A DNA stretch of 64,000 nt from an uncultured Armatimonadetes bacterium (lineage in GTDB: Bacteria; Armatimonadota; Hebobacteria; Hebobacterales; Hebobacteraceae): NCBI GenBank assembly GCA_963716175.1, contig OY970296.1:1696001-1760000 (forward strand). The letters run 5' to 3'. The position numbers and the translations under genes are program-made. Below are positions 1-64,000 of this stretch, piece after piece. Position 1 is the stretch's first letter; the number at the start of each line of letters is the position of its first letter. The notes beneath the pieces are model-generated. The model saw only the letters and a program-made list of their open reading frames with translations. It had not been told where the DNA came from and did no database searches.

Positions 1-2
1 GC

Positions 3-647
3 GGCACCTATCCGGTGGTGTTTGGGCCCCTGGCAGCGGGTGGTTTGTTCGGCGGCCTGTGCGGCGCGGCAAGCGCGGAGGAGGTACAGCGAAACCGCTC
101 CTTTCTGGTGGGCAGAAAGGGAGAGCAAGTCGCCTCCGAGCAGGTGACATTGGTGGACGATCCGCTGATTGCCGGTGGGCTGGGGTCGAGCATCTGCGAT
201 GGCGACGGGTTCCCACATCGCCGGGTGACGGTGGTCGAGCGGGGTGTGCTGAGGACCTATCTCCACAGCCATTATACGGCGAAGAAGGCCGGGGAGGAGA
301 ATACGGGGCACTCCACCCGGGGAGGGATCGCGGGCACCAATGTCATCCCGGCCCTGGGCGAGAAGACCGCGGCCGAGATCATCGCGGAGGTGGAGGACGG
401 GCTCTACGTCACGCTCGGCCGGCCCTACCCCGATACCGCGTCGGGCCAAGTGTCGGCTTTGGTGGATGCGGGGTTTCGTATCAAGAAAGGGAAGCTGACT
501 TATCCTCTCAGGAACACTATGGTGGCGGGACAGGGCCTGGAGCTGCTGGCGAACATAGACGCCATCTCCTCGGACTACCGGGCGGAGCCAGGGATGGTGC
601 TGCCGACGGTGAGGGTGCAAGGGGTGAGAGTGGCGGGAGGCGGGTAA
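3..647 (+). CDS. TldD/PmbA (TldE) family metallopeptidase, C-terminal part (5' end outside window)
   Basis: GTYPVVFGP, VTLVDDP...DGDG...VERGVLRTYL and G-F-I-G-L-P-N motifs typical of the PmbA/TldD C-terminal domain; frame open from the window start. Confidence 0.85.
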   Translation, partial: GTYPVVFGPLAAGGLFGGLCGAASAEEVQRNRSFLVGRKGEQVASEQVTLVDDPLIAGGLGSSICDGDGFPHRRVTVVERGVLRTYLHSHYTAKKAGEENTGHSTRGGIAGTNVIPALGEKTAAEIIAEVEDGLYVTLGRPYPDTASGQVSALVDAGFRIKKGKLTYPLRNTMVAGQGLELLANIDAISSDYRAEPGMVLPTVRVQGVRVAGGG

Positions 648-658
648 GAGGACAGCGA

Positions 659-729
659 TAGGCTGGGCGCATTCGAGGGGGGGAGGGGAACCCTCCCCCC
701 CTCGATTCTTCCCACTCCCTTGTGGGAGG
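659..729. repeat. Palindromic intergenic repeat, copy 1 (second copy at 4017-4090)
   Basis: taggctgggcgcat-tcgagggggggaggg-gaa-ccctccccccctcga-ttct hairpin; near-identical to 4017-4066. Confidence 0.75.
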
Positions 730-839
730 CAGCAGCCTGTGCCTGCGTCCGTTCGCAGGGACGGTTGTTGTGCTGGGCAGGTCGCGGATGGCTAGGCTCT
801 GCCGCCACGGCGCCCCAACGGGCCTAGCCGCCTGGCATA

Positions 840-1454
840 CTATCTCTTGACCACCAGTTCTCCGTCGGGCTCTAGCGATCCACTCAAGTCCAGGTGGCCG
901 CCGATACTGTCTACCGGCTTACCCTCTACCAGGATCTGGACTCGCGTGACGCCGGGCAGGGAGGCGAGGGTGTTGACGATGGCGTAGACGACGACGCCCT
1001 CGTGGTCGGACCCGCCCTCGAAGTTGGAGATCAGCTCGCGGCTGAAGTCCACCGTAGCGAGGCCATTCTCGACGCGCAGGCCGCCTATGGTCGTGCCTGT
1101 TGGCAGAGGCCGCTGGCAGCCGGGCGGCACTTCGCCGCCGATGAGCTCCTGCAGCGCGGCGCGGGCCGGAGCTTCGCGAGGCAGGTCGCGAGGTAAAGCA
1201 ACCAAGCGCTCTTCACCACCAACCACACGCGCGAAGTAGAGCTGTGCGCGCACACGAGGCTGGCTGCTGGCAGCAGTCGAAGTGGGATGGATGACCGGCC
1301 GAGCGGCGGGCGCACCGCGGACGCGGTGCGGGCGCGGCCTCAGATACCGAGGGTAGAGACGGGAGAAGGCCAGACCTGCGACCACCAGGGCGATGAGCAG
1401 AAGGAGAGCGACCGTGGGGCCGCGCGATTGGCGACGTCTGCGTTTGTGGCTCAT
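840..1454 (-). CDS. GerMN domain membrane-anchored protein
   Basis: N-terminal TM helix; LYF...ALQELIGG...ATVDFS...AIVNTL..LPGV..VQILVEG GerMN signature. Confidence 0.85.
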   Translation of the reverse strand: MSHKRRRRQSRGPTVALLLLIALVVAGLAFSRLYPRYLRPRPHRVRGAPAARPVIHPTSTAASSQPRVRAQLYFARVVGGEERLVALPRDLPREAPARAALQELIGGEVPPGCQRPLPTGTTIGGLRVENGLATVDFSRELISNFEGGSDHEGVVVYAIVNTLASLPGVTRVQILVEGKPVDSIGGHLDLSGSLEPDGELVVKR

Positions 1455-2824
1455 TCCCCTGGGGTGCTCAGCGTGGGCGCTTCAGATAGAAAACGAATCA
1501 TGCCCTGGAGTATAGCACGCGTGGCGCGCTCCCGGAAGCTGGGGTTGATCAGGCGCAGCCGGTCGCCCTCGTGGTTGATGAACGCGCTCTCCACCAGGAT
1601 GCCAGGTCCCTGGGTGCGGCGGATGACGGCGAAGTTGGCGCTCCGTATCCCTTTGTCATCAGTGCCCAGGGCCGAGATCAGCTCCTCCTGCACCAGCTTC
1701 GCCAGCTCGATGCTGTTTTCGTGATCGTAGTAGACGCTGGTGCCGCGGAGGGTGTCGGGTGTGCGGTAGGAGTTGCAGTGGATGCTGACAAAGGCGTCGG
1801 CCTTCAGCTCATTAGCCAGCGCTGCCCGGGCCTGAAGAGTGACATAGGTGTCGTCCTCGCGGGTCATGGTGACGGCCGCCCCCTCGGCCTGGAGCAGCCG
1901 GGCGAGGCGAATGCCGATGTCCAGCACAACGTCCTTTTCGAAGGGCGGCTGCGGCGGTGGCCCTGGCAGGGCGGGGGCGCCGATGTCCTTGCCTCCGTGG
2001 CCGGGGTCAACGACGATGCGCTTCCCGCGGAGCCGTGCGGCGGCATGGTAAGGCGGTGGGGGCAGGGCCCACGGCTCGGGCCCGATAGCCAGCAGCAGAT
2101 CGGGGCCGTCGGAGAAGAGAATGTAGGGCCGGGGCTGCGGCAGCTCGACTACGAGCCGGGCCACAGGGTGGCCGCAGGCAGGGGCCTGCTGGGCCATGCG
2201 CAGCTCTCGCACTGGGCCCTCGGAGAAATCCTGGCGGAAGCTGGCCGACAGCACGGCGTCGGTAAGATCGGCGTAGATGCGGGGAGGGTCATTGAGGGTG
2301 GCCTGGCGCCGGGGGAGACTGGCCGCGCCAGCGAGCCGAAGCAAGACGGTGTCGCCATCTGCCTTCACGGCCGGCGGCTGGAGCGCGACGGGACCGCGCG
2401 GGCCCAGGCTTACTATGGTCTCTCCCGGCCTGCCCTGAACCACGCGCCAGGCAGGCGGCGGGCTGGAGCCCAGGTCCAGCACCATGCGCACCTTTGCGGG
2501 GTCTGACTGGTATTGCCCGACGCGGAGCTGGCGGAGGCCGGCCGCGCCGAGATCGAAGCAGGGGGTTTGATCGGCGGCGAGGACGGCGTCAGGCACGTCG
2601 AAGACCAGGCGTGGAGGACCATCGAGGGAGAAGGACTCCAGCTCGAGGGTCCGGCTGTCGGAAGACAGGATGGCGATGGCGAGCGCGCTGCCCTCGGGCC
2701 GCACCTCGACCCGGGTGGTGGCCGCCCCCCAGGCCCCGGCCGGGGCCAGCAGCGCGGCCATGAAGAACGCGAGCAGCCATCGGCACGCCCCCAGCTCGCG
2801 GCGTAAGCAACCCTTCCCGCTCAT
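1451..2824 (-). CDS. N-acetylmuramoyl-L-alanine amidase (Amidase_3) with N-terminal AMIN domains
   Basis: Signal peptide; PPRLVFD/PPRIYADL AMIN motifs; IVVDPGHGG, EK, FVSIHCN, ILVE catalytic motifs. Confidence 0.92.
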   Translation of the reverse strand: MSGKGCLRRELGACRWLLAFFMAALLAPAGAWGAATTRVEVRPEGSALAIAILSSDSRTLELESFSLDGPPRLVFDVPDAVLAADQTPCFDLGAAGLRQLRVGQYQSDPAKVRMVLDLGSSPPPAWRVVQGRPGETIVSLGPRGPVALQPPAVKADGDTVLLRLAGAASLPRRQATLNDPPRIYADLTDAVLSASFRQDFSEGPVRELRMAQQAPACGHPVARLVVELPQPRPYILFSDGPDLLLAIGPEPWALPPPPYHAAARLRGKRIVVDPGHGGKDIGAPALPGPPPQPPFEKDVVLDIGIRLARLLQAEGAAVTMTREDDTYVTLQARAALANELKADAFVSIHCNSYRTPDTLRGTSVYYDHENSIELAKLVQEELISALGTDDKGIRSANFAVIRRTQGPGILVESAFINHEGDRLRLINPSFRERATRAILQGMIRFLSEAPTLSTPGE

Positions 2825-2935
2825 GCTCCTGCTCCCTGGGAGTTATGCCACAAGAGGGGGCAGAAAACCAACTGAAGTCACTCCGATGCCCCCACGGGAA
2901 GGGACGGGGCCGGGGAGACGCAGAAGACGGATGCC

Positions 2936-4019
2936 ATGGCCTGGAGCATCCTGGCACGGTGGAGAGTGGACCGGGACTACTTCCGTGCCTGCCGGCTGGC
3001 GCGCGCGGGCCAGCCCGGGGAGGCGGCGAAGGCTTTCGAGCGCGTGCTGGCGGTCTACCCCAAGCACGCGCGGGCGCTGGCACAGCGGGCCCTGGCGCTG
3101 GCCGCCGCGGGGCGGGTTGGCGACGGGGTGCGGGCGGCACGCCAGGCGGCCGAGTTGGCCCCCAGGAATCACGCTCCACTGCTGTTCCTGGGGCAGATCC
3201 AATATGATGCGGGCCGGTTCGAAGAGGCGCGCAAGGCCTTCTCTGCGGCGGCGCGAGTGGATCCCGAGAATCACCTGGTGCAGGCCTACCTGGGGTTGGC
3301 GTTGCTGGCGCTGGGGCGCAGTAAGGAGGGGGCCGAGCTGGTGAAGGCGCATCTCCTGTACGCGAACGAGGGGCTGGAGGGCCGGCTGCTGGCGCTGGCG
3401 GAGCGATATCTGTGGGAGCGCCGGGATCGGGCGCGGTCGCTGGAGGATCAGCTGACAGCGGAGGAAGGTGGGGCGGATTCTCGGCCGGCCGGGCTTGATC
3501 TGCGGTTGATCTCGGCGGTCAGGGCGATGGTGCTCTTGCCTCTCGCCCTGCTGCGCGGGCGGAGGGCGAGGCTGATCCTGCGGGCCGAAGAGGCGATGTC
3601 GGTGCGGGACTTCGAGGGCGCCATCACATCGCTGCGCGCGGCGGGGGAAGCTGGGGCCGACCCGGAGTGGGTGGCCCTGTCTCTGGCCGGCGCCTACCTG
3701 CAATTGCGCAAGCCGGAGGCAGCGGCGGAGCAAGCGGGGCGGGTGTCCGAGGAGGCGCGGCGCGATCCCGGGGTGGCGATGCTGGCTGGAGAGGCGCTGT
3801 TGGGGGCGGGACGCTATGCCGAGGCGCGGGAGCCGCTCGGGACCGCGGCGGCCCGCTTCACCCGCGAGTTCGCGCCCTGCTATCTTCGGGGCCTGTGTGA
3901 GATCGCGCTGGGCCAGCCGCAGGCCGCCACCGCCTGGTTTGTGCAGGCTTGCGAGCGGCTGAACCCGCACATCGCGGAGAAGCGGTTAGAGGGAGATGGT
4001 CAGAGTAGCAGGGCGGTAG
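2936..4019 (+). CDS. Tetratricopeptide repeat protein; probable +1 frameshift near 3991 (corrected stop TAG at 4017-4019)
   Basis: Multiple TPR-like Ala-rich helices; removing one G from 'ttagagggagatg' gives RLEEMVRVAGR* ending exactly where the intergenic repeat begins. Confidence 0.75.
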
Positions 4020-4090
4020 GCTTGGTGCATTCGAGAGGGGAGGGAGGACCCTCCCCTCTCGATTCTCACCCCTCCCCTGTGGGGGGAGGG
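4017..4090. repeat. Palindromic intergenic repeat, copy 2
   Basis: taggcttggtgcat-tcgagaggggaggg-agga-ccctcccctctcga-ttct; compensatory A/T change relative to copy 1. Confidence 0.75.
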
Positions 4091-4091
4091 C

Positions 4092-4137
4092 GGCGGGCAT
4101 GCCCCTCGCTGCGTTCAGGGACATACCCGCCCTACAG
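4092..4137 (-). repeat. GTAG-type REP-like element with internal insert
   Basis: ggcgggcatg-cccctcgctgcgttcaggg-acatacccgccctacag; similar to 51338-51393. Confidence 0.65.
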
Positions 4138-4200
4138 ACAGACGGCGCCAAGGGAAACGGGCTGACGGGGAGAATCCTCCGTTCGGCCAAAGGAGGAAGC

Positions 4201-4956
4201 ATGCCCGCGTATCGGAGAGACCGCAGTCGTGTCGAGAAGGCACTGCGCCAGTCTGGCATCGTGGTGGTGATGAACCGGGATCATGTGAAGAAGGCCGAGG
4301 ACCTGGTCATCACCATGTGGGAGGTCTACCAGGCCGGGTATGTCGCCGAGTGCACCTTCCGCATTGACCAGCCTATCATCGAGGAGGCGATGCAGGAACT
4401 GGTGAAGCGCCGCGCCGCGGCGCCGGCGGAGAAGCCGTTCGTGCTGGGGGTGGGCAGTGTGATCAACCCGAAGGAGCTGGAGGCAGCGATCGGGATGGGA
4501 TTCGATATGGTGGTGGCGCCGGCGAATGTGATGGGCGGCTATGGCAGAGGCTCGGAGTTCGTGCACTACGCCCACGCCGAGAACGTGTTCGCCGCGCCCG
4601 CAGTGCTGACACCCACCGAGCTGCAGTACTTCATCGAGCGCAACGACGGCCTGGAGCCAGACTGCGTGAAGATCTTCCCGGCCGGGGTGCATGGGCCCGC
4701 CGGCGTGGCCGATCTGCTGGCGCCGTATGTGCGGGATCGCCACCGGGGGCGGATGATCATGCCGACCGGCGGGGTGAACGCGGAGACCGGGCCGCAGTAT
4801 CAGGAAAGCATCGGCAAACGCGGCCACTTCCCCGTGCTGGGAATGTCGGCGCCGCTGGCATTGGTGGGGAAGGTGAAGAAGCCGGGTGACTTGGATACCA
4901 TCCGGCAATCGCTGGCGGAGTTCAAGGAGAAGTTCAGGCCGTACCGGCCTGCGTAG
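4201..4956 (+). CDS. KDPG/KHG aldolase family protein
   Basis: RBS ggaggaagc-ATG; ECTFR, GVGSV, Schiff-base VKIFPA and MPTGGV motifs. Confidence 0.8.
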   Translation: MPAYRRDRSRVEKALRQSGIVVVMNRDHVKKAEDLVITMWEVYQAGYVAECTFRIDQPIIEEAMQELVKRRAAAPAEKPFVLGVGSVINPKELEAAIGMGFDMVVAPANVMGGYGRGSEFVHYAHAENVFAAPAVLTPTELQYFIERNDGLEPDCVKIFPAGVHGPAGVADLLAPYVRDRHRGRMIMPTGGVNAETGPQYQESIGKRGHFPVLGMSAPLALVGKVKKPGDLDTIRQSLAEFKEKFRPYRPA

Positions 4957-4960
4957 GGAT

Positions 4961-4992
4961 TCACCGCAGAGGCGCGGAGAACGCAGAGGGAG
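4961..4992 (+). repeat. Short caccgcagaggcgcggagaacgcagag intergenic repeat motif
   Basis: Imperfect 9-mer tandem (cgcagagg/cgcggaga/cgcagagg) between two operon genes. Confidence 0.4.
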
Positions 4993-4997
4993 CTGGC

Positions 4998-5867
4998 ATG
5001 TGCAAACCCGATGACGGTCTCTTCGACATCACCGGCAAGGTAGTCGCGATCACTGGCGCGGCCGGGGTGATCTATGGCGCCATCGCCCGCGGGCTGGCGG
5101 CGCGGGGAGCGAAGGTGGCGCTGCTGGACCTGCTGGCGGACAAGGCGCAGGAGATCGCCGACCACATCAAGGCGGATGGCGGCGAGGCCATCGCGGTGGG
5201 CTGCAATGTGCTGGAGCCGGAGAGCATTCAGGCGGCCTTGGATACCATCCTCAAGGCCTTCGGTCGCGTGGATGTGCTGATCAACGGGGCCGGCGGCAAT
5301 CGCGCGGGAGCGACCGTGCCCCGTGACGGGAAGTTCACGGAGCTGGCGCTTGAGGAAGTAGACAAGGTCTTCGCGCTGAACTACAAGGGGACGTTCCTGC
5401 CGACGCAGATTTTCTGCAAGCACTTCGCCCAGCGGGGGAAGGGGGTCGTGGTGAACACCTCCTCCATGTCCGCCATCGCGCCCCTCACCAATGTGCCGGG
5501 TTATTCCAACGCCAAGGCCGCGGTGACGAATTTCACGCAATGGCTGGCGGTGCAGGTGAAAGTGGATTACCCGGAGGCCGAGATTCGGGTGAATGAGATC
5601 GCGCCCGGGTTCCTGGACACCACGCAGAACCATCGTTTGCTGTTCGAGGCCAATGACAAGACGCTGACACCGCGGGGGAGGTCTATCATCGCCAATACCC
5701 CGTTCGGGCGATTTGGGGACCCACGGGAATTGCTGGGCCCGATCCTGCTGCTGATCTCGGAGGCGGGGAGTTTTCTGCACGGCACGACGATCGCGATAGA
5801 TGGAGGATTCTCGATCTACTCCGGGGTGGGGCCCTTGGACGAGAAGAAGGCCAAAGCCGCGGGGTGA
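4998..5867 (+). CDS. SDR family oxidoreductase, D-mannonate oxidoreductase (UxuB)-like
   Basis: TGAAGVIY, LINGAGGN, YSNAK, NFTQWLAV, IRVNEIAPGF, QN..LL, TP.GRFG.P.EL.G motifs. Confidence 0.85.
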   Translation: MCKPDDGLFDITGKVVAITGAAGVIYGAIARGLAARGAKVALLDLLADKAQEIADHIKADGGEAIAVGCNVLEPESIQAALDTILKAFGRVDVLINGAGGNRAGATVPRDGKFTELALEEVDKVFALNYKGTFLPTQIFCKHFAQRGKGVVVNTSSMSAIAPLTNVPGYSNAKAAVTNFTQWLAVQVKVDYPEAEIRVNEIAPGFLDTTQNHRLLFEANDKTLTPRGRSIIANTPFGRFGDPRELLGPILLLISEAGSFLHGTTIAIDGGFSIYSGVGPLDEKKAKAAG

Positions 5868-6018
5868 GCCGGGAGAACGGACTTCGCCCCGCGGGGCAGG
5901 TCGCGAACGCGCCCTACCCGGTATCTGGGGTGGGGGTCCCACGGCGAGTGTGGCGAGGAGGCGAGGGATGGCTGTTCTTCGGGATGTCTCGGGTTTGCGA
6001 TCCCGGGAGCATCCTGGC

Positions 6019-8619
6019 ATGGTGAACGGCCGGCGGGTATCCGCCTCCGGCGGATACCCGCCCTGCAGGTGGCCCGCCCTACAAGTGGCGCTGGTGATGA
6101 TCGCGCTGGCGGCAGGCCTGGTGCCGACGGCGAGCGGGGCGGTGGGGCGCGAGCTGTCGCTACGCTTTACCGCAGGGCAGTTCATGGGGTTGCGGGCGGG
6201 ACAGGAGGCCCTGCCCAGCAACGGCCTGGGCGGGTTCTACGCGCAGGTCTACCGGAACGCCACCGGCCCTAATCTGCTGCGCGAGCGCGGCCTGGAGGGA
6301 TTGCCGCGGCCCTTACCCACGGGCTTCGCGCTCGACCGCAGTGTGAGGTGGGAGGGGCACCCGACCCTCACCATCAAGCTTCCCGAGGAGAAGCTGAGCG
6401 ACTCCGGGGAGCTGGAGCTGCATGCCGACCAGGTGCAGCCGCACCGCACCTACCTGCTTCGGTTCGCGCATCGCGGGGAGCGGCTGGACGGAGCATTCCC
6501 GCCGATCCTGCATATCCGCCAGCTCGACCAGGCCGGGGAGTATGCGACACCTCAGCTCAATGTTGATCTGCTGAATGGCAGCTATGACTGGAAAGAGGAG
6601 GTGATCGCGGTCCCCGCGGTGGAGAAGGCGGCGCAGTTCGTGCTGATGCTGCATCACCCCCGGGGTATGGGGCAGTTCTGGATCGGCGAGATCACGCTCC
6701 AGGAGGTGAAGCGGCAGCCGACTCTCCCAGTGCCCGGGATGTGGGAGGGCGCGGCGCAGCCGCACTTTGCCGGCGTCATTCCGGGGACAGAGATCACTCT
6801 GGAGGCGCGGGCGCGGCCGGCGGGCAATGTCATCACCATCCAGGCCACGCTCTCGGCCCCTTCCGCTTGGCTTCGCAGCCACCCGACCGGGGTGGTGTTG
6901 AGCTTCCGGCTTCCGCTGACTGCCACCGGCTGGAGGTGGGGAGACGACCTGCGGCGGGAGCGAGAGATCGAGCGGGGGAAGAGCTACTCGCATTACCAGG
7001 TGATCGGCCGGCGCCAGTTCCGCGAAGTCTGCTACTTTCCGATGGCGGCGGTGGCCGGACCCGAGCATGGGATTGCCCTGATGCTGCCGCTCAAGCCGAC
7101 GCTGCTCTCCCGGCTGCGCTACGAGGGGGAGGGCTACCTCTGCGCCGAGTTCGACCTGGGCCTGGCGGACCGGGGGAAAGGCGAGGTGGAGAGCGTCTTC
7201 TTTTCCTTCGATGTGGTGCGGTTCGATCCGAGGTGGGGCTGGCGGAGCGCGCTGGCCGCCTACTACGCCCGCTACCCGGAGCTGTTCGCCAGCGGGGCGA
7301 AAGAGGGCGGGTGGTGGAGCGGGCCCAGCGAGCAGGTGAGGAATCTGCAGGACTTCGGCCTGCAGTATGCGGAGCAGCACTTTGCGCGGGCCGACCGAGC
7401 CAAGGCCGAGGATGAGATGGGGCTGTACACTTGCTCCTACAGCGAGCCCTGGATGTGGCGCATCTTCGTGAGCCCGGAGGATAGGCTCGCCCTCGCCAAG
7501 CCACTCAGCTTCTATCTGCCAGGCATCGAGCGCGATGCCAACCTGGCCGAGTCGGTGATGGACGACCACGATTACTGGACCGCGCCCAGGCGGGAGTCGG
7601 TGCGAGCCTTCCTGAACTCGGTGATCTTCGGGCCGGATGGCAAGTACCAGGAGAATGCGGTGCGGAGCTATGAGAGCAGCGTGATGGAGATGAACACCTC
7701 GTGCTTGCCTGGCATCCGCAGCAGGCGCTGGGGTGACATGAACCGCGGCCTGCTCTCCTATCGCTACGAGACGCTGGAGGACGCCAAGCGCTGCGCCGCG
7801 GGCGGCGCGCGACTGGATGGCGTCTACTTCGACTCGGTGGGGGATTGGTCCGACATCTCGGCGGAGGATCATCGCGCCGAGCACTTCCGGTTCGCCTCCT
7901 ATCCGCTGACTTTCAGCTATGCCACGGGCCGGCCGGTGATCTCCGGGCTGGCGGCGATGGCCGAGTACATGGAGTTCATCCGCGAGAGGAACTACGTCAC
8001 CATGGCCAACTCCGATCACGGGTATGCCGGCTATGCGGCGCCCTTTCTGGACATGATCGGGGCGGGGGAGAATATCGGCGAGGAGGCGGCCAGCGATGAG
8101 GCGCTGAGCCACGACCGGGAGATCGCCTTTCGCAAGAGCGTGAGCTTCGGCAACGCGGGGATGCTCTCGGCCTCGCCCGAGGAGGCGGAGGCACGCTTTC
8201 GGCTGCTGCTGTTCTATCATGTCTATCCAGGCATCTTCTTCTCGGGTGCGGAGTCGCTGGAGAGGGTGCGGCCGCTCTACCAGCGCTACATCCCGCTGAT
8301 GCGGGAGATGGGGGCGGCGGGGTGGGAGCCGGTGCCGTGGGCGACACTCGCGGACCCAGAGCTGTGGGTGGAGCGGTATGGGCCGGGGCCCGCAGGGCGG
8401 GCCTACTTCGCCATCCGCAACCCAGGCGAGCGGCCGCGGTCGTCGGTGCTGACGGTGGAGCCGAGCGGTTTCGCGAGACCAGTGACCTCACGCATTGTCG
8501 TGAGCGATGCCGTGAGCGGCCGCGGCATCACCTACCAGCGCTCCGCGAGCAGGCTGCTGGTGCCAGTTGAAGTAGCGGCCGGGGATACGGTGGTGGTGCG
8601 AGTGGAGTGGCCGAGGTAA
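6019..8619 (+). CDS. Large secreted protein, putative CBM-like domain plus glycoside-hydrolase-like TIM barrel (start uncertain: 6019/6085/6097)
   Basis: Hydrophobic signal segment; NLL...GSYDW CBM-like region; LDGVYFDS motif; located in a sugar catabolic cluster. Confidence 0.6.
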   Translation: MVNGRRVSASGGYPPCRWPALQVALVMIALAAGLVPTASGAVGRELSLRFTAGQFMGLRAGQEALPSNGLGGFYAQVYRNATGPNLLRERGLEGLPRPLPTGFALDRSVRWEGHPTLTIKLPEEKLSDSGELELHADQVQPHRTYLLRFAHRGERLDGAFPPILHIRQLDQAGEYATPQLNVDLLNGSYDWKEEVIAVPAVEKAAQFVLMLHHPRGMGQFWIGEITLQEVKRQPTLPVPGMWEGAAQPHFAGVIPGTEITLEARARPAGNVITIQATLSAPSAWLRSHPTGVVLSFRLPLTATGWRWGDDLRREREIERGKSYSHYQVIGRRQFREVCYFPMAAVAGPEHGIALMLPLKPTLLSRLRYEGEGYLCAEFDLGLADRGKGEVESVFFSFDVVRFDPRWGWRSALAAYYARYPELFASGAKEGGWWSGPSEQVRNLQDFGLQYAEQHFARADRAKAEDEMGLYTCSYSEPWMWRIFVSPEDRLALAKPLSFYLPGIERDANLAESVMDDHDYWTAPRRESVRAFLNSVIFGPDGKYQENAVRSYESSVMEMNTSCLPGIRSRRWGDMNRGLLSYRYETLEDAKRCAAGGARLDGVYFDSVGDWSDISAEDHRAEHFRFASYPLTFSYATGRPVISGLAAMAEYMEFIRERNYVTMANSDHGYAGYAAPFLDMIGAGENIGEEAASDEALSHDREIAFRKSVSFGNAGMLSASPEEAEARFRLLLFYHVYPGIFFSGAESLERVRPLYQRYIPLMREMGAAGWEPVPWATLADPELWVERYGPGPAGRAYFAIRNPGERPRSSVLTVEPSGFARPVTSRIVVSDAVSGRGITYQRSASRLLVPVEVAAGDTVVVRVEWPR

Positions 8620-8641
8620 GTGCGCAAGGAGGAGGTCGCAA

Positions 8642-9793
8642 GTGAGACTGGCGATACGCGGCGGGCAGGTCGTCACGCCCCTGGAGGCATTCCAACAGGC
8701 CGATGTGCTGATCGAGGAAGGCCGGATCGTCGCGGTCGGGCCGGGCGCGGCGAGTGCGGAGACGTGCGAGACGATTGACGCGGCCGGACGCATTGTCGCC
8801 CCCGGCTTTGTGGATGTTCACATTCACGGCAGCGCCGGACATGATACCATGGATGCGACCCGGGAGGCGATCGAGGGGATCGCCCGGTTCATCGCCGCCC
8901 ATGGCGTCACGTCGTTCTGCCCCACAACCCTCACGCAGCCCATCGCCGACATCATGCGCTCGGTGCGCGCGGTGTACGAGTGCATGGAGAGCGGCATTGA
9001 GAGCGGCGCGCAGCCGCTGGGAGTGCACCTCGAAGGGCCCTGCGTTGACGCCAAGATGAAGGGCGCGCAGCCGGAGCAGCACATCACCTCCGGTTCGGCC
9101 ATCGCATACCAGCAGCTCTTTGAACTCGGCAACATCAGACTCATCACCCTCGCACCCGAGATCGCCGAGAACCGCGAGCTCATTGCCTTCGCTCGCAGCC
9201 AAGGGGCGATCGTGGTCGTCGGCCACTCGTCGGCCAGCTACGAGGACTTGGTGGAGGCGGTTAAGCTCGGGGTCAATCACGCCACCCACACCTTCAACCA
9301 GATGCAGGGCCTGCACCACCGCGCGCCGGGCACCGTCGGCGGGGTGTTGCTACTGGATGAGATCTACGCCGAGTTCATCGCCGACGGCGTGCACCTGCAT
9401 CCCGCGACCGTAGACATGATCGTGCGGCTCAAGGGCCCGGACAAGGCGCTGGCGATCACGGACGCCATCAGCGGCGCCGGCATGCCGGATGGCGAGTACG
9501 AGCTTGGGGGCCAGCCCATAGTGGTGAAGGAGGGCGCGGTGCGGCTTGCTAGCGGGGCGCTCGCCGGCAGCGCGCTCACACTCGATGTTGCGGTGGGCAA
9601 TATCGTGAAGTTCACCCGCGCCTCAGTGCGCGAGGCCATTCAGATGGCAACCCTCACGCCCGCCCGCTCCATCGGCGTCTCCAGCCGCAAGGGGAGCCTG
9701 GAGCCGGGGAAGGACGCGGATGTGGTGATGCTGACGCCAGACTTGAAGGTGGCGATGACGATAGTGGGGGGAAAGGTAGTGTATCGGGCGTGA
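8642..9793 (+). CDS. nagA: N-acetylglucosamine-6-phosphate deacetylase
   Basis: PGFVDVHIHG, GVHLEGP, TLAPE, GHS, THTFNQM, IADGVH, ITDA, LAGS motifs; strong RBS aaggaggagg. Confidence 0.95.
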   Translation: MRLAIRGGQVVTPLEAFQQADVLIEEGRIVAVGPGAASAETCETIDAAGRIVAPGFVDVHIHGSAGHDTMDATREAIEGIARFIAAHGVTSFCPTTLTQPIADIMRSVRAVYECMESGIESGAQPLGVHLEGPCVDAKMKGAQPEQHITSGSAIAYQQLFELGNIRLITLAPEIAENRELIAFARSQGAIVVVGHSSASYEDLVEAVKLGVNHATHTFNQMQGLHHRAPGTVGGVLLLDEIYAEFIADGVHLHPATVDMIVRLKGPDKALAITDAISGAGMPDGEYELGGQPIVVKEGAVRLASGALAGSALTLDVAVGNIVKFTRASVREAIQMATLTPARSIGVSSRKGSLEPGKDADVVMLTPDLKVAMTIVGGKVVYRA

Positions 9794-9830
9794 GAGGACT
9801 GGCCCTGCTCCGCCAAGGCTACGCAGGGCA

Positions 9831-9867
9831 TTCTGCTTAGCTGCGACTTCGTCGCAGCTAAGCAGAA
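9831..9867. terminator. Perfect hairpin between convergent nagA and tRNA-Thr
   Basis: ttctgcttagctgcgac-ttc-gtcgcagctaagcagaa, 17-bp perfect stem. Confidence 0.7.
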
Positions 9868-9943
9868 TGGAGCCCACATCCGGGATCGAACCGGAGACCT
9901 TATCCTTACCAAGGATACGCTCTGCCGACTGAGCTATGTGGGC
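9868..9943 (-). tRNA. tRNA-Thr(GGT)
   Basis: gcccacatagctcagtcggcagagcgtatccttGGTaaggataaggtctccggttcgatcccggatgtgggctcca; 76 nt, CCA end. Confidence 0.97.
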
Positions 9944-10036
9944 CCACCATCGAGAGGGGAAAGGTGACAGGCGACTATTCTCATCGCCTTTCACCTCTCT
10001 CCTCTCACCCCACTTCGCCGTCGCCCCGGGGGCCGA

Positions 10037-10122
10037 TGGTGGGCGGGGAAGGATTCGAACCTCCGTAGGCTTCGCCGGCAGATTTACAGTCTGCTCCCTT
10101 TGTCCAACTCGGGCACCCGCCC
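10037..10122 (-). tRNA. tRNA-Tyr(GTA)
   Basis: gggcgggtgcccgagttggacaaagggagcagactGTAaatctgccggcgaagcctacggaggttcgaatccttccccgcccacca; long variable arm. Confidence 0.97.
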
Positions 10123-10145
10123 AACCACGCGCTCTCACCGTGGCG

Positions 10146-10174
10146 ATGTTAGCATGGGAGGGGGGCCAAGTCAA
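10146..10174 (-). promoter_or_regulatory. Sigma70-type promoter for tRNA-Tyr/tRNA-Thr
   Basis: TTGACT-17 bp-TAACAT with extended TG on the minus strand. Confidence 0.65.
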
Positions 10175-10221
10175 GGTTGAGAGGTGCGGCACGAGCACCA
10201 CGGGGTTTAGGGCGATGGTTC

Positions 10222-10283
10222 TGTAGGGCGGGGTCTCCCGACCCCGCCAGGCGGCTCAACTCACAGGCTGGGAGCCTGTGCTA
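10222..10283. repeat. REP-like hairpins (tgtagggcggggtctcccgaccccgcc; cacaggctgggagcctgtgcta)
   Basis: GTAG followed by a GC-rich palindrome; a second palindrome abuts the PAP2 stop codon. Confidence 0.55.
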
Positions 10284-10739
10284 CCAGTCCCACTTCTTCA
10301 GCACGATCCCGCCGCCGGTGGCCTCGGCGTCGCCGATCCAGCATCCCAGGGCAGCGCCGCCGATCACATCATCCCAGTCGTGGGCTCCCGCTTTCACCCG
10401 CGACCAGGCGACGCGGGCAGCCAGCAGATACCAGAGCGCTTTCTGCTTCGGATAGTAGGTGCTGGTCACGCGGGCGAGGGCAAAGGCGAGAGTGGCGTGG
10501 CCGCTGGGGAAGGCGTAGCCACTGCCTACCGGCCGCGGGTCCTTGAAGGTCCGCTTCAGTGCCTCTCCGCTCACTGTGGAGACGATGGTCGCATCGAGGG
10601 CGAGCTTCCACGGTGAGGGAGCGGCCGGGGCGGCTTGCTGGCTGGGCTGGCCCGGAATCTGTGGCTGGTCCTGACAGGCTGCCTGCGCCGTGCCGATGCC
10701 CATCAGCAGCAAGAGAAGGAGTGACGGCAGGAGCTTCAC
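10281..10739 (-). CDS. PAP2 (phosphatidic acid phosphatase) family protein
   Basis: K.....RP, FPSGH and SRV..GAH...DV..G motifs; GTG start overlaps the upstream stop (GTGA). Confidence 0.88.
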   Translation of the reverse strand: MKLLPSLLLLLLMGIGTAQAACQDQPQIPGQPSQQAAPAAPSPWKLALDATIVSTVSGEALKRTFKDPRPVGSGYAFPSGHATLAFALARVTSTYYPKQKALWYLLAARVAWSRVKAGAHDWDDVIGGAALGCWIGDAEATGGGIVLKKWDW

Positions 10740-12956
10740 GGGCCATTCCTCGGGAGCGGGCGCGCGCTCGCCTGCACTTCGCCGACTTCCACCCAGCCCT
10801 GGTACTGAGATACATAGAGGGGCGCGATGGCGATGGCGATGCGATAGGCGCCGGAGCTGGCATTGCTCGGGACGATGATCTCTCCCTGCTGCTGACAGGC
10901 CGTCCCTGCCGGAGAGGGCGCGAGGCCCCACTGGCCATAGGCGACGGGGAAGGCCTGGAGCAAGCGCTCGTCTTGCCAATCCCTTCCTGTGAACTGCTCC
11001 AGATCCATTCCCGGAGGGACCAGAGCGACCGCGAACTGGGCCCGGGGCAGAGGTGTAGCGAGGCGCCAGGCGACGGTGAAGCCCACCATCTCGCCCGTGC
11101 CGGCCGCGGCGCGATTCAGATGGAACGCGACCAGGGAAATGCCCGCGGAGAACACTGCCTGCGCCGGCCCGGCCTGGCTGCGCAACATGTCGGGGGGCGC
11201 GAGTTGCAGGCGCACCAGATCCTCGCTCAGCCCCACGAAGTAGGGCGGCCCTGGAATCTGAATGTGCATGGGGCCGTGAACCGCATAGATAGCCCGACCG
11301 GGTAGACGCTTTGCCAGCAGATAGGCAAGCACCGCGGTCTGGTCGTGGATGTCCAGAGCCTGGGAGAGGGCCTGGGGCCAGAGGTCGCGCAGCGCCTGAC
11401 GCAGCGTGGGGTCCCCGATGGTGTTCAGATACCATGCTTGGGGCTGGCCGGGGGCGGGGAGGCGGACGCTGCGTACCAGGGTGACATCCCGGCGCAACCC
11501 CTCCACGTTCTGCAGATACATGGTGAAGAAGCTGGGCTGATCGAAGTCGGAGAGGAAGATAGCATTGGGGGCCATCTGCGAGAGCACCGCGGTCCAGCGA
11601 TCACGCGGCCCCCAGTCATCGCTGAGGTTCAGGCGATCCCAGTTGGCGCTCAGCAGCGTCGCGCAGAGCAGCGCGCCCAGCAGAGCCATGACATACCTGC
11701 CCTGCCTGGGCTGCGGGAGCGAGCTGCCGGCCCGCGCCAGCCCGAGTGCAAAGCAGACCGCCAGCACCGGCGCCAGGGGCTGCAGGAAGTGCTTGAGGTC
11801 GGAGGTCTCACCCCATCTCAGTACCCAGAAGGCGACCAGCAGGCAGCCGATGGCGGCCGCGGCCGCGACCAGCCGTTCCTTTCTCAGCCATGTGGCCCAG
11901 CCCCAGACGATGAGCGGAAGGCCAATCACGACCAGAACCAGGGAGAGGCCCACACTCGACGCGAGCAATTGGGGGACTAGCTTCCCCGCCTCGGTCAGCA
12001 TCTGCTCGAAGCTGTTGGCGAAGGCGAACTGGAAGTACTGCTTCGCCAGCACATGATAGAGCAACTGGTCGAGGGTGGTGGTGTCGGTCCACGTCACCGG
12101 TGGATGCTGCAAGGCCCGCCACCACAGGTAGAGGTAGAGAGAGCACGGGGCCAGGAGCAGGCCCACCGCGGCCAGGTAAGCTCGGAGGCATGTGCGCCGG
12201 ATGAGCGCGTAGCCGATCATCCCCACCGCTAGCACCCCGGCCCCCGCCATCCCCCAGTGACTCTGGCTGGAGGCGGCCAGTCCCGCCCCGACCAGCCAGG
12301 CCAGGGCCAGGTAGCGCCCTCGGCAGCGCGGTGGGGTGAGCAGGAAGGCTGCGAGAAACGCGGGCACGAGGGCGAGAAAAGCGGTGCGGTGGTGCATGGC
12401 CCCGAAGCCGCAGGCCAGGCAGAGCAAGCCCAGCGCCTGCGCGGACCTCTCCCGGTTCCATCGCCTGAAGGCCATCGAGCGCGATGGCGACAGACAGGGT
12501 GACGAGCGCGTGGACTTCGGCCCGCACCAGGTCGCTCCAGGGCACGGACCACAGCCCGAACGCGAGCCCGGCGAAGAGGGCCGGCAGGGCCGCGCCAGTG
12601 AGGTCGCTCGCAATCAGCGAGACCAGCGCGCCGGCTGCGGCGACGCCGACCGCGGACATCAGGCCCACCCGATAGGCGCTGGTGCCGCCGAGGGGCAGAT
12701 AATCGAAGAGCCGGCCGAGGAGCAGCCAGAGCGGGTAGCCGGTGGGATGGGGGATGCCCTGCACGTGGACGGCGGCGATCAGCTCGCCGCTGTCCTGATC
12801 CACCGCGGTGGGGAGCAGAGTGGCCCGGTAGATTAGCAGCAGGCCCAGGAAGACGGCCGAGGGCACGGCTCGGGCCAACCACCTGGGGAGTGGCGGCCGC
12901 GGTGGGGGTTGGGGTTGAGGGGGCCGGGCCTTGCCAGTTCGGCGCGACTTGCGCAT
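10736..12956 (-). pseudogene. DUF2723/TMEM260-like membrane glycosyltransferase split by a frameshift near 12477 (pseudogene or sequencing error)
   Basis: N-terminal DSGEL...GIPHPTGYPL and AEVHAL lie in ORF 11808-12956; the rest (HHRT, YLYL..RA, YLQNVEG.R.DV) lies in ORF 10736-12613. Confidence 0.8.
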
Positions 12957-13031
12957 GGCCAGAAGGTTCGGGAGGCCGGGCTCGCCGTCCTCCCTCAGGA
13001 GGGACAGATGGAGCCGGCGGCAGGAATCGCT

Positions 13032-13459
13032 TGTCCCGAGCGAGCGACGGGCTCATCGGGAGCGAGCCGAGGGAAACCCGCGAACAAGCTGTTCCTTCTT
13101 CGCCGCGCTCCAGTTCTTCACCTGGATCTCGCGGCGCCTGGCGGACGACTTGGTGGGGTGTGTCTCAGTGTAGACAAGTGCGACAGGTCGCCGCCGAGCA
13201 GTGTAGTCCGCCCCCAGACCTGCGTTGTGCACCCGGACGCGCTCTTCGGCGTCGAGGGCGATGCCGCAGTAGAGAGACCTATCAGAGCAGCGGACGAGGT
13301 AGAACGTCCACAGGCGAGTATCTGGCATGGGTGGCCCCTCGACCCTGCTCGGGGTCGCCGAAGCGGCTGGCCCTCGACTCACTCGCTTGGCTCGTTGGCT
13401 CGGGGTCGCGGGAGGAGTGGCCCCTCGACTCGCTCCCTTCGATCGCTCGCTCGGGGTCA
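13032..13459. repeat. Four REP-like palindromes (ccctcg(a/g)c...gctcggg) flanking the GIY-YIG gene: 13334-13357, 13369-13407, 13419-13458, and an inverted copy at 13032-13074
   Basis: ggcccctcgaccctgctcggggtc; ggccctcgactcactcgcttggctcgttggctcggggtc; ggcccctcgactcgctcccttcgatcgctcgctcggggtc; reverse complement tccctcggctcgctcccgatgagcccgtcgctcgctcgggaca. Confidence 0.8.
13053..13328 (-). CDS. GIY-YIG nuclease family protein (UPF0213/YhbQ-like)
   Basis: TFYLVRCSDRSLYCG...ERVRVHNAG.GA.YT..RRPV.LVY.E....S.A..RE..VK.W....KE.L. Confidence 0.92.
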   Translation of the reverse strand: MPDTRLWTFYLVRCSDRSLYCGIALDAEERVRVHNAGLGADYTARRRPVALVYTETHPTKSSARRREIQVKNWSAAKKEQLVRGFPSARSR

Positions 13460-13494
13460 CCGTTCTCATGTGCCTATGGGCACATGAGAACGGT
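13459..13494 (-). terminator. Hairpin immediately 3' of tRNA-Thr(TGT)
   Basis: accgttctcatgtgcc-tatg-ggcacatgagaacggt, 16-bp perfect stem. Confidence 0.65.
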
Positions 13495-13569
13495 GGAGCC
13501 GGCGGCAGGAATCGAACCCGCGACCAGCTGATTACAAATCAGCCGCTCTGCCAACTGAGCTACGCCGGC
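13494..13569 (-). tRNA. tRNA-Thr(TGT)
   Basis: gccggcgtagctcagttggcagagcggctgattTGTaatcagctggtcgcgggttcgattcctgccgccggctcca; 76 nt. Confidence 0.97.
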
Positions 13570-13729
13570 ATCTGGCTAAACGCTAGAATCGCCTGAAAGG
13601 CATCCAAGACGCTCTGAACAGCCTTTCGGCTTTCGTACTTCTGTGCGCTCGCGCTCGCATTGCCCGACAATCAGTAGTACGCTTTTCGTAGGCTTTCGCG
13701 GGCAGCACCCGCCACTCGGTCCGGTTCCG

Positions 13730-13758
13730 ATTCTAGCAGAAGACCTACACCTTGTCAC
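13730..13758 (-). promoter_or_regulatory. Element-borne promoter pointing at the intact tRNA-Thr(TGT)
   Basis: GTGACA-17 bp-TAGAAT with extended TG on the minus strand. Confidence 0.5.
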
Positions 13759-13790
13759 GCCCGGATCCGCCGTGGTGGGCACCTGCGCTG

Positions 13791-15017
13791 TCACTTCCGG
13801 CTGAACAGCTTCCGCGCGATCTCCGAGAGACTCGCGCCGTCTTCTGCCAGGGCGTCCTCGACATCCGCGCGACTGGGTGGACGCTGGCCTGTAGGGCGCG
13901 GGAACCGGACGCCCGCGGCGATGTCTGCCCGTGCGAATTGCCGGCGGCGCTCTTCATCGCTGACCACGGCATAGCGCGCCGTCATCAAGGGAGAGGTATG
14001 CCCCATCGCCTCCATGAGTGCGGTCTGATCTACACCGGCCGCCGCAGCACTCAGACCGAAGTGGTGTCGTAGCCGGTGCGGCATGACCAGCTTCGGGTCA
14101 AGGCCTGCGCGCTCCGCCGCACGCCTAAGCATTAGGCGGATTGCATCTACGGTCATGCGCTGCCCCGCCTCCCTTATGCCTCCTGCCGTTTCTCCCTCGG
14201 GGCCGGTCGCGGTACGGCCCGGCTCGAGCGTTACGAATAACGGATCCTTGTCCTCTAAGTGGGGGAAGGCACGGGCGCGAACGGCCAGCCAGGCGGTCAG
14301 TGCTTCCGCTACCTCCGGCCGCGTCATCACCGTACCGTCGCGGATCACCGACGGCAGATCCACGCTCCGCACGCGTCGGCCTCGGCCTATCTCTGACCGG
14401 ACCGTGACCCGGCCCTCTCTCGGATTTAGATCGCCGGCATTCAGACCACAGACCTCCGACACCCGCAGGCCGCAGAGCGCCATCAGGTGTATCATCGCGG
14501 TATTGCGTACGCCCGTGGCCGTGCGCGGGGTGAATGCCGAGAGTAGTACCTCCAGATCATCTGACCGAGTGGCCCGCGGTGCCTGCACTGGGTCCAGCCG
14601 GTAACCCTTCACATACCGGCCGATATCCTCGGCCAGCAGTCCTTGCTGATGCGCCCATCGCAGCAGCATCTTCGCCGAGTTGAGCGCCATCTGTTTGCCG
14701 CGCTGGCTGATCGGGCCCCGCCGCGTCTGATACTCATCGAGCCAGGTGATGAACGCGCGCAGGTGCTCACGGGTGAACCGGTCAACCGTAGCGATCCCCC
14801 GCTCCGCGGCAAAGGCGGCCAGCCGTGTCTCGAGTTGTTCGCGATAGTGGTCCAGCGTGGCCGGCCGGAGGTCGGGATGGTCGGCAGTCCACCTTCGCAG
14901 GAAGAGATCGATCGCAGCCTGCCAACCGAGGTGAGGCACGACCGTCCTGCCGCCGGCCGCCGAGCCGCCGTCTGCCGAGGTGCCCCTGCCCTTACCGGGT
15001 CTGTACTCAGTGCCCAT
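13791..15017 (-). CDS. Tyrosine recombinase/integrase
   Basis: N-terminal SAM-like core-binding region; GLRVSE, HRLRH, MGH and TARY catalytic motifs. Confidence 0.92.
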   Translation of the reverse strand: MGTEYRPGKGRGTSADGGSAAGGRTVVPHLGWQAAIDLFLRRWTADHPDLRPATLDHYREQLETRLAAFAAERGIATVDRFTREHLRAFITWLDEYQTRRGPISQRGKQMALNSAKMLLRWAHQQGLLAEDIGRYVKGYRLDPVQAPRATRSDDLEVLLSAFTPRTATGVRNTAMIHLMALCGLRVSEVCGLNAGDLNPREGRVTVRSEIGRGRRVRSVDLPSVIRDGTVMTRPEVAEALTAWLAVRARAFPHLEDKDPLFVTLEPGRTATGPEGETAGGIREAGQRMTVDAIRLMLRRAAERAGLDPKLVMPHRLRHHFGLSAAAAGVDQTALMEAMGHTSPLMTARYAVVSDEERRRQFARADIAAGVRFPRPTGQRPPSRADVEDALAEDGASLSEIARKLFSRK

Positions 15018-15261
15018 CGCCAGTGCCCTACGGGATCAGTAGTACGTCGAAATCAGTAGTACGATGGTAGCGACGGTCTGTCGTCACGTCAAGTGGTTGG
15101 CTGCGGCCCCGTTGCGGCCCGACGCTGAGGGAATAGTGACCGAAGGCACCGGTTCGCCTTCGGCAGGGGCCCGGTACCAGTGCGGTCCTCAGGCGATGGG
15201 GTCAAAATCCAGCAAGCTGTGCGGGGCATGTAGGCCGGCGTTGACAGAGATAGACCTCAGT

Positions 15262-15299
15262 TTACAAATCAGCCGCTCTGCCAACTGAGCTACGCCGGC
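15262..15299 (-). pseudogene. tRNA-Thr(TGT) 5' half fragment (att site)
   Basis: Exact tRNA positions 1-38 ending in the anticodon loop; preceded by a CTGACA-17-TAGAAT promoter (15312-15340). Confidence 0.85.
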
Positions 15300-15335
15300 G
15301 CAATCTCACGATTCTAGCATCTACGGGCGTGGCTG

Positions 15336-15962
15336 TCAGCCCGTGCGCACGGGTTCCGGCGGTCGGCGTCGCCAGGAAGACAGGCGATTCCAGATCCACC
15401 GCCAAGGCCTGCAGCAGAGGTGCCAGAACCTTGTTGCAGGTGAGCGCTCGGCGCTCACCGCATCCAGGTTCTTCACCAGCTCCTCGGTGCTGTCAACGGC
15501 TCCTGCCGCGTACTTCACAGCATCGGCAAGGCCGCCTGTGATCGCGGTGTCGGCAACGGATCTCACACTCGCACTAGGTGCTGAAGATCGGGCCACGCAG
15601 TGTTGGTTGACCAGGCGCAGTTTGTCCAATAGCACCTTGAGCCGCATGTAGCAGATGGCAGTCTTAATGGCGAGTTCTCTCGGCAGCAGCAATAAGCGTT
15701 GTCCCGCGCCGTCGAATAGAGGGAAGTAGTTCTCCTCCGAAGACCACCGAATATCGTTCGGAAGCGCCTTCCCCTGCACCGGCTTCACTTCGTCCCAGCG
15801 CGTCAGCAACGCCCGAAGCTCGGCCGCCAAAGCGCCTGCAAGCAGTGTTTTCTCATACTGCCGTTGCCGGTTCGCGCGAATCCAGGCGAGGAATTCAGAT
15901 ATGCCAATGCCGACGAGTACTGCGCCAGCCCCTATCAGGCTGCCTTTGATCGTGGAATCCAT
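15336..15962 (-). CDS. Hypothetical protein with N-terminal TM helix
   Basis: RBS ggagggg before [20 protein letters not shown]; helical, lower-GC island gene. Confidence 0.6.
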   Translation of the reverse strand: MDSTIKGSLIGAGAVLVGIGISEFLAWIRANRQRQYEKTLLAGALAAELRALLTRWDEVKPVQGKALPNDIRWSSEENYFPLFDGAGQRLLLLPRELAIKTAICYMRLKVLLDKLRLVNQHCVARSSAPSASVRSVADTAITGGLADAVKYAAGAVDSTEELVKNLDAVSAERSPATRFWHLCCRPWRWIWNRLSSWRRRPPEPVRTG

Positions 15963-16065
15963 CGAGAAACCCCTCCGCTCCTGGACAGGATAGCACGCAA
16001 GGACACCTCGGTCCATCATCCACAGGCTTCATGCCCGGTCGGTATTGCAGAGCGAGCAGCCCCGG

Positions 16066-16585
16066 TCAGCGGAGGAGCGGAGCGGGCTCAGTTGGGCGCA
16101 ACCCGTGCAGGCTGACCCCCTTCCCAATATCCGCCCTCGCGAACGCCCACCTCCTCTCGGCGTCGGCGGACTCCGAGTAGCGGGCGGTCATGATTGGACT
16201 GCGATGGCCCATGGCGCGGATCAGGGCCGTGGTGGGCACTCCGGCCATCGCCGAGGTCAGACCGAAGTAGTGGCGCAGCCGGTGCGGGGTGGCCAGCCTC
16301 GGGTCTACGCCGGCCTTCTCCGCGATGCGCTTGAGAATGGTGCGCACCGCATCCGTGGTCAGCCGCTCGCCAGGCGGCCGCGCACCCGGATGGGCCTTCC
16401 CCGTGTCCCGATAGGTGCAGAGCTGCTGGCCAGAGCCCAGGGTGATGAAGAGAGGATCTTCCTCGCTCAGGCGAGGGCACACCCCGGAGCGCAGCCGCAG
16501 CCAGGACGCCATTAACCCGGCTACCTCCGGCTTCACCCTCTCCTCTCCGTCCACGATCGTCAGTGGCAGGTCGACAGAGCGGGTG
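16066..16585 (-). pseudogene. Truncated tyrosine integrase (C-terminal half), paralog of 13791-15017
   Basis: RSVDLP...PEVA...DPLFITL...PHRLRH.FGL.AMAGV..TAL..AMGH.SP.MTARY...RR..FARADI aligns with the intact integrase; N-terminal half missing. Confidence 0.85.
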
Positions 16586-16834
16586 CGCCGAGCGACGCTG
16601 GCAGAAGGGGAAGCGACGGGACACGCCCATGTCGCCGAGAGCGACGCTCCGTTCGATGTGTTCGCGTTCCGACGTGGCGATCGGGTGGTGACGCTGTACT
16701 TGCGGGCAGCCCAGGCCGTGCGCGTTCTGCACGAAGAGCACCGCCTGGTCACACTGCAGCCAGGACTGTACGAGATCGCCCGTGTCCTTGAGCGTGACTG
16801 GCTGACCGGAGTCACGCGAGAGGTTGTGGACTGA
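16586..16834 (+). pseudogene. 5'-truncated fragment of the phage/MGE-type 'LAEGEATGHAH...HEEH...L.PG.Y' protein family
   Basis: TLAEGEATGHAH, VLHEEHRLVTLQPGLYEI...RE.VD*; no plausible start after the integrase junction. Confidence 0.6.
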
Positions 16835-17229
16835 GGGGCGGCTGCCAAGCATCGGGAAGGAGCGAAGGATGGCGAAGGCACTGTGGGCGCCGACGGTAAC
16901 GAAGGGAATGCCCGAAGCGTGAGAGACGTCCAACTAGACGACTGGGTGCGTAGTGCCGGCAATCCTCTCGTCCTGTCAGGTACAAGCCGTTGCAGCCCCG
17001 GGGGTTGTCCCCCCGAAAAACGTCATCCTCGAGACAACCATCGAGCAGCCACGGGACATCTGGGGCTTTTGGGGATTCGGACCTGTTGTAGAGGTCCCTA
17101 TAGGACGGCGCGTCAACAGCCCCCCCTGCAGTTTCCCGACGACCATCCTCTGGTCTCTAATGAGACATGTCCCTATCGGCGCTCGCGTCGCGCAATCTAT
17201 CGTCGGTTTCGGGGGGCCTGTCCTGTCCG

Positions 17230-17464
17230 GAAACTCATCTGGCTCTCAGCGCCTCTGCAGAGCCCACAGTGTGGTTGCCTATCCCCCCGATACCCCTGTG
17301 CTGAGAGGCACCAAGGATGACCGAGCGATACCGGGTGAGGTCGTGGCGGGGCGGGGCTGCCGGTGAGCGCTACCGTGGCGCGGCTGCTGTCCCATCCGCT
17401 ACGGAGTCCGGACCGTGAGACCCCACGCCGAGGAGGTAGCCGGAGTCGGGGGTGGCCGGGGGCG
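17230..17464. repeat. Island repeat family, copy A (full, ~235 bp)
   Basis: gaaactcatct...gccgaggaggtagccggagtcgggggtggccgggggc; aligns with 26224-26457, 27284-27416, 28335-28375 and 29478-30845. Confidence 0.8.
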
Positions 17465-17566
17465 GCTTCACGGGCGGTTGACAGGGATACACAGTCCGAC
17501 CCCCTCTGGCGCGGCGAACAGCCGGCCGGCCCGGCACCAATCCCATTTGGACGCGGGCGCTGGCCC

Positions 17567-18199
17567 TTACCAGGCACGCACGTTCCAGCTCAGGACCGCG
17601 TAGCCGTAGGTATGGTGCGGAGAGCTATTGGAGACGTAGATCGCCGGGTTCAGCTGGAGCGTCGGTGTGAAATTGTAGATCAGCCCCGCCGTCGCGAAGT
17701 TGTCGCTTCCCGCCTGATAATCCACCGCCACCTGTAGCTGGCGGTTCACAGCATGGGCCCAGCCCAGCAGCGAAGAAAGCTGATAGCCCTGCCGGATCAC
17801 TCCCGCAATGAGGTAGTCGCGTCCACTGACCCATCCGGCCTCCAGGAATGGCTGAAAACCCTGGCCCGGGCCTGGCGCGTAGAGGCCGGTCGAGAACAGT
17901 AAGTGCGGGCGCTGCACCAGACCATACTCCACGCCGCCTATGAACTGCCCAGGCGAGAGGCCCCGGGACAGTGCCACCTCGAGCTTCCGCGTGAGGCCTA
18001 CCTCGAACTGCAATTGCTTGCTGTTCCCGATGGCGGGATGCTCGCCTTGGAAGCTGATCGACAGCACCCCCTCCGGCTGAGTGTCTGGGGTGATGATCTG
18101 GTTCAGACCCTTGGTGGTTGCCCCCGCGGGAGAACCGGCTGCGACCGAAAGGGCCAGTCCGGCTAGCGCGCTGAAACCAGCCAGGCGCAGAGTTGTCAT
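17567..18199 (-). CDS. Secreted, probable outer-membrane beta-barrel hypothetical protein
   Basis: Signal peptide (AxA); GLNQIITPDT motif; alternating beta-strand pattern; C-terminal Trp. Confidence 0.65.
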   Translation of the reverse strand: MTTLRLAGFSALAGLALSVAAGSPAGATTKGLNQIITPDTQPEGVLSISFQGEHPAIGNSKQLQFEVGLTRKLEVALSRGLSPGQFIGGVEYGLVQRPHLLFSTGLYAPGPGQGFQPFLEAGWVSGRDYLIAGVIRQGYQLSSLLGWAHAVNRQLQVAVDYQAGSDNFATAGLIYNFTPTLQLNPAIYVSNSSPHHTYGYAVLSWNVRAW

Positions 18200-18885
18200 C
18201 TCGGTGGGCCTCTCTGCAACCCGCCGGGTTACCTACCGGCAGGTAGCCACCGGACCAGCGATTGCCTTAGTCGGGATTCCCCCATCAAGCCGCTTGTCCC
18301 TCCTTGGGGCGGCTACCCCTCTGTTGCCGGGCTGATCTGCTGCCTCGGGCGCGACAGGGCCTCGAGATCCTCCCCAATCGATGCGTTTTCCGCGTTTCGC
18401 GCGGTCTGTCACACTGCCATCCACAACGTGATGCCACTGGTCTGGGCACTCGAACTGGTGTCTTAAGCCCACTTGACACCCGCAGAGCGGTCGGCGCGAT
18501 GGAAGGTGCCTTTGCCCAACACGGTGCCCCCCGTCCCCTCCTTCATGACGGCTCGACGAGCGATCCCCCGCTGCCATCTCCAGGACCTGATTCGCCGCAG
18601 ACTACCATAGGCTAGGTCGAGCCCGACGGGCGTCAGACTCTCTGGAGAGCTTGGTGTCCTCGCCTCAGATCGTGGTGGAGACGTGCCAGCCGAGCAAGAG
18701 GCGTTCTGACCTTTGCGGAAGAGAGTGAGACGTGTTAGTATCACGCCGCACTCAACCCGACCGAAGCCATCAGAAGTGCCTGATCGCAAGCAGTTGAGTG
18801 AGACCGTCGGGATCCCCCGCGTGTCCCATTCGTGCCGATGCGTCGCGCCACTTTGGGCCCCGCGCAGGTTCCCAGGAGGTCTGGC

Positions 18886-20631
18886 GTGGCCGAGCCACTT
18901 GGATGCTTCGTACTGGTGTTGCATGGACACCTCCCATATGTGCTGGAGCACGGCGGCTGGCCGCATGGTAGCGAGACGCTGTTCGAGGCTGCGGCCGATT
19001 CCTACATACCGCTGCTGTGGACCCTGGAGGAGCTGGCTCACGAGGGGGTAACGCCTAGGGTAGTCATCAGCCTTTCCCCCGTCCTCCTGGAACAGCTTGC
19101 CGATGATGGCTTCAGGCAATGGTTCGTGGACTACTTAGAGGACACGATCCACTGGGCCGCGGAGAACGAACGGGAGTTCCGAGCCTCTGGCGACGGGCAT
19201 GCCGCATTCTTGGCCCGCCGCTGGCGGGAGCGTTACGAGGCCCTGCGCGAGAGCTTCTGTAACCGCTACAACCGCGACTTACCAGCGGCCTTCCGACGGC
19301 ATCAGGAGGCCGGGCACATCGAGATAATGACGAGTGCAGCCACCCATGCCTACCTGCCGCTTCTGCGGGAGGACGGCAGCGTGCAGCTTCAGACTAAGCT
19401 GGCCGTGGCCACCTACGAGAAGCACTTTGGCCGCTGGCCGCGGGCGATGTGGTTGCCCGAATGCGGCTACCGGCCGCGGGCGATGTGGGCACCGGCCCCA
19501 CAGATCGCGGGCCCGGAGGCACCTTATCCCCGCAAGGGCACCGAGGAATTCCTGGCAGAGAACGGCATCGACTACTTCATCATCGACACCCATATGCTGG
19601 GAGGCGGGGGACCAGAGCCTATCGAAGTCGACTGGCAACACACCTTGGGTAAGCTGTGGGGAGGAATTCGCAAGGCACGCGAGCCGCGGCCCTATTCCGG
19701 TGAGAAACGTCCCTACTTCCCCTACTTCGTCGGCCACTACTATGAGGACCATCCGCCTGTGGCCGTGTTTGCCAGAGATCCCGAAACCGGGGTCAAGGTG
19801 TGGAGCGCTGATCATGGCTACCCCGGCGACGCCGACTACTTAGAGTTCCATAGGAAGCACGCTCCGGGCACCCTCCGCTACTGGCGAGTCACGGGCCCAG
19901 AATGGGCACTCGGTGATAAGGACTGGTACCACCCGGATTGGGCGGAGGGGAAAGCTCGACTGCATGCTGGCAACTTCCTGTGGACGGTGAAGGAAACACT
20001 GCGCGCCCAGCCCCGTTCCGGCGGCCGGCTTCCCGTGCTGGTGGCGGCCTTTGACGCCGAGCTGTTCGGCCACTGGTGGCATGAGGGGCCTCTGTTCCTG
20101 GCCCATGCCCTGCGCTGGATGCATCAGGACCCCGACATCGAGGTGCTGACCGGCAGTGATTATCTGGCCCGCTACTCGCCCGAAACCGCGATCACCCTCC
20201 CCGAGGCATCCTGGGGAGCAGGCGGCGGCCATCAAGTCTGGCTGAACGACGAGACCAACTGGATCTGGCAGCGCATCCATGATGCCGAGCTAGACGTGAA
20301 GGCACTCCTGAACGACCATGGCTGCGGCCACGACAGTGCGATGCGGGCCTTGATCGAGCAGGCGCTGCGCCAGCTGGTGCTGCTACAGGCGTCGGACTGG
20401 CCGTTTCTCATCACCACCTGGACAGCCCGTGACTACGCGAGCCAGCGTGTGCACTGCCATCACTCTGACTTCAAGCGAGTGGCCGGGATAGCCCGCAGGT
20501 ACGGCCGGGGCGAACGACTCACGGAGGAGGAGCGGCACTACCTTGAGCATCTTCAGGAGCGGGACCGTCTCTTCCCGGAGATCGACCCCGCCTGGTTCGC
20601 GGAGGAGGCCAGGCCAGCTAGGTGGGCCTGA
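18886..20631 (+). CDS. GH57 1,4-alpha-glucan branching enzyme (DUF1957 C-terminal domain)
   Basis: LHGHLPYV, W..EA..DSYIPL, WLPECGY, YLEFH, FDAELFGHWW.EG and QASDWPFL motifs; RBS aggagg before GTG. Confidence 0.92.
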   Translation: MAEPLGCFVLVLHGHLPYVLEHGGWPHGSETLFEAAADSYIPLLWTLEELAHEGVTPRVVISLSPVLLEQLADDGFRQWFVDYLEDTIHWAAENEREFRASGDGHAAFLARRWRERYEALRESFCNRYNRDLPAAFRRHQEAGHIEIMTSAATHAYLPLLREDGSVQLQTKLAVATYEKHFGRWPRAMWLPECGYRPRAMWAPAPQIAGPEAPYPRKGTEEFLAENGIDYFIIDTHMLGGGGPEPIEVDWQHTLGKLWGGIRKAREPRPYSGEKRPYFPYFVGHYYEDHPPVAVFARDPETGVKVWSADHGYPGDADYLEFHRKHAPGTLRYWRVTGPEWALGDKDWYHPDWAEGKARLHAGNFLWTVKETLRAQPRSGGRLPVLVAAFDAELFGHWWHEGPLFLAHALRWMHQDPDIEVLTGSDYLARYSPETAITLPEASWGAGGGHQVWLNDETNWIWQRIHDAELDVKALLNDHGCGHDSAMRALIEQALRQLVLLQASDWPFLITTWTARDYASQRVHCHHSDFKRVAGIARRYGRGERLTEEERHYLEHLQERDRLFPEIDPAWFAEEARPARWA

Positions 20632-20964
20632 AGGCACCGCGTATCCATGGCTGGGGCGAGTGTGCTTCTCAACAGCACGCTGTGCAGACCGCCGGTAAGC
20701 GGGGCGCTCCTGACCATGCGGGCCAGAGGACTTCACCAGGACGACAGAAGAAGGTGAGTCGGTGTTCTCCTCCCCCCTTTTCGACGGTTGCATGGATCGG
20801 GGGAGACCTTTCCTGCTTCCTGCTGCACCCGCCACGCGAGATCGGTGTCATCCCCCTCGGCCTTTCCGGCCTGCTTTACAGGTGAGCCTGCAAACCTTCG
20901 AGATGGCCTCCTAGGCGGACAGGGCGATCAGGCAGATCGGGGGGTAGAACCACCAGCCCAAACG

Positions 20965-21234
20965 AGTTGCGCGCCACGAGCGCGGCCTGCGTCAACTACT
21001 ACAGCCGCGAGCGCTACCACGGGGCGCTGAGGAACGGGACGCCAGACGATGTCTACTTCGGCCGATAGGAAGCCATCCTGGCGCGGCGAAAGGCGCTCCA
21101 GGTCAGGAGCTTTGTGGCCCAGCGGGAGTACCACCGACGGATGGGAGAAGGGGACTCAGGATGCAGGGGCCGGAACATCCGAGGTACAGGTTAATGCAGC
21201 ACCCGTCTTGTCCCACTCTTGCTGACGCCGGACA
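20965..21234 (+). pseudogene. IS3-family transposase C-terminal remnant
   Basis: Translates [34 protein letters not shown], like the YN..RYH.AL.NVTP.DVYFGR..IL tail of IS3-family transposases; in-frame stop. Confidence 0.65.
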
Positions 21235-21284
21235 CCTCGATTCACCTCGGGTTCGCCAGCCTCGGCGCCCAGGAGAGACAGCCA

Positions 21285-22490
21285 ATGCCAGCTGATACGG
21301 TCGTGGTCATCTTGGCCGGCGGCAGAGGAGAGAGACTGCTGCCGCTGACCGAGCATCGGGCGAAACCGGCCGTCCCCTTCGGCGGCAAATACCGCATCGT
21401 CGACTTCGTCCTCTCCAACTGCATACACTCTGGCTTGAACACCATCATCTTTATTCCGCAGTATAAGTACGACTCCCTGCTTCGCCATCTGGACCTCGGC
21501 TGGGATATCTTCAATCCTGAAAGAGGCGAGTACCTGAGAACTGTTCCTCCCCAGATGCGGGTCTCGGAGGAGTGGTACCAAGGCACCGCTGATGCGGTCT
21601 ACCAGAACCTCTACTCCCTGAGCACCGAGAACCCGAGATATGTGTTGTTGCTATCCGCTGATCAAGTCTACAGACTCGACTACAGGAACGTGTTGCGTTT
21701 CCATGTTGACAAGGGAGCTGAATTGACAATCGCTGGAGTGCAGGTTGACAAGGAGAGCGCGAGAGGACTGGGGGTCATGTCGATTGACGATGAGCAGAGA
21801 GTGGTCGCTTTCGAGGAGAAGCCGGCAACCCCTGCGACCTTGCCTGGTCAGCCCGACCAGTCGCTCGTTTCCATGGCGGTCTACGCTCTTGGGTCCCGCA
21901 TCCTCGTTGAACAACTGGAAGAGGATATGGCCAATCACAGCAGCAGCCATGACTTCGGGAAAGACATCATTCCCAAGATGGTCCGGAACGGGAGGCGGGT
22001 GTACGCCTACGTGTTCAGGGACAGCACGACGGGTGAGACGGGTTACTGGCGGGATATCGGTACCATTGAGTCCTACTATGAGACGAACATGCAGTTGCTG
22101 GATCCCGAGCCGCCGTTTGATATCTACAGCGCAGACTGGCGGACGATCCAGCGACAGCTCCCGTCGGCCAAGATCGTTTTCAAGGCGCAGATTAGGGAGT
22201 CGATCGTCGGAGAGGGCTGTATCATTGACGAGAGCACAATCTCTCGCTCGATCTTGTCGCCGGGAGTCAGAGTCGGGCCGAGGACCCAGATTACGGAATC
22301 CATAGTCATGGAGGGGGTCGAGATTCAAGAAGGCGCTAGGGTCGTGAGAGCGATTATCGACAGAGACAACGTGATTCCAGCTGGGTCAAGCATCGAGGCC
22401 GGGAAGATGGACTATCGGGGCAGCGCCGAGGTAACCGCCTCAGGGATAGTGGTTATTCCTCGGGCCATTCCCCAATGGCATGGTCGATAG
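21285..22490 (+). CDS. glgC: Glucose-1-phosphate adenylyltransferase
   Basis: ILAGGRGERL.PLT..RAKPAVPFGGKYRIVDF, WYQGTADAVYQN, FEEKP, HDFGKDIIP and YWRDIGT motifs. Confidence 0.95.
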   Translation: MPADTVVVILAGGRGERLLPLTEHRAKPAVPFGGKYRIVDFVLSNCIHSGLNTIIFIPQYKYDSLLRHLDLGWDIFNPERGEYLRTVPPQMRVSEEWYQGTADAVYQNLYSLSTENPRYVLLLSADQVYRLDYRNVLRFHVDKGAELTIAGVQVDKESARGLGVMSIDDEQRVVAFEEKPATPATLPGQPDQSLVSMAVYALGSRILVEQLEEDMANHSSSHDFGKDIIPKMVRNGRRVYAYVFRDSTTGETGYWRDIGTIESYYETNMQLLDPEPPFDIYSADWRTIQRQLPSAKIVFKAQIRESIVGEGCIIDESTISRSILSPGVRVGPRTQITESIVMEGVEIQEGARVVRAIIDRDNVIPAGSSIEAGKMDYRGSAEVTASGIVVIPRAIPQWHGR

Positions 22491-23529
22491 CGAGCTATCA
22501 CTCTGGGTGAGGGAAGAATGCGCTGTCGTGACCTGCCCCGGTTGGGGTGCTCCCCGATCTTGATCCACCCGGAGTGAGGCCTTTTGTGGTAGGTGCGCAG
22601 GGCTGCGGCCACGACTGTGCTTGAACGGGTGGCTTCGGGCGTGCCGCACCTCCAGGCAGAGGGGGAGTTCCTCTGTCACGTCCAGGGCACGAAGCCCATG
22701 GTGTGGGTGAAGCAACCGCAGAGAAGGGCTGGTAGGGGCGTCCTGGTCGATAGGGTGAAGCCCTCTGTCTGACTGCCGCGGCCGCTTGGCCTAGGCGGCC
22801 GTCGTGGTAGTGAGAGCGGGAAGACGGAATGGGATGCGGAAGGGGCGGGTGCATCTTCTGGGTTCGGACTGCCGCGCCCCCGGGACTACGACCTCCCCTC
22901 GGGTCGCGGCGCGAGTCTCGGGTGCGAACGGACGGCTGCCGCCGTCGGTCCGGTATGCCCGAGCGGCCGCAAGTGGAGGGGAGGCAGGGGCCTGCATACT
23001 GTGTGACCGTCTGGTCACCCTGAGACCCATGTCGGGGAGTCGACTTGGTCCCATAGTGAGGTGGAGAACCCCCTGGCGTGGCCTGAGTCGCACTCCTAAG
23101 ACTGCACCAGACCGGGCACGAACTAGTGTTCCGGCGACACTGGGGCGGCTATGACCGCGGTCGCACGCCAATCTGACCTACACATACGGTCTTGGAGTGC
23201 CGGCGGGTGAGTCTCTGGACACTGCGGCGTTCGGCCGAAGGGGGTGCCTCCGGTGTCGCACCCGTCCATCATCCCGGTCAGGACGCGTCGCCGACCCGCT
23301 TCTGATCGCCGCCGCTCCCTTTGATACTCGCCCGTATCGCTACCATCGACCGCCTGATCTGTCGGCGCCGCAGCCTCCGTTCGCGCTTTCTGTGCCTGTC
23401 AGTCCCCTTCATCCTCTTGTCCCTTTCTCTACCAGCGTCATCTCTTCGTCGCTGGCCGGTGTGTACCCGATGTCATCAGCCGACTGCCCGAGGAGAAGCC
23501 AGCGCCTGTACCCTAAGGCGGCTGGAGAC

Positions 23530-23571
23530 AAAGCAAGAGGGCCGAGGCAAGCGCCATCCGCCTCGGCCCTC
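23530..23571 (-). terminator. Rho-independent terminator of groESL
   Basis: gagggccgaggc...gcctcggccctc 12-bp stem followed by ttgcttt on the minus strand. Confidence 0.65.
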
Positions 23572-23581
23572 GCCGCGGAGA

Positions 23582-25198
23582 TCAGTACTCAGGCGGCGGG
23601 GCGGGTGCCGGCATCTCCTTCTCCGGCTTCTCGGCGACCAGCGCCTCGGTGGTCAGCAGCATGCTCGCGATGGAGGCGGCGTTCTCGAGCGCGAAGCGCG
23701 TCACTTTCACCGGATCCATGATCCCGGCCTTCGCCATGTCCTCGATCTGCTCGGTGATGGCGTTGAAGCCGATGCCAGGTTTCTCGGCCTTCACCCTGGC
23801 GACGATCACGGAGCCCTCGGCGCCGGCGTTGTGGGCGATGGTGCGCAGCGGCTCCTCCAGGGCGCGGCGGACGATGTCGACGCCGACCTTCTCATCGCCC
23901 CGGACCTCCCTGCGGACCTTGTCGAGAACATGGGCCACGTTGAGATAGGTCACGCCACCACCGGGCACCATGCCCTCCTCGACTCCCGCGCGGGCGGCGG
24001 AGAGGGCGTCCTCGAAGCGGTGCTTCTTCTCCTTGAGCTCGGTCTCAGTGGCCGCGCCGACCTTGATCACGGCGACGCCGCCGGCCAGCTTGCCGAGGCG
24101 CTCCTGGAGCTTCTCGCGGTCATAGGAGGAGTCAGTCTCCTCGATCTGGCGACGGATCTGGTCCATGCGACCCTCGATGGCTTTGTGGGAGCCGGCGCCC
24201 TCGACGATGGTGGTGTCCTCTTTGGTGATGACGACCTTCTTGGCATGGCCGAGCTCGTTGAGGGCGACGTTCTCGAGCTTCATGCCGAGGTCCTTGGAGA
24301 GGAACGTGCCGCCGGTGAGGGTGGCGATGTCATCCATCACCGCCTTGCGGCGATCGCCGAAGCCGGGGGCCTTCACCGCGGCGGCCTGAACGGTGCCCCG
24401 GATCTTGTTGACGACCAGGGTGGCCAGCGCCTCACCGTCAACCTCTTCGGCGATGATGATGAGGGGCCGGCGGGAGGCGGCGACCTTCTCGAGGAGGGGC
24501 AGGATGTCTGCGACTACGCTGATCTTCTCCTCGTGAATCAGGATGAACGGATCTTCGAGCACCGCTTCCATGCGCTCGGGATCGGTGACGAAGTAGGGGG
24601 AGATGTAGCCCTTGTCGAACTGCATGCCTTCGACCACCTCCACGGTGGTTTCGGTGCCCTTGGACTCCTCGACCGTGATGACGCCTTCCTTGCCCACCTG
24701 GTCCATGGCGTCGGCGACAAAGCGGCCCAGTTCGGGGTCATTGCCGGCGATGGAGGCGATGTGCTCGATCGCCGCCTTGGTGTCCACCGGCTTGGCGATG
24801 CGCTTGATCTCGGCCACCACCGCTTCCACGGCCCTCTCAATGCCCCGCTTGAGCGGCATCGGGTTGATGCCAGCGGCGACCATCTTCATGCCTTCCCCGA
24901 GGATGGCTTCGGCGAGAACGGTGGCGGTGGTGGTACCGTCGCCGGCGACGTCCTTGGTCTTGGAGGCAACCTCACGCACGAGCTGGGCCCCCATGTTTTC
25001 GTAGGGCTCCTCCAGCTCGATCTCCTTGGCCACGGCCACGCCATCCTTGGTGATGGTGGGGGAACCCCACTTCTTGCTGAGGACCACGTTCCGGCCCTTG
25101 GGACCGAGCGTAGCTTTCACGGCGGCCGCGACCGCCCTCACCCCACGCTGCAGGGCTCGGCGCGCGTCTTCACTATAGCAGAGCATCTTGGCTGGCAT
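23582..25198 (-). CDS. groL: Chaperonin GroEL
   Basis: [42 protein letters not shown] and [10 protein letters not shown] motifs. Confidence 0.98.
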
Positions 25199-25239
25199 TC
25201 CTCTGACCCTCCTCTCTCTGGTGCACTGCGGCCAAGGAC

Positions 25240-25551
25240 CTACTTCTTGCCCTTAGCCTTCTTCGGCTCCGGGTTGATGGCGAGCACTGATCCTTCATCC
25301 AGGATCACCAGATCCTCACCGTCCACCGTGATCTCGGTGCCGCCATACTTGGTGTAGACGACGATATCACCCACTGACACTTCCATAGGGGCGCGCTTTC
25401 CACTGTCGAGCACCTTGCCCGCACCCACCGCCACCACTTCACCCTCCTGCGGCTTCTTCCTGGCCGTGTCGGGGAGGACGATTCCTCCCTTGGTCACCTC
25501 TTCCTCGGGGCCAGGCCTCACCACGATGTGGTCCCCAAGCGGCTTCAGCAT
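25240..25551 (-). CDS. groS: Co-chaperonin GroES
   Basis: [40 protein letters not shown]. Confidence 0.98.
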
Positions 25552-25983
25552 ACCATCACCTCCGTCTTGTGACTGCCACGCTCAGCGCCAACGCCAGAGC
25601 TGTGGCCCGCCGTCCGGCCCTGTGAGCGCTTCGCACAGGAAGACTAACACGGCCCGTGTGCGGCCGTTGTATGAAGAACCCCAACACTACCAAGAAGGGC
25701 GATAAGGCCTCGCACCGCGGCCCTGCCTCCGTGGGTCGCGCCACGGCGGCATTGTGTTGGCACGGGTACTCGGCCGCCTCTTCCCAACTGAAGATGACCG
25801 CCCTTGCCCGTACTGTCTCCATAGGACGGGCGGAGACGGCGAAGGAGAATCTGCGCACGGCAGGACTCGGGGTGAGAGGGGAATCGCCTCTGCAGGATTC
25901 TGCAAAGGCGATTGATACCCGGGCCGAACTCGCCTCTGTGGCGGCCGCCTCCCACGACACCTTCGCCTCGGAGCGGGAGGACA

Positions 25984-26118
25984 CTACTTGGAGCAGGAGC
26001 CCTCGGGCTTGCAGGTCTCCTTCTTCTCGGTTTCGCAGCTCTGCTTCTTCTCGGTCTCGCAGACCTCTTTCTTCTCAGTCTCGCAGGTCTGCTTCTTCTC
26101 CTTCTCGCAGTCTCCCAT
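25984..26118 (-). CDS. 44-aa Cys-rich octad-repeat peptide MGDCEKEKKQTCETEKKEVCETEKKQSCETEKKETCKPEGSCSK
   Basis: Strong RBS aggagg 7 nt before ATG; 24-bp repeat units that vary synonymously (acc/act, aag/aaa), consistent with coding. Confidence 0.65.
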   Translation of the reverse strand: MGDCEKEKKQTCETEKKEVCETEKKQSCETEKKETCKPEGSCSK

Positions 26119-26223
26119 TTCACGTCCTCCTATTGTCTGTATGCAGTCTATTTGGGGGCCAGTCCTCAGTATCCTGCCGTGCGCATCAACAAATGCGAAT
26201 ACTTGTGACGGTTGTCGCAGTAT

Positions 26224-26457
26224 CCAGAAACTCATCTAGGCTTCCAGGACGCTCCTGCAGACCAATCGTGGTATTCCCGGCGATCGCTGACATGCCTGTG
26301 TCGGGAGGCCGCCGAGGATGGGCGGGGATGCTGAGCTGAGATTGGACCGGGCGGGCCTGCCGGTGATTACCGCCGTGGCGCGGCTCCTCTGAGCTACCGC
26401 TCCCATCCGCGACGAAACCCCGGACAATGACTTCAAGCCGAGCGGGTGGCCGGAGTC
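26224..26457. repeat. Island repeat family, copy B
   Basis: ccagaaactcatct...cctgtgtcgggaggccgccgaggatgggcgggga...ccgtggcgcggct...cccatccgcgacgaaaccccggacaatga...gccgagcgggtggccggagtc. Confidence 0.8.
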
Positions 26458-27079
26458 AAGGGGAGCCCGGGGCCACTCGCCCCCCGAAGAGGCCGCCCAG
26501 TCCCATCAGTGGCTCGAATCCACCGGTCAGATCAACTCCCCACTTGCCGTTCTCCTTGGCAAGGGCAAGCGGCAGCCTTAGCGATTGGACCGATTCGCCT
26601 TGTTTGATGGTCTGGTCGATCGTCACCGTGGCCCGATCGCCGGTCACCTCAACCGCCGTCGCCCGCCAGGACAATTCCCTGGGCTGTCCGGTCTTGGCTG
26701 TGGTCTGGCCCGGCCTAGCCTGCTGCTCGAGGGGGCCCAGGAGTTGCTGCGTCTCCGTGGTGCAGAGCTCCCGCGTCCTGCCGGTGTCTCCTTCGTAGAT
26801 GGAGCGCATGAAGGCCTTTGCCGTCGCTCTCGGTGAGTTGGGGGTGACCAGGTCCAAGACCTGGTAGTACCAGGCGCCGGCCACAATCGCTGCCAGCACT
26901 ACCAGGGAGAACAGCTTACCGTAGAGGCCTGAGGGCCGCTTTATCTTCACCGGAAGACGGCGCACCAGCGTTGACGGCCGCCACGCGGAAGGAGGCGGCA
27001 CATACGGGGGAGTCGCGGAAGAACCAGGAGGCGGAGACGCGGGCTCCTGCCCTCCTCCGAGGGGCTGCAACGAGTCCAT
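26456..27079 (-). CDS. Membrane protein with DUF4878/NTF2-like C-terminal domain
   Basis: RBS aggaggtag; Pro-rich N-terminus, one TM helix, SP..TAK.F..GD, GD.A.V and L.KENGKW.V motifs. Confidence 0.7.
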   Translation of the reverse strand: MDSLQPLGGGQEPASPPPGSSATPPYVPPPSAWRPSTLVRRLPVKIKRPSGLYGKLFSLVVLAAIVAGAWYYQVLDLVTPNSPRATAKAFMRSIYEGDTGRTRELCTTETQQLLGPLEQQARPGQTTAKTGQPRELSWRATAVEVTGDRATVTIDQTIKQGESVQSLRLPLALAKENGKWGVDLTGGFEPLMGLGGLFGGRVAPGSP

Positions 27080-27283
27080 TCCACTACCTCCTGGCGGGGC
27101 GGTCGGGACCGATCGCACAACGAGAAACGACTATCCGATTCGCCGGGAAGAATCCTGCCTCGCCTCCGGGTGGCATGTACCGATACACCGCCACTTCTGG
27201 TGTCCGGCTCTCCTCCTGCAGCAAGGTGTCTGTGCTGCGAGCACCTCCTCAACACTTACAGGGGGAGACCGTCCTATGATAGC

Positions 27284-27416
27284 CCAGAAACTCATCTGGC
27301 CTCAGAGCCCGTGTAGAGCCCATAGTGTGGTATTCTCCCCCCTCGTGCATACCCCTGTGTCGGGAGGCCGCCGAGGATGGGCGGGGAGGCCCAGCGGGGA
27401 CTGGACTGGGCGGGGA
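27284..27416. repeat. Island repeat family, copy C (left part)
   Basis: ccagaaactcatctggc...agagcccatagtgtgg; exact 34-bp match (27354-27387) to copy B (26295-26328). Confidence 0.8.
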
Positions 27417-27547
27417 TTCCCGGCGCCGCTTGACCTTCGGCCCTGAAATGGGCCCGCAGTTCGTCATCAGCGTGTCGCCGAGTGGGCACCGTAGGGCCAG
27501 AATCGCGCAGACGAGTCTCCGAATACTGCGTGCTGGGCAAGCGGTGG

Positions 27548-28105
27548 CTACCGCACCCACTCAAACGGGGCCGGGCGACGCTCTGGCGGACCGGGCTTCT
27601 CACTGGGATAGCCGACGATGGCAGCGGCCATCAGTTCGTGTCCCTCAGGCAGGTGCAGCAACTCGCGCACTTCGTCATCCTCCCTCCCGAACATGAGGAA
27701 TCCGACGTAGCAGGTGCCCAACCCCTTCGCATGGGCCGCGAGGAACAGGTTCTCGGCGGCGAGTTGGCAGTCGATCATCGCAGTTGGCGCCGTGGGGTCG
27801 CCGGAGATGATGATCACGGCTGGCGCGTTGTAGAAGATGCTGAACTCGGGATCGCTCAGCACCTGGCGCAGCCCTTCGTTGACCAGGCTCTCTGCCGGGG
27901 CCGGGGCCAGCAGCAGGGCCTTGATGCGCTCGTTGAGCTTCGCCATCACCTGGCGATTCGTGATAACCGTGAAAGCCCAGGGCTGGCTGTTCATCCCGGT
28001 CGGTGCAAGGATCGCCAGCTCCTTCAGCAGGGCTTCGCTTACGGGCCGGTCTTCATAGGAGCGGATCGAACGCCGCGTTCGTACCACCTCGAAGAAATCA
28101 GGCAC
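27548..28105 (-). CDS. Nitroreductase family protein
   Basis: TRRSIRSY, APT..NSQPW.F.V, NAP, D..LAAENL.LAA..GLGTC and GYP motifs. Confidence 0.92.
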   Translation of the reverse strand: MPDFFEVVRTRRSIRSYEDRPVSEALLKELAILAPTGMNSQPWAFTVITNRQVMAKLNERIKALLLAPAPAESLVNEGLRQVLSDPEFSIFYNAPAVIIISGDPTAPTAMIDCQLAAENLFLAAHAKGLGTCYVGFLMFGREDDEVRELLHLPEGHELMAAAIVGYPSEKPGPPERRPAPFEWVR

Positions 28106-28334
28106 TGCCTCTGCTCCCGACGTGCAAAGTCGCGAGGCTGGATTGCGTCCGGCTCTCCGTGACCAAGCCGCGCCTGGGAAGCCGCCAGACCAGCTAGAGG
28201 CTGCCACGTGAGCACAGGCCAGTTGGCTTCTTCAGCGTGGTGGACGGTCCTCCCTCGCGAGCCGCCGAAGCGGCCACGCGATCGTACAACCGCCCTTCTG
28301 CTGACGACGTATGCGCCGGAACCCCACACAACTA

Positions 28335-28375
28335 GCCGAGGGGGTAGCAGGAGTCGGGGGTGGCCGGGGGCCGTC
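28335..28375. repeat. Island repeat family, copy D (right end)
   Basis: gccgagggggtagcaggagtcgggggtggccgggggc, 35/37 identical to the end of copy A. Confidence 0.8.
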
Positions 28376-28725
28376 GGCGGGGATGCTTCAGCGGAAGCAG
28401 AGCGAGGGGCTGGCCGCGTTCACTCTGCCTCTGTACCTGCCGGCAATGGCCTCGGATCAGTCCTGGAACGCTACGACAGGCGCGGGTATAATGTGGACCT
28501 CTCGCATGACCGCTGACCTCCACGCCGAGATCATCGCCATCAAGCGCGCGGTCTGCGCGGTGCCGCAGTATCGGAAGAACCTGCTCTCGGTTCATGTCTA
28601 CGAGGCCGTGCTGGAGTACGGCATCCGCGGGCTGGATGCGTTCTGGCAGCGGTGGGCAGCCAGATACGGACAAGGGTGAAGCCAACTCCGTATTACCGTC
28701 GAATCACTGGAAACGGAGGCGTGAC

Positions 28726-29376
28726 ATGCAGGGCGTGGGCATAGGGGCAAGTAAGCCAGATGTGAACGTGTCGGGCACCGTCTTCACCCGGGTCTTCTGG
28801 CTCTACGGTCTCTACACACTGCTCTCGAACGCGACCTTCCTCTTCGGTTACTTCATCCTGCCGGAGGGCTTCATGCGGGGGAGTCCGCAGGTCGCCGTCG
28901 GCCGCGCGGCGCATACCGGCGAGTTCTGGTCGGAGTTCGGGCTCACGCTGCTGTTCAACATCGCCGGAGTCGTCACCCTCTGCGTGGTGCTCAACTTCAA
29001 CCAGGTGAAGAGGATACCGATGGGCTACATCATGCCCGTCTCGCTGGGCGTGGTGACAGGTCTGATCTCGGGCACCAACTCCTTCGCTGCCAGCGACCTC
29101 TCTCGCTACTCGGCGCGTGAGGGCATGGCGCTGGGCATCAGCATCGGCGGCCTGGAGATGCTGGGGTACATCCTGGTCATCGCCGCTACCGTGAGGTACG
29201 GCGTCTACCAGTACCGGAGCTGGTGGCGGTGGAACGGCGAATGGAAGCCGATGAAGGTGATGAACCTGAGAGAGGTCCGGCTAACCCGTCCTGAATGGTA
29301 CTGCCTGGCTCTGGGCCTACTCCTGATCCTCACCGGCGCGTACCGGGAGACACTCTTCGCTCTCCGCGGTCACTAG
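28726..29376 (+). CDS. Multi-pass membrane protein (SpoIIM-like C-terminal pattern)
   Basis: RBS ggaggc; about 5 hydrophobic segments; G.LE..GY and LL...A..E motifs. Confidence 0.65.
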   Translation: MQGVGIGASKPDVNVSGTVFTRVFWLYGLYTLLSNATFLFGYFILPEGFMRGSPQVAVGRAAHTGEFWSEFGLTLLFNIAGVVTLCVVLNFNQVKRIPMGYIMPVSLGVVTGLISGTNSFAASDLSRYSAREGMALGISIGGLEMLGYILVIAATVRYGVYQYRSWWRWNGEWKPMKVMNLREVRLTRPEWYCLALGLLLILTGAYRETLFALRGH

Positions 29377-29519
29377 CTCCGGGTGCCCATACCAGGCCCT
29401 CTGGAGCCGGCCTATCATCACGCCGCCAACCGGAAAGTGGTGACCCGCGTGTCCGAGAAGAGCCCTCGCTCGACGACCCGCGACGAACCCCCGGACAGTG
29501 ACCCCAGCCGAGGGGGTAG

Positions 29520-30812
29520 TGTACAGACTGGATAGATAGGTAACACTCGTACCGGATACATAGGTAACGGGCAAGCGGTTACTATAGAGGCATGCATCTC
29601 TTCCTAGAGGAGAGGGGCCATGCCCTGGGAGCCAGTTACCGTGGAGCAGCAGCGACGGGAGTTTGTGATGTTCGCCCAGCAGGGGAGGGTGCCGTTTCGG
29701 GATCTGTGCCGCCGCTTCGGCATCAGCCCCAGGATCGGCTACAAATGGTGTTATCGCTTTGCTGAGGCCGGGGAAGTGGGCTTGCGGGATCACTCCCGCC
29801 GGCCCCACCGGAGGCGCCCGCAACTGCCGGCAGCCACCCAGCAGGCAATCGTGGCGCTCCGCCAGGCGCACCCGTGCTGGGGAGCCCGCAAGCTTCGCCG
29901 GCTGCTCCGCAACCAGGGCCTCCACCCCGTGCCAGCCACCAGCTCCATTACCGCGACCCTGCATCGGCACACGCTCATCGGTGCGGACTCGCCTGCGGGT
30001 CAGCGCCCCTGGGTGCGTTTCGAGCGCCCACTGCCCAACGACCTCTGGCAGATGGACTTCAAGGCGCCGGTAGCGACGCAGACGGGTCCCCAGCACGTGC
30101 TGAGCGTGCTGGACGATCATTCTCGCTTTGCCCTCTCTCTGCAGGCGCTGCCCAAGCAGGACGGGTGCTCCGTGCAGGCGGCGCTAGTGGCCGCTTTCCG
30201 GCACTATGGGGTGCCGGAGGCGATGCTGTCGGACAATGGAGGTCCCTGGGGAGATCTGGCCGCGGACGCATATGGGGCGCTGGCGGTGTGGCTGATGCGG
30301 CTGGGGATATACGTGACTCACTCTCGGCCCTACCATCCCCAGACCGTGGGCAAGGATGAACGCTTCCATGGCAGCTTGCAGCGAGAGCTGCTGGCGCGGC
30401 ACCAGTGGCGAGACGGGGAGCACCTGCAGGCGCACCTGGATCCGTGGCGGGAGCAATATAACTTCCTGCGCCCTCACGAGGCGCTCGCGCTGGAGGTGCC
30501 GGCAAGTCGCTACCAGCCCAGCCTGCGCGCCTACCCCGCGCAGCTGGAGCCGATCCAGTACCCGCCGGGGCTGCCGGTGCGCAAGGTGCAGCGTGGGGGC
30601 GAGGTGCACTTCGGGGGGCGTCTGCTGCCCGTTTCCAAGGCCTTCCGCGGTCAGCCGGTGGCCGTGCGCGCCACTGATATCGACGGCCTGGTGGAGGTGC
30701 TCTTCTGCCATCAGGTGATCAAACGCCTGACACTAGGGGAGTGCCCGAAGGCGGAGTAGAAGTGTTACCTATGTACTCGGCACATCCGTTACCCATGTAA
30801 CCGGTCCGCACA
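29520..30812 (+). mobile_element. IS481-family insertion sequence
   Basis: TGT...ACA ends with repeated subterminal (a)taggtaac / gttacc(t/c)at motifs; 5-bp target duplication ggtag (29515-29519, 30813-30817). Confidence 0.92.
29620..30759 (+). CDS. IS481-family transposase
   Basis: MPW, LCRRFGIS...YKW, WQMDFK, LDDHSR, SDNG.PW, HPQT.GKDERFH and YN..RPHEAL motifs. Confidence 0.95.
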   Translation: MPWEPVTVEQQRREFVMFAQQGRVPFRDLCRRFGISPRIGYKWCYRFAEAGEVGLRDHSRRPHRRRPQLPAATQQAIVALRQAHPCWGARKLRRLLRNQGLHPVPATSSITATLHRHTLIGADSPAGQRPWVRFERPLPNDLWQMDFKAPVATQTGPQHVLSVLDDHSRFALSLQALPKQDGCSVQAALVAAFRHYGVPEAMLSDNGGPWGDLAADAYGALAVWLMRLGIYVTHSRPYHPQTVGKDERFHGSLQRELLARHQWRDGEHLQAHLDPWREQYNFLRPHEALALEVPASRYQPSLRAYPAQLEPIQYPPGLPVRKVQRGGEVHFGGRLLPVSKAFRGQPVAVRATDIDGLVEVLFCHQVIKRLTLGECPKAE

Positions 30813-31011
30813 GGTAGCCGGAGTCGGGGGTGGGCGGGGCCGTCAGGCTACTTCTCCGGGAAGACAAGGGGCATCCCTCATGGCAGCAGCGCTGACCCCG
30901 CTCACGCGGGCGCCATCGCCAGGTGCGCGTCGCCCGCCGGCGAAGGTACGCGCACATGACTCTCATCGTGTCTCGCCATGCTACCGGCCGGCACCGAAGG
31001 GAGTGTGTCAT

Positions 31012-33099
31012 ATGAGATACTGGCTGCTCTTGACTGTGTCCTTGTCGCTGCTGATCCCGGCCTGCGCCGGCGAACATCCGAATGCCCGGCTCTATCTAGT
31101 CGCGCAGCAGGACTATGGCAAGGCGACCGGATTCTACCTCGACCTGGAGGGAGGCACACTGCGTGACCTGCCGATCATTCTGGGAGTGGGCGACGGCAAG
31201 GAGTGGCGCTTCCCCCAGCACGGGCCCGGCTTCGTGCCGAATCGACCCTATCACGTCCGTGCGGTGATCTCCCCGGAGCGCGGGCAGCTATTCCTCGACG
31301 GCGTACTGGTGGCGGATAGCCCGGGCCGGTGGCAGCCGACAGAAGGCGCGCTGACCGTGAACGAGCGCCCCGAATGGATGCCGGAGGTGGGCGACTGGCT
31401 GGCCGAGCTGGGAACGATCGTCGTCACGCTCAGTCGAGGCGGAAAGCAGGTCACGCACCAGCAGTTCCTTGGCTCGCCGCGCCGACCGGTGGCGTTGCAG
31501 CTCTTCCAGCCTGACGATCCAGACTCCGCGCCGTTCGCGCCGCGACCGGGGGACACGGTGACCATGGACCTGAGCATCACCTTCCGCACCTATGACCTGC
31601 ACTCGCTCGCACCGTTGACAGATCGCTATGGGCAGTGCCGCTATGCCGACTGGCCCGGCAAAGTGCGCTCGGATGATGATCTCAAGCATGACATCGAAGA
31701 CGAAGCGGCGCGCCTCGCCGCCATGCCCTTTTCCCCCGACTTCGACTCCTATGGCGGCTACCGCAAGGCCGGCTGGAAGGAGAAGGCCACCGGCTTCTTC
31801 CGCGTCACCAAGCGCGACGGCTTCTGGTGGCTCATCAGCCCCGAAGGCAACCCGACCTTCTACCTGGGCGTCTGCAGCGCCCCCTCAGCGGTGTGGACGG
31901 CGACACCGGTCACCGGCCGGGAGTACCTGTTCGAGTGGCTGCCGGAGCGCACTGGCGAGTATGCTGGCACGTGGGGGCATGACGACTGGGGGACGGGCGA
32001 GAACACCGACTTCGCGTCCCTGTACGCCTGCAATCTGATCCGTAAGTATGGCGATAGCTGGCAGCGCCGCGCGGAGGTGCAGAGCGTTCAGCGGTTGCGC
32101 TCCTGGGGCTTCAGCGGAGGCGGTAAATGGGGCACACCCGAGGCCTTGGTGGAGACGCCCGTGGTGAGTCGCGGAGGCGTGCCAGACCTGGTAGACCATC
32201 CCGACGTCTTCGATCCGGCTGTACAGGAAGCGGTCCGGGCGAGGCTGGCCGAGCAGATCACCCCGCGGCGGAGCGATCCCCGCGTCCTTGGCTGGGCGGT
32301 CGGCAGCGAGAAGGATGAGCTGATCCAGCCAGACGAGATCCTGAAGATCCTCCAGATGGCATCGACCGCCCCGGCAAAACGCGCGCTCATGGACTACGTG
32401 CTTGGCTCTCGCTACCGCGGCTCGCTCAGCGCTCTCGGTACGGCCTGGGGCCTCTCCGCGGAAACGCGCGAGGGATTGTACGCGACGACACCTACTCCTC
32501 CGCCGCCGGATGTGGAGGCGATGCGCCTGTACTATGTGGACAGGTACTATGAACTCCTCTACCGGACAGTGAAGGCCATCGACCCGAACCATCTCTACCT
32601 GGGCTGCTATCTCTGTCCCGTCTGTGCGGAGCGCGAGGAGGACTGGCTCCTGGCCGGGCGCCACGCGGACGTGGTGAGCTATGACCTCTATACCCTGGAG
32701 TACGGCAACGAGCGGCTGCGGCGCATGGAGGCCGAACTGGGCAAGCCGACGTTCTGCGGGGAGTTCTCCTACCCGGCCTGGTACGACGGACAAAGGGGAT
32801 TTGGGAGGTTCCGTGTGAGCACGCGGGACGACGCCGAGGCCGGTGAGAAATACCGCGCCTGGGTGCAAGCTGCGGCTCGTGACCCGCATTGCGTCGGTGG
32901 CTCCTGGTTCGAGTATCGTGACCAGCCGATCACTGGCCGAGGGCCGGGGTATGGCCCGCGGCCGGTCTACGGCGAGCATTTCGCCTTCGGGCTGGTCGGC
33001 GAGACCGACCGGCCGAAGTGGGAGATGGTAGCGCGAATGCGGGAGGCGAACCTGCGGGCCGCGCACTGGCGGATGGAGGCTGCACGGCAGAGGCAGTGA
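31012..33099 (+). CDS. Secreted clan GH-A glycoside hydrolase, beta-agarase (GH50)-like
   Basis: Signal peptide; D.YGQ...DWPGK, D.YGG...ATGFF....DG.WWL..PEG, DVFDP, DPNHLYLG, GEF, P..VG..WF.Y.DQ..GR motifs. Confidence 0.75.
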   Translation: MRYWLLLTVSLSLLIPACAGEHPNARLYLVAQQDYGKATGFYLDLEGGTLRDLPIILGVGDGKEWRFPQHGPGFVPNRPYHVRAVISPERGQLFLDGVLVADSPGRWQPTEGALTVNERPEWMPEVGDWLAELGTIVVTLSRGGKQVTHQQFLGSPRRPVALQLFQPDDPDSAPFAPRPGDTVTMDLSITFRTYDLHSLAPLTDRYGQCRYADWPGKVRSDDDLKHDIEDEAARLAAMPFSPDFDSYGGYRKAGWKEKATGFFRVTKRDGFWWLISPEGNPTFYLGVCSAPSAVWTATPVTGREYLFEWLPERTGEYAGTWGHDDWGTGENTDFASLYACNLIRKYGDSWQRRAEVQSVQRLRSWGFSGGGKWGTPEALVETPVVSRGGVPDLVDHPDVFDPAVQEAVRARLAEQITPRRSDPRVLGWAVGSEKDELIQPDEILKILQMASTAPAKRALMDYVLGSRYRGSLSALGTAWGLSAETREGLYATTPTPPPPDVEAMRLYYVDRYYELLYRTVKAIDPNHLYLGCYLCPVCAEREEDWLLAGRHADVVSYDLYTLEYGNERLRRMEAELGKPTFCGEFSYPAWYDGQRGFGRFRVSTRDDAEAGEKYRAWVQAAARDPHCVGGSWFEYRDQPITGRGPGYGPRPVYGEHFAFGLVGETDRPKWEMVARMREANLRAAHWRMEAARQRQ

Positions 33100-33158
33100 T
33101 GCTGGGGCCGCCGACCAACTGCGTCTGTCACCCCTCGGACAACTCGAATGGCCCTACC

Positions 33159-33896
33159 ATGGAGGTGCGCCTGGGCACCTGCGGCTGGTCCTTCGCCGAC
33201 TGGAAGGGCACCTTCTACCCTCCCGGCACCAAAGACGAGCTGGCCTACTACGCCAGCCACTTCGACACCGTCGAGATCGACAGCACCTACTACCGCATAC
33301 CCTCAGCCAGGATCGTTGACGGGTGGCGTGACCGGACCCCCCCGGGGTTCCTCTTCTGCCCCAAACTGCCCGGCGAGATCACTCACGAGAAGATGCTCGA
33401 GGGCGCCGACGAGCAGGTCGCGGCGTTCACCGATGTGATCTCCCGGCTGGGCGACAAGCTGGGCCCGATTCTGGTTCAGCTTCATCCCAGCTTCGCCCAC
33501 GACCAACTCCCGAAGCTCGCAGCATTCCTGTCGGGTCTGCCGGCCGAGTTCCGGTACGCAGTCGAGTTCCGACATCGTTCATGGCTCGATCAGACCGATG
33601 CGCTCCAGCTCCTGCGTTCCCTGAGCATGGGCCTGGCGATGGCGCACCACCCTTGGTACGCGCGAATCCGAGGAGTCACCGCAGACTTCGCCTACCTGCG
33701 GCTGCTGGGCCGTCGCAATGTCTTCCCCGACTTCGGGCGGATGCATCGGCCCCACGACGAGGTGCTCGCGGAGTGGGCTGCGTTTCTGGAGGCGATAGCC
33801 TCACGGGTGACCCGATGCTATGTCCTCGTCAACAACCAGTTCGAGGGGCACAGCCCGGCTACGGTTGGGCGATTGCGGGCGTTGCTGGCGACATAG
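33159..33896 (+). CDS. DUF72 (YecE-like) protein
   Basis: LGTCGWS..DW.G.FYP, VEIDSTYY, K.P..ITH, LGP.L.Q, AVEFRH and NN motifs. Confidence 0.9.
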   Translation: MEVRLGTCGWSFADWKGTFYPPGTKDELAYYASHFDTVEIDSTYYRIPSARIVDGWRDRTPPGFLFCPKLPGEITHEKMLEGADEQVAAFTDVISRLGDKLGPILVQLHPSFAHDQLPKLAAFLSGLPAEFRYAVEFRHRSWLDQTDALQLLRSLSMGLAMAHHPWYARIRGVTADFAYLRLLGRRNVFPDFGRMHRPHDEVLAEWAAFLEAIASRVTRCYVLVNNQFEGHSPATVGRLRALLAT

Positions 33897-34040
33897 GTGC
33901 GGGAGTGGGAGCATGACACCCCTGAAGTGGCTTGGTCTGTGTTGCTGGGCCGGCGCGAAGGAGACCGAGTTGGCTATAGTCTCCGGGCCACGCGCCAGGC
34001 CGAGATCACCATGGGGCTTCGCTGCCAGTGCCGAGAGAAG

Positions 34041-34712
34041 CTACCTTCCCAGGATACGCCGGATGCCCGCGGCGAACTCGACCGCACCGCCCCGTGCAGG
34101 ATGGCGGACATACTCACTGGCAATGCTGGCCAGGGACAGACCCTGCTCTGCCTTGCGGCCGATCGCGATGATAGTCTCGGGTGCGACGATGCGCACGATC
34201 TCTGCAACGATTCCTGCGAAACGACGGATCTCTGCGCGGGTGGGCGTCCGCACAGTGAGTGGTCGGTTTGCCTCGTGGGGGTGAAGAGGGACCAGATCTC
34301 AGACTATGAACCCGGGATCGCTGTAGTAAGGCAGCATGACATCCCAAAACGTGAGGGCTGAGGCGGACACGTAAGGCGGGGCAGCGTGCTTGCGCAGCAT
34401 CCCGGCAGGGGGGCTATCCCGGCTCGACCGTGCTCCCTGCAGAGGGAAGCCGGGACACGAGAGAAGCTGCCGCTCACCCGTGAACGGCACTCCCGAGAAC
34501 CGACAGCCCCATGGCCCGGCGGCTTCGCCCACCACAAGCACCGTCGGCCCAGGAGGTAGGCGCATGAGATAGCCGGTCAGGTTGTGCCGTCGTATCTCTG
34601 CGGCGCCAGGCGCATCGACCAGGGGTTCTTCATCAGCATACTGGTTGAACAGCTCGCTCGTGGACGCGATCGGGAAAACCGTCCTCTCCAGCAGCCCGAG
34701 CAGTTCTCGCAT
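34041..34712 (-). pseudogene. Uracil-DNA glycosylase-superfamily protein with an in-frame TGA at 34299-34301
   Basis: FNQY, GEA.G..GCRFSGVPFT.E, SA..FW; then *DLVPLHPH...RTPT..E...AIGRKA...VRHP..GG continues in the same frame. Confidence 0.8.
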
Positions 34713-34729
34713 GGCCCATTCTCTTCACA

Positions 34730-35524
34730 TCACGGCGTGTGGTCGAAGCAGGACAGGCATCGCCCGGACTCAATCAGTGTCTTCACTACGGACTGGACCT
34801 TGCGGCGTACCTCGCTGAACTCCGGCAATCGTGCAGCCGTGTGCTCCTCCAGGTAGAGGGAGCGGTTGATCTCCACCATGATCGAGAGCACCCTCTCATC
34901 TCTCCGGTAGAAGCTGTGGGGTACGACGGTTCCGGCGTACGGCCGGTTCAGCTCCACGCGCCACCCGAGATCGCTGGATGCAGCCACCGCAGTCCGCTGC
35001 AGCCACTCAGGGGTATGGAACGGGTCCGTCCCGATGCAGATGTCCGGACGAAGTGGCGCCCGATCCATATCGCAGGGCAGAGGCGAGGAAGGGAAACTGT
35101 GAGCATCAATGATGAGGGAGTGGCCAGTCGCCTCCAGTGCCTCGCGGACAAGCTGCTCAAGCCTCTCGTGATGGGGAACATAGTAGCACTCAAGCAGCCG
35201 CTGCCGCTCTTCGGCCTCCAGGGTCGACCTCAGCGCTCGTCCGTCCGAGGTTCTAGTATAGATCGCTCCCATTCCTCGACTGGCCATTGGTTCGTCTGCG
35301 TCGTCGGCGAATCTCTCCGGATCGACTACCAGCCTGCTCACTGGGAAGAGGAGCCTGTCGGCCAGTTCCGCACCAACTTCGAAGAGCTCATCGGTGTACC
35401 AGTCGGTCATCCTGAGCAGTTCCTGAGCGAGCGCCTCACCCGAGATCGCCAACTTGGCGGCCTCGCTCGCCGGTATGACGGTCGACGCGTGGGGGAGGTG
35501 GAGGATGACTCCTATGGCAAGCAT
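34730..35524 (-). CDS. N-formylglutamate amidohydrolase family protein
   Basis: H.PH, TDW.TD, SRLV.DPERF, YY.PHH, IDAHSF, PD.CIG, N.PY.G and EINR.LY motifs. Confidence 0.88.
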   Translation of the reverse strand: MLAIGVILHLPHASTVIPASEAAKLAISGEALAQELLRMTDWYTDELFEVGAELADRLLFPVSRLVVDPERFADDADEPMASRGMGAIYTRTSDGRALRSTLEAEERQRLLECYYVPHHERLEQLVREALEATGHSLIIDAHSFPSSPLPCDMDRAPLRPDICIGTDPFHTPEWLQRTAVAASSDLGWRVELNRPYAGTVVPHSFYRRDERVLSIMVEINRSLYLEEHTAARLPEFSEVRRKVQSVVKTLIESGRCLSCFDHTP

Positions 35525-36692
35525 ACGCTCGCGTCCCGACTCGAGTGCTGTGCGGCGAGTTGCACTGTGAACCAGTCTCGCCAGCGGCAGACCGCGCCGG
35601 GAGCAGCACTAGGTTTAGCGCTCGTGACGAGGCCTGCGCGCTCGAAAATGCTCATCCTGTGCTCCCCAAACCTCCTCGCGGTGGGAAAGCAACCTGCTCC
35701 GAGCGGATAATCGCCCTCAATGGTGTGCCGCCAACGTCGAGCGGACCCTCACACCACATCTTGTCTGGCACCACTCCCGCGCTGTGAGTCCGCACCGCCC
35801 TGTCCCAATCGTCTGCGGTGTGAAACAACTCGCCGCGATTGTTCATCTCGTCGGCGTTGAGAAAACCCAAGTACACCAAGACCACTGGCACGTCCATCGA
35901 AGCGAGTTTCCACGCCCACGCAAACCGGTTGCTGAGCTGGTAGTGCGAGTCACGTGACAGCCCCCAGCCGCTGACTATTCCGTTCAAGGCCGTGTTGGCC
36001 TCCTGGATCGCCACACCAATCTTCTCGTGGTTCTCCCATCCATTCGCGGTCCTCGGCTTCGGCTTGCCGCTGCTGGATAGCTCTTTCCAGTGGGCCTTGG
36101 CCTCTACCAGCATCAGGCCTTCCGCCCCCTGGATTGTGCACTTGCTGGCGATGTCCCAATTGGGGGTATTCGCTCCCGGGCCCACCTTCAGCCACCACTT
36201 AGAAAGGCAATAATATACTTCACGCAGCGGCCAAAGTCTGAAGGGATGCGAGTATGGAAATAGAACTTTGGAAGAAGCATTCGAACTACGAAAACTCGAC
36301 TGGGGGGTGCAAACCTATGACGATCATCGTCGGGATCGTGTGTACCGGCGGATTGGTCATTGCTTCGGATAGCCAGGCAACCAGCTTCAAGGGTGTTCTC
36401 GGCAAGCGGCAACAACCCAAAATCCATGCGATGAACGGCGGAATCGGCGTTCATGCCGTTGTGACTGGGGCAGGTGCAGTAGCCTGGCTCTCCAAGGCCG
36501 TTGAAAGGCTAGCGACCCTGTGCGAGGGCCGTCGCTTCGGTAGTGTGGCCGAAGTCGCGACCGAAGCGGAGAAAGCCATTTTCGGCCTGATCAAAGACTA
36601 TGCCGTTGACCGCATGAGACAATTAGGACCCGCAGTTGGTGGCCCGCCTGCGTCTACCGCACAGGCGCGCCATCTGCAGGATGAACCGTATC

Positions 36693-38148
36693 GATTATGT
36701 CCCGCCCGTAGTGTAAGGTTGGGCGGTCCCTCTCGCGTATCTTAGGCCGCGACACGGCCCTCGTCAACTGAGATCTGCGACCGGTCGCTAAGCGACTGGC
36801 CTTCGTCCAGCACGGCCTTCAGCATCCAGAGGCCCTTGTGCCCCATGATCTTGCGGAAGCTGCGCTCGGTCTCCAGCGCGGCCGCCCCGGCCCAGCGCAA
36901 GGCCATCTCTCCCGAGCGCCAGCGGGTGACGCGGCCGGTGCGACCCTCCACCCCCGAGAGCGAGCTCTCGATGATGTTGGTGGTGGTCAGGCAGGTGTGC
37001 AGCATCGGCGACAGCCCCAGTCGGGCGATGGTGAAGGTCTCCTCCAAGCCCTCCCGCAGGCTGGCCGCGGCCTTGGGATGAGTTCGCTCCAGCCACTCGA
37101 TCTGGGTGTGCAGCCGCGCCATCCCTTCCTTGGGCTCCAGCTTCCACGCCGCCCGCAGCGCCGCCGCCACCTGCCCCTGCATCTCTTTGGGCAGGTAGCC
37201 CAGCACGTTCCGGCGCTTGTGCGCCTGGCAGCGCTGCACCGGATGCTGCTTGCCGAAGACATCATCAATCGCCTTGCGCAACGCCTTCGAGCCATCAATC
37301 ACCAACAGCCGTCTGCGCTCCGGGCGCACCCCTCGCTCCACCAGCTCCTCCAGCAGTCCCTTCACTACCACCGCGTTCTCCGTGGCCCCCTCGGTGAGGC
37401 CCAGGACGTGTTTGCAGCCCGCTGCGTCCACTCCGATGGCACTCACCACCTGGTGGCCCCCGAAGTGCTTGCCGTCCAGGTAGATCACCAACAGGTCAAG
37501 GTCATCGAAGCGCCGCTCGCACAGCTCCCGCAGCGCCTCCGCACTCGCCTCTTGCAGCTGCCGGCTCACCGCCGAGCGCGATACCCCGCAGCGCTCCGCC
37601 AGCTCCGGCACCACCTCCTGGTAATGGCGCGTGCTCACCCCTCGCATCACAATCGACAGCATCCGCTCCCGCAGCCTCTCATCGGACTGCATCGCGGCAT
37701 AAGCCGGCACCGCCACCTCAGCCCCCTCCCCGCCGCCCTTCCGGCGCAACCGCGGCTTGCTCACCCGCACCTTCTGGCCCCCCAGCGCGACTATCCCGCC
37801 TTGCTCGCCATGGCGCCGGATCACCCCGCCCGGCCGGCCCGGATGCGCCGGCCCCGCCACCTCTTCGGCTGAGATCAGCAGCACCGCCTCCAGCGCCGCC
37901 TTTCCCATCTCCCCCACTAGCTCTTCCACGGCGAGTTGCCCCGCCTCCAGCAGTTCCATCATCGGCACCAGCGCCGCCCCCTCCCTCGCCAGAAACTGGC
38001 GCAGCGCGGCACTACCCTTGCGACCCACAACCTGATACTCTCTTCTCACGGCGGTTCTCTCCTTTTCAAGCTTTGGGTTACCCGATTCTATCAGAACCGG
38101 GCTGGAGAGAGCCGCCTCAACCTTCAACTATGAACGGGACACCATCCC
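36693..38148 (-). mobile_element. IS256-family insertion sequence
   Basis: Imperfect IRs gattatgtcccgcccgtagt / gatggtgtcccgttcatagt; apparent 7-bp direct repeat ccgtatc (36686-36692, 38149-38155). Confidence 0.88.
36742..38049 (-). CDS. IS256-family (mutator) transposase
   Basis: GVSTR, S.S.VSR, YLDG, G.TEN, L..RG, IDG.K.L, QRC..HK.RN and TTN.IES motifs; RBS aaggag before GTG. Confidence 0.93.
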   Translation of the reverse strand: MRREYQVVGRKGSAALRQFLAREGAALVPMMELLEAGQLAVEELVGEMGKAALEAVLLISAEEVAGPAHPGRPGGVIRRHGEQGGIVALGGQKVRVSKPRLRRKGGGEGAEVAVPAYAAMQSDERLRERMLSIVMRGVSTRHYQEVVPELAERCGVSRSAVSRQLQEASAEALRELCERRFDDLDLLVIYLDGKHFGGHQVVSAIGVDAAGCKHVLGLTEGATENAVVVKGLLEELVERGVRPERRRLLVIDGSKALRKAIDDVFGKQHPVQRCQAHKRRNVLGYLPKEMQGQVAAALRAAWKLEPKEGMARLHTQIEWLERTHPKAAASLREGLEETFTIARLGLSPMLHTCLTTTNIIESSLSGVEGRTGRVTRWRSGEMALRWAGAAALETERSFRKIMGHKGLWMLKAVLDEGQSLSDRSQISVDEGRVAA

Positions 38149-38632
38149 CCGTATCCATCTCCCAACATTCACTTGATGCTTGGAGGATATGACAAAGCAC
38201 CTGATCTGTACACCATCGCGGGCGATGGCATCGCCCAGAAAGAAGAGACATACGCCTCCGTTGGTAGCGGTTCCGCATATGCCGATTACATTCTGCAGCG
38301 TCTATATGTCGAGGGCATGAAGCTATCCGAGGGATTGGACTGCGCCGCGTACACTATCGAAGAGGTCAAGAAAGTAGACCCAAGTTGCGGCGGGCCTGTT
38401 CAACTCATCACGGTTGATGCCAAGGGAGTGCACTCCTTCACGTCGGATGACACTAAGTCGGTTGTAGATCGAGTGACGGTGCGCGATGACCTGCTGGCCG
38501 AGATGTGGCGCGCGCTGGTATTTGGTCGAAAGAGCCACGCCGATGTGAGGAAGTTTCTTGGTCTGCCTACACGCGGGCGAAAGGCCAAGCAGAGCCAGTA
38601 ACGGGTTTCACTCGAACAGGGTGAAGTCCGAG

Positions 38633-38794
38633 TCAGCCTGCCCGGACGGACTTCTTCACGCGTGGCCGCTTCTTCCTGGGGAGTGCCTGCTGTCTACCGG
38701 CCTCGGTCTTCGGAACCGCGAGGAGGCGCTTCGCGAGGGACTGGAAGCGGTGCCATTGGCTCGAGTCGGATTCCGTAGTTCTGGGGTTTTTCAT
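38633..38794 (-). CDS. 53-aa small basic protein MKNPRTTESDSSQWHRFQSLAKRLLAVPKTE... inside the IS1595 element (not in the ORF track)
   Basis: ATG 1 nt after the stop of the upstream gene; F..LAKRLL.VPK.E motif followed by a Lys/Arg tail. Confidence 0.55.
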   Translation of the reverse strand: MKNPRTTESDSSQWHRFQSLAKRLLAVPKTEAGRQQALPRKKRPRVKKSVRAG

Positions 38795-38795
38795 A

Positions 38796-40385
38796 TCATC
38801 CCCTTGAATAACCTCGGAGCTTGAACCTTGCCTTAGAGTCTCGCACTATATCTTCGCGATGCTCGTGGTTGAACACGCCCCGCTTCACCAGTCTCATTAG
38901 CATCTTTCTGGCCGTTCCCCACGTTACGTGCGCTAATCTCTCCGCGTCGCTTACGCTGATCTGACCGTTCTTCGCGGCGAAACTGATGAATCGCTTCTCG
39001 TCTTCGGTAAGCGCGTCCGCCATCTGCGCGCCCAATATCTCTACCACGTCTGCTTCGATCCACATCTTTCGTTTGTGAATGTCGTTCCGAAGCACAACCC
39101 GGACCGTTGCGCAATCGCTCTCCCGCTGAGTGAACTCGGGAGGAGGCAGCTGCGCATCTCGCATCGTATCCCGGATACGTCGAGTACCTTCTGCCGCGCA
39201 TTTGACAAACTCGAGTTGGCGCAAGGAAGCCATGAGATAAGGGTTGCGGGGATTGTGAGTAGCATAGATGTTCTCTGGCGTCACAAAGGCCGGGAATGGC
39301 CCCGGGCTTTCTATCTCGAGTCTGTCCTCAAACATCCTTATGTAAATGGGCATGTTGCGCAGCCCATTGCCATATGAGCGATGAACGCAGGCATTCACGA
39401 TCGCTTCATACCAAGACCACTCAGGATACTCTGGGGAAGTTACGAACTTGCCCCCTGTTCCGAGCGCCGAGAACGTCCTGAGTTGTGACTTTACTATCTC
39501 TGCCGCCCTATCAATTTGCTCCGCGATAGTGCCCTCGATATCCTCATCTTTTACGGCGTTCCACGAAGTCCCCGACCCTTGCGTTTCGCCAGAGAACCTA
39601 AGGAATCTGATCTGACAACCAGGGAGGATGGCTCGAGGGTCGCGCGAGAACAGAATGGCACAGGCCACGTTGGGGATAAAGCGGCCTCCGACGCGCTTGC
39701 CGAGATACATAAGCTCAAGAATCTGCTCTAGGCTATGCCTAGCATCCCATCCCCTCCTAGCACGAACCCTCTCAGCGAAATCACCGATATACTTCATATC
39801 GAACTCGTCAGGATACGGTAGGTTGCATGGCTCACTTTCAAACCGAATTTCCCCCTTTTCGGCCTGCAGATGTCTAAGTTCTTCCCCTTTGACCTCTCTC
39901 TTTGTGTCTCCTACGCGCCGGAATGCCCGTCCGTCCGTCGTTTTTACGACTCGAGTGGGGTGATATTCGACGAAAACGACCGTCAGAAAGTCATCTGCCC
40001 CATCCCTATCGCGGTGAATCGCTACACGCCTTGACCTTGCGACCGCCTCGGGGCAGAAAGTTGATCCGATCTTCTCGAGTTCATTGAGCTGGTCCTGGCT
40101 TAGGCAAGAGCATCCCTCAAACTGCCTCTCTTTGGTGACTCCGATAACGATGATGCCGCCATCCGGCGTATTTGCCCACATCGAATAGTACTCAGCGAGT
40201 GGCTTCGAGTGCATTCCAGCGGATTTGCGCTCAATACGTCCGTCCTCGAGCAGTTGGCGTAGCAGGGCTTCATCACTCGAGTCGAATATCTCGCTCGGCG
40301 TCATCAACTGCGTGGGAGGTAAGGGCGCGGGCGTTTCGCTGAAGTCAATCCCCAGTTGGTCGTCTGTGGCTTTTGTGCCGCGCAT
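38796..40385 (-). CDS. Schlafen/AlbA_2 domain + RecG-C-like ATP-binding (HATPase_c_4) + wHTH protein
   Basis: E...IERK, S.WANT.DGG.IVIGV (AlbA_2); EAIVNA..HR.Y, DRLEI.SPG, RNP.L, G..RI; C-terminal HTH. Confidence 0.88.
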   Translation of the reverse strand: MRGTKATDDQLGIDFSETPAPLPPTQLMTPSEIFDSSDEALLRQLLEDGRIERKSAGMHSKPLAEYYSMWANTPDGGIIVIGVTKERQFEGCSCLSQDQLNELEKIGSTFCPEAVARSRRVAIHRDRDGADDFLTVVFVEYHPTRVVKTTDGRAFRRVGDTKREVKGEELRHLQAEKGEIRFESEPCNLPYPDEFDMKYIGDFAERVRARRGWDARHSLEQILELMYLGKRVGGRFIPNVACAILFSRDPRAILPGCQIRFLRFSGETQGSGTSWNAVKDEDIEGTIAEQIDRAAEIVKSQLRTFSALGTGGKFVTSPEYPEWSWYEAIVNACVHRSYGNGLRNMPIYIRMFEDRLEIESPGPFPAFVTPENIYATHNPRNPYLMASLRQLEFVKCAAEGTRRIRDTMRDAQLPPPEFTQRESDCATVRVVLRNDIHKRKMWIEADVVEILGAQMADALTEDEKRFISFAAKNGQISVSDAERLAHVTWGTARKMLMRLVKRGVFNHEHREDIVRDSKARFKLRGYSRG

Positions 40386-40426
40386 GTGATTAGTTGCCCC
40401 TAGCGACTCGAGGGCGTCTTCCTCGG

Positions 40427-41365
40427 CTATGCTTGCGAGGGGGAACCTATGAGAGTTTGATACTCGAGCCGCTTCCCAGCCACGGAGGCCGCCACCCGCA
40501 AGAACCTTCCCGCGTCACTGTCCTTTCGGCAGTTGAAGCGAAAGACCTCCTCATCTAGGTAGCGAAACAGGTGGAATGGCTCCACGCTAACGTAGGTGCC
40601 CTTGATTCCCCGCTTCAGCAGGCTCCAGAAGTTCTCCATGCCGTTCGTGTGGACGTTTCCCTTGACGTAGGTTTCGGCGTGGTTTACGACTTGGTGGGCA
40701 TAGTCGGACTCGAGTCCGCTATAGGACTTCAGTTCGTCGGTGTAGACCGTGGACCCTGGCGCTACGTGCTTCCTGACTTCTGGGTGAAGGCTTTCTCGGC
40801 GAGTATTGGACACTACCTGGGTTCTGACTTCCCCGTGCCGCTCCAGCAGTCCCATGACGACAGCCTTTCCCACAGTCCCGCGGCCCTTCGCCCTACGCGC
40901 GCCGGGGTGCATATTGCGGGCCTTCCCACCGATGTAAGTTTCGTCTACCTCCACCTCGCCGGACAACTTGCCGAAGGTTCCCGCCTGCATCGCCAGCCGG
41001 ATTCGGTGAAGCACAAACCACGCGGACTTTTGGGTGATCCCCAGGGCGCGGGCTATCTCATAGGAGCTAACGCCGTTCTTCGCGTTGGCGATCATCCAGA
41101 TTGCGGCCAGCCACTTGTCCAGAGACAGGGCGCTGTCCTCGAAGATCGTGCCGACCTTGACAGAGAACTGCTTGCGCGGATGCTTCGCCTTGCACTCCCA
41201 TACCCGGCGCTTTTCCAGGAAGCGAACGTCTTTGCTGCCGCAGGTCGGGCAGGTTACGCCTTTGGGCCAGCGAAGGTCCACCACGAACCGAAGGCATAGG
41301 TCCGGGTCAGAGAAGTGGCGGATCGCGTCAACGAGGGTTTGGGGTACTTCGTTTCGGTCTTTCAT
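40427..41365 (-). CDS. IS1595-family (ISXO2-like) transposase
   Basis: RWP.G..CP.CG zinc ribbon, FSVK.GT.FE.S, VEVDETY.GG, VYTDE, VNH, HTN..ENFWS.LKR, YL.E..FR.N. Confidence 0.96.
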   Translation of the reverse strand: MKDRNEVPQTLVDAIRHFSDPDLCLRFVVDLRWPKGVTCPTCGSKDVRFLEKRRVWECKAKHPRKQFSVKVGTIFEDSALSLDKWLAAIWMIANAKNGVSSYEIARALGITQKSAWFVLHRIRLAMQAGTFGKLSGEVEVDETYIGGKARNMHPGARRAKGRGTVGKAVVMGLLERHGEVRTQVVSNTRRESLHPEVRKHVAPGSTVYTDELKSYSGLESDYAHQVVNHAETYVKGNVHTNGMENFWSLLKRGIKGTYVSVEPFHLFRYLDEEVFRFNCRKDSDAGRFLRVAASVAGKRLEYQTLIGSPSQA

Positions 41366-41374
41366 AGTGGTGAC

Positions 41375-41403
41375 AGTATACCACGGCTAGCCTGCTGTGT
41401 CAA
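41375..41403 (-). promoter_or_regulatory. Transposase promoter overlapping the IS1595 TIR
   Basis: TTGACA-17 bp-TATACT, with the -10 box ending 9 nt before the ATG (near-leaderless). Confidence 0.7.
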
Positions 41404-41831
41404 GTATATTATTGCCCTTAGAAACCTGCTCCCGAAGTCCATCCGACAGAAACTCTGGAGTCTCACCTAATCTGGCCTCTCTCACATCATCAAAGCCACG
41501 GGGCAGCCAGAGGTGATCTGGACGAACCTGGCCCCATGGCGCGACCACCCCGGTCAGTCGTGCCGCCACCTCAGCGTCGCCGCCATGCGTCAACAGGTGA
41601 CAGCGGGGTTTGCTGCCGCGGCGTTCATCACATTCGAGCCTGTTCAGAAGATCACTCATCTACACCGTCCTCCTCGGCGAGAGTCGAACAGCCGCCAATC
41701 GCCTTGCTCCTATCGATCCGGTCCAGGTCCTATGCTATGACATTCCACCTGGACTCGTTTTCGGGGGCAAGGTCAAGGGGAGCGGCCTGGGTTGCTGTCG
41801 AATCTGAGACTGCTGCGCCGAGGAGGTAAGC

Positions 41832-43109
41832 ATGGCTGAGAAACTGGCATTGGCCGGCGGCTCTCCGGTCATCCCTGCGGGGACCATGAAGCCGTGGCCG
41901 CCCATTGACGACACGGACCGGAAGATGGTGATGGATTCGCTCGAGGGCGGGAAGCACACCTTCGGGCCGAACTGCGCGGCTTTCCAGGAGGAGTTCGCCG
42001 CCTGGAACGGCAGCCGCTACGCGATCATGACGAACTCGGGCACGGCCGCGCTCCATATGGGCCTGGTGGCGTGCGAGTGCGGCTGCGGGGACGAGGTGAT
42101 CGTCCCGGCCTACTCCTGGTCGTCCTCGGCGACGTGTGTGATGCAGCACAACGCGATCCCTGTGTTCGTGGACATTGACTTCGACACGATGAACATGGAC
42201 ACGGCTCGGATCGAAGCCGCCATCACCCCGAGGACGAAGGCGATCATCGTCGTCCATCTGCATGGGCTGCCGGTAGACATGGGGGCGGTGCTGGCCATCG
42301 CCGACAAGCACGGGCTGCGTGTGATCGAGGATGCCTGTCAGGCACATGGGGCGGAGTACAGAGGAAGGAAGGTCGGGACGATCGGGCACTGCGCGGCCTT
42401 TAGCTTCAACCAGAATAAGTGCCTCGTCTCCGGCGAGGGCGGCATGTTCGTCACCGATGACCAGGACATGCACAAACGGGCGCAGGCCCTCTGGTCGTTT
42501 GGGGAGGAGGTGGCCCCCACGCAGCGACGCGACTATCACGTCTACGCAATGGGCTGGATGTACCGCAACGACGACCTGGCGGCCGCTTTCGGCCGAGCCC
42601 AGCTCAAGAGGCTCGACCACTACCTCGCGGTGCAGAAGGAGAACGCGGGCGCCCTCACCCGCGAGCTGGAGGGGACGCCCCACGTCATGCTGCCGACCGA
42701 GCCGGCGGGCTGTGAGCACAACTGGTACAACTACACCATTCGCTTCGACATGGATGCCCTCGGCCACTCACAGGACGCCGCAGGCTTTCGGCACAAGATC
42801 GTGCGCGCCCTGAACGCGGAAGGCCTCGAAACCGGCGTCTGGCAGTCGTTCATCTTGCCGGCGATGACGGTCTTCCAGAACCAGGACGGCTACGGCCACG
42901 GCTGCCCCTGGACCTGCCCGCACTCCCAGCCGGTGGACTACTCGCCCGAGCGCTTCCCGATGGCGACGAAGCACTGCGATACCCACACGGGCATGACCAC
43001 GCCGCTGCGCGCTCCCAACGGCCCCGGGATGGCGAAGCTCGCCGCGCAGGCCATCCGCAAGGTGCTGGCGAACGCGGATCAACTCGAAGAGTTGCCGGAC
43101 AAGGAGTGA
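41832..43109 (+). CDS. DegT/DnrJ/EryC1/StrS PLP-dependent aminotransferase
   Basis: NSGTAALH, GDEVIVP, PVFVDID, IEDACQAHG and SFNQNK...GEGG motifs. Confidence 0.92.
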   Translation: MAEKLALAGGSPVIPAGTMKPWPPIDDTDRKMVMDSLEGGKHTFGPNCAAFQEEFAAWNGSRYAIMTNSGTAALHMGLVACECGCGDEVIVPAYSWSSSATCVMQHNAIPVFVDIDFDTMNMDTARIEAAITPRTKAIIVVHLHGLPVDMGAVLAIADKHGLRVIEDACQAHGAEYRGRKVGTIGHCAAFSFNQNKCLVSGEGGMFVTDDQDMHKRAQALWSFGEEVAPTQRRDYHVYAMGWMYRNDDLAAAFGRAQLKRLDHYLAVQKENAGALTRELEGTPHVMLPTEPAGCEHNWYNYTIRFDMDALGHSQDAAGFRHKIVRALNAEGLETGVWQSFILPAMTVFQNQDGYGHGCPWTCPHSQPVDYSPERFPMATKHCDTHTGMTTPLRAPNGPGMAKLAAQAIRKVLANADQLEELPDKE

Positions 43110-43113
43110 AGGC

Positions 43114-44388
43114 ATGCCGCTGAGAGCCGGTTTCGCCGAGATAGATATCACTCCCCCGGTGGGGACACACAAGATCGGGTGGATCAGGGACATCGTCATC
43201 GAGAGCATCGCCGATCCGTTGTCCGCTCGCATCGCGGTCATCGAAACAGCCAGTCAGAAGGCTGGCTTCGTGCAGTTGGACACGCTCTGCATCCGCTGGA
43301 CCCAGACCAACGACGTCCGGCGCCGCATCGAGGCCAGGTATGGCTTTCCGGGCAGCAGCGTGATGGTGGCGGCCACGCACAGCCACGCGGGGCCGGCGGT
43401 GGCGCACTGCGGCGACGTGCGCCGCGATGACGCCTACCTCGAGACGATGGTCGGCAAGGTCGTGGACTGCTTCGGCCGGGCGCTCGAGAGCATGCAGGAG
43501 GCGGAGATCGGGTTCAACAGCGTGCCCGAATGGAACATCTCGCACAACCGCCGTGTGGTCATGCGCGATGGCACCGCCAATACGCATGGGGCCTTTCGCT
43601 ACCCCGAGGCCCTCTATGTGGAGGGGCCCATAGACCCCGAGGTCGCCGTGGTGGCCGCCCGCGCGGCGGGAAGCGATCAACTGCTGGGCGCGATCGTGAA
43701 CTTCGCCTGCCATCCCACTGACCACGGCGGTGACACCGTCGCCTCCGGCGGATTCCCGGCCGCGCTCGGCCGCGAGATGAAGTCCCGCGGCTGCCCGGTC
43801 ACTCTCTTTCTCAACGGCGCCTGCGGCAACATCTCCTCCGGCAACCCGTACCGTGGCATCGAGCTGTCGCTGGAGCAAAGGGGCCGCGCCCTTGCGGATG
43901 ATACGTCTAAAGCGCTGGATGCGATTCGGTTCAGAAGCGAACTCGCGCTGGGCACCAGGGGCCGAACCATTCAGCTGCCGTACCGCGAAGTCACTCCTGA
44001 GCAGATCGCAGGAACCGTGCGGGGGGCGCAGCGGTTCGTGGACCCCGCCGCCTATGACCGCGGCATGCCGGCGTTGCTCCACCGCATCGAGGAGCGGAAG
44101 ACCCAGCCGGCCGAGGTGCAGGTCCTGTCGCTGGGCGATTGGGCCTTCGCTGCCGTGCCAGCCGAGTACTTCGTCCAGCTTGGCCTGCGGATCAAGGAGG
44201 GCGCGCATCCGCGCCACGCGCTCGTGGTGAGCTGCGCCAACGGGATGGTAGGCTACGTGCCGCACCAGGAAGCGTTCCTGCGCGGAGGCTACGAGACGAC
44301 CTTCACTGCGGGCGCCGCGCTCGCGCCGGAGGCCGGTGATATGCTCGCGGACGCGGCCCTTGCACTCATTGCGAGTTCTGCTTGCTGA
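43114..44388 (+). CDS. Neutral/alkaline ceramidase N-terminal-like hydrolase
   Basis: AG.A.IDITP, DPL.AR, ATHSHAGP, IDPEV, NFACHP, NGACGN, P.E.F and NG..GY.P motifs. Confidence 0.75.
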   Translation: MPLRAGFAEIDITPPVGTHKIGWIRDIVIESIADPLSARIAVIETASQKAGFVQLDTLCIRWTQTNDVRRRIEARYGFPGSSVMVAATHSHAGPAVAHCGDVRRDDAYLETMVGKVVDCFGRALESMQEAEIGFNSVPEWNISHNRRVVMRDGTANTHGAFRYPEALYVEGPIDPEVAVVAARAAGSDQLLGAIVNFACHPTDHGGDTVASGGFPAALGREMKSRGCPVTLFLNGACGNISSGNPYRGIELSLEQRGRALADDTSKALDAIRFRSELALGTRGRTIQLPYREVTPEQIAGTVRGAQRFVDPAAYDRGMPALLHRIEERKTQPAEVQVLSLGDWAFAAVPAEYFVQLGLRIKEGAHPRHALVVSCANGMVGYVPHQEAFLRGGYETTFTAGAALAPEAGDMLADAALALIASSAC

Positions 44389-44550
44389 GAGGTCTGCCCG
44401 CCATCCTCTCTGCAGATGACTGACGGCGAAAGGTGGGATCCTGAAGCGCGCCCGCCGCCGGTTGACCGGGCAGCCGGAGCGTTGCTACAATTCCCACGGG
44501 CGCCTGGCGGCGCCTGCCGAATTCCTGGGGGGGAGCGAGAGGACGAGCCA

Positions 44551-45501
44551 GTGAGAGCACTGATCACCGGGATCACGGGATTCGTGGGGAGCCATCTCAC
44601 GGAACTGCTGCTCGAGCGCGGGTATGAGGTGTATGGGACCCTGCGCTGGCGCAGCCCGCTGGATAACATCAAGCACTTGCTGGATCGCATCGAGCTGGTG
44701 GAATGCGACCTGCGGGATGCCAGCAGTGTGACAGAGGCCCTGGAGCGGGCGCGGCCCGAGTACATCTTCCACCTCGCGGCGCAGAGCTTCGTCCCCACCT
44801 CCTGGCGCGCGCCAGCGGAGACCTTGAGCACCAATGTGATCGGCCAGGTTCACCTGTTCGAGGCGGTGAGATCCCTGGGCCTGGAGCCGCGGATTCAGAT
44901 CGCCGGGTCATCGGAGGAATACGGGCTGGTGCGGGAAGACGAGGTGCCGATCAAGGAGTCGAATCCGCTGCGGCCGCTCAGCCCTTACGGGGTGAGCAAG
45001 GTGACGCAGGACCTGCTGGGCTATCAGTATTTCCGCAGCTACCGGATGTCCATCGTGCGCACCAGGGCGTTCAACCACACCGGGCCGCGGCGGGGCGAGG
45101 TGTTCGCGGAATCCAGCTTCGCCCACCAGATCGCCGACATCGAGGCGGGTAAGCGAGAGCCGGTGCTGCGGGTGGGGAACCTGGAGGCGAAGCGCGATTA
45201 TACGGATGTGCGGGATGTGGTGAAGGCCTATCTCCTGGCATTGGAGAAGGGCGAGCCCGGCGAGGTCTACAACATCTGCTCCGGGGTCTCCCATCCGGTG
45301 CAGCACATCCTCGACTTGCTGCTCTCCTTCAGCAAGGCTGAGATCAAGGTAGTCCGCGACCCGGCGCGGCTCCGCCCCTCGGATGTCACGGTGCTGTGGG
45401 GCGATTCCTCGAAGTTCCGCCAGCAGACCGGGTGGGCGCCAGAGATCCCGTTGGAGCAGACGATGCGGGATCTGCTGGACTACTGGCGGGGGCGAGTGTG
45501 A
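44551..45501 (+). CDS. GDP-mannose 4,6-dehydratase / GDP-6-deoxy-D-mannose reductase family extended SDR
   Basis: LITGITGFVG.HL, HLAAQSFV..SW, SSEEYG, SPYGVSK, FNH.GPR and GNL..KRD.TDVRD.V motifs. Confidence 0.9.
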   Translation: MRALITGITGFVGSHLTELLLERGYEVYGTLRWRSPLDNIKHLLDRIELVECDLRDASSVTEALERARPEYIFHLAAQSFVPTSWRAPAETLSTNVIGQVHLFEAVRSLGLEPRIQIAGSSEEYGLVREDEVPIKESNPLRPLSPYGVSKVTQDLLGYQYFRSYRMSIVRTRAFNHTGPRRGEVFAESSFAHQIADIEAGKREPVLRVGNLEAKRDYTDVRDVVKAYLLALEKGEPGEVYNICSGVSHPVQHILDLLLSFSKAEIKVVRDPARLRPSDVTVLWGDSSKFRQQTGWAPEIPLEQTMRDLLDYWRGRV

Positions 45502-45563
45502 GCAACAGGCAGGCGAACGGCGGGGCAGGAGCAAGCTCCTGCCGAACGGTCTTGCGGTAGACT

Positions 45564-46712
45564 CTATAGCACCGCCGCGCGATAGGTGGCCAGCGTCCCC
45601 TGGGCGCACCCGTCCCAGGAGAACTGGCGGGCCCTCACCAGCGCTTGCGCGGAGAGATCGCTCCTCAACTCCTGTGAGCTGATCACCCGCTCCATAGCAG
45701 CGGCGAAGCCCTGCACATCGGTGGGCTCGACCAGCAAGCCCGCCTCCCCCACCACCTCCGGCAGTGAGGCCGCGTTGCTGCAGACCACCGGCGTGCCACA
45801 GGCCATCGCCTCCAGAGGAGGTAGGCCGAAGCCTTCGTACAGCGACGGGAAGACGAAGGCGGTGGCGCCGCGGTAGATGGCGGGCAGGTCTTCATCTGGC
45901 ACGTAGCCCGCGAAGACGACTCTGTCCGTCAGGCGAAGCTGCTGGGCGAGGGAGGCGATGTCGCGGTAGTGGGTGCTGTCCCCGACCCACCCCTGCATGC
46001 CGACGATCACCAGCGGATGTTCCTCTTGCAGGGACGCCGGCAGGCGGGCGTAGGCGCGGAGCAGAGTGGGAAGGTTCTTTCTCGGCTCCACCGTGCCTAC
46101 GGTCAAGAGATAGCGGCGCGGTAGGCCGCGGGCGGAGAGCACTCGCTCTATGGTCTCCGGCGGGACCGGGAGGAAGCGTTCGTCGGCGGCCAGGTGGGTG
46201 ACATCAATGCGGGCGGGATCAACCTGCAGGCGATCCACGATCTCCTGCTTGACGTAATGGGAAATGGTGAGGAGGCGGCGGGCGCGTTTCACCGCGGGGA
46301 GGAATCCCCGCGCGAACCAGGCTACACGCTGGGGGGGATGGGATTCGGGGTAGGTCAGCACCGAGAGATCGCACACGGTGATCACCAATGGCCCCGGGAA
46401 AGGGAGGGGAACGTAATTGGGCTCGTGGTAGAGGTCGAAGCCGCGCCTGAGCCGGCCCATCAGGAAGGCGACGCGGTGGATGGCCTCTCGCAGGCGCCAG
46501 GGGTCCTTCATCACCCGGGTGGCGACCGCCTTGGCGGCCATCACCGCGGGGTCGGGCTGGCTGCGCAGCTCGCGTCCGAAGGAATAGCCGTAGAAGAAGG
46601 TGTACTCGTTCCCGGGGTCTAGCCGCAGCAGGCTGCTGGCCAGGTGGTAGATGTAGCGGCCGATGCCAGAGCGGCGGGCCAGCAGGGGGGTGGCGTTGAT
46701 CACGATCCTCAC
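45564..46712 (-). CDS. GT4 glycosyltransferase
   Basis: SGIGRY, GT.EPRKN and [28 protein letters not shown] motifs. Confidence 0.92.
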
Positions 46713-46725
46713 GCCTGGCTGCTCC

Positions 46726-47853
46726 TCATTCCGCAAACATTTCCTGGTAGACCGCGTCCACCCGGGCGGCATAGGCCTCGCGCGTGAACTCGCGGAGCAC
46801 ACGGGCGCGCCCGGCCTCTCCCAGCCGGCGGCACAGCTCCAGGTCTCCCAGCAGCTCAGTCATCGCGGCCGCCAACGCCTCGGAATCGCGGGGGGGCACG
46901 ATCAGGCCGGTTTCGCGGTGGCGGTTGATGTAGACCACGCCGGTCGGCAGGTCAGTGGCAATGACGGGCTTGCCGCAGGCCATGGCCTCGAGCTGCACCA
47001 GCCCGAAGGCCTCCGTGATCTCCACCGACGGGAGCACGAAAACGTTGCAGGCGTGGTAGTGCGCGGCCAGCTCCTCGGTGCTCAGGTGCTGCTCGAAATG
47101 CACGCGCTCCCCCAGGCCGAGGCGATCGGCCTGGGCGCGCAGGCCGGGCAGGAGGGGCCCATCGCCGACGATGATCAGATCGGCATCCACCTTGGCCATG
47201 GCCGCGATCAGGTACTCGAACCCTTTGTAGTAGACGCAGCGCCCCACGCCCAGCACCAGGGGCCTGCCGGAGGAGGGCCGGGCGGCCGCGATCCGGTCCG
47301 GGTCGGGGTGGAGCAGAGGCGCGAGGTCAATGCCAAAGGGTACGACCCGGCACTTGGCACGCACCGGGCCCAGAAAGCGCGAGGTCTCGAGATACTGGGG
47401 GGAAGAGACCAGCACGCGGTCCGCCCGGGCGAGCAGGCGGCGAAGGATGGGGCCGTAGATGCGGATGGCAGCGGCCGGGCGGACGACATCGCTGTGCCAG
47501 GTGATGCAGAGCTTGCACCTGGGGCGGGCGAGATAGGCGGCGAACTCGCCTGGGGGATAGGGGTGATGAAGATGCAGCACATCGGGGCGGAGAGCGCGCA
47601 GGAGCATGGGCATGGTGTGGCAGACTGGCAGCTTGATGGCGCTGAATAGGCGAGCGCTTCTCACCACTGCCAGATGGGGGTTGATCTGCTGCTTCTGGGT
47701 GGTGCGGCCGGCATTGGCGCAGAGGATGGTGACGTCCATGGTGCGAGACTGGTCTTCGGCCAGGAGCATGAGTGCTCGCTCGATGCCGCCCCACTGGGTA
47801 ACAGGCGGAACGGGAAGGTCGTAGGCCTTGTTGATGTGCACTACCCGCAGCAC
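46726..47853 (-). CDS. GT4 glycosyltransferase
   Basis: GGIE, H.PYP, TWHSDVV, GR.VYYKG and EAFGLVQLEAMACGKPV motifs. Confidence 0.92.
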   Translation of the reverse strand: MLRVVHINKAYDLPVPPVTQWGGIERALMLLAEDQSRTMDVTILCANAGRTTQKQQINPHLAVVRSARLFSAIKLPVCHTMPMLLRALRPDVLHLHHPYPPGEFAAYLARPRCKLCITWHSDVVRPAAAIRIYGPILRRLLARADRVLVSSPQYLETSRFLGPVRAKCRVVPFGIDLAPLLHPDPDRIAAARPSSGRPLVLGVGRCVYYKGFEYLIAAMAKVDADLIIVGDGPLLPGLRAQADRLGLGERVHFEQHLSTEELAAHYHACNVFVLPSVEITEAFGLVQLEAMACGKPVIATDLPTGVVYINRHRETGLIVPPRDSEALAAAMTELLGDLELCRRLGEAGRARVLREFTREAYAARVDAVYQEMFAE

Positions 47854-47911
47854 TGGACCGTCAGCTCTCGGGCCGGCGCCTGGACCCGCGGCGAGACCAG
47901 GGCGAGCCAGC

Positions 47912-48913
47912 CTACGGCTGCGAGACCCACACTCTCAATCCCTGGAAATCGAGGTGGCAGTTGAGCGCCTGGTAGCCAGCTTCCTTAACCGCGGTCTCGA
48001 CGTCCCGGCGCGCGCCCGCCTTGCACAGCAAGGTAGCGCTGCCGCCGCCGCCAGCTCCGTTGATCTTGAAGCCGATGGCGCCGGCGGCGCGGGCCACCTC
48101 CTCGATCCGGGCCAGATCGGCGGAGACGATGTCCGCATGCAGCCCGGCCTGCGCTGCGTTATTCTCATTCATCACTTCGGCGAAAGTGTCGAAATCGCCG
48201 CGCCAGAGCGCATCGGCGGCTTTCTGGGGAGTCTGCCGCAGTGTCTCCATGGCGGTCAGGGCCTCCGGCCGGCCGGCCTCCAGGTCTCCGACCACCTTGC
48301 GATGGACATCGCTGGACAGGTGTCGGGCGCCGCTGTACACCACCAGCAGCCGGCTCTCCAGCTCCCAGATGATGGTGGGCGCCAGCCGAACCGGAGTGCT
48401 GCTGACGAAAGGGTAATCGTAGATGTCGTGGTAGCCGATTCCGCCCACCGCGGCCGCGATCTGATCCTGCACGCCGCTCTCGATCTTCAGCTCCTTGGTC
48501 TCCAGCTCATGGGCCAGGCGAGCCACCTCGTGCGGCCGCTGGTAGCGGCCGGCGAGCAGACCCAAGGCCCCCAGCATGGCCACCGATACCGCGGCCGAAG
48601 ATCCGGTGCCGCAGCCAGGCGGAACATCGCTGTGCACCTGCATCTCGATCTGGTCCAGGCCCATCACCTTCACCGCCGCTTTCAGCAGATCGTGCTCGCC
48701 GTCATAGATGATGCTGTCGAGGTCGGTCATCTCGATCACTTCGCCGTAATCGCTAGCGGTGATGCTCACCCCCGGCCGCCCGCGAGTGCGAACCACGACG
48801 CGGGCATAGAGATCCACCGCGAAGTTCATCACTGCGCCATGCTTGGCAAACCAGGTATCAGTCCAACCGCCGAAATCCAGGATTCGGTTAGGCGCCCAGG
48901 CTTTCACGATCAT
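47912..48913 (-). CDS. GHMP kinase, D-glycero-alpha-D-manno-heptose-7-phosphate kinase (HddA)-like
   Basis: AP.R..FGG.TD, P.G.GTGSSAA, G.QDQ..A..GG and KINGAGGGG motifs. Confidence 0.85.
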   Translation of the reverse strand: MIVKAWAPNRILDFGGWTDTWFAKHGAVMNFAVDLYARVVVRTRGRPGVSITASDYGEVIEMTDLDSIIYDGEHDLLKAAVKVMGLDQIEMQVHSDVPPGCGTGSSAAVSVAMLGALGLLAGRYQRPHEVARLAHELETKELKIESGVQDQIAAAVGGIGYHDIYDYPFVSSTPVRLAPTIIWELESRLLVVYSGARHLSSDVHRKVVGDLEAGRPEALTAMETLRQTPQKAADALWRGDFDTFAEVMNENNAAQAGLHADIVSADLARIEEVARAAGAIGFKINGAGGGGSATLLCKAGARRDVETAVKEAGYQALNCHLDFQGLRVWVSQP

Positions 48914-49147
48914 GAGTTCACCCTCGGCTCTGTGGTAAGGGCAGGCCGGCCCACCGCCGCGCGCAGGCCGACCACCGTTCGCACGCCAGTAAGTGGTTCT
49001 GTGGACCGGGCGACGATACCTGCACCTGGGGCCGAGGCGCGGCAACGGGCAGGAGGGGATGAGATGAGGCTGGAATAGACTCAGAGTGTCCAGCAAGACC
49101 GTCTGGGGCGCGGTGATGATGGAGAGCACTCAGGATGGGCGGAGGGG

Positions 49148-49855
49148 ATGGCCATGAGGGTGCTAGCGTTCGGGGCCCATCCCGATGATAGCGTGCTGCT
49201 GTGCGGGGGAACCCTGGCCAAGTATGCGCGGGCGGGTGATCAGGTATTCATGGCGGTGCTGTGCAATGGCGACTGCCTGCGTGGGGAGCTGCCGGGCGAG
49301 GAAGCCTCCCGCGTGCTGCGCCAGGAGCTGGACGAATCCGCGCGCGTGATCGGGGCTACCACCTACCTGATGGGCAGTCCCGACCTGGAGCTGGAAGACA
49401 ACCCGGCGACCCGCTCTTGGGTGATCCAACTCCTCCGCGAGGTGGATCCCTCCGTGGTTCTCACGCACGATCCGGGCGACTACACGGCTGACCATCGCGT
49501 CACCACCGCGGTGGTAGATAGGTGCGTAATGGCTGCGGGCGAACCCAAGATCAAGACTGGCGCGCCGCCGCGCACCACCCCGGTGCTGGTTCTCTACATG
49601 GAGACGATGAGCGGACTCGGGTTCGCGCCGGAGGAGTTCGTTGACATCACCGAGGTCTTCTCCACCAAGCGCGAGATGATGCAATGCCACAAGAGCTTCG
49701 TACTCCCCTTTCAGGGACACCCGGTGCTGGATATCATGGAGTGGATAGAAACGAGCGCTCGCTTTCGGGGGATCCAGGCCGGCGTAAGATATGCGGAGGC
49801 GTTCCGCCGGGCGCCGCAGTGGGCGCGCATGGAGACGCAGCGCTGGCTGCCATAG
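49148..49855 (+). CDS. PIG-L/LmbE family deacetylase
   Basis: AHPDD..L.CGGTLA, THD..DY..DH, VDIT...K...H.S and RG...G..YAEAF motifs. Confidence 0.88.
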   Translation: MAMRVLAFGAHPDDSVLLCGGTLAKYARAGDQVFMAVLCNGDCLRGELPGEEASRVLRQELDESARVIGATTYLMGSPDLELEDNPATRSWVIQLLREVDPSVVLTHDPGDYTADHRVTTAVVDRCVMAAGEPKIKTGAPPRTTPVLVLYMETMSGLGFAPEEFVDITEVFSTKREMMQCHKSFVLPFQGHPVLDIMEWIETSARFRGIQAGVRYAEAFRRAPQWARMETQRWLP

Positions 49856-49887
49856 CATAGTGAGTTCCGACCGGTGAGGAGGAGAGT

Positions 49888-50139
49888 GTGTCCGAGCAGT
49901 TGAGCCAACCACAGGTCTGCGAGACCTGTGGCGCCACCACTACCGGGATGGGGCATCTGTGTCGTGCCTTCAGCCCGGTGAAGCCGTATGTTTGCGAGTA
50001 CTGCGGCGCGGAGACGGACGATCCGCGCCATATGTGCTATCCTCAGGTCGAGCATCTGAAGTATCAGTGCGTGCACTGCGGCCGCCTGGCGGCCAGGAGC
50101 GGCGCGCTCTGTCATCCCAAGCGGATCAGCGGCACATGA
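49888..50139 (+). CDS. Small Cys/His-rich protein with three CxxCG-x6-7-(H)xC repeats (putative zinc fingers)
   Basis: RBS gaggaggag; CETCG..GHLC, CEYCG..RHMC, CVHCG..ALC.P; stop overlaps the next ATG. Confidence 0.75.
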   Translation: MSEQLSQPQVCETCGATTTGMGHLCRAFSPVKPYVCEYCGAETDDPRHMCYPQVEHLKYQCVHCGRLAARSGALCHPKRISGT

Positions 50140-51182
50140 GCAAACACAACCCGCTGCCGACCCGCCGGCTGGGCAAGACCAACCTGATGGTCACCGCGAT
50201 CGGCTTCGGTGGGATACCGATCCAGATTGTGAGTGAAGAGGTGGCGGTGGCCACCGTGCGCCGCGCCTATGACCTCGGGGTCAACTTCTTCGACACCGCC
50301 CGCGGCTACAGCAACTCCGAGGAACGGATCGGGAAGGCGCTGGCGGGCCGCCAGTACCTGGTGGCCTCCAAGTCCAGCGCCGGCGATGCCGACACCGCCT
50401 ACCAGCATATCTGCACCTCGTTGGCCAATCTTCAGCGGGACCGGATAGAACTCTACCAGCTGCATGGCGTCAACGATGATCACGAGCTGTCCAAGCGGGC
50501 CGCGCCCGGGGGCGCGCTGGAGGGCCTGCGCAAGGCCAAGGCGGAGGGCAAGATCGCTCATATCGGAATCACCGGGCACCGCCCGGAGACTCTGATGAAG
50601 GCGGTGGATAGCTACCAGGATTTCGCCACGGTGCAAGTGCCGTTCAACCTGGTGGAGAGCGAGATCCTGGATACGCTGATCCCGCTCTGCCAGGCGCGGG
50701 ACGTGGGCGTGATCGCGATGAAGCCGGTGGGCGGAGGCAACTTCAGCAAGGCGGCGCTGGCGGTCAAGTGGTGCGTGAACCAGCCCATCGCCGTGGCCAT
50801 CCCGGGGATGGCCACTCCGGCCGAGGCGGAGGAGGATGTTGGGGCGATCTCAGGTGGGCTGGAGCTGACGCCGGCCGAGCGGGCCGAGTGCGAGCAGATG
50901 AAGGCCGAGCTGGACCAGCGCACCTGTCGGCGCTGCCGCTACTGCGAGCCCTGCCCCAACCAGGTCGAGATCGGCATGCTGCTGCATGGCCGGAGCGTGG
51001 TGCGGCGCATGGGAGCGGCGCGGTATAAGGAATGGGGGGCGGCGAGGTTCATCGCCAGCGCGGCGCGGTGCGAGGAATGCGGGGTCTGCATCACCAAGTG
51101 CCCCTATCATCTGCCCGTCCCCGAGCTGATCCGGGAGGTCGTGGCCTACTACCGGACGATTCCGGAGCTGAGCGAGGAGTAA
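50136..51182 (+). CDS. Aldo/keto reductase with C-terminal 4Fe-4S dicluster
   Basis: RRLGKT...IGFGG.PI, FDTA..Y..SE, YQLH, MKP.GGG; CxxCxxCxPCP and CxxCxxCxxxCP. Confidence 0.92.
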   Translation: MSKHNPLPTRRLGKTNLMVTAIGFGGIPIQIVSEEVAVATVRRAYDLGVNFFDTARGYSNSEERIGKALAGRQYLVASKSSAGDADTAYQHICTSLANLQRDRIELYQLHGVNDDHELSKRAAPGGALEGLRKAKAEGKIAHIGITGHRPETLMKAVDSYQDFATVQVPFNLVESEILDTLIPLCQARDVGVIAMKPVGGGNFSKAALAVKWCVNQPIAVAIPGMATPAEAEEDVGAISGGLELTPAERAECEQMKAELDQRTCRRCRYCEPCPNQVEIGMLLHGRSVVRRMGAARYKEWGAARFIASAARCEECGVCITKCPYHLPVPELIREVVAYYRTIPELSEE

Positions 51183-51337
51183 GACGCCGGCGCGGTTGCC
51201 TCGCTGTTCGCGGCTCCGCTTGAGGTGACGGTGACGTGAGTTCCCGGTTGCCGTCGCTCTCCGGGGCCCAGATCCTGGCAGCGTTGCGGAGAGCGGGATT
51301 CGCGGACGCGCCTCGTCGAGGAGAAGATGAGACGGAC

Positions 51338-51393
51338 GGCGGGCATGCCCTTCGGGTACGCTCAGGGTAAACTCCGACATGCCCGCCCTACAG
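51338..51393 (-). repeat. GTAG-type REP-like element with internal insert
   Basis: ggcgggcatg-cccttcgggtacgctcagggtaaactccg-acatgcccgccctacag. Confidence 0.65.
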
Positions 51394-51403
51394 CTAGAGA
51401 CAA

Positions 51404-51883
51404 CTAGGGCGACAACCTCAGCACCAGCTCCGCCACTCGTCGGCCCAGCTTCTGGCATTCCTTGCGGGACCGCTCGTCGGGCGCGCCGACGGCGATGGGG
51501 CCGTAGTGATCTCCGCCGGAATCGCCCTGCACGATCATGCCGTGCACCAACTGGGCCTTGATGATGTCCAGCACCGTGGTCTCGTTGCCGCCCCCGGGCC
51601 CGCCGGAGGAGGCAAAGGCCCCGCCCACCTTGCCCACCAGCTTGCCGTGGTGCTTCACGCTCTGGTCAATGAGGCTCTTCAGCTCGGCCGCCATGGTGCC
51701 GTAGTACACCGGGGAGCCCATGATGATGGCATCCGGTTTCAGCAAGTCATCCGGGGACAGCTCCTCCACCGGCTTCACCTCCACCTCCGCCCCCTTGACC
51801 TGCTTGGCGCCAGCCGCCACCGCCTGCGCCATCTGCTCGGTGTTGCCGGAGCGGCTGTAGTAAGTGATCAGGACCTTTGGCAT
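51404..51883 (-). CDS. Flavodoxin / WrbA-like NAD(P)H-dependent oxidoreductase
   Basis: YYSRSGNT..MA..V..G, GSP.Y.G, GKVG.AF.S.G..GGG.E motifs. Confidence 0.9.
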   Translation of the reverse strand: MPKVLITYYSRSGNTEQMAQAVAAGAKQVKGAEVEVKPVEELSPDDLLKPDAIIMGSPVYYGTMAAELKSLIDQSVKHHGKLVGKVGGAFASSGGPGGGNETTVLDIIKAQLVHGMIVQGDSGGDHYGPIAVGAPDERSRKECQKLGRRVAELVLRLSP

Positions 51884-52034
51884 GTTGGGCCTCCTTCCCT
51901 GTCAATCTGCGCGCTGGCTTCAGTTAGGCGCGCGGCACGCAGGTCCTTTCGCTGCCAGGGCCCTGCGTGTGCGCACAGGGATTGCCGCTGTCCCCGCCGA
52001 ATCACGCGCGATCTCACGCGGAGGGATTTCAGCG

Positions 52035-52682
52035 GTGGGTGACCTTTGCTTGCGAGACCAGCAGAAAGCTCTCTTCATCGGTGACAGCATCACCGACTGC
52101 GGCCGGCGGGATGAGAACGCGCCCTTTGGCGATGGCTACTTCAGCATGCTGCGCGGCCTGATCATGGGCCGCTGGCCCGAGCGAGACATCGCCTGGGTCA
52201 ACAAGGGGATCGGTGGCCACACCATCCTTGACCTGCAGGATCGCTGGGAGGAAGACGTGATCCGGGAGGCCCCCGACTGGCTGGGCGTGAAGATCGGGAT
52301 CAACGACCTGCACCAGTTCCTGCAAGGCGCCGAGCGCAGCGTGTCTCCGGCGCGGTTCCGGCAGGCCTACGACGAGATCCTCACGGGCGCCTCCAGCAAG
52401 ATCAGGCCAGACCTGATCTTGATCACGCCGTTCTACATCAGCCCGGACCGGTCCCAGCAGTCGGACCAGGGCAAGGTGCTGAGGCTGCTCCCCGAATACC
52501 TGATGGTGGTGGAGGAGATGGCGGCCAAGTTCGGCGCGCGGTTGGTGCGGCTTCAGCCGATGTTCGAGCGCCAGCTCCGCTATCGCCCGCCCGACACCTT
52601 CTGCCCGGAGCCGGTGCACCCGAACCACACCGGCCACCTGCTCATCGCCCAGGAGGTGCTGCGGGTGCTGTGCGAGGAGTGA
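52035..52682 (+). CDS. SGNH/GDSL hydrolase
   Basis: FIGDSITD, NKGIGG, IGIND and VHPN..GH motifs. Confidence 0.9.
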   Translation: MGDLCLRDQQKALFIGDSITDCGRRDENAPFGDGYFSMLRGLIMGRWPERDIAWVNKGIGGHTILDLQDRWEEDVIREAPDWLGVKIGINDLHQFLQGAERSVSPARFRQAYDEILTGASSKIRPDLILITPFYISPDRSQQSDQGKVLRLLPEYLMVVEEMAAKFGARLVRLQPMFERQLRYRPPDTFCPEPVHPNHTGHLLIAQEVLRVLCEE

Positions 52683-52730
52683 TGGCGGAGGTTCGGAGAC
52701 GACGGCCAGCCAGCCGGAGTAGGCCGGCCG

Positions 52731-53393
52731 TTAGCTGAGCACCCCTTTGTGCTCTTCGAACAGGGGGCTGGCGTCGAGGTAGATGCGGATCAGGTTCATG
52801 ATCTGGGCGTAGGTGGGGAAGAACCGCGAGAGCTTCTCGAAGATCTCGGCTTCGGCGAGTTCGGTCTCCCGCCCAATCTCGGCGGCGCGATGGTAGGCCC
52901 GGCGGCCGGCCTCCTGGTAGTACTCGCCCGGGTCGCGGAAGGGCACCAGCAGGTCTCCGAGCTGCACCATCACCGAGTCCTTGCGCCGCCAGTCTCGCCG
53001 GACCCGCTCCAGGCTCTCCGGGAAGAGGCCTACGATGAAGAGGGTGTAGTCACCGATGTGCCGCTGCACGGAGAGCGCCCGCAGCTCCGGCGACACCCCG
53101 GTGCCCTGGCCAGAGATCAGCATCTCGGCGACGTCGGCCAGGGCCCGGCCTCGCGCGTCTCTGATCCGATAAAGCTGGTCCACATGCAGGAAGCGAGTGA
53201 GCACCTGCTCTGAGAGGTACCAGCGGAGCCGCGCGTCGCGGGCCTCCGGGGCCGGGAACTCGCCATGGTGAAAGGCCCAACCGGCCGCTTCCCGGAAGAG
53301 CACTCGCAACGGATGCTGCTCAGGTATCTCTCGACCCACGAGACTCAGCCCTCTTTCGCGCCGAGCAGGACGGGTGGCCCCCGCCCTGCTCAA
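52731..53393 (-). CDS. Conserved hypothetical protein
   Basis: YRI.DA.GR.L.DV.EML, RHIGDYTLF..GLFPE and Y...G..AY motifs; RBS aggagg absent but co-oriented downstream of sigH. Confidence 0.7.
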   Translation of the reverse strand: MSRAGATRPARRERGLSLVGREIPEQHPLRVLFREAAGWAFHHGEFPAPEARDARLRWYLSEQVLTRFLHVDQLYRIRDARGRALADVAEMLISGQGTGVSPELRALSVQRHIGDYTLFIVGLFPESLERVRRDWRRKDSVMVQLGDLLVPFRDPGEYYQEAGRRAYHRAAEIGRETELAEAEIFEKLSRFFPTYAQIMNLIRIYLDASPLFEEHKGVLS

Positions 53394-53465
53394 CTCTCCA
53401 ACTAGGAGACACGCCGCAGACTCTGGCTGCGTCTCCGGCCTGTCCCCCGATCCATCCTCCTCCCG

Positions 53466-54116
53466 TCAGGCTGCGGCCATCAGCTTGCGGATGCTCTTGC
53501 CGATCTTGCGTTTCGCCCGCTGGAGGGCGTTGTCAATGGACTTCACCCGCCGGCGCAGTTCCTGCGCGATTTCCTGATAGGACTTGCCCTCCAGGTGGCC
53601 GCGCAGCACGGCCGACTCCAGGTCGCTGAGGTCGCGCTTGATGCGATGGCGCAGATCGTCCGAGAACTGCTGGGTGATCACCAGGTGCTCGGGATCCTGC
53701 TTGTCGGACTCGGCGAGGGTGTCGAGCAGAGTGCGGTCGGAATCAGATTCGAAGAGGCTGGCGTGCAGAGAAACGTAGGAGTTGAGCGGGATGTGCTTCT
53801 GCCGGGTGGCGGCCTTGATGGCGGTGAAGATCTGGCGGCTGATGCAGAGCTCGGCGAAGGCGCGAAACGGGAGCAGCTTATCGTTGCGGAAATCCCGGAT
53901 GGCTTTGAACAGGCCGATCATGCCTTCCTGCACAATGTCTTCGTGATCGGCTCCGATAAGGAAGTAAGAACGGGCTTTGCCCTCGACGATGCTTCGGTAC
54001 TTGGTCAGCAGATGCTCGGTGGCCCTGAGGCTGCCGCCTTTGGCGTATCTCACCACCTCTTCGTCCAGCATGCCATGAAAGCTCATGGACATGTCCCGCG
54101 TGCCAGTATCAGGCAT
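53466..54116 (-). CDS. sigH: RNA polymerase sigma factor SigH (Firmicutes sigma-H type)
   Basis: KARSYFLIGAD.EDIVQEGMIGLFKAIRDF, FAELCI.RQI.TAIK.ATRQKHIPLNSYVSL, SYQEIA, KSIDNALQR.K.K. Confidence 0.93.
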   Translation of the reverse strand: MPDTGTRDMSMSFHGMLDEEVVRYAKGGSLRATEHLLTKYRSIVEGKARSYFLIGADHEDIVQEGMIGLFKAIRDFRNDKLLPFRAFAELCISRQIFTAIKAATRQKHIPLNSYVSLHASLFESDSDRTLLDTLAESDKQDPEHLVITQQFSDDLRHRIKRDLSDLESAVLRGHLEGKSYQEIAQELRRRVKSIDNALQRAKRKIGKSIRKLMAAA

Positions 54117-54284
54117 AGCGCCGCCTCCGTTGATAGTCGAACCACTGATGGACTAGAGACCGGAAGAGGATACTTCGCGTCATTGGCAACCGATAGGCGC
54201 GGCCTCCTGTTGAGGTAGTTTCCGGCAAACTACGCTATTCAGCATATGACCGGGCCGGCGTCTTCACTGGCCCGGACACAGGCT

Positions 54285-54313
54285 ATTATAGGGGAAGCCC
54301 GTAGGCTCGTCAA
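54285..54313 (-). promoter_or_regulatory. Near-consensus sigma70 promoter upstream of sigH
   Basis: TTGACG-17 bp-TATAAT. Confidence 0.75.
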
Positions 54314-54439
54314 TAGCCCGCGCCGGGGGCCATCTGTGAAGAAAGTGTGCAAATCTCAACACTTTTTTCGCATTCTCTGCGACGGGCTGCGTATCGGGGC
54401 AGGAGGCAAGCTCCTGCCCAACCGAGACGGCCGGCGGGG

Positions 54440-55888
54440 TCAGGTGCGGCGCCAGGTGGTGCCCTCCGGCCGGTCCTCCAAAGCAACGCCCAGCTCCGAC
54501 AGGCGGGCCCTCACCTCGTCCGCGAGCCCGTATTGCCCCAGCAGCCTGGCCTGATGGCGGAACTGGATCAACAGCTCGACCAGCCGCTCGGCCAGGCCCC
54601 GCTCCACTGGGCGCGGCTCCAGGCTGAGCCCCAGCGTGCCGCTGAGCGTGGCCAGCGTCTCCCGGGCGTGGCGCAGGGCCTCCCGGCTCTGCTCGGAGAT
54701 AGCGAAGCTGGCCCCCGCCCTCGCCCCCACCTGGTTCACCACCCCTACCAGGCCGTGGAGTGAGGCGAGGGCGCGGGAGGTGGAGAAATCATCGTCCATC
54801 GCCTCCTCGAAGTCGCCCTGGGTGCGGTCGCTGGCTTCTGCTATCTCCGGCAGGTCAGCGCCAGTGGGCCTGGTAGCAGCCGCGAGCAGCCGATCCAGCG
54901 TCTGCTGGCCGATGCGCAGGCGCTCCAGGGCGTGCTCGGCCTGCTCCAGTTCGATGTCCCGGAAGAGAATATCGCTGCGGTAGTGGGCGGCGATGCAGTA
55001 GTACCGCAGGCCCGGCCCGCCGACCCGGGCCAGGGCCTCTCTCAGGGGCACCACGTTGCCCAGGGACTTGCTCATCTTGTCCCCTTCCGCGGGCCCCCCG
55101 CGGGGCATCTGCAGCAGCCCATTGTGCATCCAGATGCGGGCGAAAGGCGTTCCGCAGGCCTCCGACTGGGCGATCTCGTTCTCGTGGTGGGGGAAGATCA
55201 GGTCCGATCCGCCCCCATGGATGTCGAAGCTCTCCCCCAGGTACTTGCCGCTCATGGCCGAGCACTCGATATGCCAGCCAGGTCGGCCTGCCCCCCAGGG
55301 GCTCTCCCAACTGGGCTCCCCTGGCTTCGCCGCCTTCCACAGGAAGAAATCCCTGGCGTCGCGCTTGCGCACGTCCTCCTCCACGCGAGCCCCCGTGATC
55401 TGGGAATCCAGGTCCCGCCGGGAGAGCCGACCGTACAGGCTGAAGCTGGGGACGTGGAAGGCGACATCGCCGTTGATCTGATAGGCGTGGCCGGAATCCA
55501 CGAGGTGCTGCACCAGGGCAATGATCTCGGGGATGTGCTCGCTCGCCCTGGGCATGTAGGTGGGAAGCAGCACGTCGAGCTGATGCAGCTCGGCCAGGTA
55601 GCTCGCGGTATAGCGGCTGGCCACCTGGTCCCAGGTGGCGCGCTCCCGCTGGGCGGCGGCGAAGATCTTGTCCTCGACATCGGTGATGTTGTAGACATAG
55701 GTGACCCGGTAGCCGCGATGCATGAGCCAGCGGCGGACCACGTCGAAAGCGACCGCCGAGCGCCCGTGGCCGATGTGGGCGGGAGCGTAGGGCGTGACCC
55801 CGCAGACATACATGGCGACCTCGCCCGGCTGGCGCGGGATGAAGTCTTCCTTCTGGTGGGTCAGTGTGTTGTAGATTTGGAGGGGCAT
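54440..55888 (-). CDS. cysS: Cysteine--tRNA ligase
   Basis: YVCG.T.Y..AHIGH, DF.LWK, GRPGWHIECSAM, DIHGGG.DL.FPHHENE and KMSKS motifs. Confidence 0.97.
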   Translation of the reverse strand: MPLQIYNTLTHQKEDFIPRQPGEVAMYVCGVTPYAPAHIGHGRSAVAFDVVRRWLMHRGYRVTYVYNITDVEDKIFAAAQRERATWDQVASRYTASYLAELHQLDVLLPTYMPRASEHIPEIIALVQHLVDSGHAYQINGDVAFHVPSFSLYGRLSRRDLDSQITGARVEEDVRKRDARDFFLWKAAKPGEPSWESPWGAGRPGWHIECSAMSGKYLGESFDIHGGGSDLIFPHHENEIAQSEACGTPFARIWMHNGLLQMPRGGPAEGDKMSKSLGNVVPLREALARVGGPGLRYYCIAAHYRSDILFRDIELEQAEHALERLRIGQQTLDRLLAAATRPTGADLPEIAEASDRTQGDFEEAMDDDFSTSRALASLHGLVGVVNQVGARAGASFAISEQSREALRHARETLATLSGTLGLSLEPRPVERGLAERLVELLIQFRHQARLLGQYGLADEVRARLSELGVALEDRPEGTTWRRT

Positions 55889-55961
55889 GGCGTGGCTCCT
55901 GAACCACAGAACCGCCGGCGGCATGGCCGTCCTACATCGGCCGGCGGGCCTGCCGGCGGGT

Positions 55962-56651
55962 CTACAGTTGCGAACGATCTGAGGCCGGACTGGTTACCGC
56001 CTCTGGGGCCCGGCTCTCCAGGAGTTCGGCGAGCCGGCGCTCCAACTGCTCGAAGCGGGCGTTCAACTCCCGCATGCACTGCTCGCAGGGGTCGGCGGGC
56101 GTGCCGCCGGAGATGGCCTGAGCGGGCCGCGGCCGGCCCCGCTCGCGCACCACTTTGGCGGGTACGCCCACGGCGGTGCAGTCGGGAGGCACGGGCCGCA
56201 GCACCACCGCCCCCGCCCCGATCAGGGAGTTATCCCCAATGGTGATGGAGCCCAGCACGATGGCGCCGACTCCCACCACTACGTTGTTGCCAAGGGTGGG
56301 ATGGCGCTTGCCCTCTTCCTTTCCGGTGCCCCCCAGGGTGACGCCCTGGTAGAGAGTGCAATTGTCCCCGATCTCGGTGGTCTCGCCGATCACGCTGCCC
56401 ATGCCGTGGTCTATGAACAGGCCGTGGCCGATGCTGGCGCCGGGATGGATCTCGATGCCAGTGAGGAAGCGATTGACTTCGGAGAGCAAGCGCGCGGTAA
56501 GCCGCAGGCGATGCTGCCAGAGCCAGTGGGCGAGGCGATGCAGCAGCAGAGCGTGCAGTCCCGGGTAGAGGAAGAGCACCTCGATCTTGCTGCGGGCCGC
56601 GGGGTCCCGCGCCAGCGCCGCCCGTATGTCTTCTCGCACTCGTTGAAACAC
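55962..56651 (-). CDS. cysE: Serine O-acetyltransferase
   Basis: [32 protein letters not shown] and TLGGTG...KRHPT motifs. Confidence 0.95.
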
Positions 56652-56704
56652 TGGGCCTCCTGGAGACTGCTCGCAGAGGACGGGTATCGCTGCCCGACAG
56701 TGTC

Positions 56705-56734
56705 AGTATATCGGCGGGCCCGCGAGGGTGTCAA
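56705..56734 (-). promoter_or_regulatory. Sigma70 promoter of cysE-cysS
   Basis: TTGACA-18 bp-TATACT. Confidence 0.6.
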
Positions 56735-56809
56735 GGCAGCGGCCCCTTGGGCTGGGAAGGACCTAGCCGAAAGCCGCCGAAGTTGCTATGTTCCGGGCAA
56801 CGGTGAACC

Positions 56810-58090
56810 ATGGCGCCTAGGTACAAGGCCCCCCGCGGTACACAGGACGTCCTTCCACAGGTGTCGTGGCGCTGGCAGCGCGTCGAGGCGGCGTTCCGCG
56901 AGATCTGCCGGCGCTACGGCTACCAGGAGATTCGCACCCCCATGTTCGAGGAGACGGAGCTGTTCGAGCGGGGCACCGGCGAGACCACAGAGATCGTCAG
57001 CAAGCAGATGTACACATTTGAGGACCGAGGAGGACGCAGCCTGACGCTGCGCCCGGAGGGCACTCCCTCCGTGGTCCGGGCCTACCTTGAACACAACCTG
57101 GGCGCGGCCGGCGGAACTCAGAAGTTCTGCTATATCGCAGCCATCTTCCGCTATGAGCGCCCGCAGGCGGGCCGCTTTCGCCAGCACCAGCAGCTTGGCG
57201 TGGAGGCGATCGGCGCGCCCGGGCCGGACATTGACGCGGAGGTGATCGCGCTCTATCACGCCTTTCTGAAGGAGATCGGCCTGGAGGGCGGAGTCACGCA
57301 TATCAGCAGCATCGGGTGCCCGGCCTGCCGGCCCGGCTTCCAGCAGGCCCTGCGCGAGTTTTTCGCTCCGATGGTGCCGCGCATGTGCGATTTCTGCCAG
57401 GCGCGGTATCAGAGCAACCCGCTGCGGATGCTCGACTGCAAGGTGCCGGAGGACATGGCGCTGCGCGAGGGCGCGCCCAGCGCGCTCGACCACCTGTGCG
57501 GGGAGTGCCGAGAGCACTTCGGCGGAGTGCGTGCGGCGCTGGCCGCGCTCGCCATCCCCTACCAGGTGGATCCGACTATCGTGCGAGGCCTGGACTATTA
57601 CACCCGCACCGCCTTCGAGGTGGTGCACCCGGCGCTGGGGGCGAAGGATGTGATCATGGGGGGCGGCCGCTACGACGGGCTGGCGGAGATGCTGGGCGGG
57701 CCGCCCACGCCGGGGATCGGGTTCGGGTCAGGGATGGAGCGGCTGCTGATGGTGCTGGGAGAGGGTGGCGCGGCTTCCCAACCTGCGCTGGACATCTACG
57801 TCGCCGCGGCCGGGCCGGAGGCGCGCCAGCCGGCGCTGACACTGGCAACCGAGCTGCGCCGGGCCGGCCTGGCGGCGGACCTGGACTTCACCGGCCGCAG
57901 CCTGCGGGCGCAGATGCGGGAGGCGGCGCGGGCGGGGGCGCGGTTTGCCGCGCTGCTGGGAGAAGAAGAACTGGCGGCCGGCGGTGTGACCTTGCGAGAC
58001 ATGGAGAGCGGCGAGCAGGAGACAGTGCCCCGGGCGCAGGCAGCACAGCGCCTGGCGGATCGCCGTTCCCAGCGCAAGGACGCGCCATGA
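56810..58090 (+). CDS. hisS: Histidine--tRNA ligase
   Basis: [31 protein letters not shown] and GGRYDGL motifs. Confidence 0.97.
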
Positions 58091-59868
58091 TCCGCACTCA
58101 CGCCTGCGGCGAGCTGCGCAAGGAGCATCTGGGTCAGACCGTGACTCTGGCGGGGTGGGTAGCCTCGACCCGCGACCACGGGGGGTTGATCTTCGTGGAC
58201 GTGCGGGACCGGGAGGGAGTGGCACAGGTGGTGTTCGATCCCGGGGCCGCGCCTGAGGCCCACACCACTGCGCGCAGGCTGCGCTCGGAATACGTGATCA
58301 AGGTGACTGGGGCGGTGGCGGCGCGGCCGGAGGGAGCGGTCAACCCCGATCTGCCGACAGGCGAGATCGAGGTGCGGGCGAGGGAGTTGGACATCCTGAA
58401 CCCGGCCAAGACGCCACCCTTCGTGATAGACGGGCCCACGCATGTGGATGAGGCGGTGCGGCTGCGCTACCGTTACCTCGACCTGCGCTCGCAGCGGATG
58501 CTGCGCAACCTGCGGGTGCGGCATGAGATGGCGCGGGCGACGCGGGAGTTTCTGGATGCGCGGGGTTTCATCGAGGTGGAGACGCCGCTGCTCATCCGCT
58601 CTACCCCGGAGGGGGCGCGGGATTACATCGTTCCCGCGCGCACCAGGCCCGGACATTTCTTCGCGCTGCCGCAATCGCCCCAACTGCTCAAACAGCTGCT
58701 GATGGTGAGCGGGATCGAGCGCTATTACCAGATGGCCCGCTGCCTGCGAGATGAGGACCTGCGCGCCGACCGCCAGCCGGAGTTCACGCAGATTGACGTC
58801 GAGATGTCGTTCGTGGATCAGGACGATGTGCTGGGGCTGAGCGAGGAGCTGACCCGTCATGTCTTCCGCGCGGCGGGAATCGAGATCCCGGGACCCTTCC
58901 GCCGCATGAGCTACCGGGAGGCGATGGAGAGCTACGGGTCGGACAGACCGGACATCCGCTTCGGGCTGGAGATGATTGGCCTGGAGGAGGCCTTCCGGGA
59001 GACCAAGTTCCGGGCGTTCGCAGAGGTGCTGGCGACGGGGGGCATGATCCGGGGCCTGCGGGTGCCGGAGGGCAGCTCCCTCTCCCGCCGTGAGCTGGAC
59101 GAGATGGAGGCCACCGCGCGCCAGGCCGGAGCGAAAGGCCTGGCCTGGTTCCAGGTGAGCGGGGAGGAGCTGAAGGGCCCCATCTCCAAGTTCGTGTCGG
59201 TGGAGGAGCAGCGCAGGCTGCGAGAGCTGAGCGGCGCCCAGCCGGGCGATCTGCTGCTGGTGGTGGCGGACAAGTTCCCCACCGCCTGCCTGGCGCTGGG
59301 GCGGGTCCGGCTGCAGTTGGGCCGGCAGCTGAACCTGGTGGACAGCTCGGTCTGGCGGGGGCTGCGGGTGGTGGACTTCCCGCTGTACGAATACGACGAG
59401 GTGGAGCAGGTGCTCAAGCCCATGCACCACCCCTTCAGCTCGCCCCGAAAAGAGGACATTTCGCAGCTCGAGCGGGACCCGCTACGGGTCCACGGGCAGG
59501 TCTACGATCTGGTGCTCAACGGAGTGGAGATCGCCTCCGGCAGCATCCGCATCCACCAGCGAGAGCTGCAGGAGAAGGTGATGGAGGTGATTCAGCTCTC
59601 GCCCGAGGAAGCGGGGAAGCGTTTCGGCTTCCTGCTGGAGGCCTTCCAGTATGGGGCGCCGCCGCACGGCGGGATCGCCTTCGGTTTCGATCGCATGGCG
59701 GCGATGGCGTGCGGGGAGGAGAGCATCCGCGACGTGATCGCCTTCCCCAAGAACGCAGCCGGCGTGGACACGATGATGGGGGCGCCCTCGGAGGTGGCCC
59801 CGGAGCAGCTGGAGGAGCTGGGCATCGCGCTGAAGCCTCCGCCAGCAGATGACGAGCCGGGTGGTTAG
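58087..59868 (+). CDS. aspS: Aspartate--tRNA ligase
   Basis: ATG overlaps the hisS stop; [48 protein letters not shown] and PPHGG motifs. Confidence 0.97.
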
Positions 59869-59873
59869 CAACG

Positions 59874-60617
59874 ATGGTATCCCGGAGAGATGACAAAGCC
59901 TCCTCTCGCCGCAAGAAGGCGGCGCCGCCGGCCGGTGCCGCATCTGCGGAGCCGGAACGGTTGGCGGCGCGGATCAGGGTGAAGATGCGCCGACCGGAGC
60001 TGCTGCGGCAGGCGCTCACTCACAAGTCAGCCCAGCAGGAAGTGGGCCTGCCCTCGAACGAGCGGCTGGAGTTCCTGGGAGACGCGGTGCTGGGGGCGAC
60101 CATAGCCGCGCACCTCTATCTCTCTCATCCCGAGCTGGCCGAGGGGGAGCTGACCAAGCTGAAAGCGGTGGCGGTCTCCGAGAACGTGTTGGCGCAGGTA
60201 GCGCGGGAGCTGGACCTGGGTCGCTATCTGACCATGGCGCGGGGAGAGGAGCAGAGCGGGGGGCGGAGCCGCGCCTCCATTCTCGCAGACGCGCTGGAGG
60301 CGGTGTTCGGCGCCATCTACCTGGATCGGGGGATGGCGGTGGCGCGGCGGGTGATATTGAAGCTGCTGGAGGAGAGGCTGCAGGCCATCGAGCGCGCGGA
60401 GCACGAGCTGGACTACAAGACGCTGCTGCAGGAGAGGATCCAGGGGGTGCACCGGATGCCGCCTACCTATCGGGTGGTAAGCCAGTCGGGGCCGGATCAT
60501 GATCGCACCTTCGTGGCGGAGGTGCGGGCAGAGGGCGAGGTGCTGGGGCGGGGGGTGGGTAAGAGCAAGAAACAGGCGGAACAGGCGGCAGCGCGGGAGG
60601 CGCTGGCGGAGGAGTGA
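59874..60617 (+). CDS. rnc: Ribonuclease III
   Basis: ALTH.S, NERLEFLGDAVL, LADALEA..GAIYLD, DYKT.LQE and GKSKK.AEQ.AA motifs. Confidence 0.96.
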   Translation: MVSRRDDKASSRRKKAAPPAGAASAEPERLAARIRVKMRRPELLRQALTHKSAQQEVGLPSNERLEFLGDAVLGATIAAHLYLSHPELAEGELTKLKAVAVSENVLAQVARELDLGRYLTMARGEEQSGGRSRASILADALEAVFGAIYLDRGMAVARRVILKLLEERLQAIERAEHELDYKTLLQERIQGVHRMPPTYRVVSQSGPDHDRTFVAEVRAEGEVLGRGVGKSKKQAEQAAAREALAEE

Positions 60618-60685
60618 CCGAATGCGAAGTAATGAGATCCCCGGCGCGATTGCGCTCTGATATGGGACAAAAGGAGGCTGAGACG

Positions 60686-62049
60686 ATGTCGCAACAAGCT
60701 GCACGAGTCATTGCCTCAACCCTGAGGCGCGACTTGCTGCGCGGGCTGGCACCCGCGAAGCTAGCCTGGATGGTGCTCGCTGCCTGCGGGCTGGCCCTCT
60801 TCCTGGCGTCGTGCGGGGCGGCGGCTGCGGCCGGGCCCCAGGCGGTGCCTCCGGAGATCGCCAAGGTGGCCGAAGACTATGCCAACGCCCTGGCGGTGGC
60901 CAATGCGACGGAGGCCTGGAACCTGCTCTCCGCCCAATCCCAGGCCGCGACCTCGGCGCCGGAATGGCAGCAGGCGTTCTCGGTGCGCCCCGGTGGGCGC
61001 AAGCCGCCGGCTAACTCCGTGCTCCGCACCATCGCTGTCTCCGAGAACCCGCCCGAGGTGGGTGGAGTCATTGTGCGCGGGCAGGAGGCATTTGTGGCGG
61101 TAGCGGGCACAGTGCCGGTGATGCAGCAATTGGTGTTGGTGCGGGAGTCGGCGGGGTGGCGGGTTGACCTCGCCGCATCCGACCAGATCAACAGCCGCGA
61201 GGCCGCGACGACGTTCCTGGCCGCGGTCCGCGAGGAGGTGAAGGCCGGCCAGCGCAGCCAGGGTGTCCAGAACGTGAGCGTTCCGCTGCTGACCACCCTG
61301 ATGGGCGGCCAGGCCAACGACTACAAGGCCACCGAGGCCGAAGTCAAGGCAGACCGCGCTCAGGTCACGCTGGTGGCCCAGGTCCCGGTGAGCTTGGTGG
61401 TGCGAGCCGCGCGCTCGGGTCCCGGTTGGGCGGTGAACTTGGGCCAGCCCTTGCTTCCCATCGACATCACCTCCGCAGACCCCCTGAAGGAGGCGGCGGC
61501 GCTGGCTGACAGGATGACCTGCGAACAACAGCTCGCTCAACTAGCGAAGGCGATCCGGATGTACGCCAGCCTCTCGGGTGGTATGCTGCCGAACCCGGCG
61601 CACTGGCTGGATGAAGTGCGCGCGTACCTGCCAGCGGGCGCCAGCCTCCACTGTCCTGCTGACCCCACCTCAGGGGTGAGCTACGCCATGAACAAGAACC
61701 TGGCGGGCAAGAGCCTCAACGGAATCGCGGCCCCCGGGATGACGGTAATGCTCTATGAATCCACCCTCCACGGTAATAACCCCACCGACCGCGGTGAGAC
61801 CTGGCCCAGGCCCTCCTGGCATGCTGAGGGCAACCTGGTAGCCTACGTGGACGCCTCGGTGCGGCCAGTCAAGGTCAAGCCGTCGTTTGACGTAAGAGAG
61901 GGCGCGCCAGGTGCGGGGCCGCCCTCGGGCCGGGTCGTGCCACCACGCGGCAGGCCGGGGATGCAGCCAGGCGGAGGGCCGGGGCGCAGCCAGGCCCGGC
62001 TCGCGGGGGTCCCAGGGCGAGACCCGGGGCACGCCAGCAGGGACGGTAG
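60686..62049 (+). CDS. Exported protein: DUF4878/NTF2-like domains + DUF1559-like/H-X9-DG region; probable -1 frameshift near 61983
   Basis: RBS aaggagg; LASC lipobox-like segment; C..QL.QL.KA..MY, CP.D..SY.MN, WHAEGNLVAYVDASV; adding one G gives GAQPGPARGGPRARPGARQQGR* just before the terminator. Confidence 0.7.
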
Positions 62050-62078
62050 GGTAGGCTTCGGCGCTTGCAGGAAGAACA

Positions 62079-62109
62079 GAGGGACCCGCCCTGGCGGGTC
62101 CCTCGTTTT
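62079..62109. terminator. Bidirectional hairpin terminator
   Basis: gagggacccgcc-ct-ggcgggtccctc followed by gtttt. Confidence 0.75.
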
Positions 62110-62149
62110 CCGTCAGGCCGCGCGCGGCCTGCCCTGTGCTGGGGTGTCT

Positions 62150-64000
62150 TCAGAACTCCTGCCTGATGCCGATGGCGATGAAGCGAGGCGGGGTGCGAGA
62201 GAACGGAACGTACTGGACGGCACCATCACTGATCTGGCCCAGCACGGCACCGGTCCGGGGATGGAAGATCACGTAGCTGGTGACATCCTCCCGGTCGAAG
62301 AGGTTGAAGATCTGCACGTAGGCCTGGCGCCGGGGCCCGATCTGATAGGAGAGGTTCAGGCTGAGAGTCAGGTTCTTCCCGGTGTGGAGGGAATTGGGCG
62401 TGATGAACCCCTTGGCTGGATCGCTGGGGTCCAGGTAGTTGCGGGGCACCACCAACTCCTCCGGGCTGGTGGGGTCGTCGGGGTTGAAGTCGGGATTGGG
62501 CACGTGGGCGGGATCGCTCCCGCCGTCATCCAGGCCGCTCTGGCCATAGGGGAAGCCACTGCCCATCACCAACCACGGGTTCACCACCAGCTTGCCCGTC
62601 TGGTAGCGCAGGGCGAGCGCGAGGGTGCGCCGCTGGTTCCAGTCCACCGGGAACTCCTCCGCCAGACTGGCGGCATCGGTGCGGTTCAGGAAGCCGAAGC
62701 CATAGGGGTAGACATTGTCCTCGGGGCTGGTGGCCTTGGCATCCATCAGGGTATAGGAGAGCCAGCCGCGCAGCCGGTGAGACATGCGCCGGTCCAGCTT
62801 GAGTTCGAGGCCGCGGGTGGTTCCGGTGCCATTGGCGGCGAACCAGACCGGCGCGTCGGGGTCGAAGTCGGAGAGCCGGGCCGACGGGATGAGGTTGCCC
62901 TCGGCGTCCTCGACCACTCCCTGCCAGCGCTGCATCATCTGGCGGCTGTCGCGCCGGAACCAGGTAGTGGTGAGCAAGCTGCTCTCATCCAGCTTCCACT
63001 CGAAGCCCAGGTCTCGATCTCGGTCAACCTCGGGCTGCACCGGGAAGAAGGGGAAGAAGGCCATGTCCCAGGTGAGGCCCAGGTCAGCGAAATCCGGGAT
63101 CTCGCTGTTGTGGGGCAGGAATTGGGAAGCGATGAGATTGGCGCGGGGGAACCCCACGTAGCGGCCGGTGGAGGTGCGCACCAGCAACCTGGGGGAAAGC
63201 AGATAGGTGGCGCCGGCGCGCCCGCTGGTCTCGTGCAGATCCAGGCTGCCCGCGCCTGGGTTCGGGCGATGGTAGATCATCTTGTCCGCGCGCACCCCCA
63301 GGTTGAGGGTGAGGCGGCGGCCCAGCTCCCAGGTGTCCCCGAGGTAGGCCTGGGTGTTCTGGGTGTCGTTGTCGGAGACGGAGTCCAGCAGGCCGAAGGG
63401 GCTGAACTGGGTGCCGAAGACGCTGTAGCGGGAGCGGTTGGTGCTGCCAATCTGCCACACGCCGGCACTCAGGCGATGCCGGCCCAGCTGCTGCTGGAAA
63501 TCGAACTGGGCGGTGGTCATGCGCTCATTGCGGTGCTGCCAGAAGCCGTTGTCGGGATCGCCCAGCTCGAGCTGGAGGTAGTGCCTCAAGCGGGAGATGC
63601 GCAAGGTCCAGAAGGCGGCCGGGCTCAGCCGGTGCTTCAGGGTGAGGCCATCCAGGTCGTAGGCCTGCCGCGCGAAGTCTGATTCCTCGGGCGCCTCCAC
63701 CCACTCGCCGCGCGCCGGGTCGAAAGTCAGCTCGCGCTGGAAGGGGAAGAGGAAGTGACCGTAGCCGTGGGCCGAGAGCACGGTCACCTGGTCCCGGTCG
63801 CCCAGGTCGTAGCTAACTTTGGCGATATGATCCGAGACCGTGGGCGCGGCCGAGGTGAAGAGGTTCTCATTGTACTTGGTGTGCCAGGTGTAAAGGCCGT
63901 AGTACCACTCGGTGCGAGGCGCGGTGTCGCCGGCCTCATAGATCAGGCCGCCGTAATCATAGGGGGTGCCCATGCCCACATCCAGCAGGCGGCCCCGCAT
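62150..64000 (-). CDS. TonB-dependent receptor, C-terminal beta-barrel (partial; 5' end beyond window)
   Basis: Amphipathic strands, LNLGVR.D, GLEL, SYT, D.NQR, I.NLFD, PR....G...F C-terminal Phe. Confidence 0.88.
   Translation of the reverse strand: MRGRLLDVGMGTPYDYGGLIYEAGDTAPRTEWYYGLYTWHTKYNENLFTSAAPTVSDHIAKVSYDLGDRDQVTVLSAHGYGHFLFPFQRELTFDPARGEWVEAPEESDFARQAYDLDGLTLKHRLSPAAFWTLRISRLRHYLQLELGDPDNGFWQHRNERMTTAQFDFQQQLGRHRLSAGVWQIGSTNRSRYSVFGTQFSPFGLLDSVSDNDTQNTQAYLGDTWELGRRLTLNLGVRADKMIYHRPNPGAGSLDLHETSGRAGATYLLSPRLLVRTSTGRYVGFPRANLIASQFLPHNSEIPDFADLGLTWDMAFFPFFPVQPEVDRDRDLGFEWKLDESSLLTTTWFRRDSRQMMQRWQGVVEDAEGNLIPSARLSDFDPDAPVWFAANGTGTTRGLELKLDRRMSHRLRGWLSYTLMDAKATSPEDNVYPYGFGFLNRTDAASLAEEFPVDWNQRRTLALALRYQTGKLVVNPWLVMGSGFPYGQSGLDDGGSDPAHVPNPDFNPDDPTSPEELVVPRNYLDPSDPAKGFITPNSLHTGKNLTLSLNLSYQIGPRRQAYVQIFNLFDREDVTSYVIFHPRTGAVLGQISDGAVQYVPFSRTPPRFIAIGIRQEF

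Follow-up and report, generated by a model that had tools for sequence, protein, structure and literature searches.

Does a repeat of about 235 bp that lies between unrelated genes, beside two tyrosine recombinases, mark a platform for gene capture? The question was raised by a 64,000-nucleotide stretch of DNA from an uncultured Armatimonadetes bacterium (hereafter, the window), for which an initial annotation had offered two readings: the recombination sites of an integron-like system, or the conserved ends of serially integrated elements. The explanation that we favor, with a probability of roughly 0.6, is that two selfish-DNA modules have been fused into a chimeric repeat: the end of an insertion sequence (module L) and a MITE-like element (module R).

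Repeat copies and recombinases in the window

An iterated nhmmer profile search recovered copies A to D where they had been placed before, all on the same strand, and together with Pfam it bore out the description of same-orientation copies with unrelated genes between them. The copies and their parts are as follows (profile positions are those of the nhmmer profile):

17224-17459, plus strand: copy A, L joined to R (profile positions 1-242, E 9.6e-42)
~17224-17392, plus strand: copy A, L module, an insertion-sequence left end (ATG remnant 17317-17319, frame broken)
~17393-17459, plus strand: copy A, R module
17460-17491, plus strand: copy A, T2 tail, a terminal-repeat-like module (GGGCGGCTTCACGGGCGGTTGACA then ..ACA)
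26221-26470, plus strand: copy B, L and R (profile positions 1-243, E 1.8e-59)
27284-27422, plus strand: copy C, L module only (profile positions 4-142, E 3e-26)
28298-28367, plus strand: copy D, R module (profile positions 163-242, E 3.1e-8)
28298-28420, plus strand: copy D including its T1-type tail (GGCCGTCGGCGGGGATGCTTCAGCGG...; nhmmer and sequence)
29440-29519, plus strand: copy E, left part, M2 spacer (GTGACCCGCGTGTCCGAGAAGAGCC...) and R, ending in the target duplication GGTAG
29520-30812, plus strand: IS481-family insertion sequence inserted in copy E, 1293 bp (Pfam rve/HTH_32, NCBIfam)
30813-30850, plus strand: copy E, right part, R from profile position 219 (GGTAGCCGGAGTCGGGGGTGGGCGGGGCC)

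The exact 34-mer common to copies B and C can be read in both, copies A and D agree at 35 of 37 positions (94.6%), and every motif quoted in the initial annotation is present. The tail of copy A corresponds to a T2 pattern match at genome positions 1713460-1713483. In copy B, the terminal repeat of L begins at 26221, a remnant of a transposase start (26318-26392) comprises 24 codons followed by TGA, and R extends on its right side into the stop of a minus-strand gene (26456-27118); in copy C, the ATG remnant (27377-27379) extends over 18 codons. Copy E, which had been described as a right part spanning 29478-30845, is really a single R copy (29475-29519, profile positions 177-222, plus 30813-30845) with the IS481-family insertion between its two parts.

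Among the genes reported in and around the repeats, Pfam supports a GH57 branching enzyme, a GlgC-type nucleotidyl transferase and a nitroreductase; the DUF4878 protein has a Pfam match, albeit a weak one, and neither the supposed GH50-like enzyme (ORF 30880-33099) nor the supposed beta-barrel protein (ORF 17567-18199) has a match in Pfam or NCBIfam. The two tyrosine recombinases are supported by Pfam. They belong to a context that lies outside the repeat family:

13494-13569, minus strand: tRNA-Thr(TGT)
13532-13569 and 15262-15299, minus strand: exact 38-nt direct repeat of the tRNA 5' half
13791-15017, minus strand: integrase (tyrosine recombinase; Pfam)
15336-16962, minus strand: second tyrosine recombinase, frame broken (Pfam)

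The segment 13494-15299, which does not belong to the repeat family, is what remains of a small integrative element. The second recombinase shares 53% identity with the first across residues 212-380; besides these two, their clade has a single member, at 4.519 Mb. The repeat region of the window is a low-GC island beside the tRNA-Thr gene.

Modules L and R

A DDE insertion sequence of the rve type, distantly IS481-like, contributed its left end as module L, which spans profile positions 1 to ~170 (about 170 bp). Module L carries a terminal inverted repeat (CCCGYSC-TGTCCAGAAACTCATCTGG), a TG-extended -10-like TGGTATTCT that, as read from the sequence, lies ~45 nt into L and faces R, and a GGGAGG ribosome-binding site, followed by the ATG and the opening ~24 codons of a transposase gene. 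The earlier description of the repeat as non-coding therefore fails for its left 170 bp, although it holds for R. A full-length insertion sequence (1.42 kb) with matching terminal repeats at both ends is found at genome positions 2861802-2863220; its 373-aa ORF starts with MERDAERGVDWVHLPVIATVARLL, a start shared by the remnants in copies A, B and C. This ORF scores 33 bits against Pfam rve_3 (cut-off 26.5), and its top NCBIfam match is IS481 at 86 bits, which is under the cut-off of that model. A drop in conservation at the third codon position is confined to profile positions 97-168 (0.53/0.58/0.36 bits, as compared with 0.59/0.49/0.54 and 0.73/0.77/0.92 bits in control stretches), and in other genera L precedes transposases that are 73-81% identical over their full length. 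The junction of L with R recurs in 26-29 copies, and in other genera as well.

Module R is ~75 nt long, has the core GCCGAGGGGGTAGCCGGAGTCGGGGG, and is non-coding, as it contains no consistently open frame. By eye, the core consists of two direct half-repeats (GGGGGTAGCC and GGGGGTGCCC) rather than inverted arms. Although the copies average only 63% identity, 17-20 nt of this core are nearly invariant, a conservation that holds across two genera and is stronger than that of the supposed termini of R. Neither strand of the repeat has a conserved fold or covariation: a 6-bp stem in R shows no compensatory change (at one position, 14 copies have a C.A mismatch and one has C-G), and RNAalifold consensus energies for R are merely -2 to -11 kcal/mol. 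The Rfam check proposed in the initial annotation yielded no match over 26100-30900 or 17100-17600 (Rfam 15, E up to 1); only three tRNAs in the window reach gathering scores.

Some R units are bounded by T2, an inverted terminus of 24-30 nt, of which 47 copies were found at no more than four mismatches; at least 20 of these abut R, while the remaining ones end other repeat families. Among 68 solo R copies, 13 have an inverted T2 at the left, 11 have T2 at the right, and three have both. Three T2-R-T2 units of 173-219 bp are MITE-like. Most R copies are decayed or mosaic, with L, M2, T1, T2 and T3 flanks swapped around the conserved core.

R is also a fixed-site, fixed-orientation target of an IS481-family element. 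The element within copy E is a member of that family, having imperfect 49-nt terminal inverted repeats (29520-29568 and 30764-30812) and a transposase ORF (29620-30759) that scores 261.2 bits against NF033577 (IS481), above the cut-off of 224. All four genome copies of this element sit at the same position of R in the same orientation, in four different R copies and with 5-bp duplications of GGTAG, as in copy E, or GGGAG. The ends of other insertion sequences abut R at profile positions 195-207.

Distribution and competing explanations

The repeat is not a local feature of the window: the genome-wide profile scan that the initial annotation had called for recovered 125 copies (40-250 bp, without a transposase of their own), and a sequence-only model of the right part counts at least 109 copies of R. 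Of the 125, 112 (90%) fall in seven regions that make up 9.7% of the genome. The array-like clustering with uniform strand is real; 106 of the 112 clustered copies lie on the strand of their region, whereas neighboring genes point both ways. By our own rough gene calls, from which gene directions, gaps and stop distances were taken, a copy is present in 87 of the 245 intergenic gaps within the seven regions (36%), R lies within 100 nt of a gene stop in 21 of 97 cases, as compared with 425 of 1500 random intergenic points, and the four kinds of intergenic region all contain R, in roughly the proportions seen genome-wide.

Of 15 genomes of the family searched with the R model, three are rich in R (at least 109, 82 and 39 copies), four have one copy each and eight have none, a patchy spread that resembles that of a mobile element. 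A pattern scan of ~185,000 species genomes placed true R loci in two Armatimonadota MAGs only; dense same-strand R arrays also occur in a second genus. Whole segments between repeats recur in two or three arrays with differing neighbors, and the switch from unlike to like sequence falls in the 3' part of R (profile positions 218-245). A DUF4878-like gene and its adjoining R are jointly kept in another genus, at 87% nucleotide identity.

These data leave an integron-like capture platform run by the two adjacent recombinases unsupported. Across the whole genome, no integron integrase was found, the best match to TIGR02249 reaching 90.1 bits against a cut-off of 265 and covering only the C-terminal box; the window integrase scores 40 bits. 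R has no attC-like paired arms and no compensatory changes, and its consensus contains no GTTRRRY/RYYYAAC pair. Rather than one site per ORF with most ORFs directed one way, we found 87 of 245 gaps filled and mixed gene directions. Nor does the repeat co-occur with the integrase clade, which is missing from the other six repeat regions; the repeat is scattered through the genome independently of it, and matches an insertion-sequence end and a decayed coding sequence. The second of the original readings, conserved ends of integrated elements, was half right, since L literally is the end of an insertion sequence.

In the favored explanation, R would be a non-coding, non-autonomous element whose fullest copies are those between inverted T2 termini, and which probably spread in the manner of a MITE. 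The modules have piled up in a few gene-variable regions of the chromosome. In the region of the window, at least one insertion sequence lands specifically in R, which could also be a homology patch at which segments duplicate and exchange; homologous recombination of R with R may thus lie behind the shuffled segments. Several observations count against this explanation. A cut-and-paste MITE should land either way, yet nearly all clustered copies share the strand of their region. No target-site duplications were recognized at L-R or T2-bounded copies, the exact ends of which are uncertain; both T2 termini survive in just 3 of the 68 solo R copies; and a search of this genome for an autonomous element or transposase between T2 ends came up empty. 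The insertion sequence that supplied L has no R at its right end, either in this genome or in relatives, so the explanation offers no origin for the recurrent L-R junction. Stronger conservation of the core than of the termini is the reverse of the usual MITE pattern and hints that the core itself is recognized. The segments that recur between arrays and switch inside the 3' part of R, and the joint retention of the DUF4878-like gene with its R, likewise fit poorly.

Because of the uniform strand, the recurring segments and the conserved core, we retain, as an unlikely alternative, a dedicated cassette system distinct from integrons, in which R would be the crossover site and a site-specific recombinase would join R to R, thereby putting in, cutting out and reordering gene segments. 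The enzyme might be a multi-copy Xer-like family of the same regions, or another one; the same-strand arrays, which comprise up to ~60 sites over 200 kb and occur in two Armatimonadota genera, would then be cassette arrays with unrelated genes between their sites. IS1111-attC elements insert orientation-specifically into the attC sites of integrons, and the IS481-family element at its fixed position in R could, by analogy, occupy their role. Xer-like recombinase homologs (at least 73% identity) occur in all three R-rich genomes, one of which has eight copies. However, none of the arrays has a recombinase gene directly beside it, and the closest Xer-like genes are 7-16 kb off; R is present in only two of eight examined 20-kb loci around Xer-like genes of a related genome, and the recombinase also occurs in two genomes in which R has no match. 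Moreover, the half-repeats of the R core are direct, whereas the arms of a tyrosine-recombinase core site are inverted, and by eye the core likewise departs from pdif-like Xer/dif sites, which are 28 nt long, have two inverted 11-nt arms around a 6-nt spacer and lie in pairs around modules; the transition points range over profile positions 218-245 instead of being fixed; and R, which occupies just over a third of the regional gaps, is not located at gene ends.

Movement of R as single-stranded DNA or coupled to replication, as in IS200/IS605-derived or REPIN-type elements, would account for both the strand uniformity and the missing target duplications, but we regard it as quite improbable. 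The strand of R switches between 1.08 Mb (plus) and 1.61 Mb (minus); dnaA is located at 1.3426 Mb, cumulative GC skew reaches its minimum at 1.10-1.15 Mb, and the G-rich strand is on the presumed lagging strand in five of the seven regions. Yet the independent units are the regions and not the copies, for which reason five of seven is not significant, and the GC-skew curve is noisy. Five weak Y1-transposase-like genes (Y1_Tnp, 23-37 bits; 0.96, 1.20, 3.13, 3.63 and 4.05 Mb) lie far from every copy and lack R or T2 flanks, no TnpB was found in the genome, and the R hairpin is without compensatory change.

We likewise give little credence to a selected, host-serving role, in which R would be a protein-binding site or an element of transcript ends or stability and the L remnants would be portable promoters. 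It could draw on the nearly invariant core, on the gene that is conserved with its R across genera, and on the spacing between L and divergent genes: in many copies 15-60 nt separate the left edge of L from the start codon of such a gene (rough gene calls put the upstream gene of 40 of 52 copies on the opposite strand). It is at odds with the presence of R in all four intergenic kinds at no fixed distance from stops, with a simple scan that called no terminator-like or promoter-like site, with the eight of 15 family genomes that lack R, and with the confinement of 90% of copies to 9.7% of the genome. A family of structured non-coding RNA genes is hardly credible, for although the -10-like motif in L is directed toward R, the repeat has neither conserved structure or covariation on either strand nor an Rfam match, and the transcript would open with a transposase ribosome-binding site and an ORF remnant.

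For annotators, this repeat calls for caution: what looked like a non-coding repeat between cargo genes beside integrases is probably an insertion-sequence end joined to a MITE-like element, and recognizing this makeup averts a false gene-capture call and accounts for several short spurious ORFs. In a little-studied phylum, the repeat family marks the variable tenth of the chromosome, and R is a precise landing pad for an IS481-family element. Should R nonetheless be the crossover site of a cassette system, a view that takes its case from strand uniformity, segment shuffling and the conserved core, together with recombination at R, it would represent a second, independent route to gene-cassette arrays.

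Comparison with known systems

BOX, Correia/NEMIS and RIME-type elements are MITEs or mosaic intergenic repeats derived from insertion sequences. Like them, the repeat occurs as many small, non-coding copies between genes and combines its modules in varying ways; L has the terminal repeat and 5' region in common with a full-length insertion sequence of the same genome, and some R units bear inverted termini of 24-30 nt, which most copies lack. Unlike MITEs, it shows no recognized target duplications, its termini are less conserved than its core and, for T2, no autonomous partner was found, and 90% of its copies are concentrated in 9.7% of the genome with a uniform strand.

As in integron arrays, conserved same-strand sites separate unrelated genes, arrays share segments, and an insertion sequence targets the site. 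In contrast to integron arrays, there is no IntI, attC-like pairing or GTTRRRY box here, R shows no association with ORF ends, genes point both ways, and only about one-third of the gaps are filled.

Reused or 'mobile' promoters have been described in prokaryotes (PMC3575422), and L offers a parallel as a homologous 5' sequence placed directly upstream of many unrelated genes. The simple scan, however, called no promoter in L, which differs from mobile promoters in being an insertion-sequence end with a transposase start.

Insertion sequences are known to target REP sequences (Tobes and Pareja 2006, PMC1525189), and R resembles the latter as an abundant intergenic sequence that is struck by one insertion sequence at one position and in one orientation (four of four cases). 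An identification of R as a REP or REPIN with a RAYT was rejected, as the stem is uncompensated and the five weak Y1_Tnp genes are away from every copy; R differs from REP in that it is ~75 nt long and not a compensated palindrome, and that the Y1-like genes are not flanked by it. Furthermore, while known REP-targeting elements belong to the IS3, IS110 and related families, the element that hits R is a member of the IS481 family.

Copies of the repeat and their distribution

The repeat is real and far beyond chance (E-values down to 1e-59), and the same-orientation copies described in the initial annotation were recovered by a direct-repeat search and can be read in the sequence itself. It is not local to this stretch: a profile seeded on copy B and run for three nhmmer rounds against the genome (4.56 Mb in one contig, 66% G+C) returned 46, then 125, and finally 125 matches. 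The copies in the window, with their nhmmer profile positions, are:

Copy A: window 17224-17459, profile positions 1-242
Copy B: window 26221-26470, profile positions 1-243
Copy C: window 27284-27422, profile positions 4-142
Copy D: window 28298-28367, profile positions 163-242
Copy E, left piece: window 29475-29519, profile positions 177-222
Copy E, right piece: window 30813-30845, beyond the 1293-bp insertion sequence (IS) at 29520-30812

Copy E does contain the right part of the repeat that had been reported there, but in two halves (29475-29519 and 30813-30845) parted by the 1293-bp IS at 29520-30812.

Two modules can be distinguished, a left module L (profile positions 1 to ~170) and a right module R (~75 nt). 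Both parts are present in 29 of the matches, 26 of which are essentially full length, while 25 contain only L, 68 contain only R (solo R copies), and three are left halves of R cut by the IS481-family element. Mean pairwise identity among the copies is ~63%. A decayed coding sequence spanning the entire repeat was ruled out, as none of the frames is open in a majority of the 26 full copies and codon-like conservation is confined to profile positions 97-168.

Seven regions, which together make up 9.7% of the genome, hold 112 of the 125 copies, and the largest of them (1.904-2.108 Mb) holds 59. Nearly all of the clustered copies (106 of 112) lie on the majority strand of their own region; the genes near them run in mixed directions. 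By our own gene calls, 87 of the 245 intergenic gaps in the regions contain a copy.

The two modules

The L consensus includes GGGAGG, an ATG eight bases on, and then an open stretch. Translations from the ATG of each L copy mostly extend over 2-150 codons; that at genome position 2861802 yields a 373-aa protein beginning MERDAERGVDWVHLPVIATVARLL, and transposase remnants with the same start are found in copy B (MGGDAELRLDRAGLPVITAVARLL) and in copy C. The 373-aa protein, which scores 33 bits against Pfam rve_3 (cut-off 26.5), falls under the cut-off of HTH_32, and has IS481 as its best NCBIfam model (86 bits, well under the cut-off of 224), is a DDE transposase. The IS that supplies L is ~1.42 kb long and its ends are mutually inverted (left, CCCGTCGTGTCCAGAAACTCATCTG; reverse complement of the right, CCCGTCATGTCCAATAACTCATCGG); L is the left end of an IS. 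Because these ends are inverted copies, the conserved block gaaactcatct is read as the terminal inverted repeat, and a second block noted in the initial annotation, ccgtggcgcggct, codes for transposase residues TVARL. Thus the description of the repeat as wholly non-coding does not hold for L, which contains the start of a transposase. Conservation by codon position is 0.53, 0.58 and 0.36 bits over profile positions 97-168, and the third-position drop is seen only there (0.59, 0.49 and 0.54 bits upstream; 0.73, 0.77 and 0.92 in R). Full-length transposases 73-81% identical to the 373-aa protein, one of them in another family, are found in other genera, and are preceded by L. R was ruled out as the right end of this IS, being missing from that end both here and in other genera. 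Simple scans called neither a sigma-70 promoter nor an intrinsic terminator; a TG-extended -10-like motif in L is putative and our own reading.

R has no consistently open frame among its copies. Compensatory change does not maintain the only obvious stem (GACTCC, 17 nt, GGAGTC): its fourth pair is T-A in 68 copies, C.A in 14, T.G in six and C-G in one. The repeat has no Rfam match, even at E up to 1. R is thus conserved as sequence, most strongly in the core GTAGCCGGAGTCGGGGG.

To determine the spread of R, 33 copies were used to build a sequence-only covariance model, which was applied to 15 genomes of the family and scored no more than 150 candidates in each. There are at least 109 matches here; two genomes that share another genus have 82 and 39, four genomes have one apiece and the remaining eight have none. 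An exact-pattern scan of ~185,000 species genomes identified 13 stretches, of which nine are true R copies in two Armatimonadota-titled MAG records, several per contig and on a single strand; the other four, matches to a 23-nt R pattern in Actinomycetota, were taken as chance because they lie inside coding sequence without wider similarity.

Rightward of R, the copies have a few alternative continuations (tails). One of these, T2 (GGCCGGCTTCACGGGCGGTTGACA followed by nGGACA), occurs 47 times in the genome when up to four mismatches are allowed; 20 or more of these copies come directly after R, and the rest terminate two or more additional repeat families. Those short families have unrelated internal sequences (e.g., at genome positions 26733, 79211, 1931739 and 4553763, with further examples at 245564, 785648, 1994774 and 4518682), and T2 therefore resembles a terminus common to a superfamily of small elements. 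An inverted T2 lies ~100 nt leftward in 13 of the 68 solo R copies, followed by a conserved spacer and the segment M2, whose start (CCCGCGTGTCCGGGAAG) resembles the terminal repeat of L; T2 is found on the right in 11 and on both sides in three. The three units between inverted T2 copies (173, 177 and 219 bp) look like MITEs. No target duplication was seen around the T2-bounded units or the copies with both L and R, and no T2-bounded element with a transposase was found in the genome.

Insertion at R and recurring segments

The IS at window 29520-30812 contains a transposase ORF between imperfect inverted ends of 49 nt, is flanked by a 5-bp duplication (GGTAG), and scores 261 bits against the IS481 family model (cut-off 224). 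Its four genome copies, more than 99.6% identical, lie in four different R copies, all at one R position and in one orientation relative to R, beside duplications of GGTAG or GGGAG. In five or more places, the end of another IS-like sequence adjoins R within profile positions 195-207. REP sequences are described as recognised targets of IS (PMC1525189).

Two further mobile elements were noted. An IS110-family element of ~1716 bp (four copies at least 99.65% identical, at genome 815741-817456, 782976-784686, 2787959-2789669 and 4047527-4049241) was ruled out as R-targeting, since its flanks are unrelated to R. A 1456-bp Mutator-family transposase element (window 36693-38147, genome 1732693-1734147) is matched at 99.9-100% identity by copies at 2.000 and 2.809 Mb, with partial copies at 1.067-1.071 Mb; this indicates a recently active IS.

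Entire inter-repeat segments recur in two or three arrays, where their neighbours differ:

395 bp, 92% identity
815 bp, 98.6% identity
821 bp, three copies
1033 bp, 94% identity
1963 bp, 98% identity

These segments contain ordinary genes, e.g., for a PIG-L-like deacetylase (assigned from a motif), lipoproteins and secreted proteins. In pairwise alignments the switch from unlike to like sequence inside R, judged by eye, lies near profile position 218 for one pair and at 238-245 for others. A DUF4878-like gene together with its adjoining R has 87% nucleotide identity to a locus in another genus (window 26456-27118 versus 1465-2178 of the related locus, both stops being at or within the R end); upstream of the gene in that relative there is no match to L. 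Four DNA metagenome runs yielded contigs of, for the most part, a few hundred bases; in one run, the apparent joints connect different copies of the repeat. An ORF of the window (25644-26123, minus strand, 159 aa, no family match) contains four to five tandem 24-nt repeats (26002-26121) that code for a repeated octapeptide.

Recombinases and competing explanations

The window's two tyrosine recombinases adjoin tRNA-Thr(TGT), and the first lies between the 5' half of that tRNA and an exact 38-nt direct copy of it. These repeats lie 1.73 kb apart (window 13494-15299) and enclose one intact integrase gene only, an arrangement that looks like a minimal or decayed integrative element that exploits the 5' half of the tRNA where the 3' end would be usual. 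A tandem pair of 51-nt units (75% alike) is found immediately next to the tRNA 3' end (13347-13448). Between 12 and 44 kb, G+C is 0.57-0.655, versus 0.66-0.69 outside, and there is no GC skew, versus positive skew in the flanks; window 12000-44000 probably represents a genomic island that begins at tRNA-Thr. Within it are the repeat cluster, groESL, glycogen genes, the IS481-family IS and a Mutator-family transposase (36742-38127). The location of the cluster in an apparently acquired island at a tRNA would explain the nearby integrases.

The initial annotation had proposed, as one of two readings, an integron-like platform beside these recombinases, and a profile scan for their co-occurrence with the repeat. 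The scan revealed the clustering but not the co-occurrence: the recombinases form a clade with one more member, at 4.519 Mb, and none in the other six regions. Nor does the genome encode an integron integrase (best score 90 bits, cut-off 265), and the platform is not supported. A separate Xer-like recombinase family occurs in the same chromosome parts, with two intact genes (genome 808848-809825 and 2242359-2243840) and four fragments (1.953, 2.027, 2.102-2.103 and 2.114 Mb) here and eight genes in a related genome. The nearest R is 7-16 kb from these genes, only two of the eight 20-kb loci around them in the related genome contain R, and two genomes have the recombinase with no R match. The Xer-like copies have 85-88% nucleotide identity, several are isolated 3'-terminal fragments, and homology between loci is limited to the gene. 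None of the seven serine recombinase matches in the genome lies next to an array end, and a TnpB/omega-RNA system was ruled out, as the genome has no TnpB. Five weak Y1-transposase-like ORFs (177-198 aa, 23-37 bits; genome 962134, 1199920, 3132162, 3625861 and 4050831) may be RAYT-like genes associated with a separate repeat family; R and T2 are absent from their flanks.

We favor, with a probability of about 0.6, a mosaic of selfish-DNA modules, in which an IS left end and a MITE-like element would have accumulated in a variable tenth of the chromosome. R would serve as an IS target and, we infer, as homology for recombination that duplicates and exchanges segments. A plain MITE fits poorly with the uniformity of strand and with an R core conserved better than the termini, and equally with the recurring segments, the switches of similarity inside R, the DUF4878-like gene that shares its R with another genus, and the strand flip described below. 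Uniform strand would also result from the integration of circles or from unequal exchange between direct copies of R.

A dedicated site-specific system acting on R is improbable, since R has no adjoining enzyme, no symmetric core site and no fixed crossover. Less probable again is replication-coupled single-strand mobilisation of R. R changes strand somewhere from 1.08 to 1.61 Mb, an interval that includes dnaA (1.3426 Mb) and the minimum of the GC skew (1.10-1.15 Mb); this is only a hint of a link to replication, because no more than five of the seven regions conform to this pattern and the regions are the independent units. A host function of R has a similarly small chance. Solo R copies lie between tandem genes, on the strand opposite R in 27 cases and on the R strand in nine, between convergent genes in 18 and between divergent genes in 14, and the R right end is within 100 nt of an opposite-strand ORF stop in 21 of 97 cases, no nearer than random intergenic points (425 of 1500), all strand- or distance-dependent counts being approximate because gene positions come from a crude GC3-based caller. 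That the repeat is an RNA gene is scarcely credible, structured RNA being ruled out by the weak RNAalifold energies (-2.7 and -10.9 kcal/mol on the two strands of full copies, -2 to -11 kcal/mol for R plus tails), the uncompensated stem and the missing Rfam match.

Literature searches on MITEs or intergenic repeats in Armatimonadetes/Armatimonadota gave no published description of this repeat. In kind, it groups with IS-derived mosaic repeats and IS-targeted intergenic repeats.
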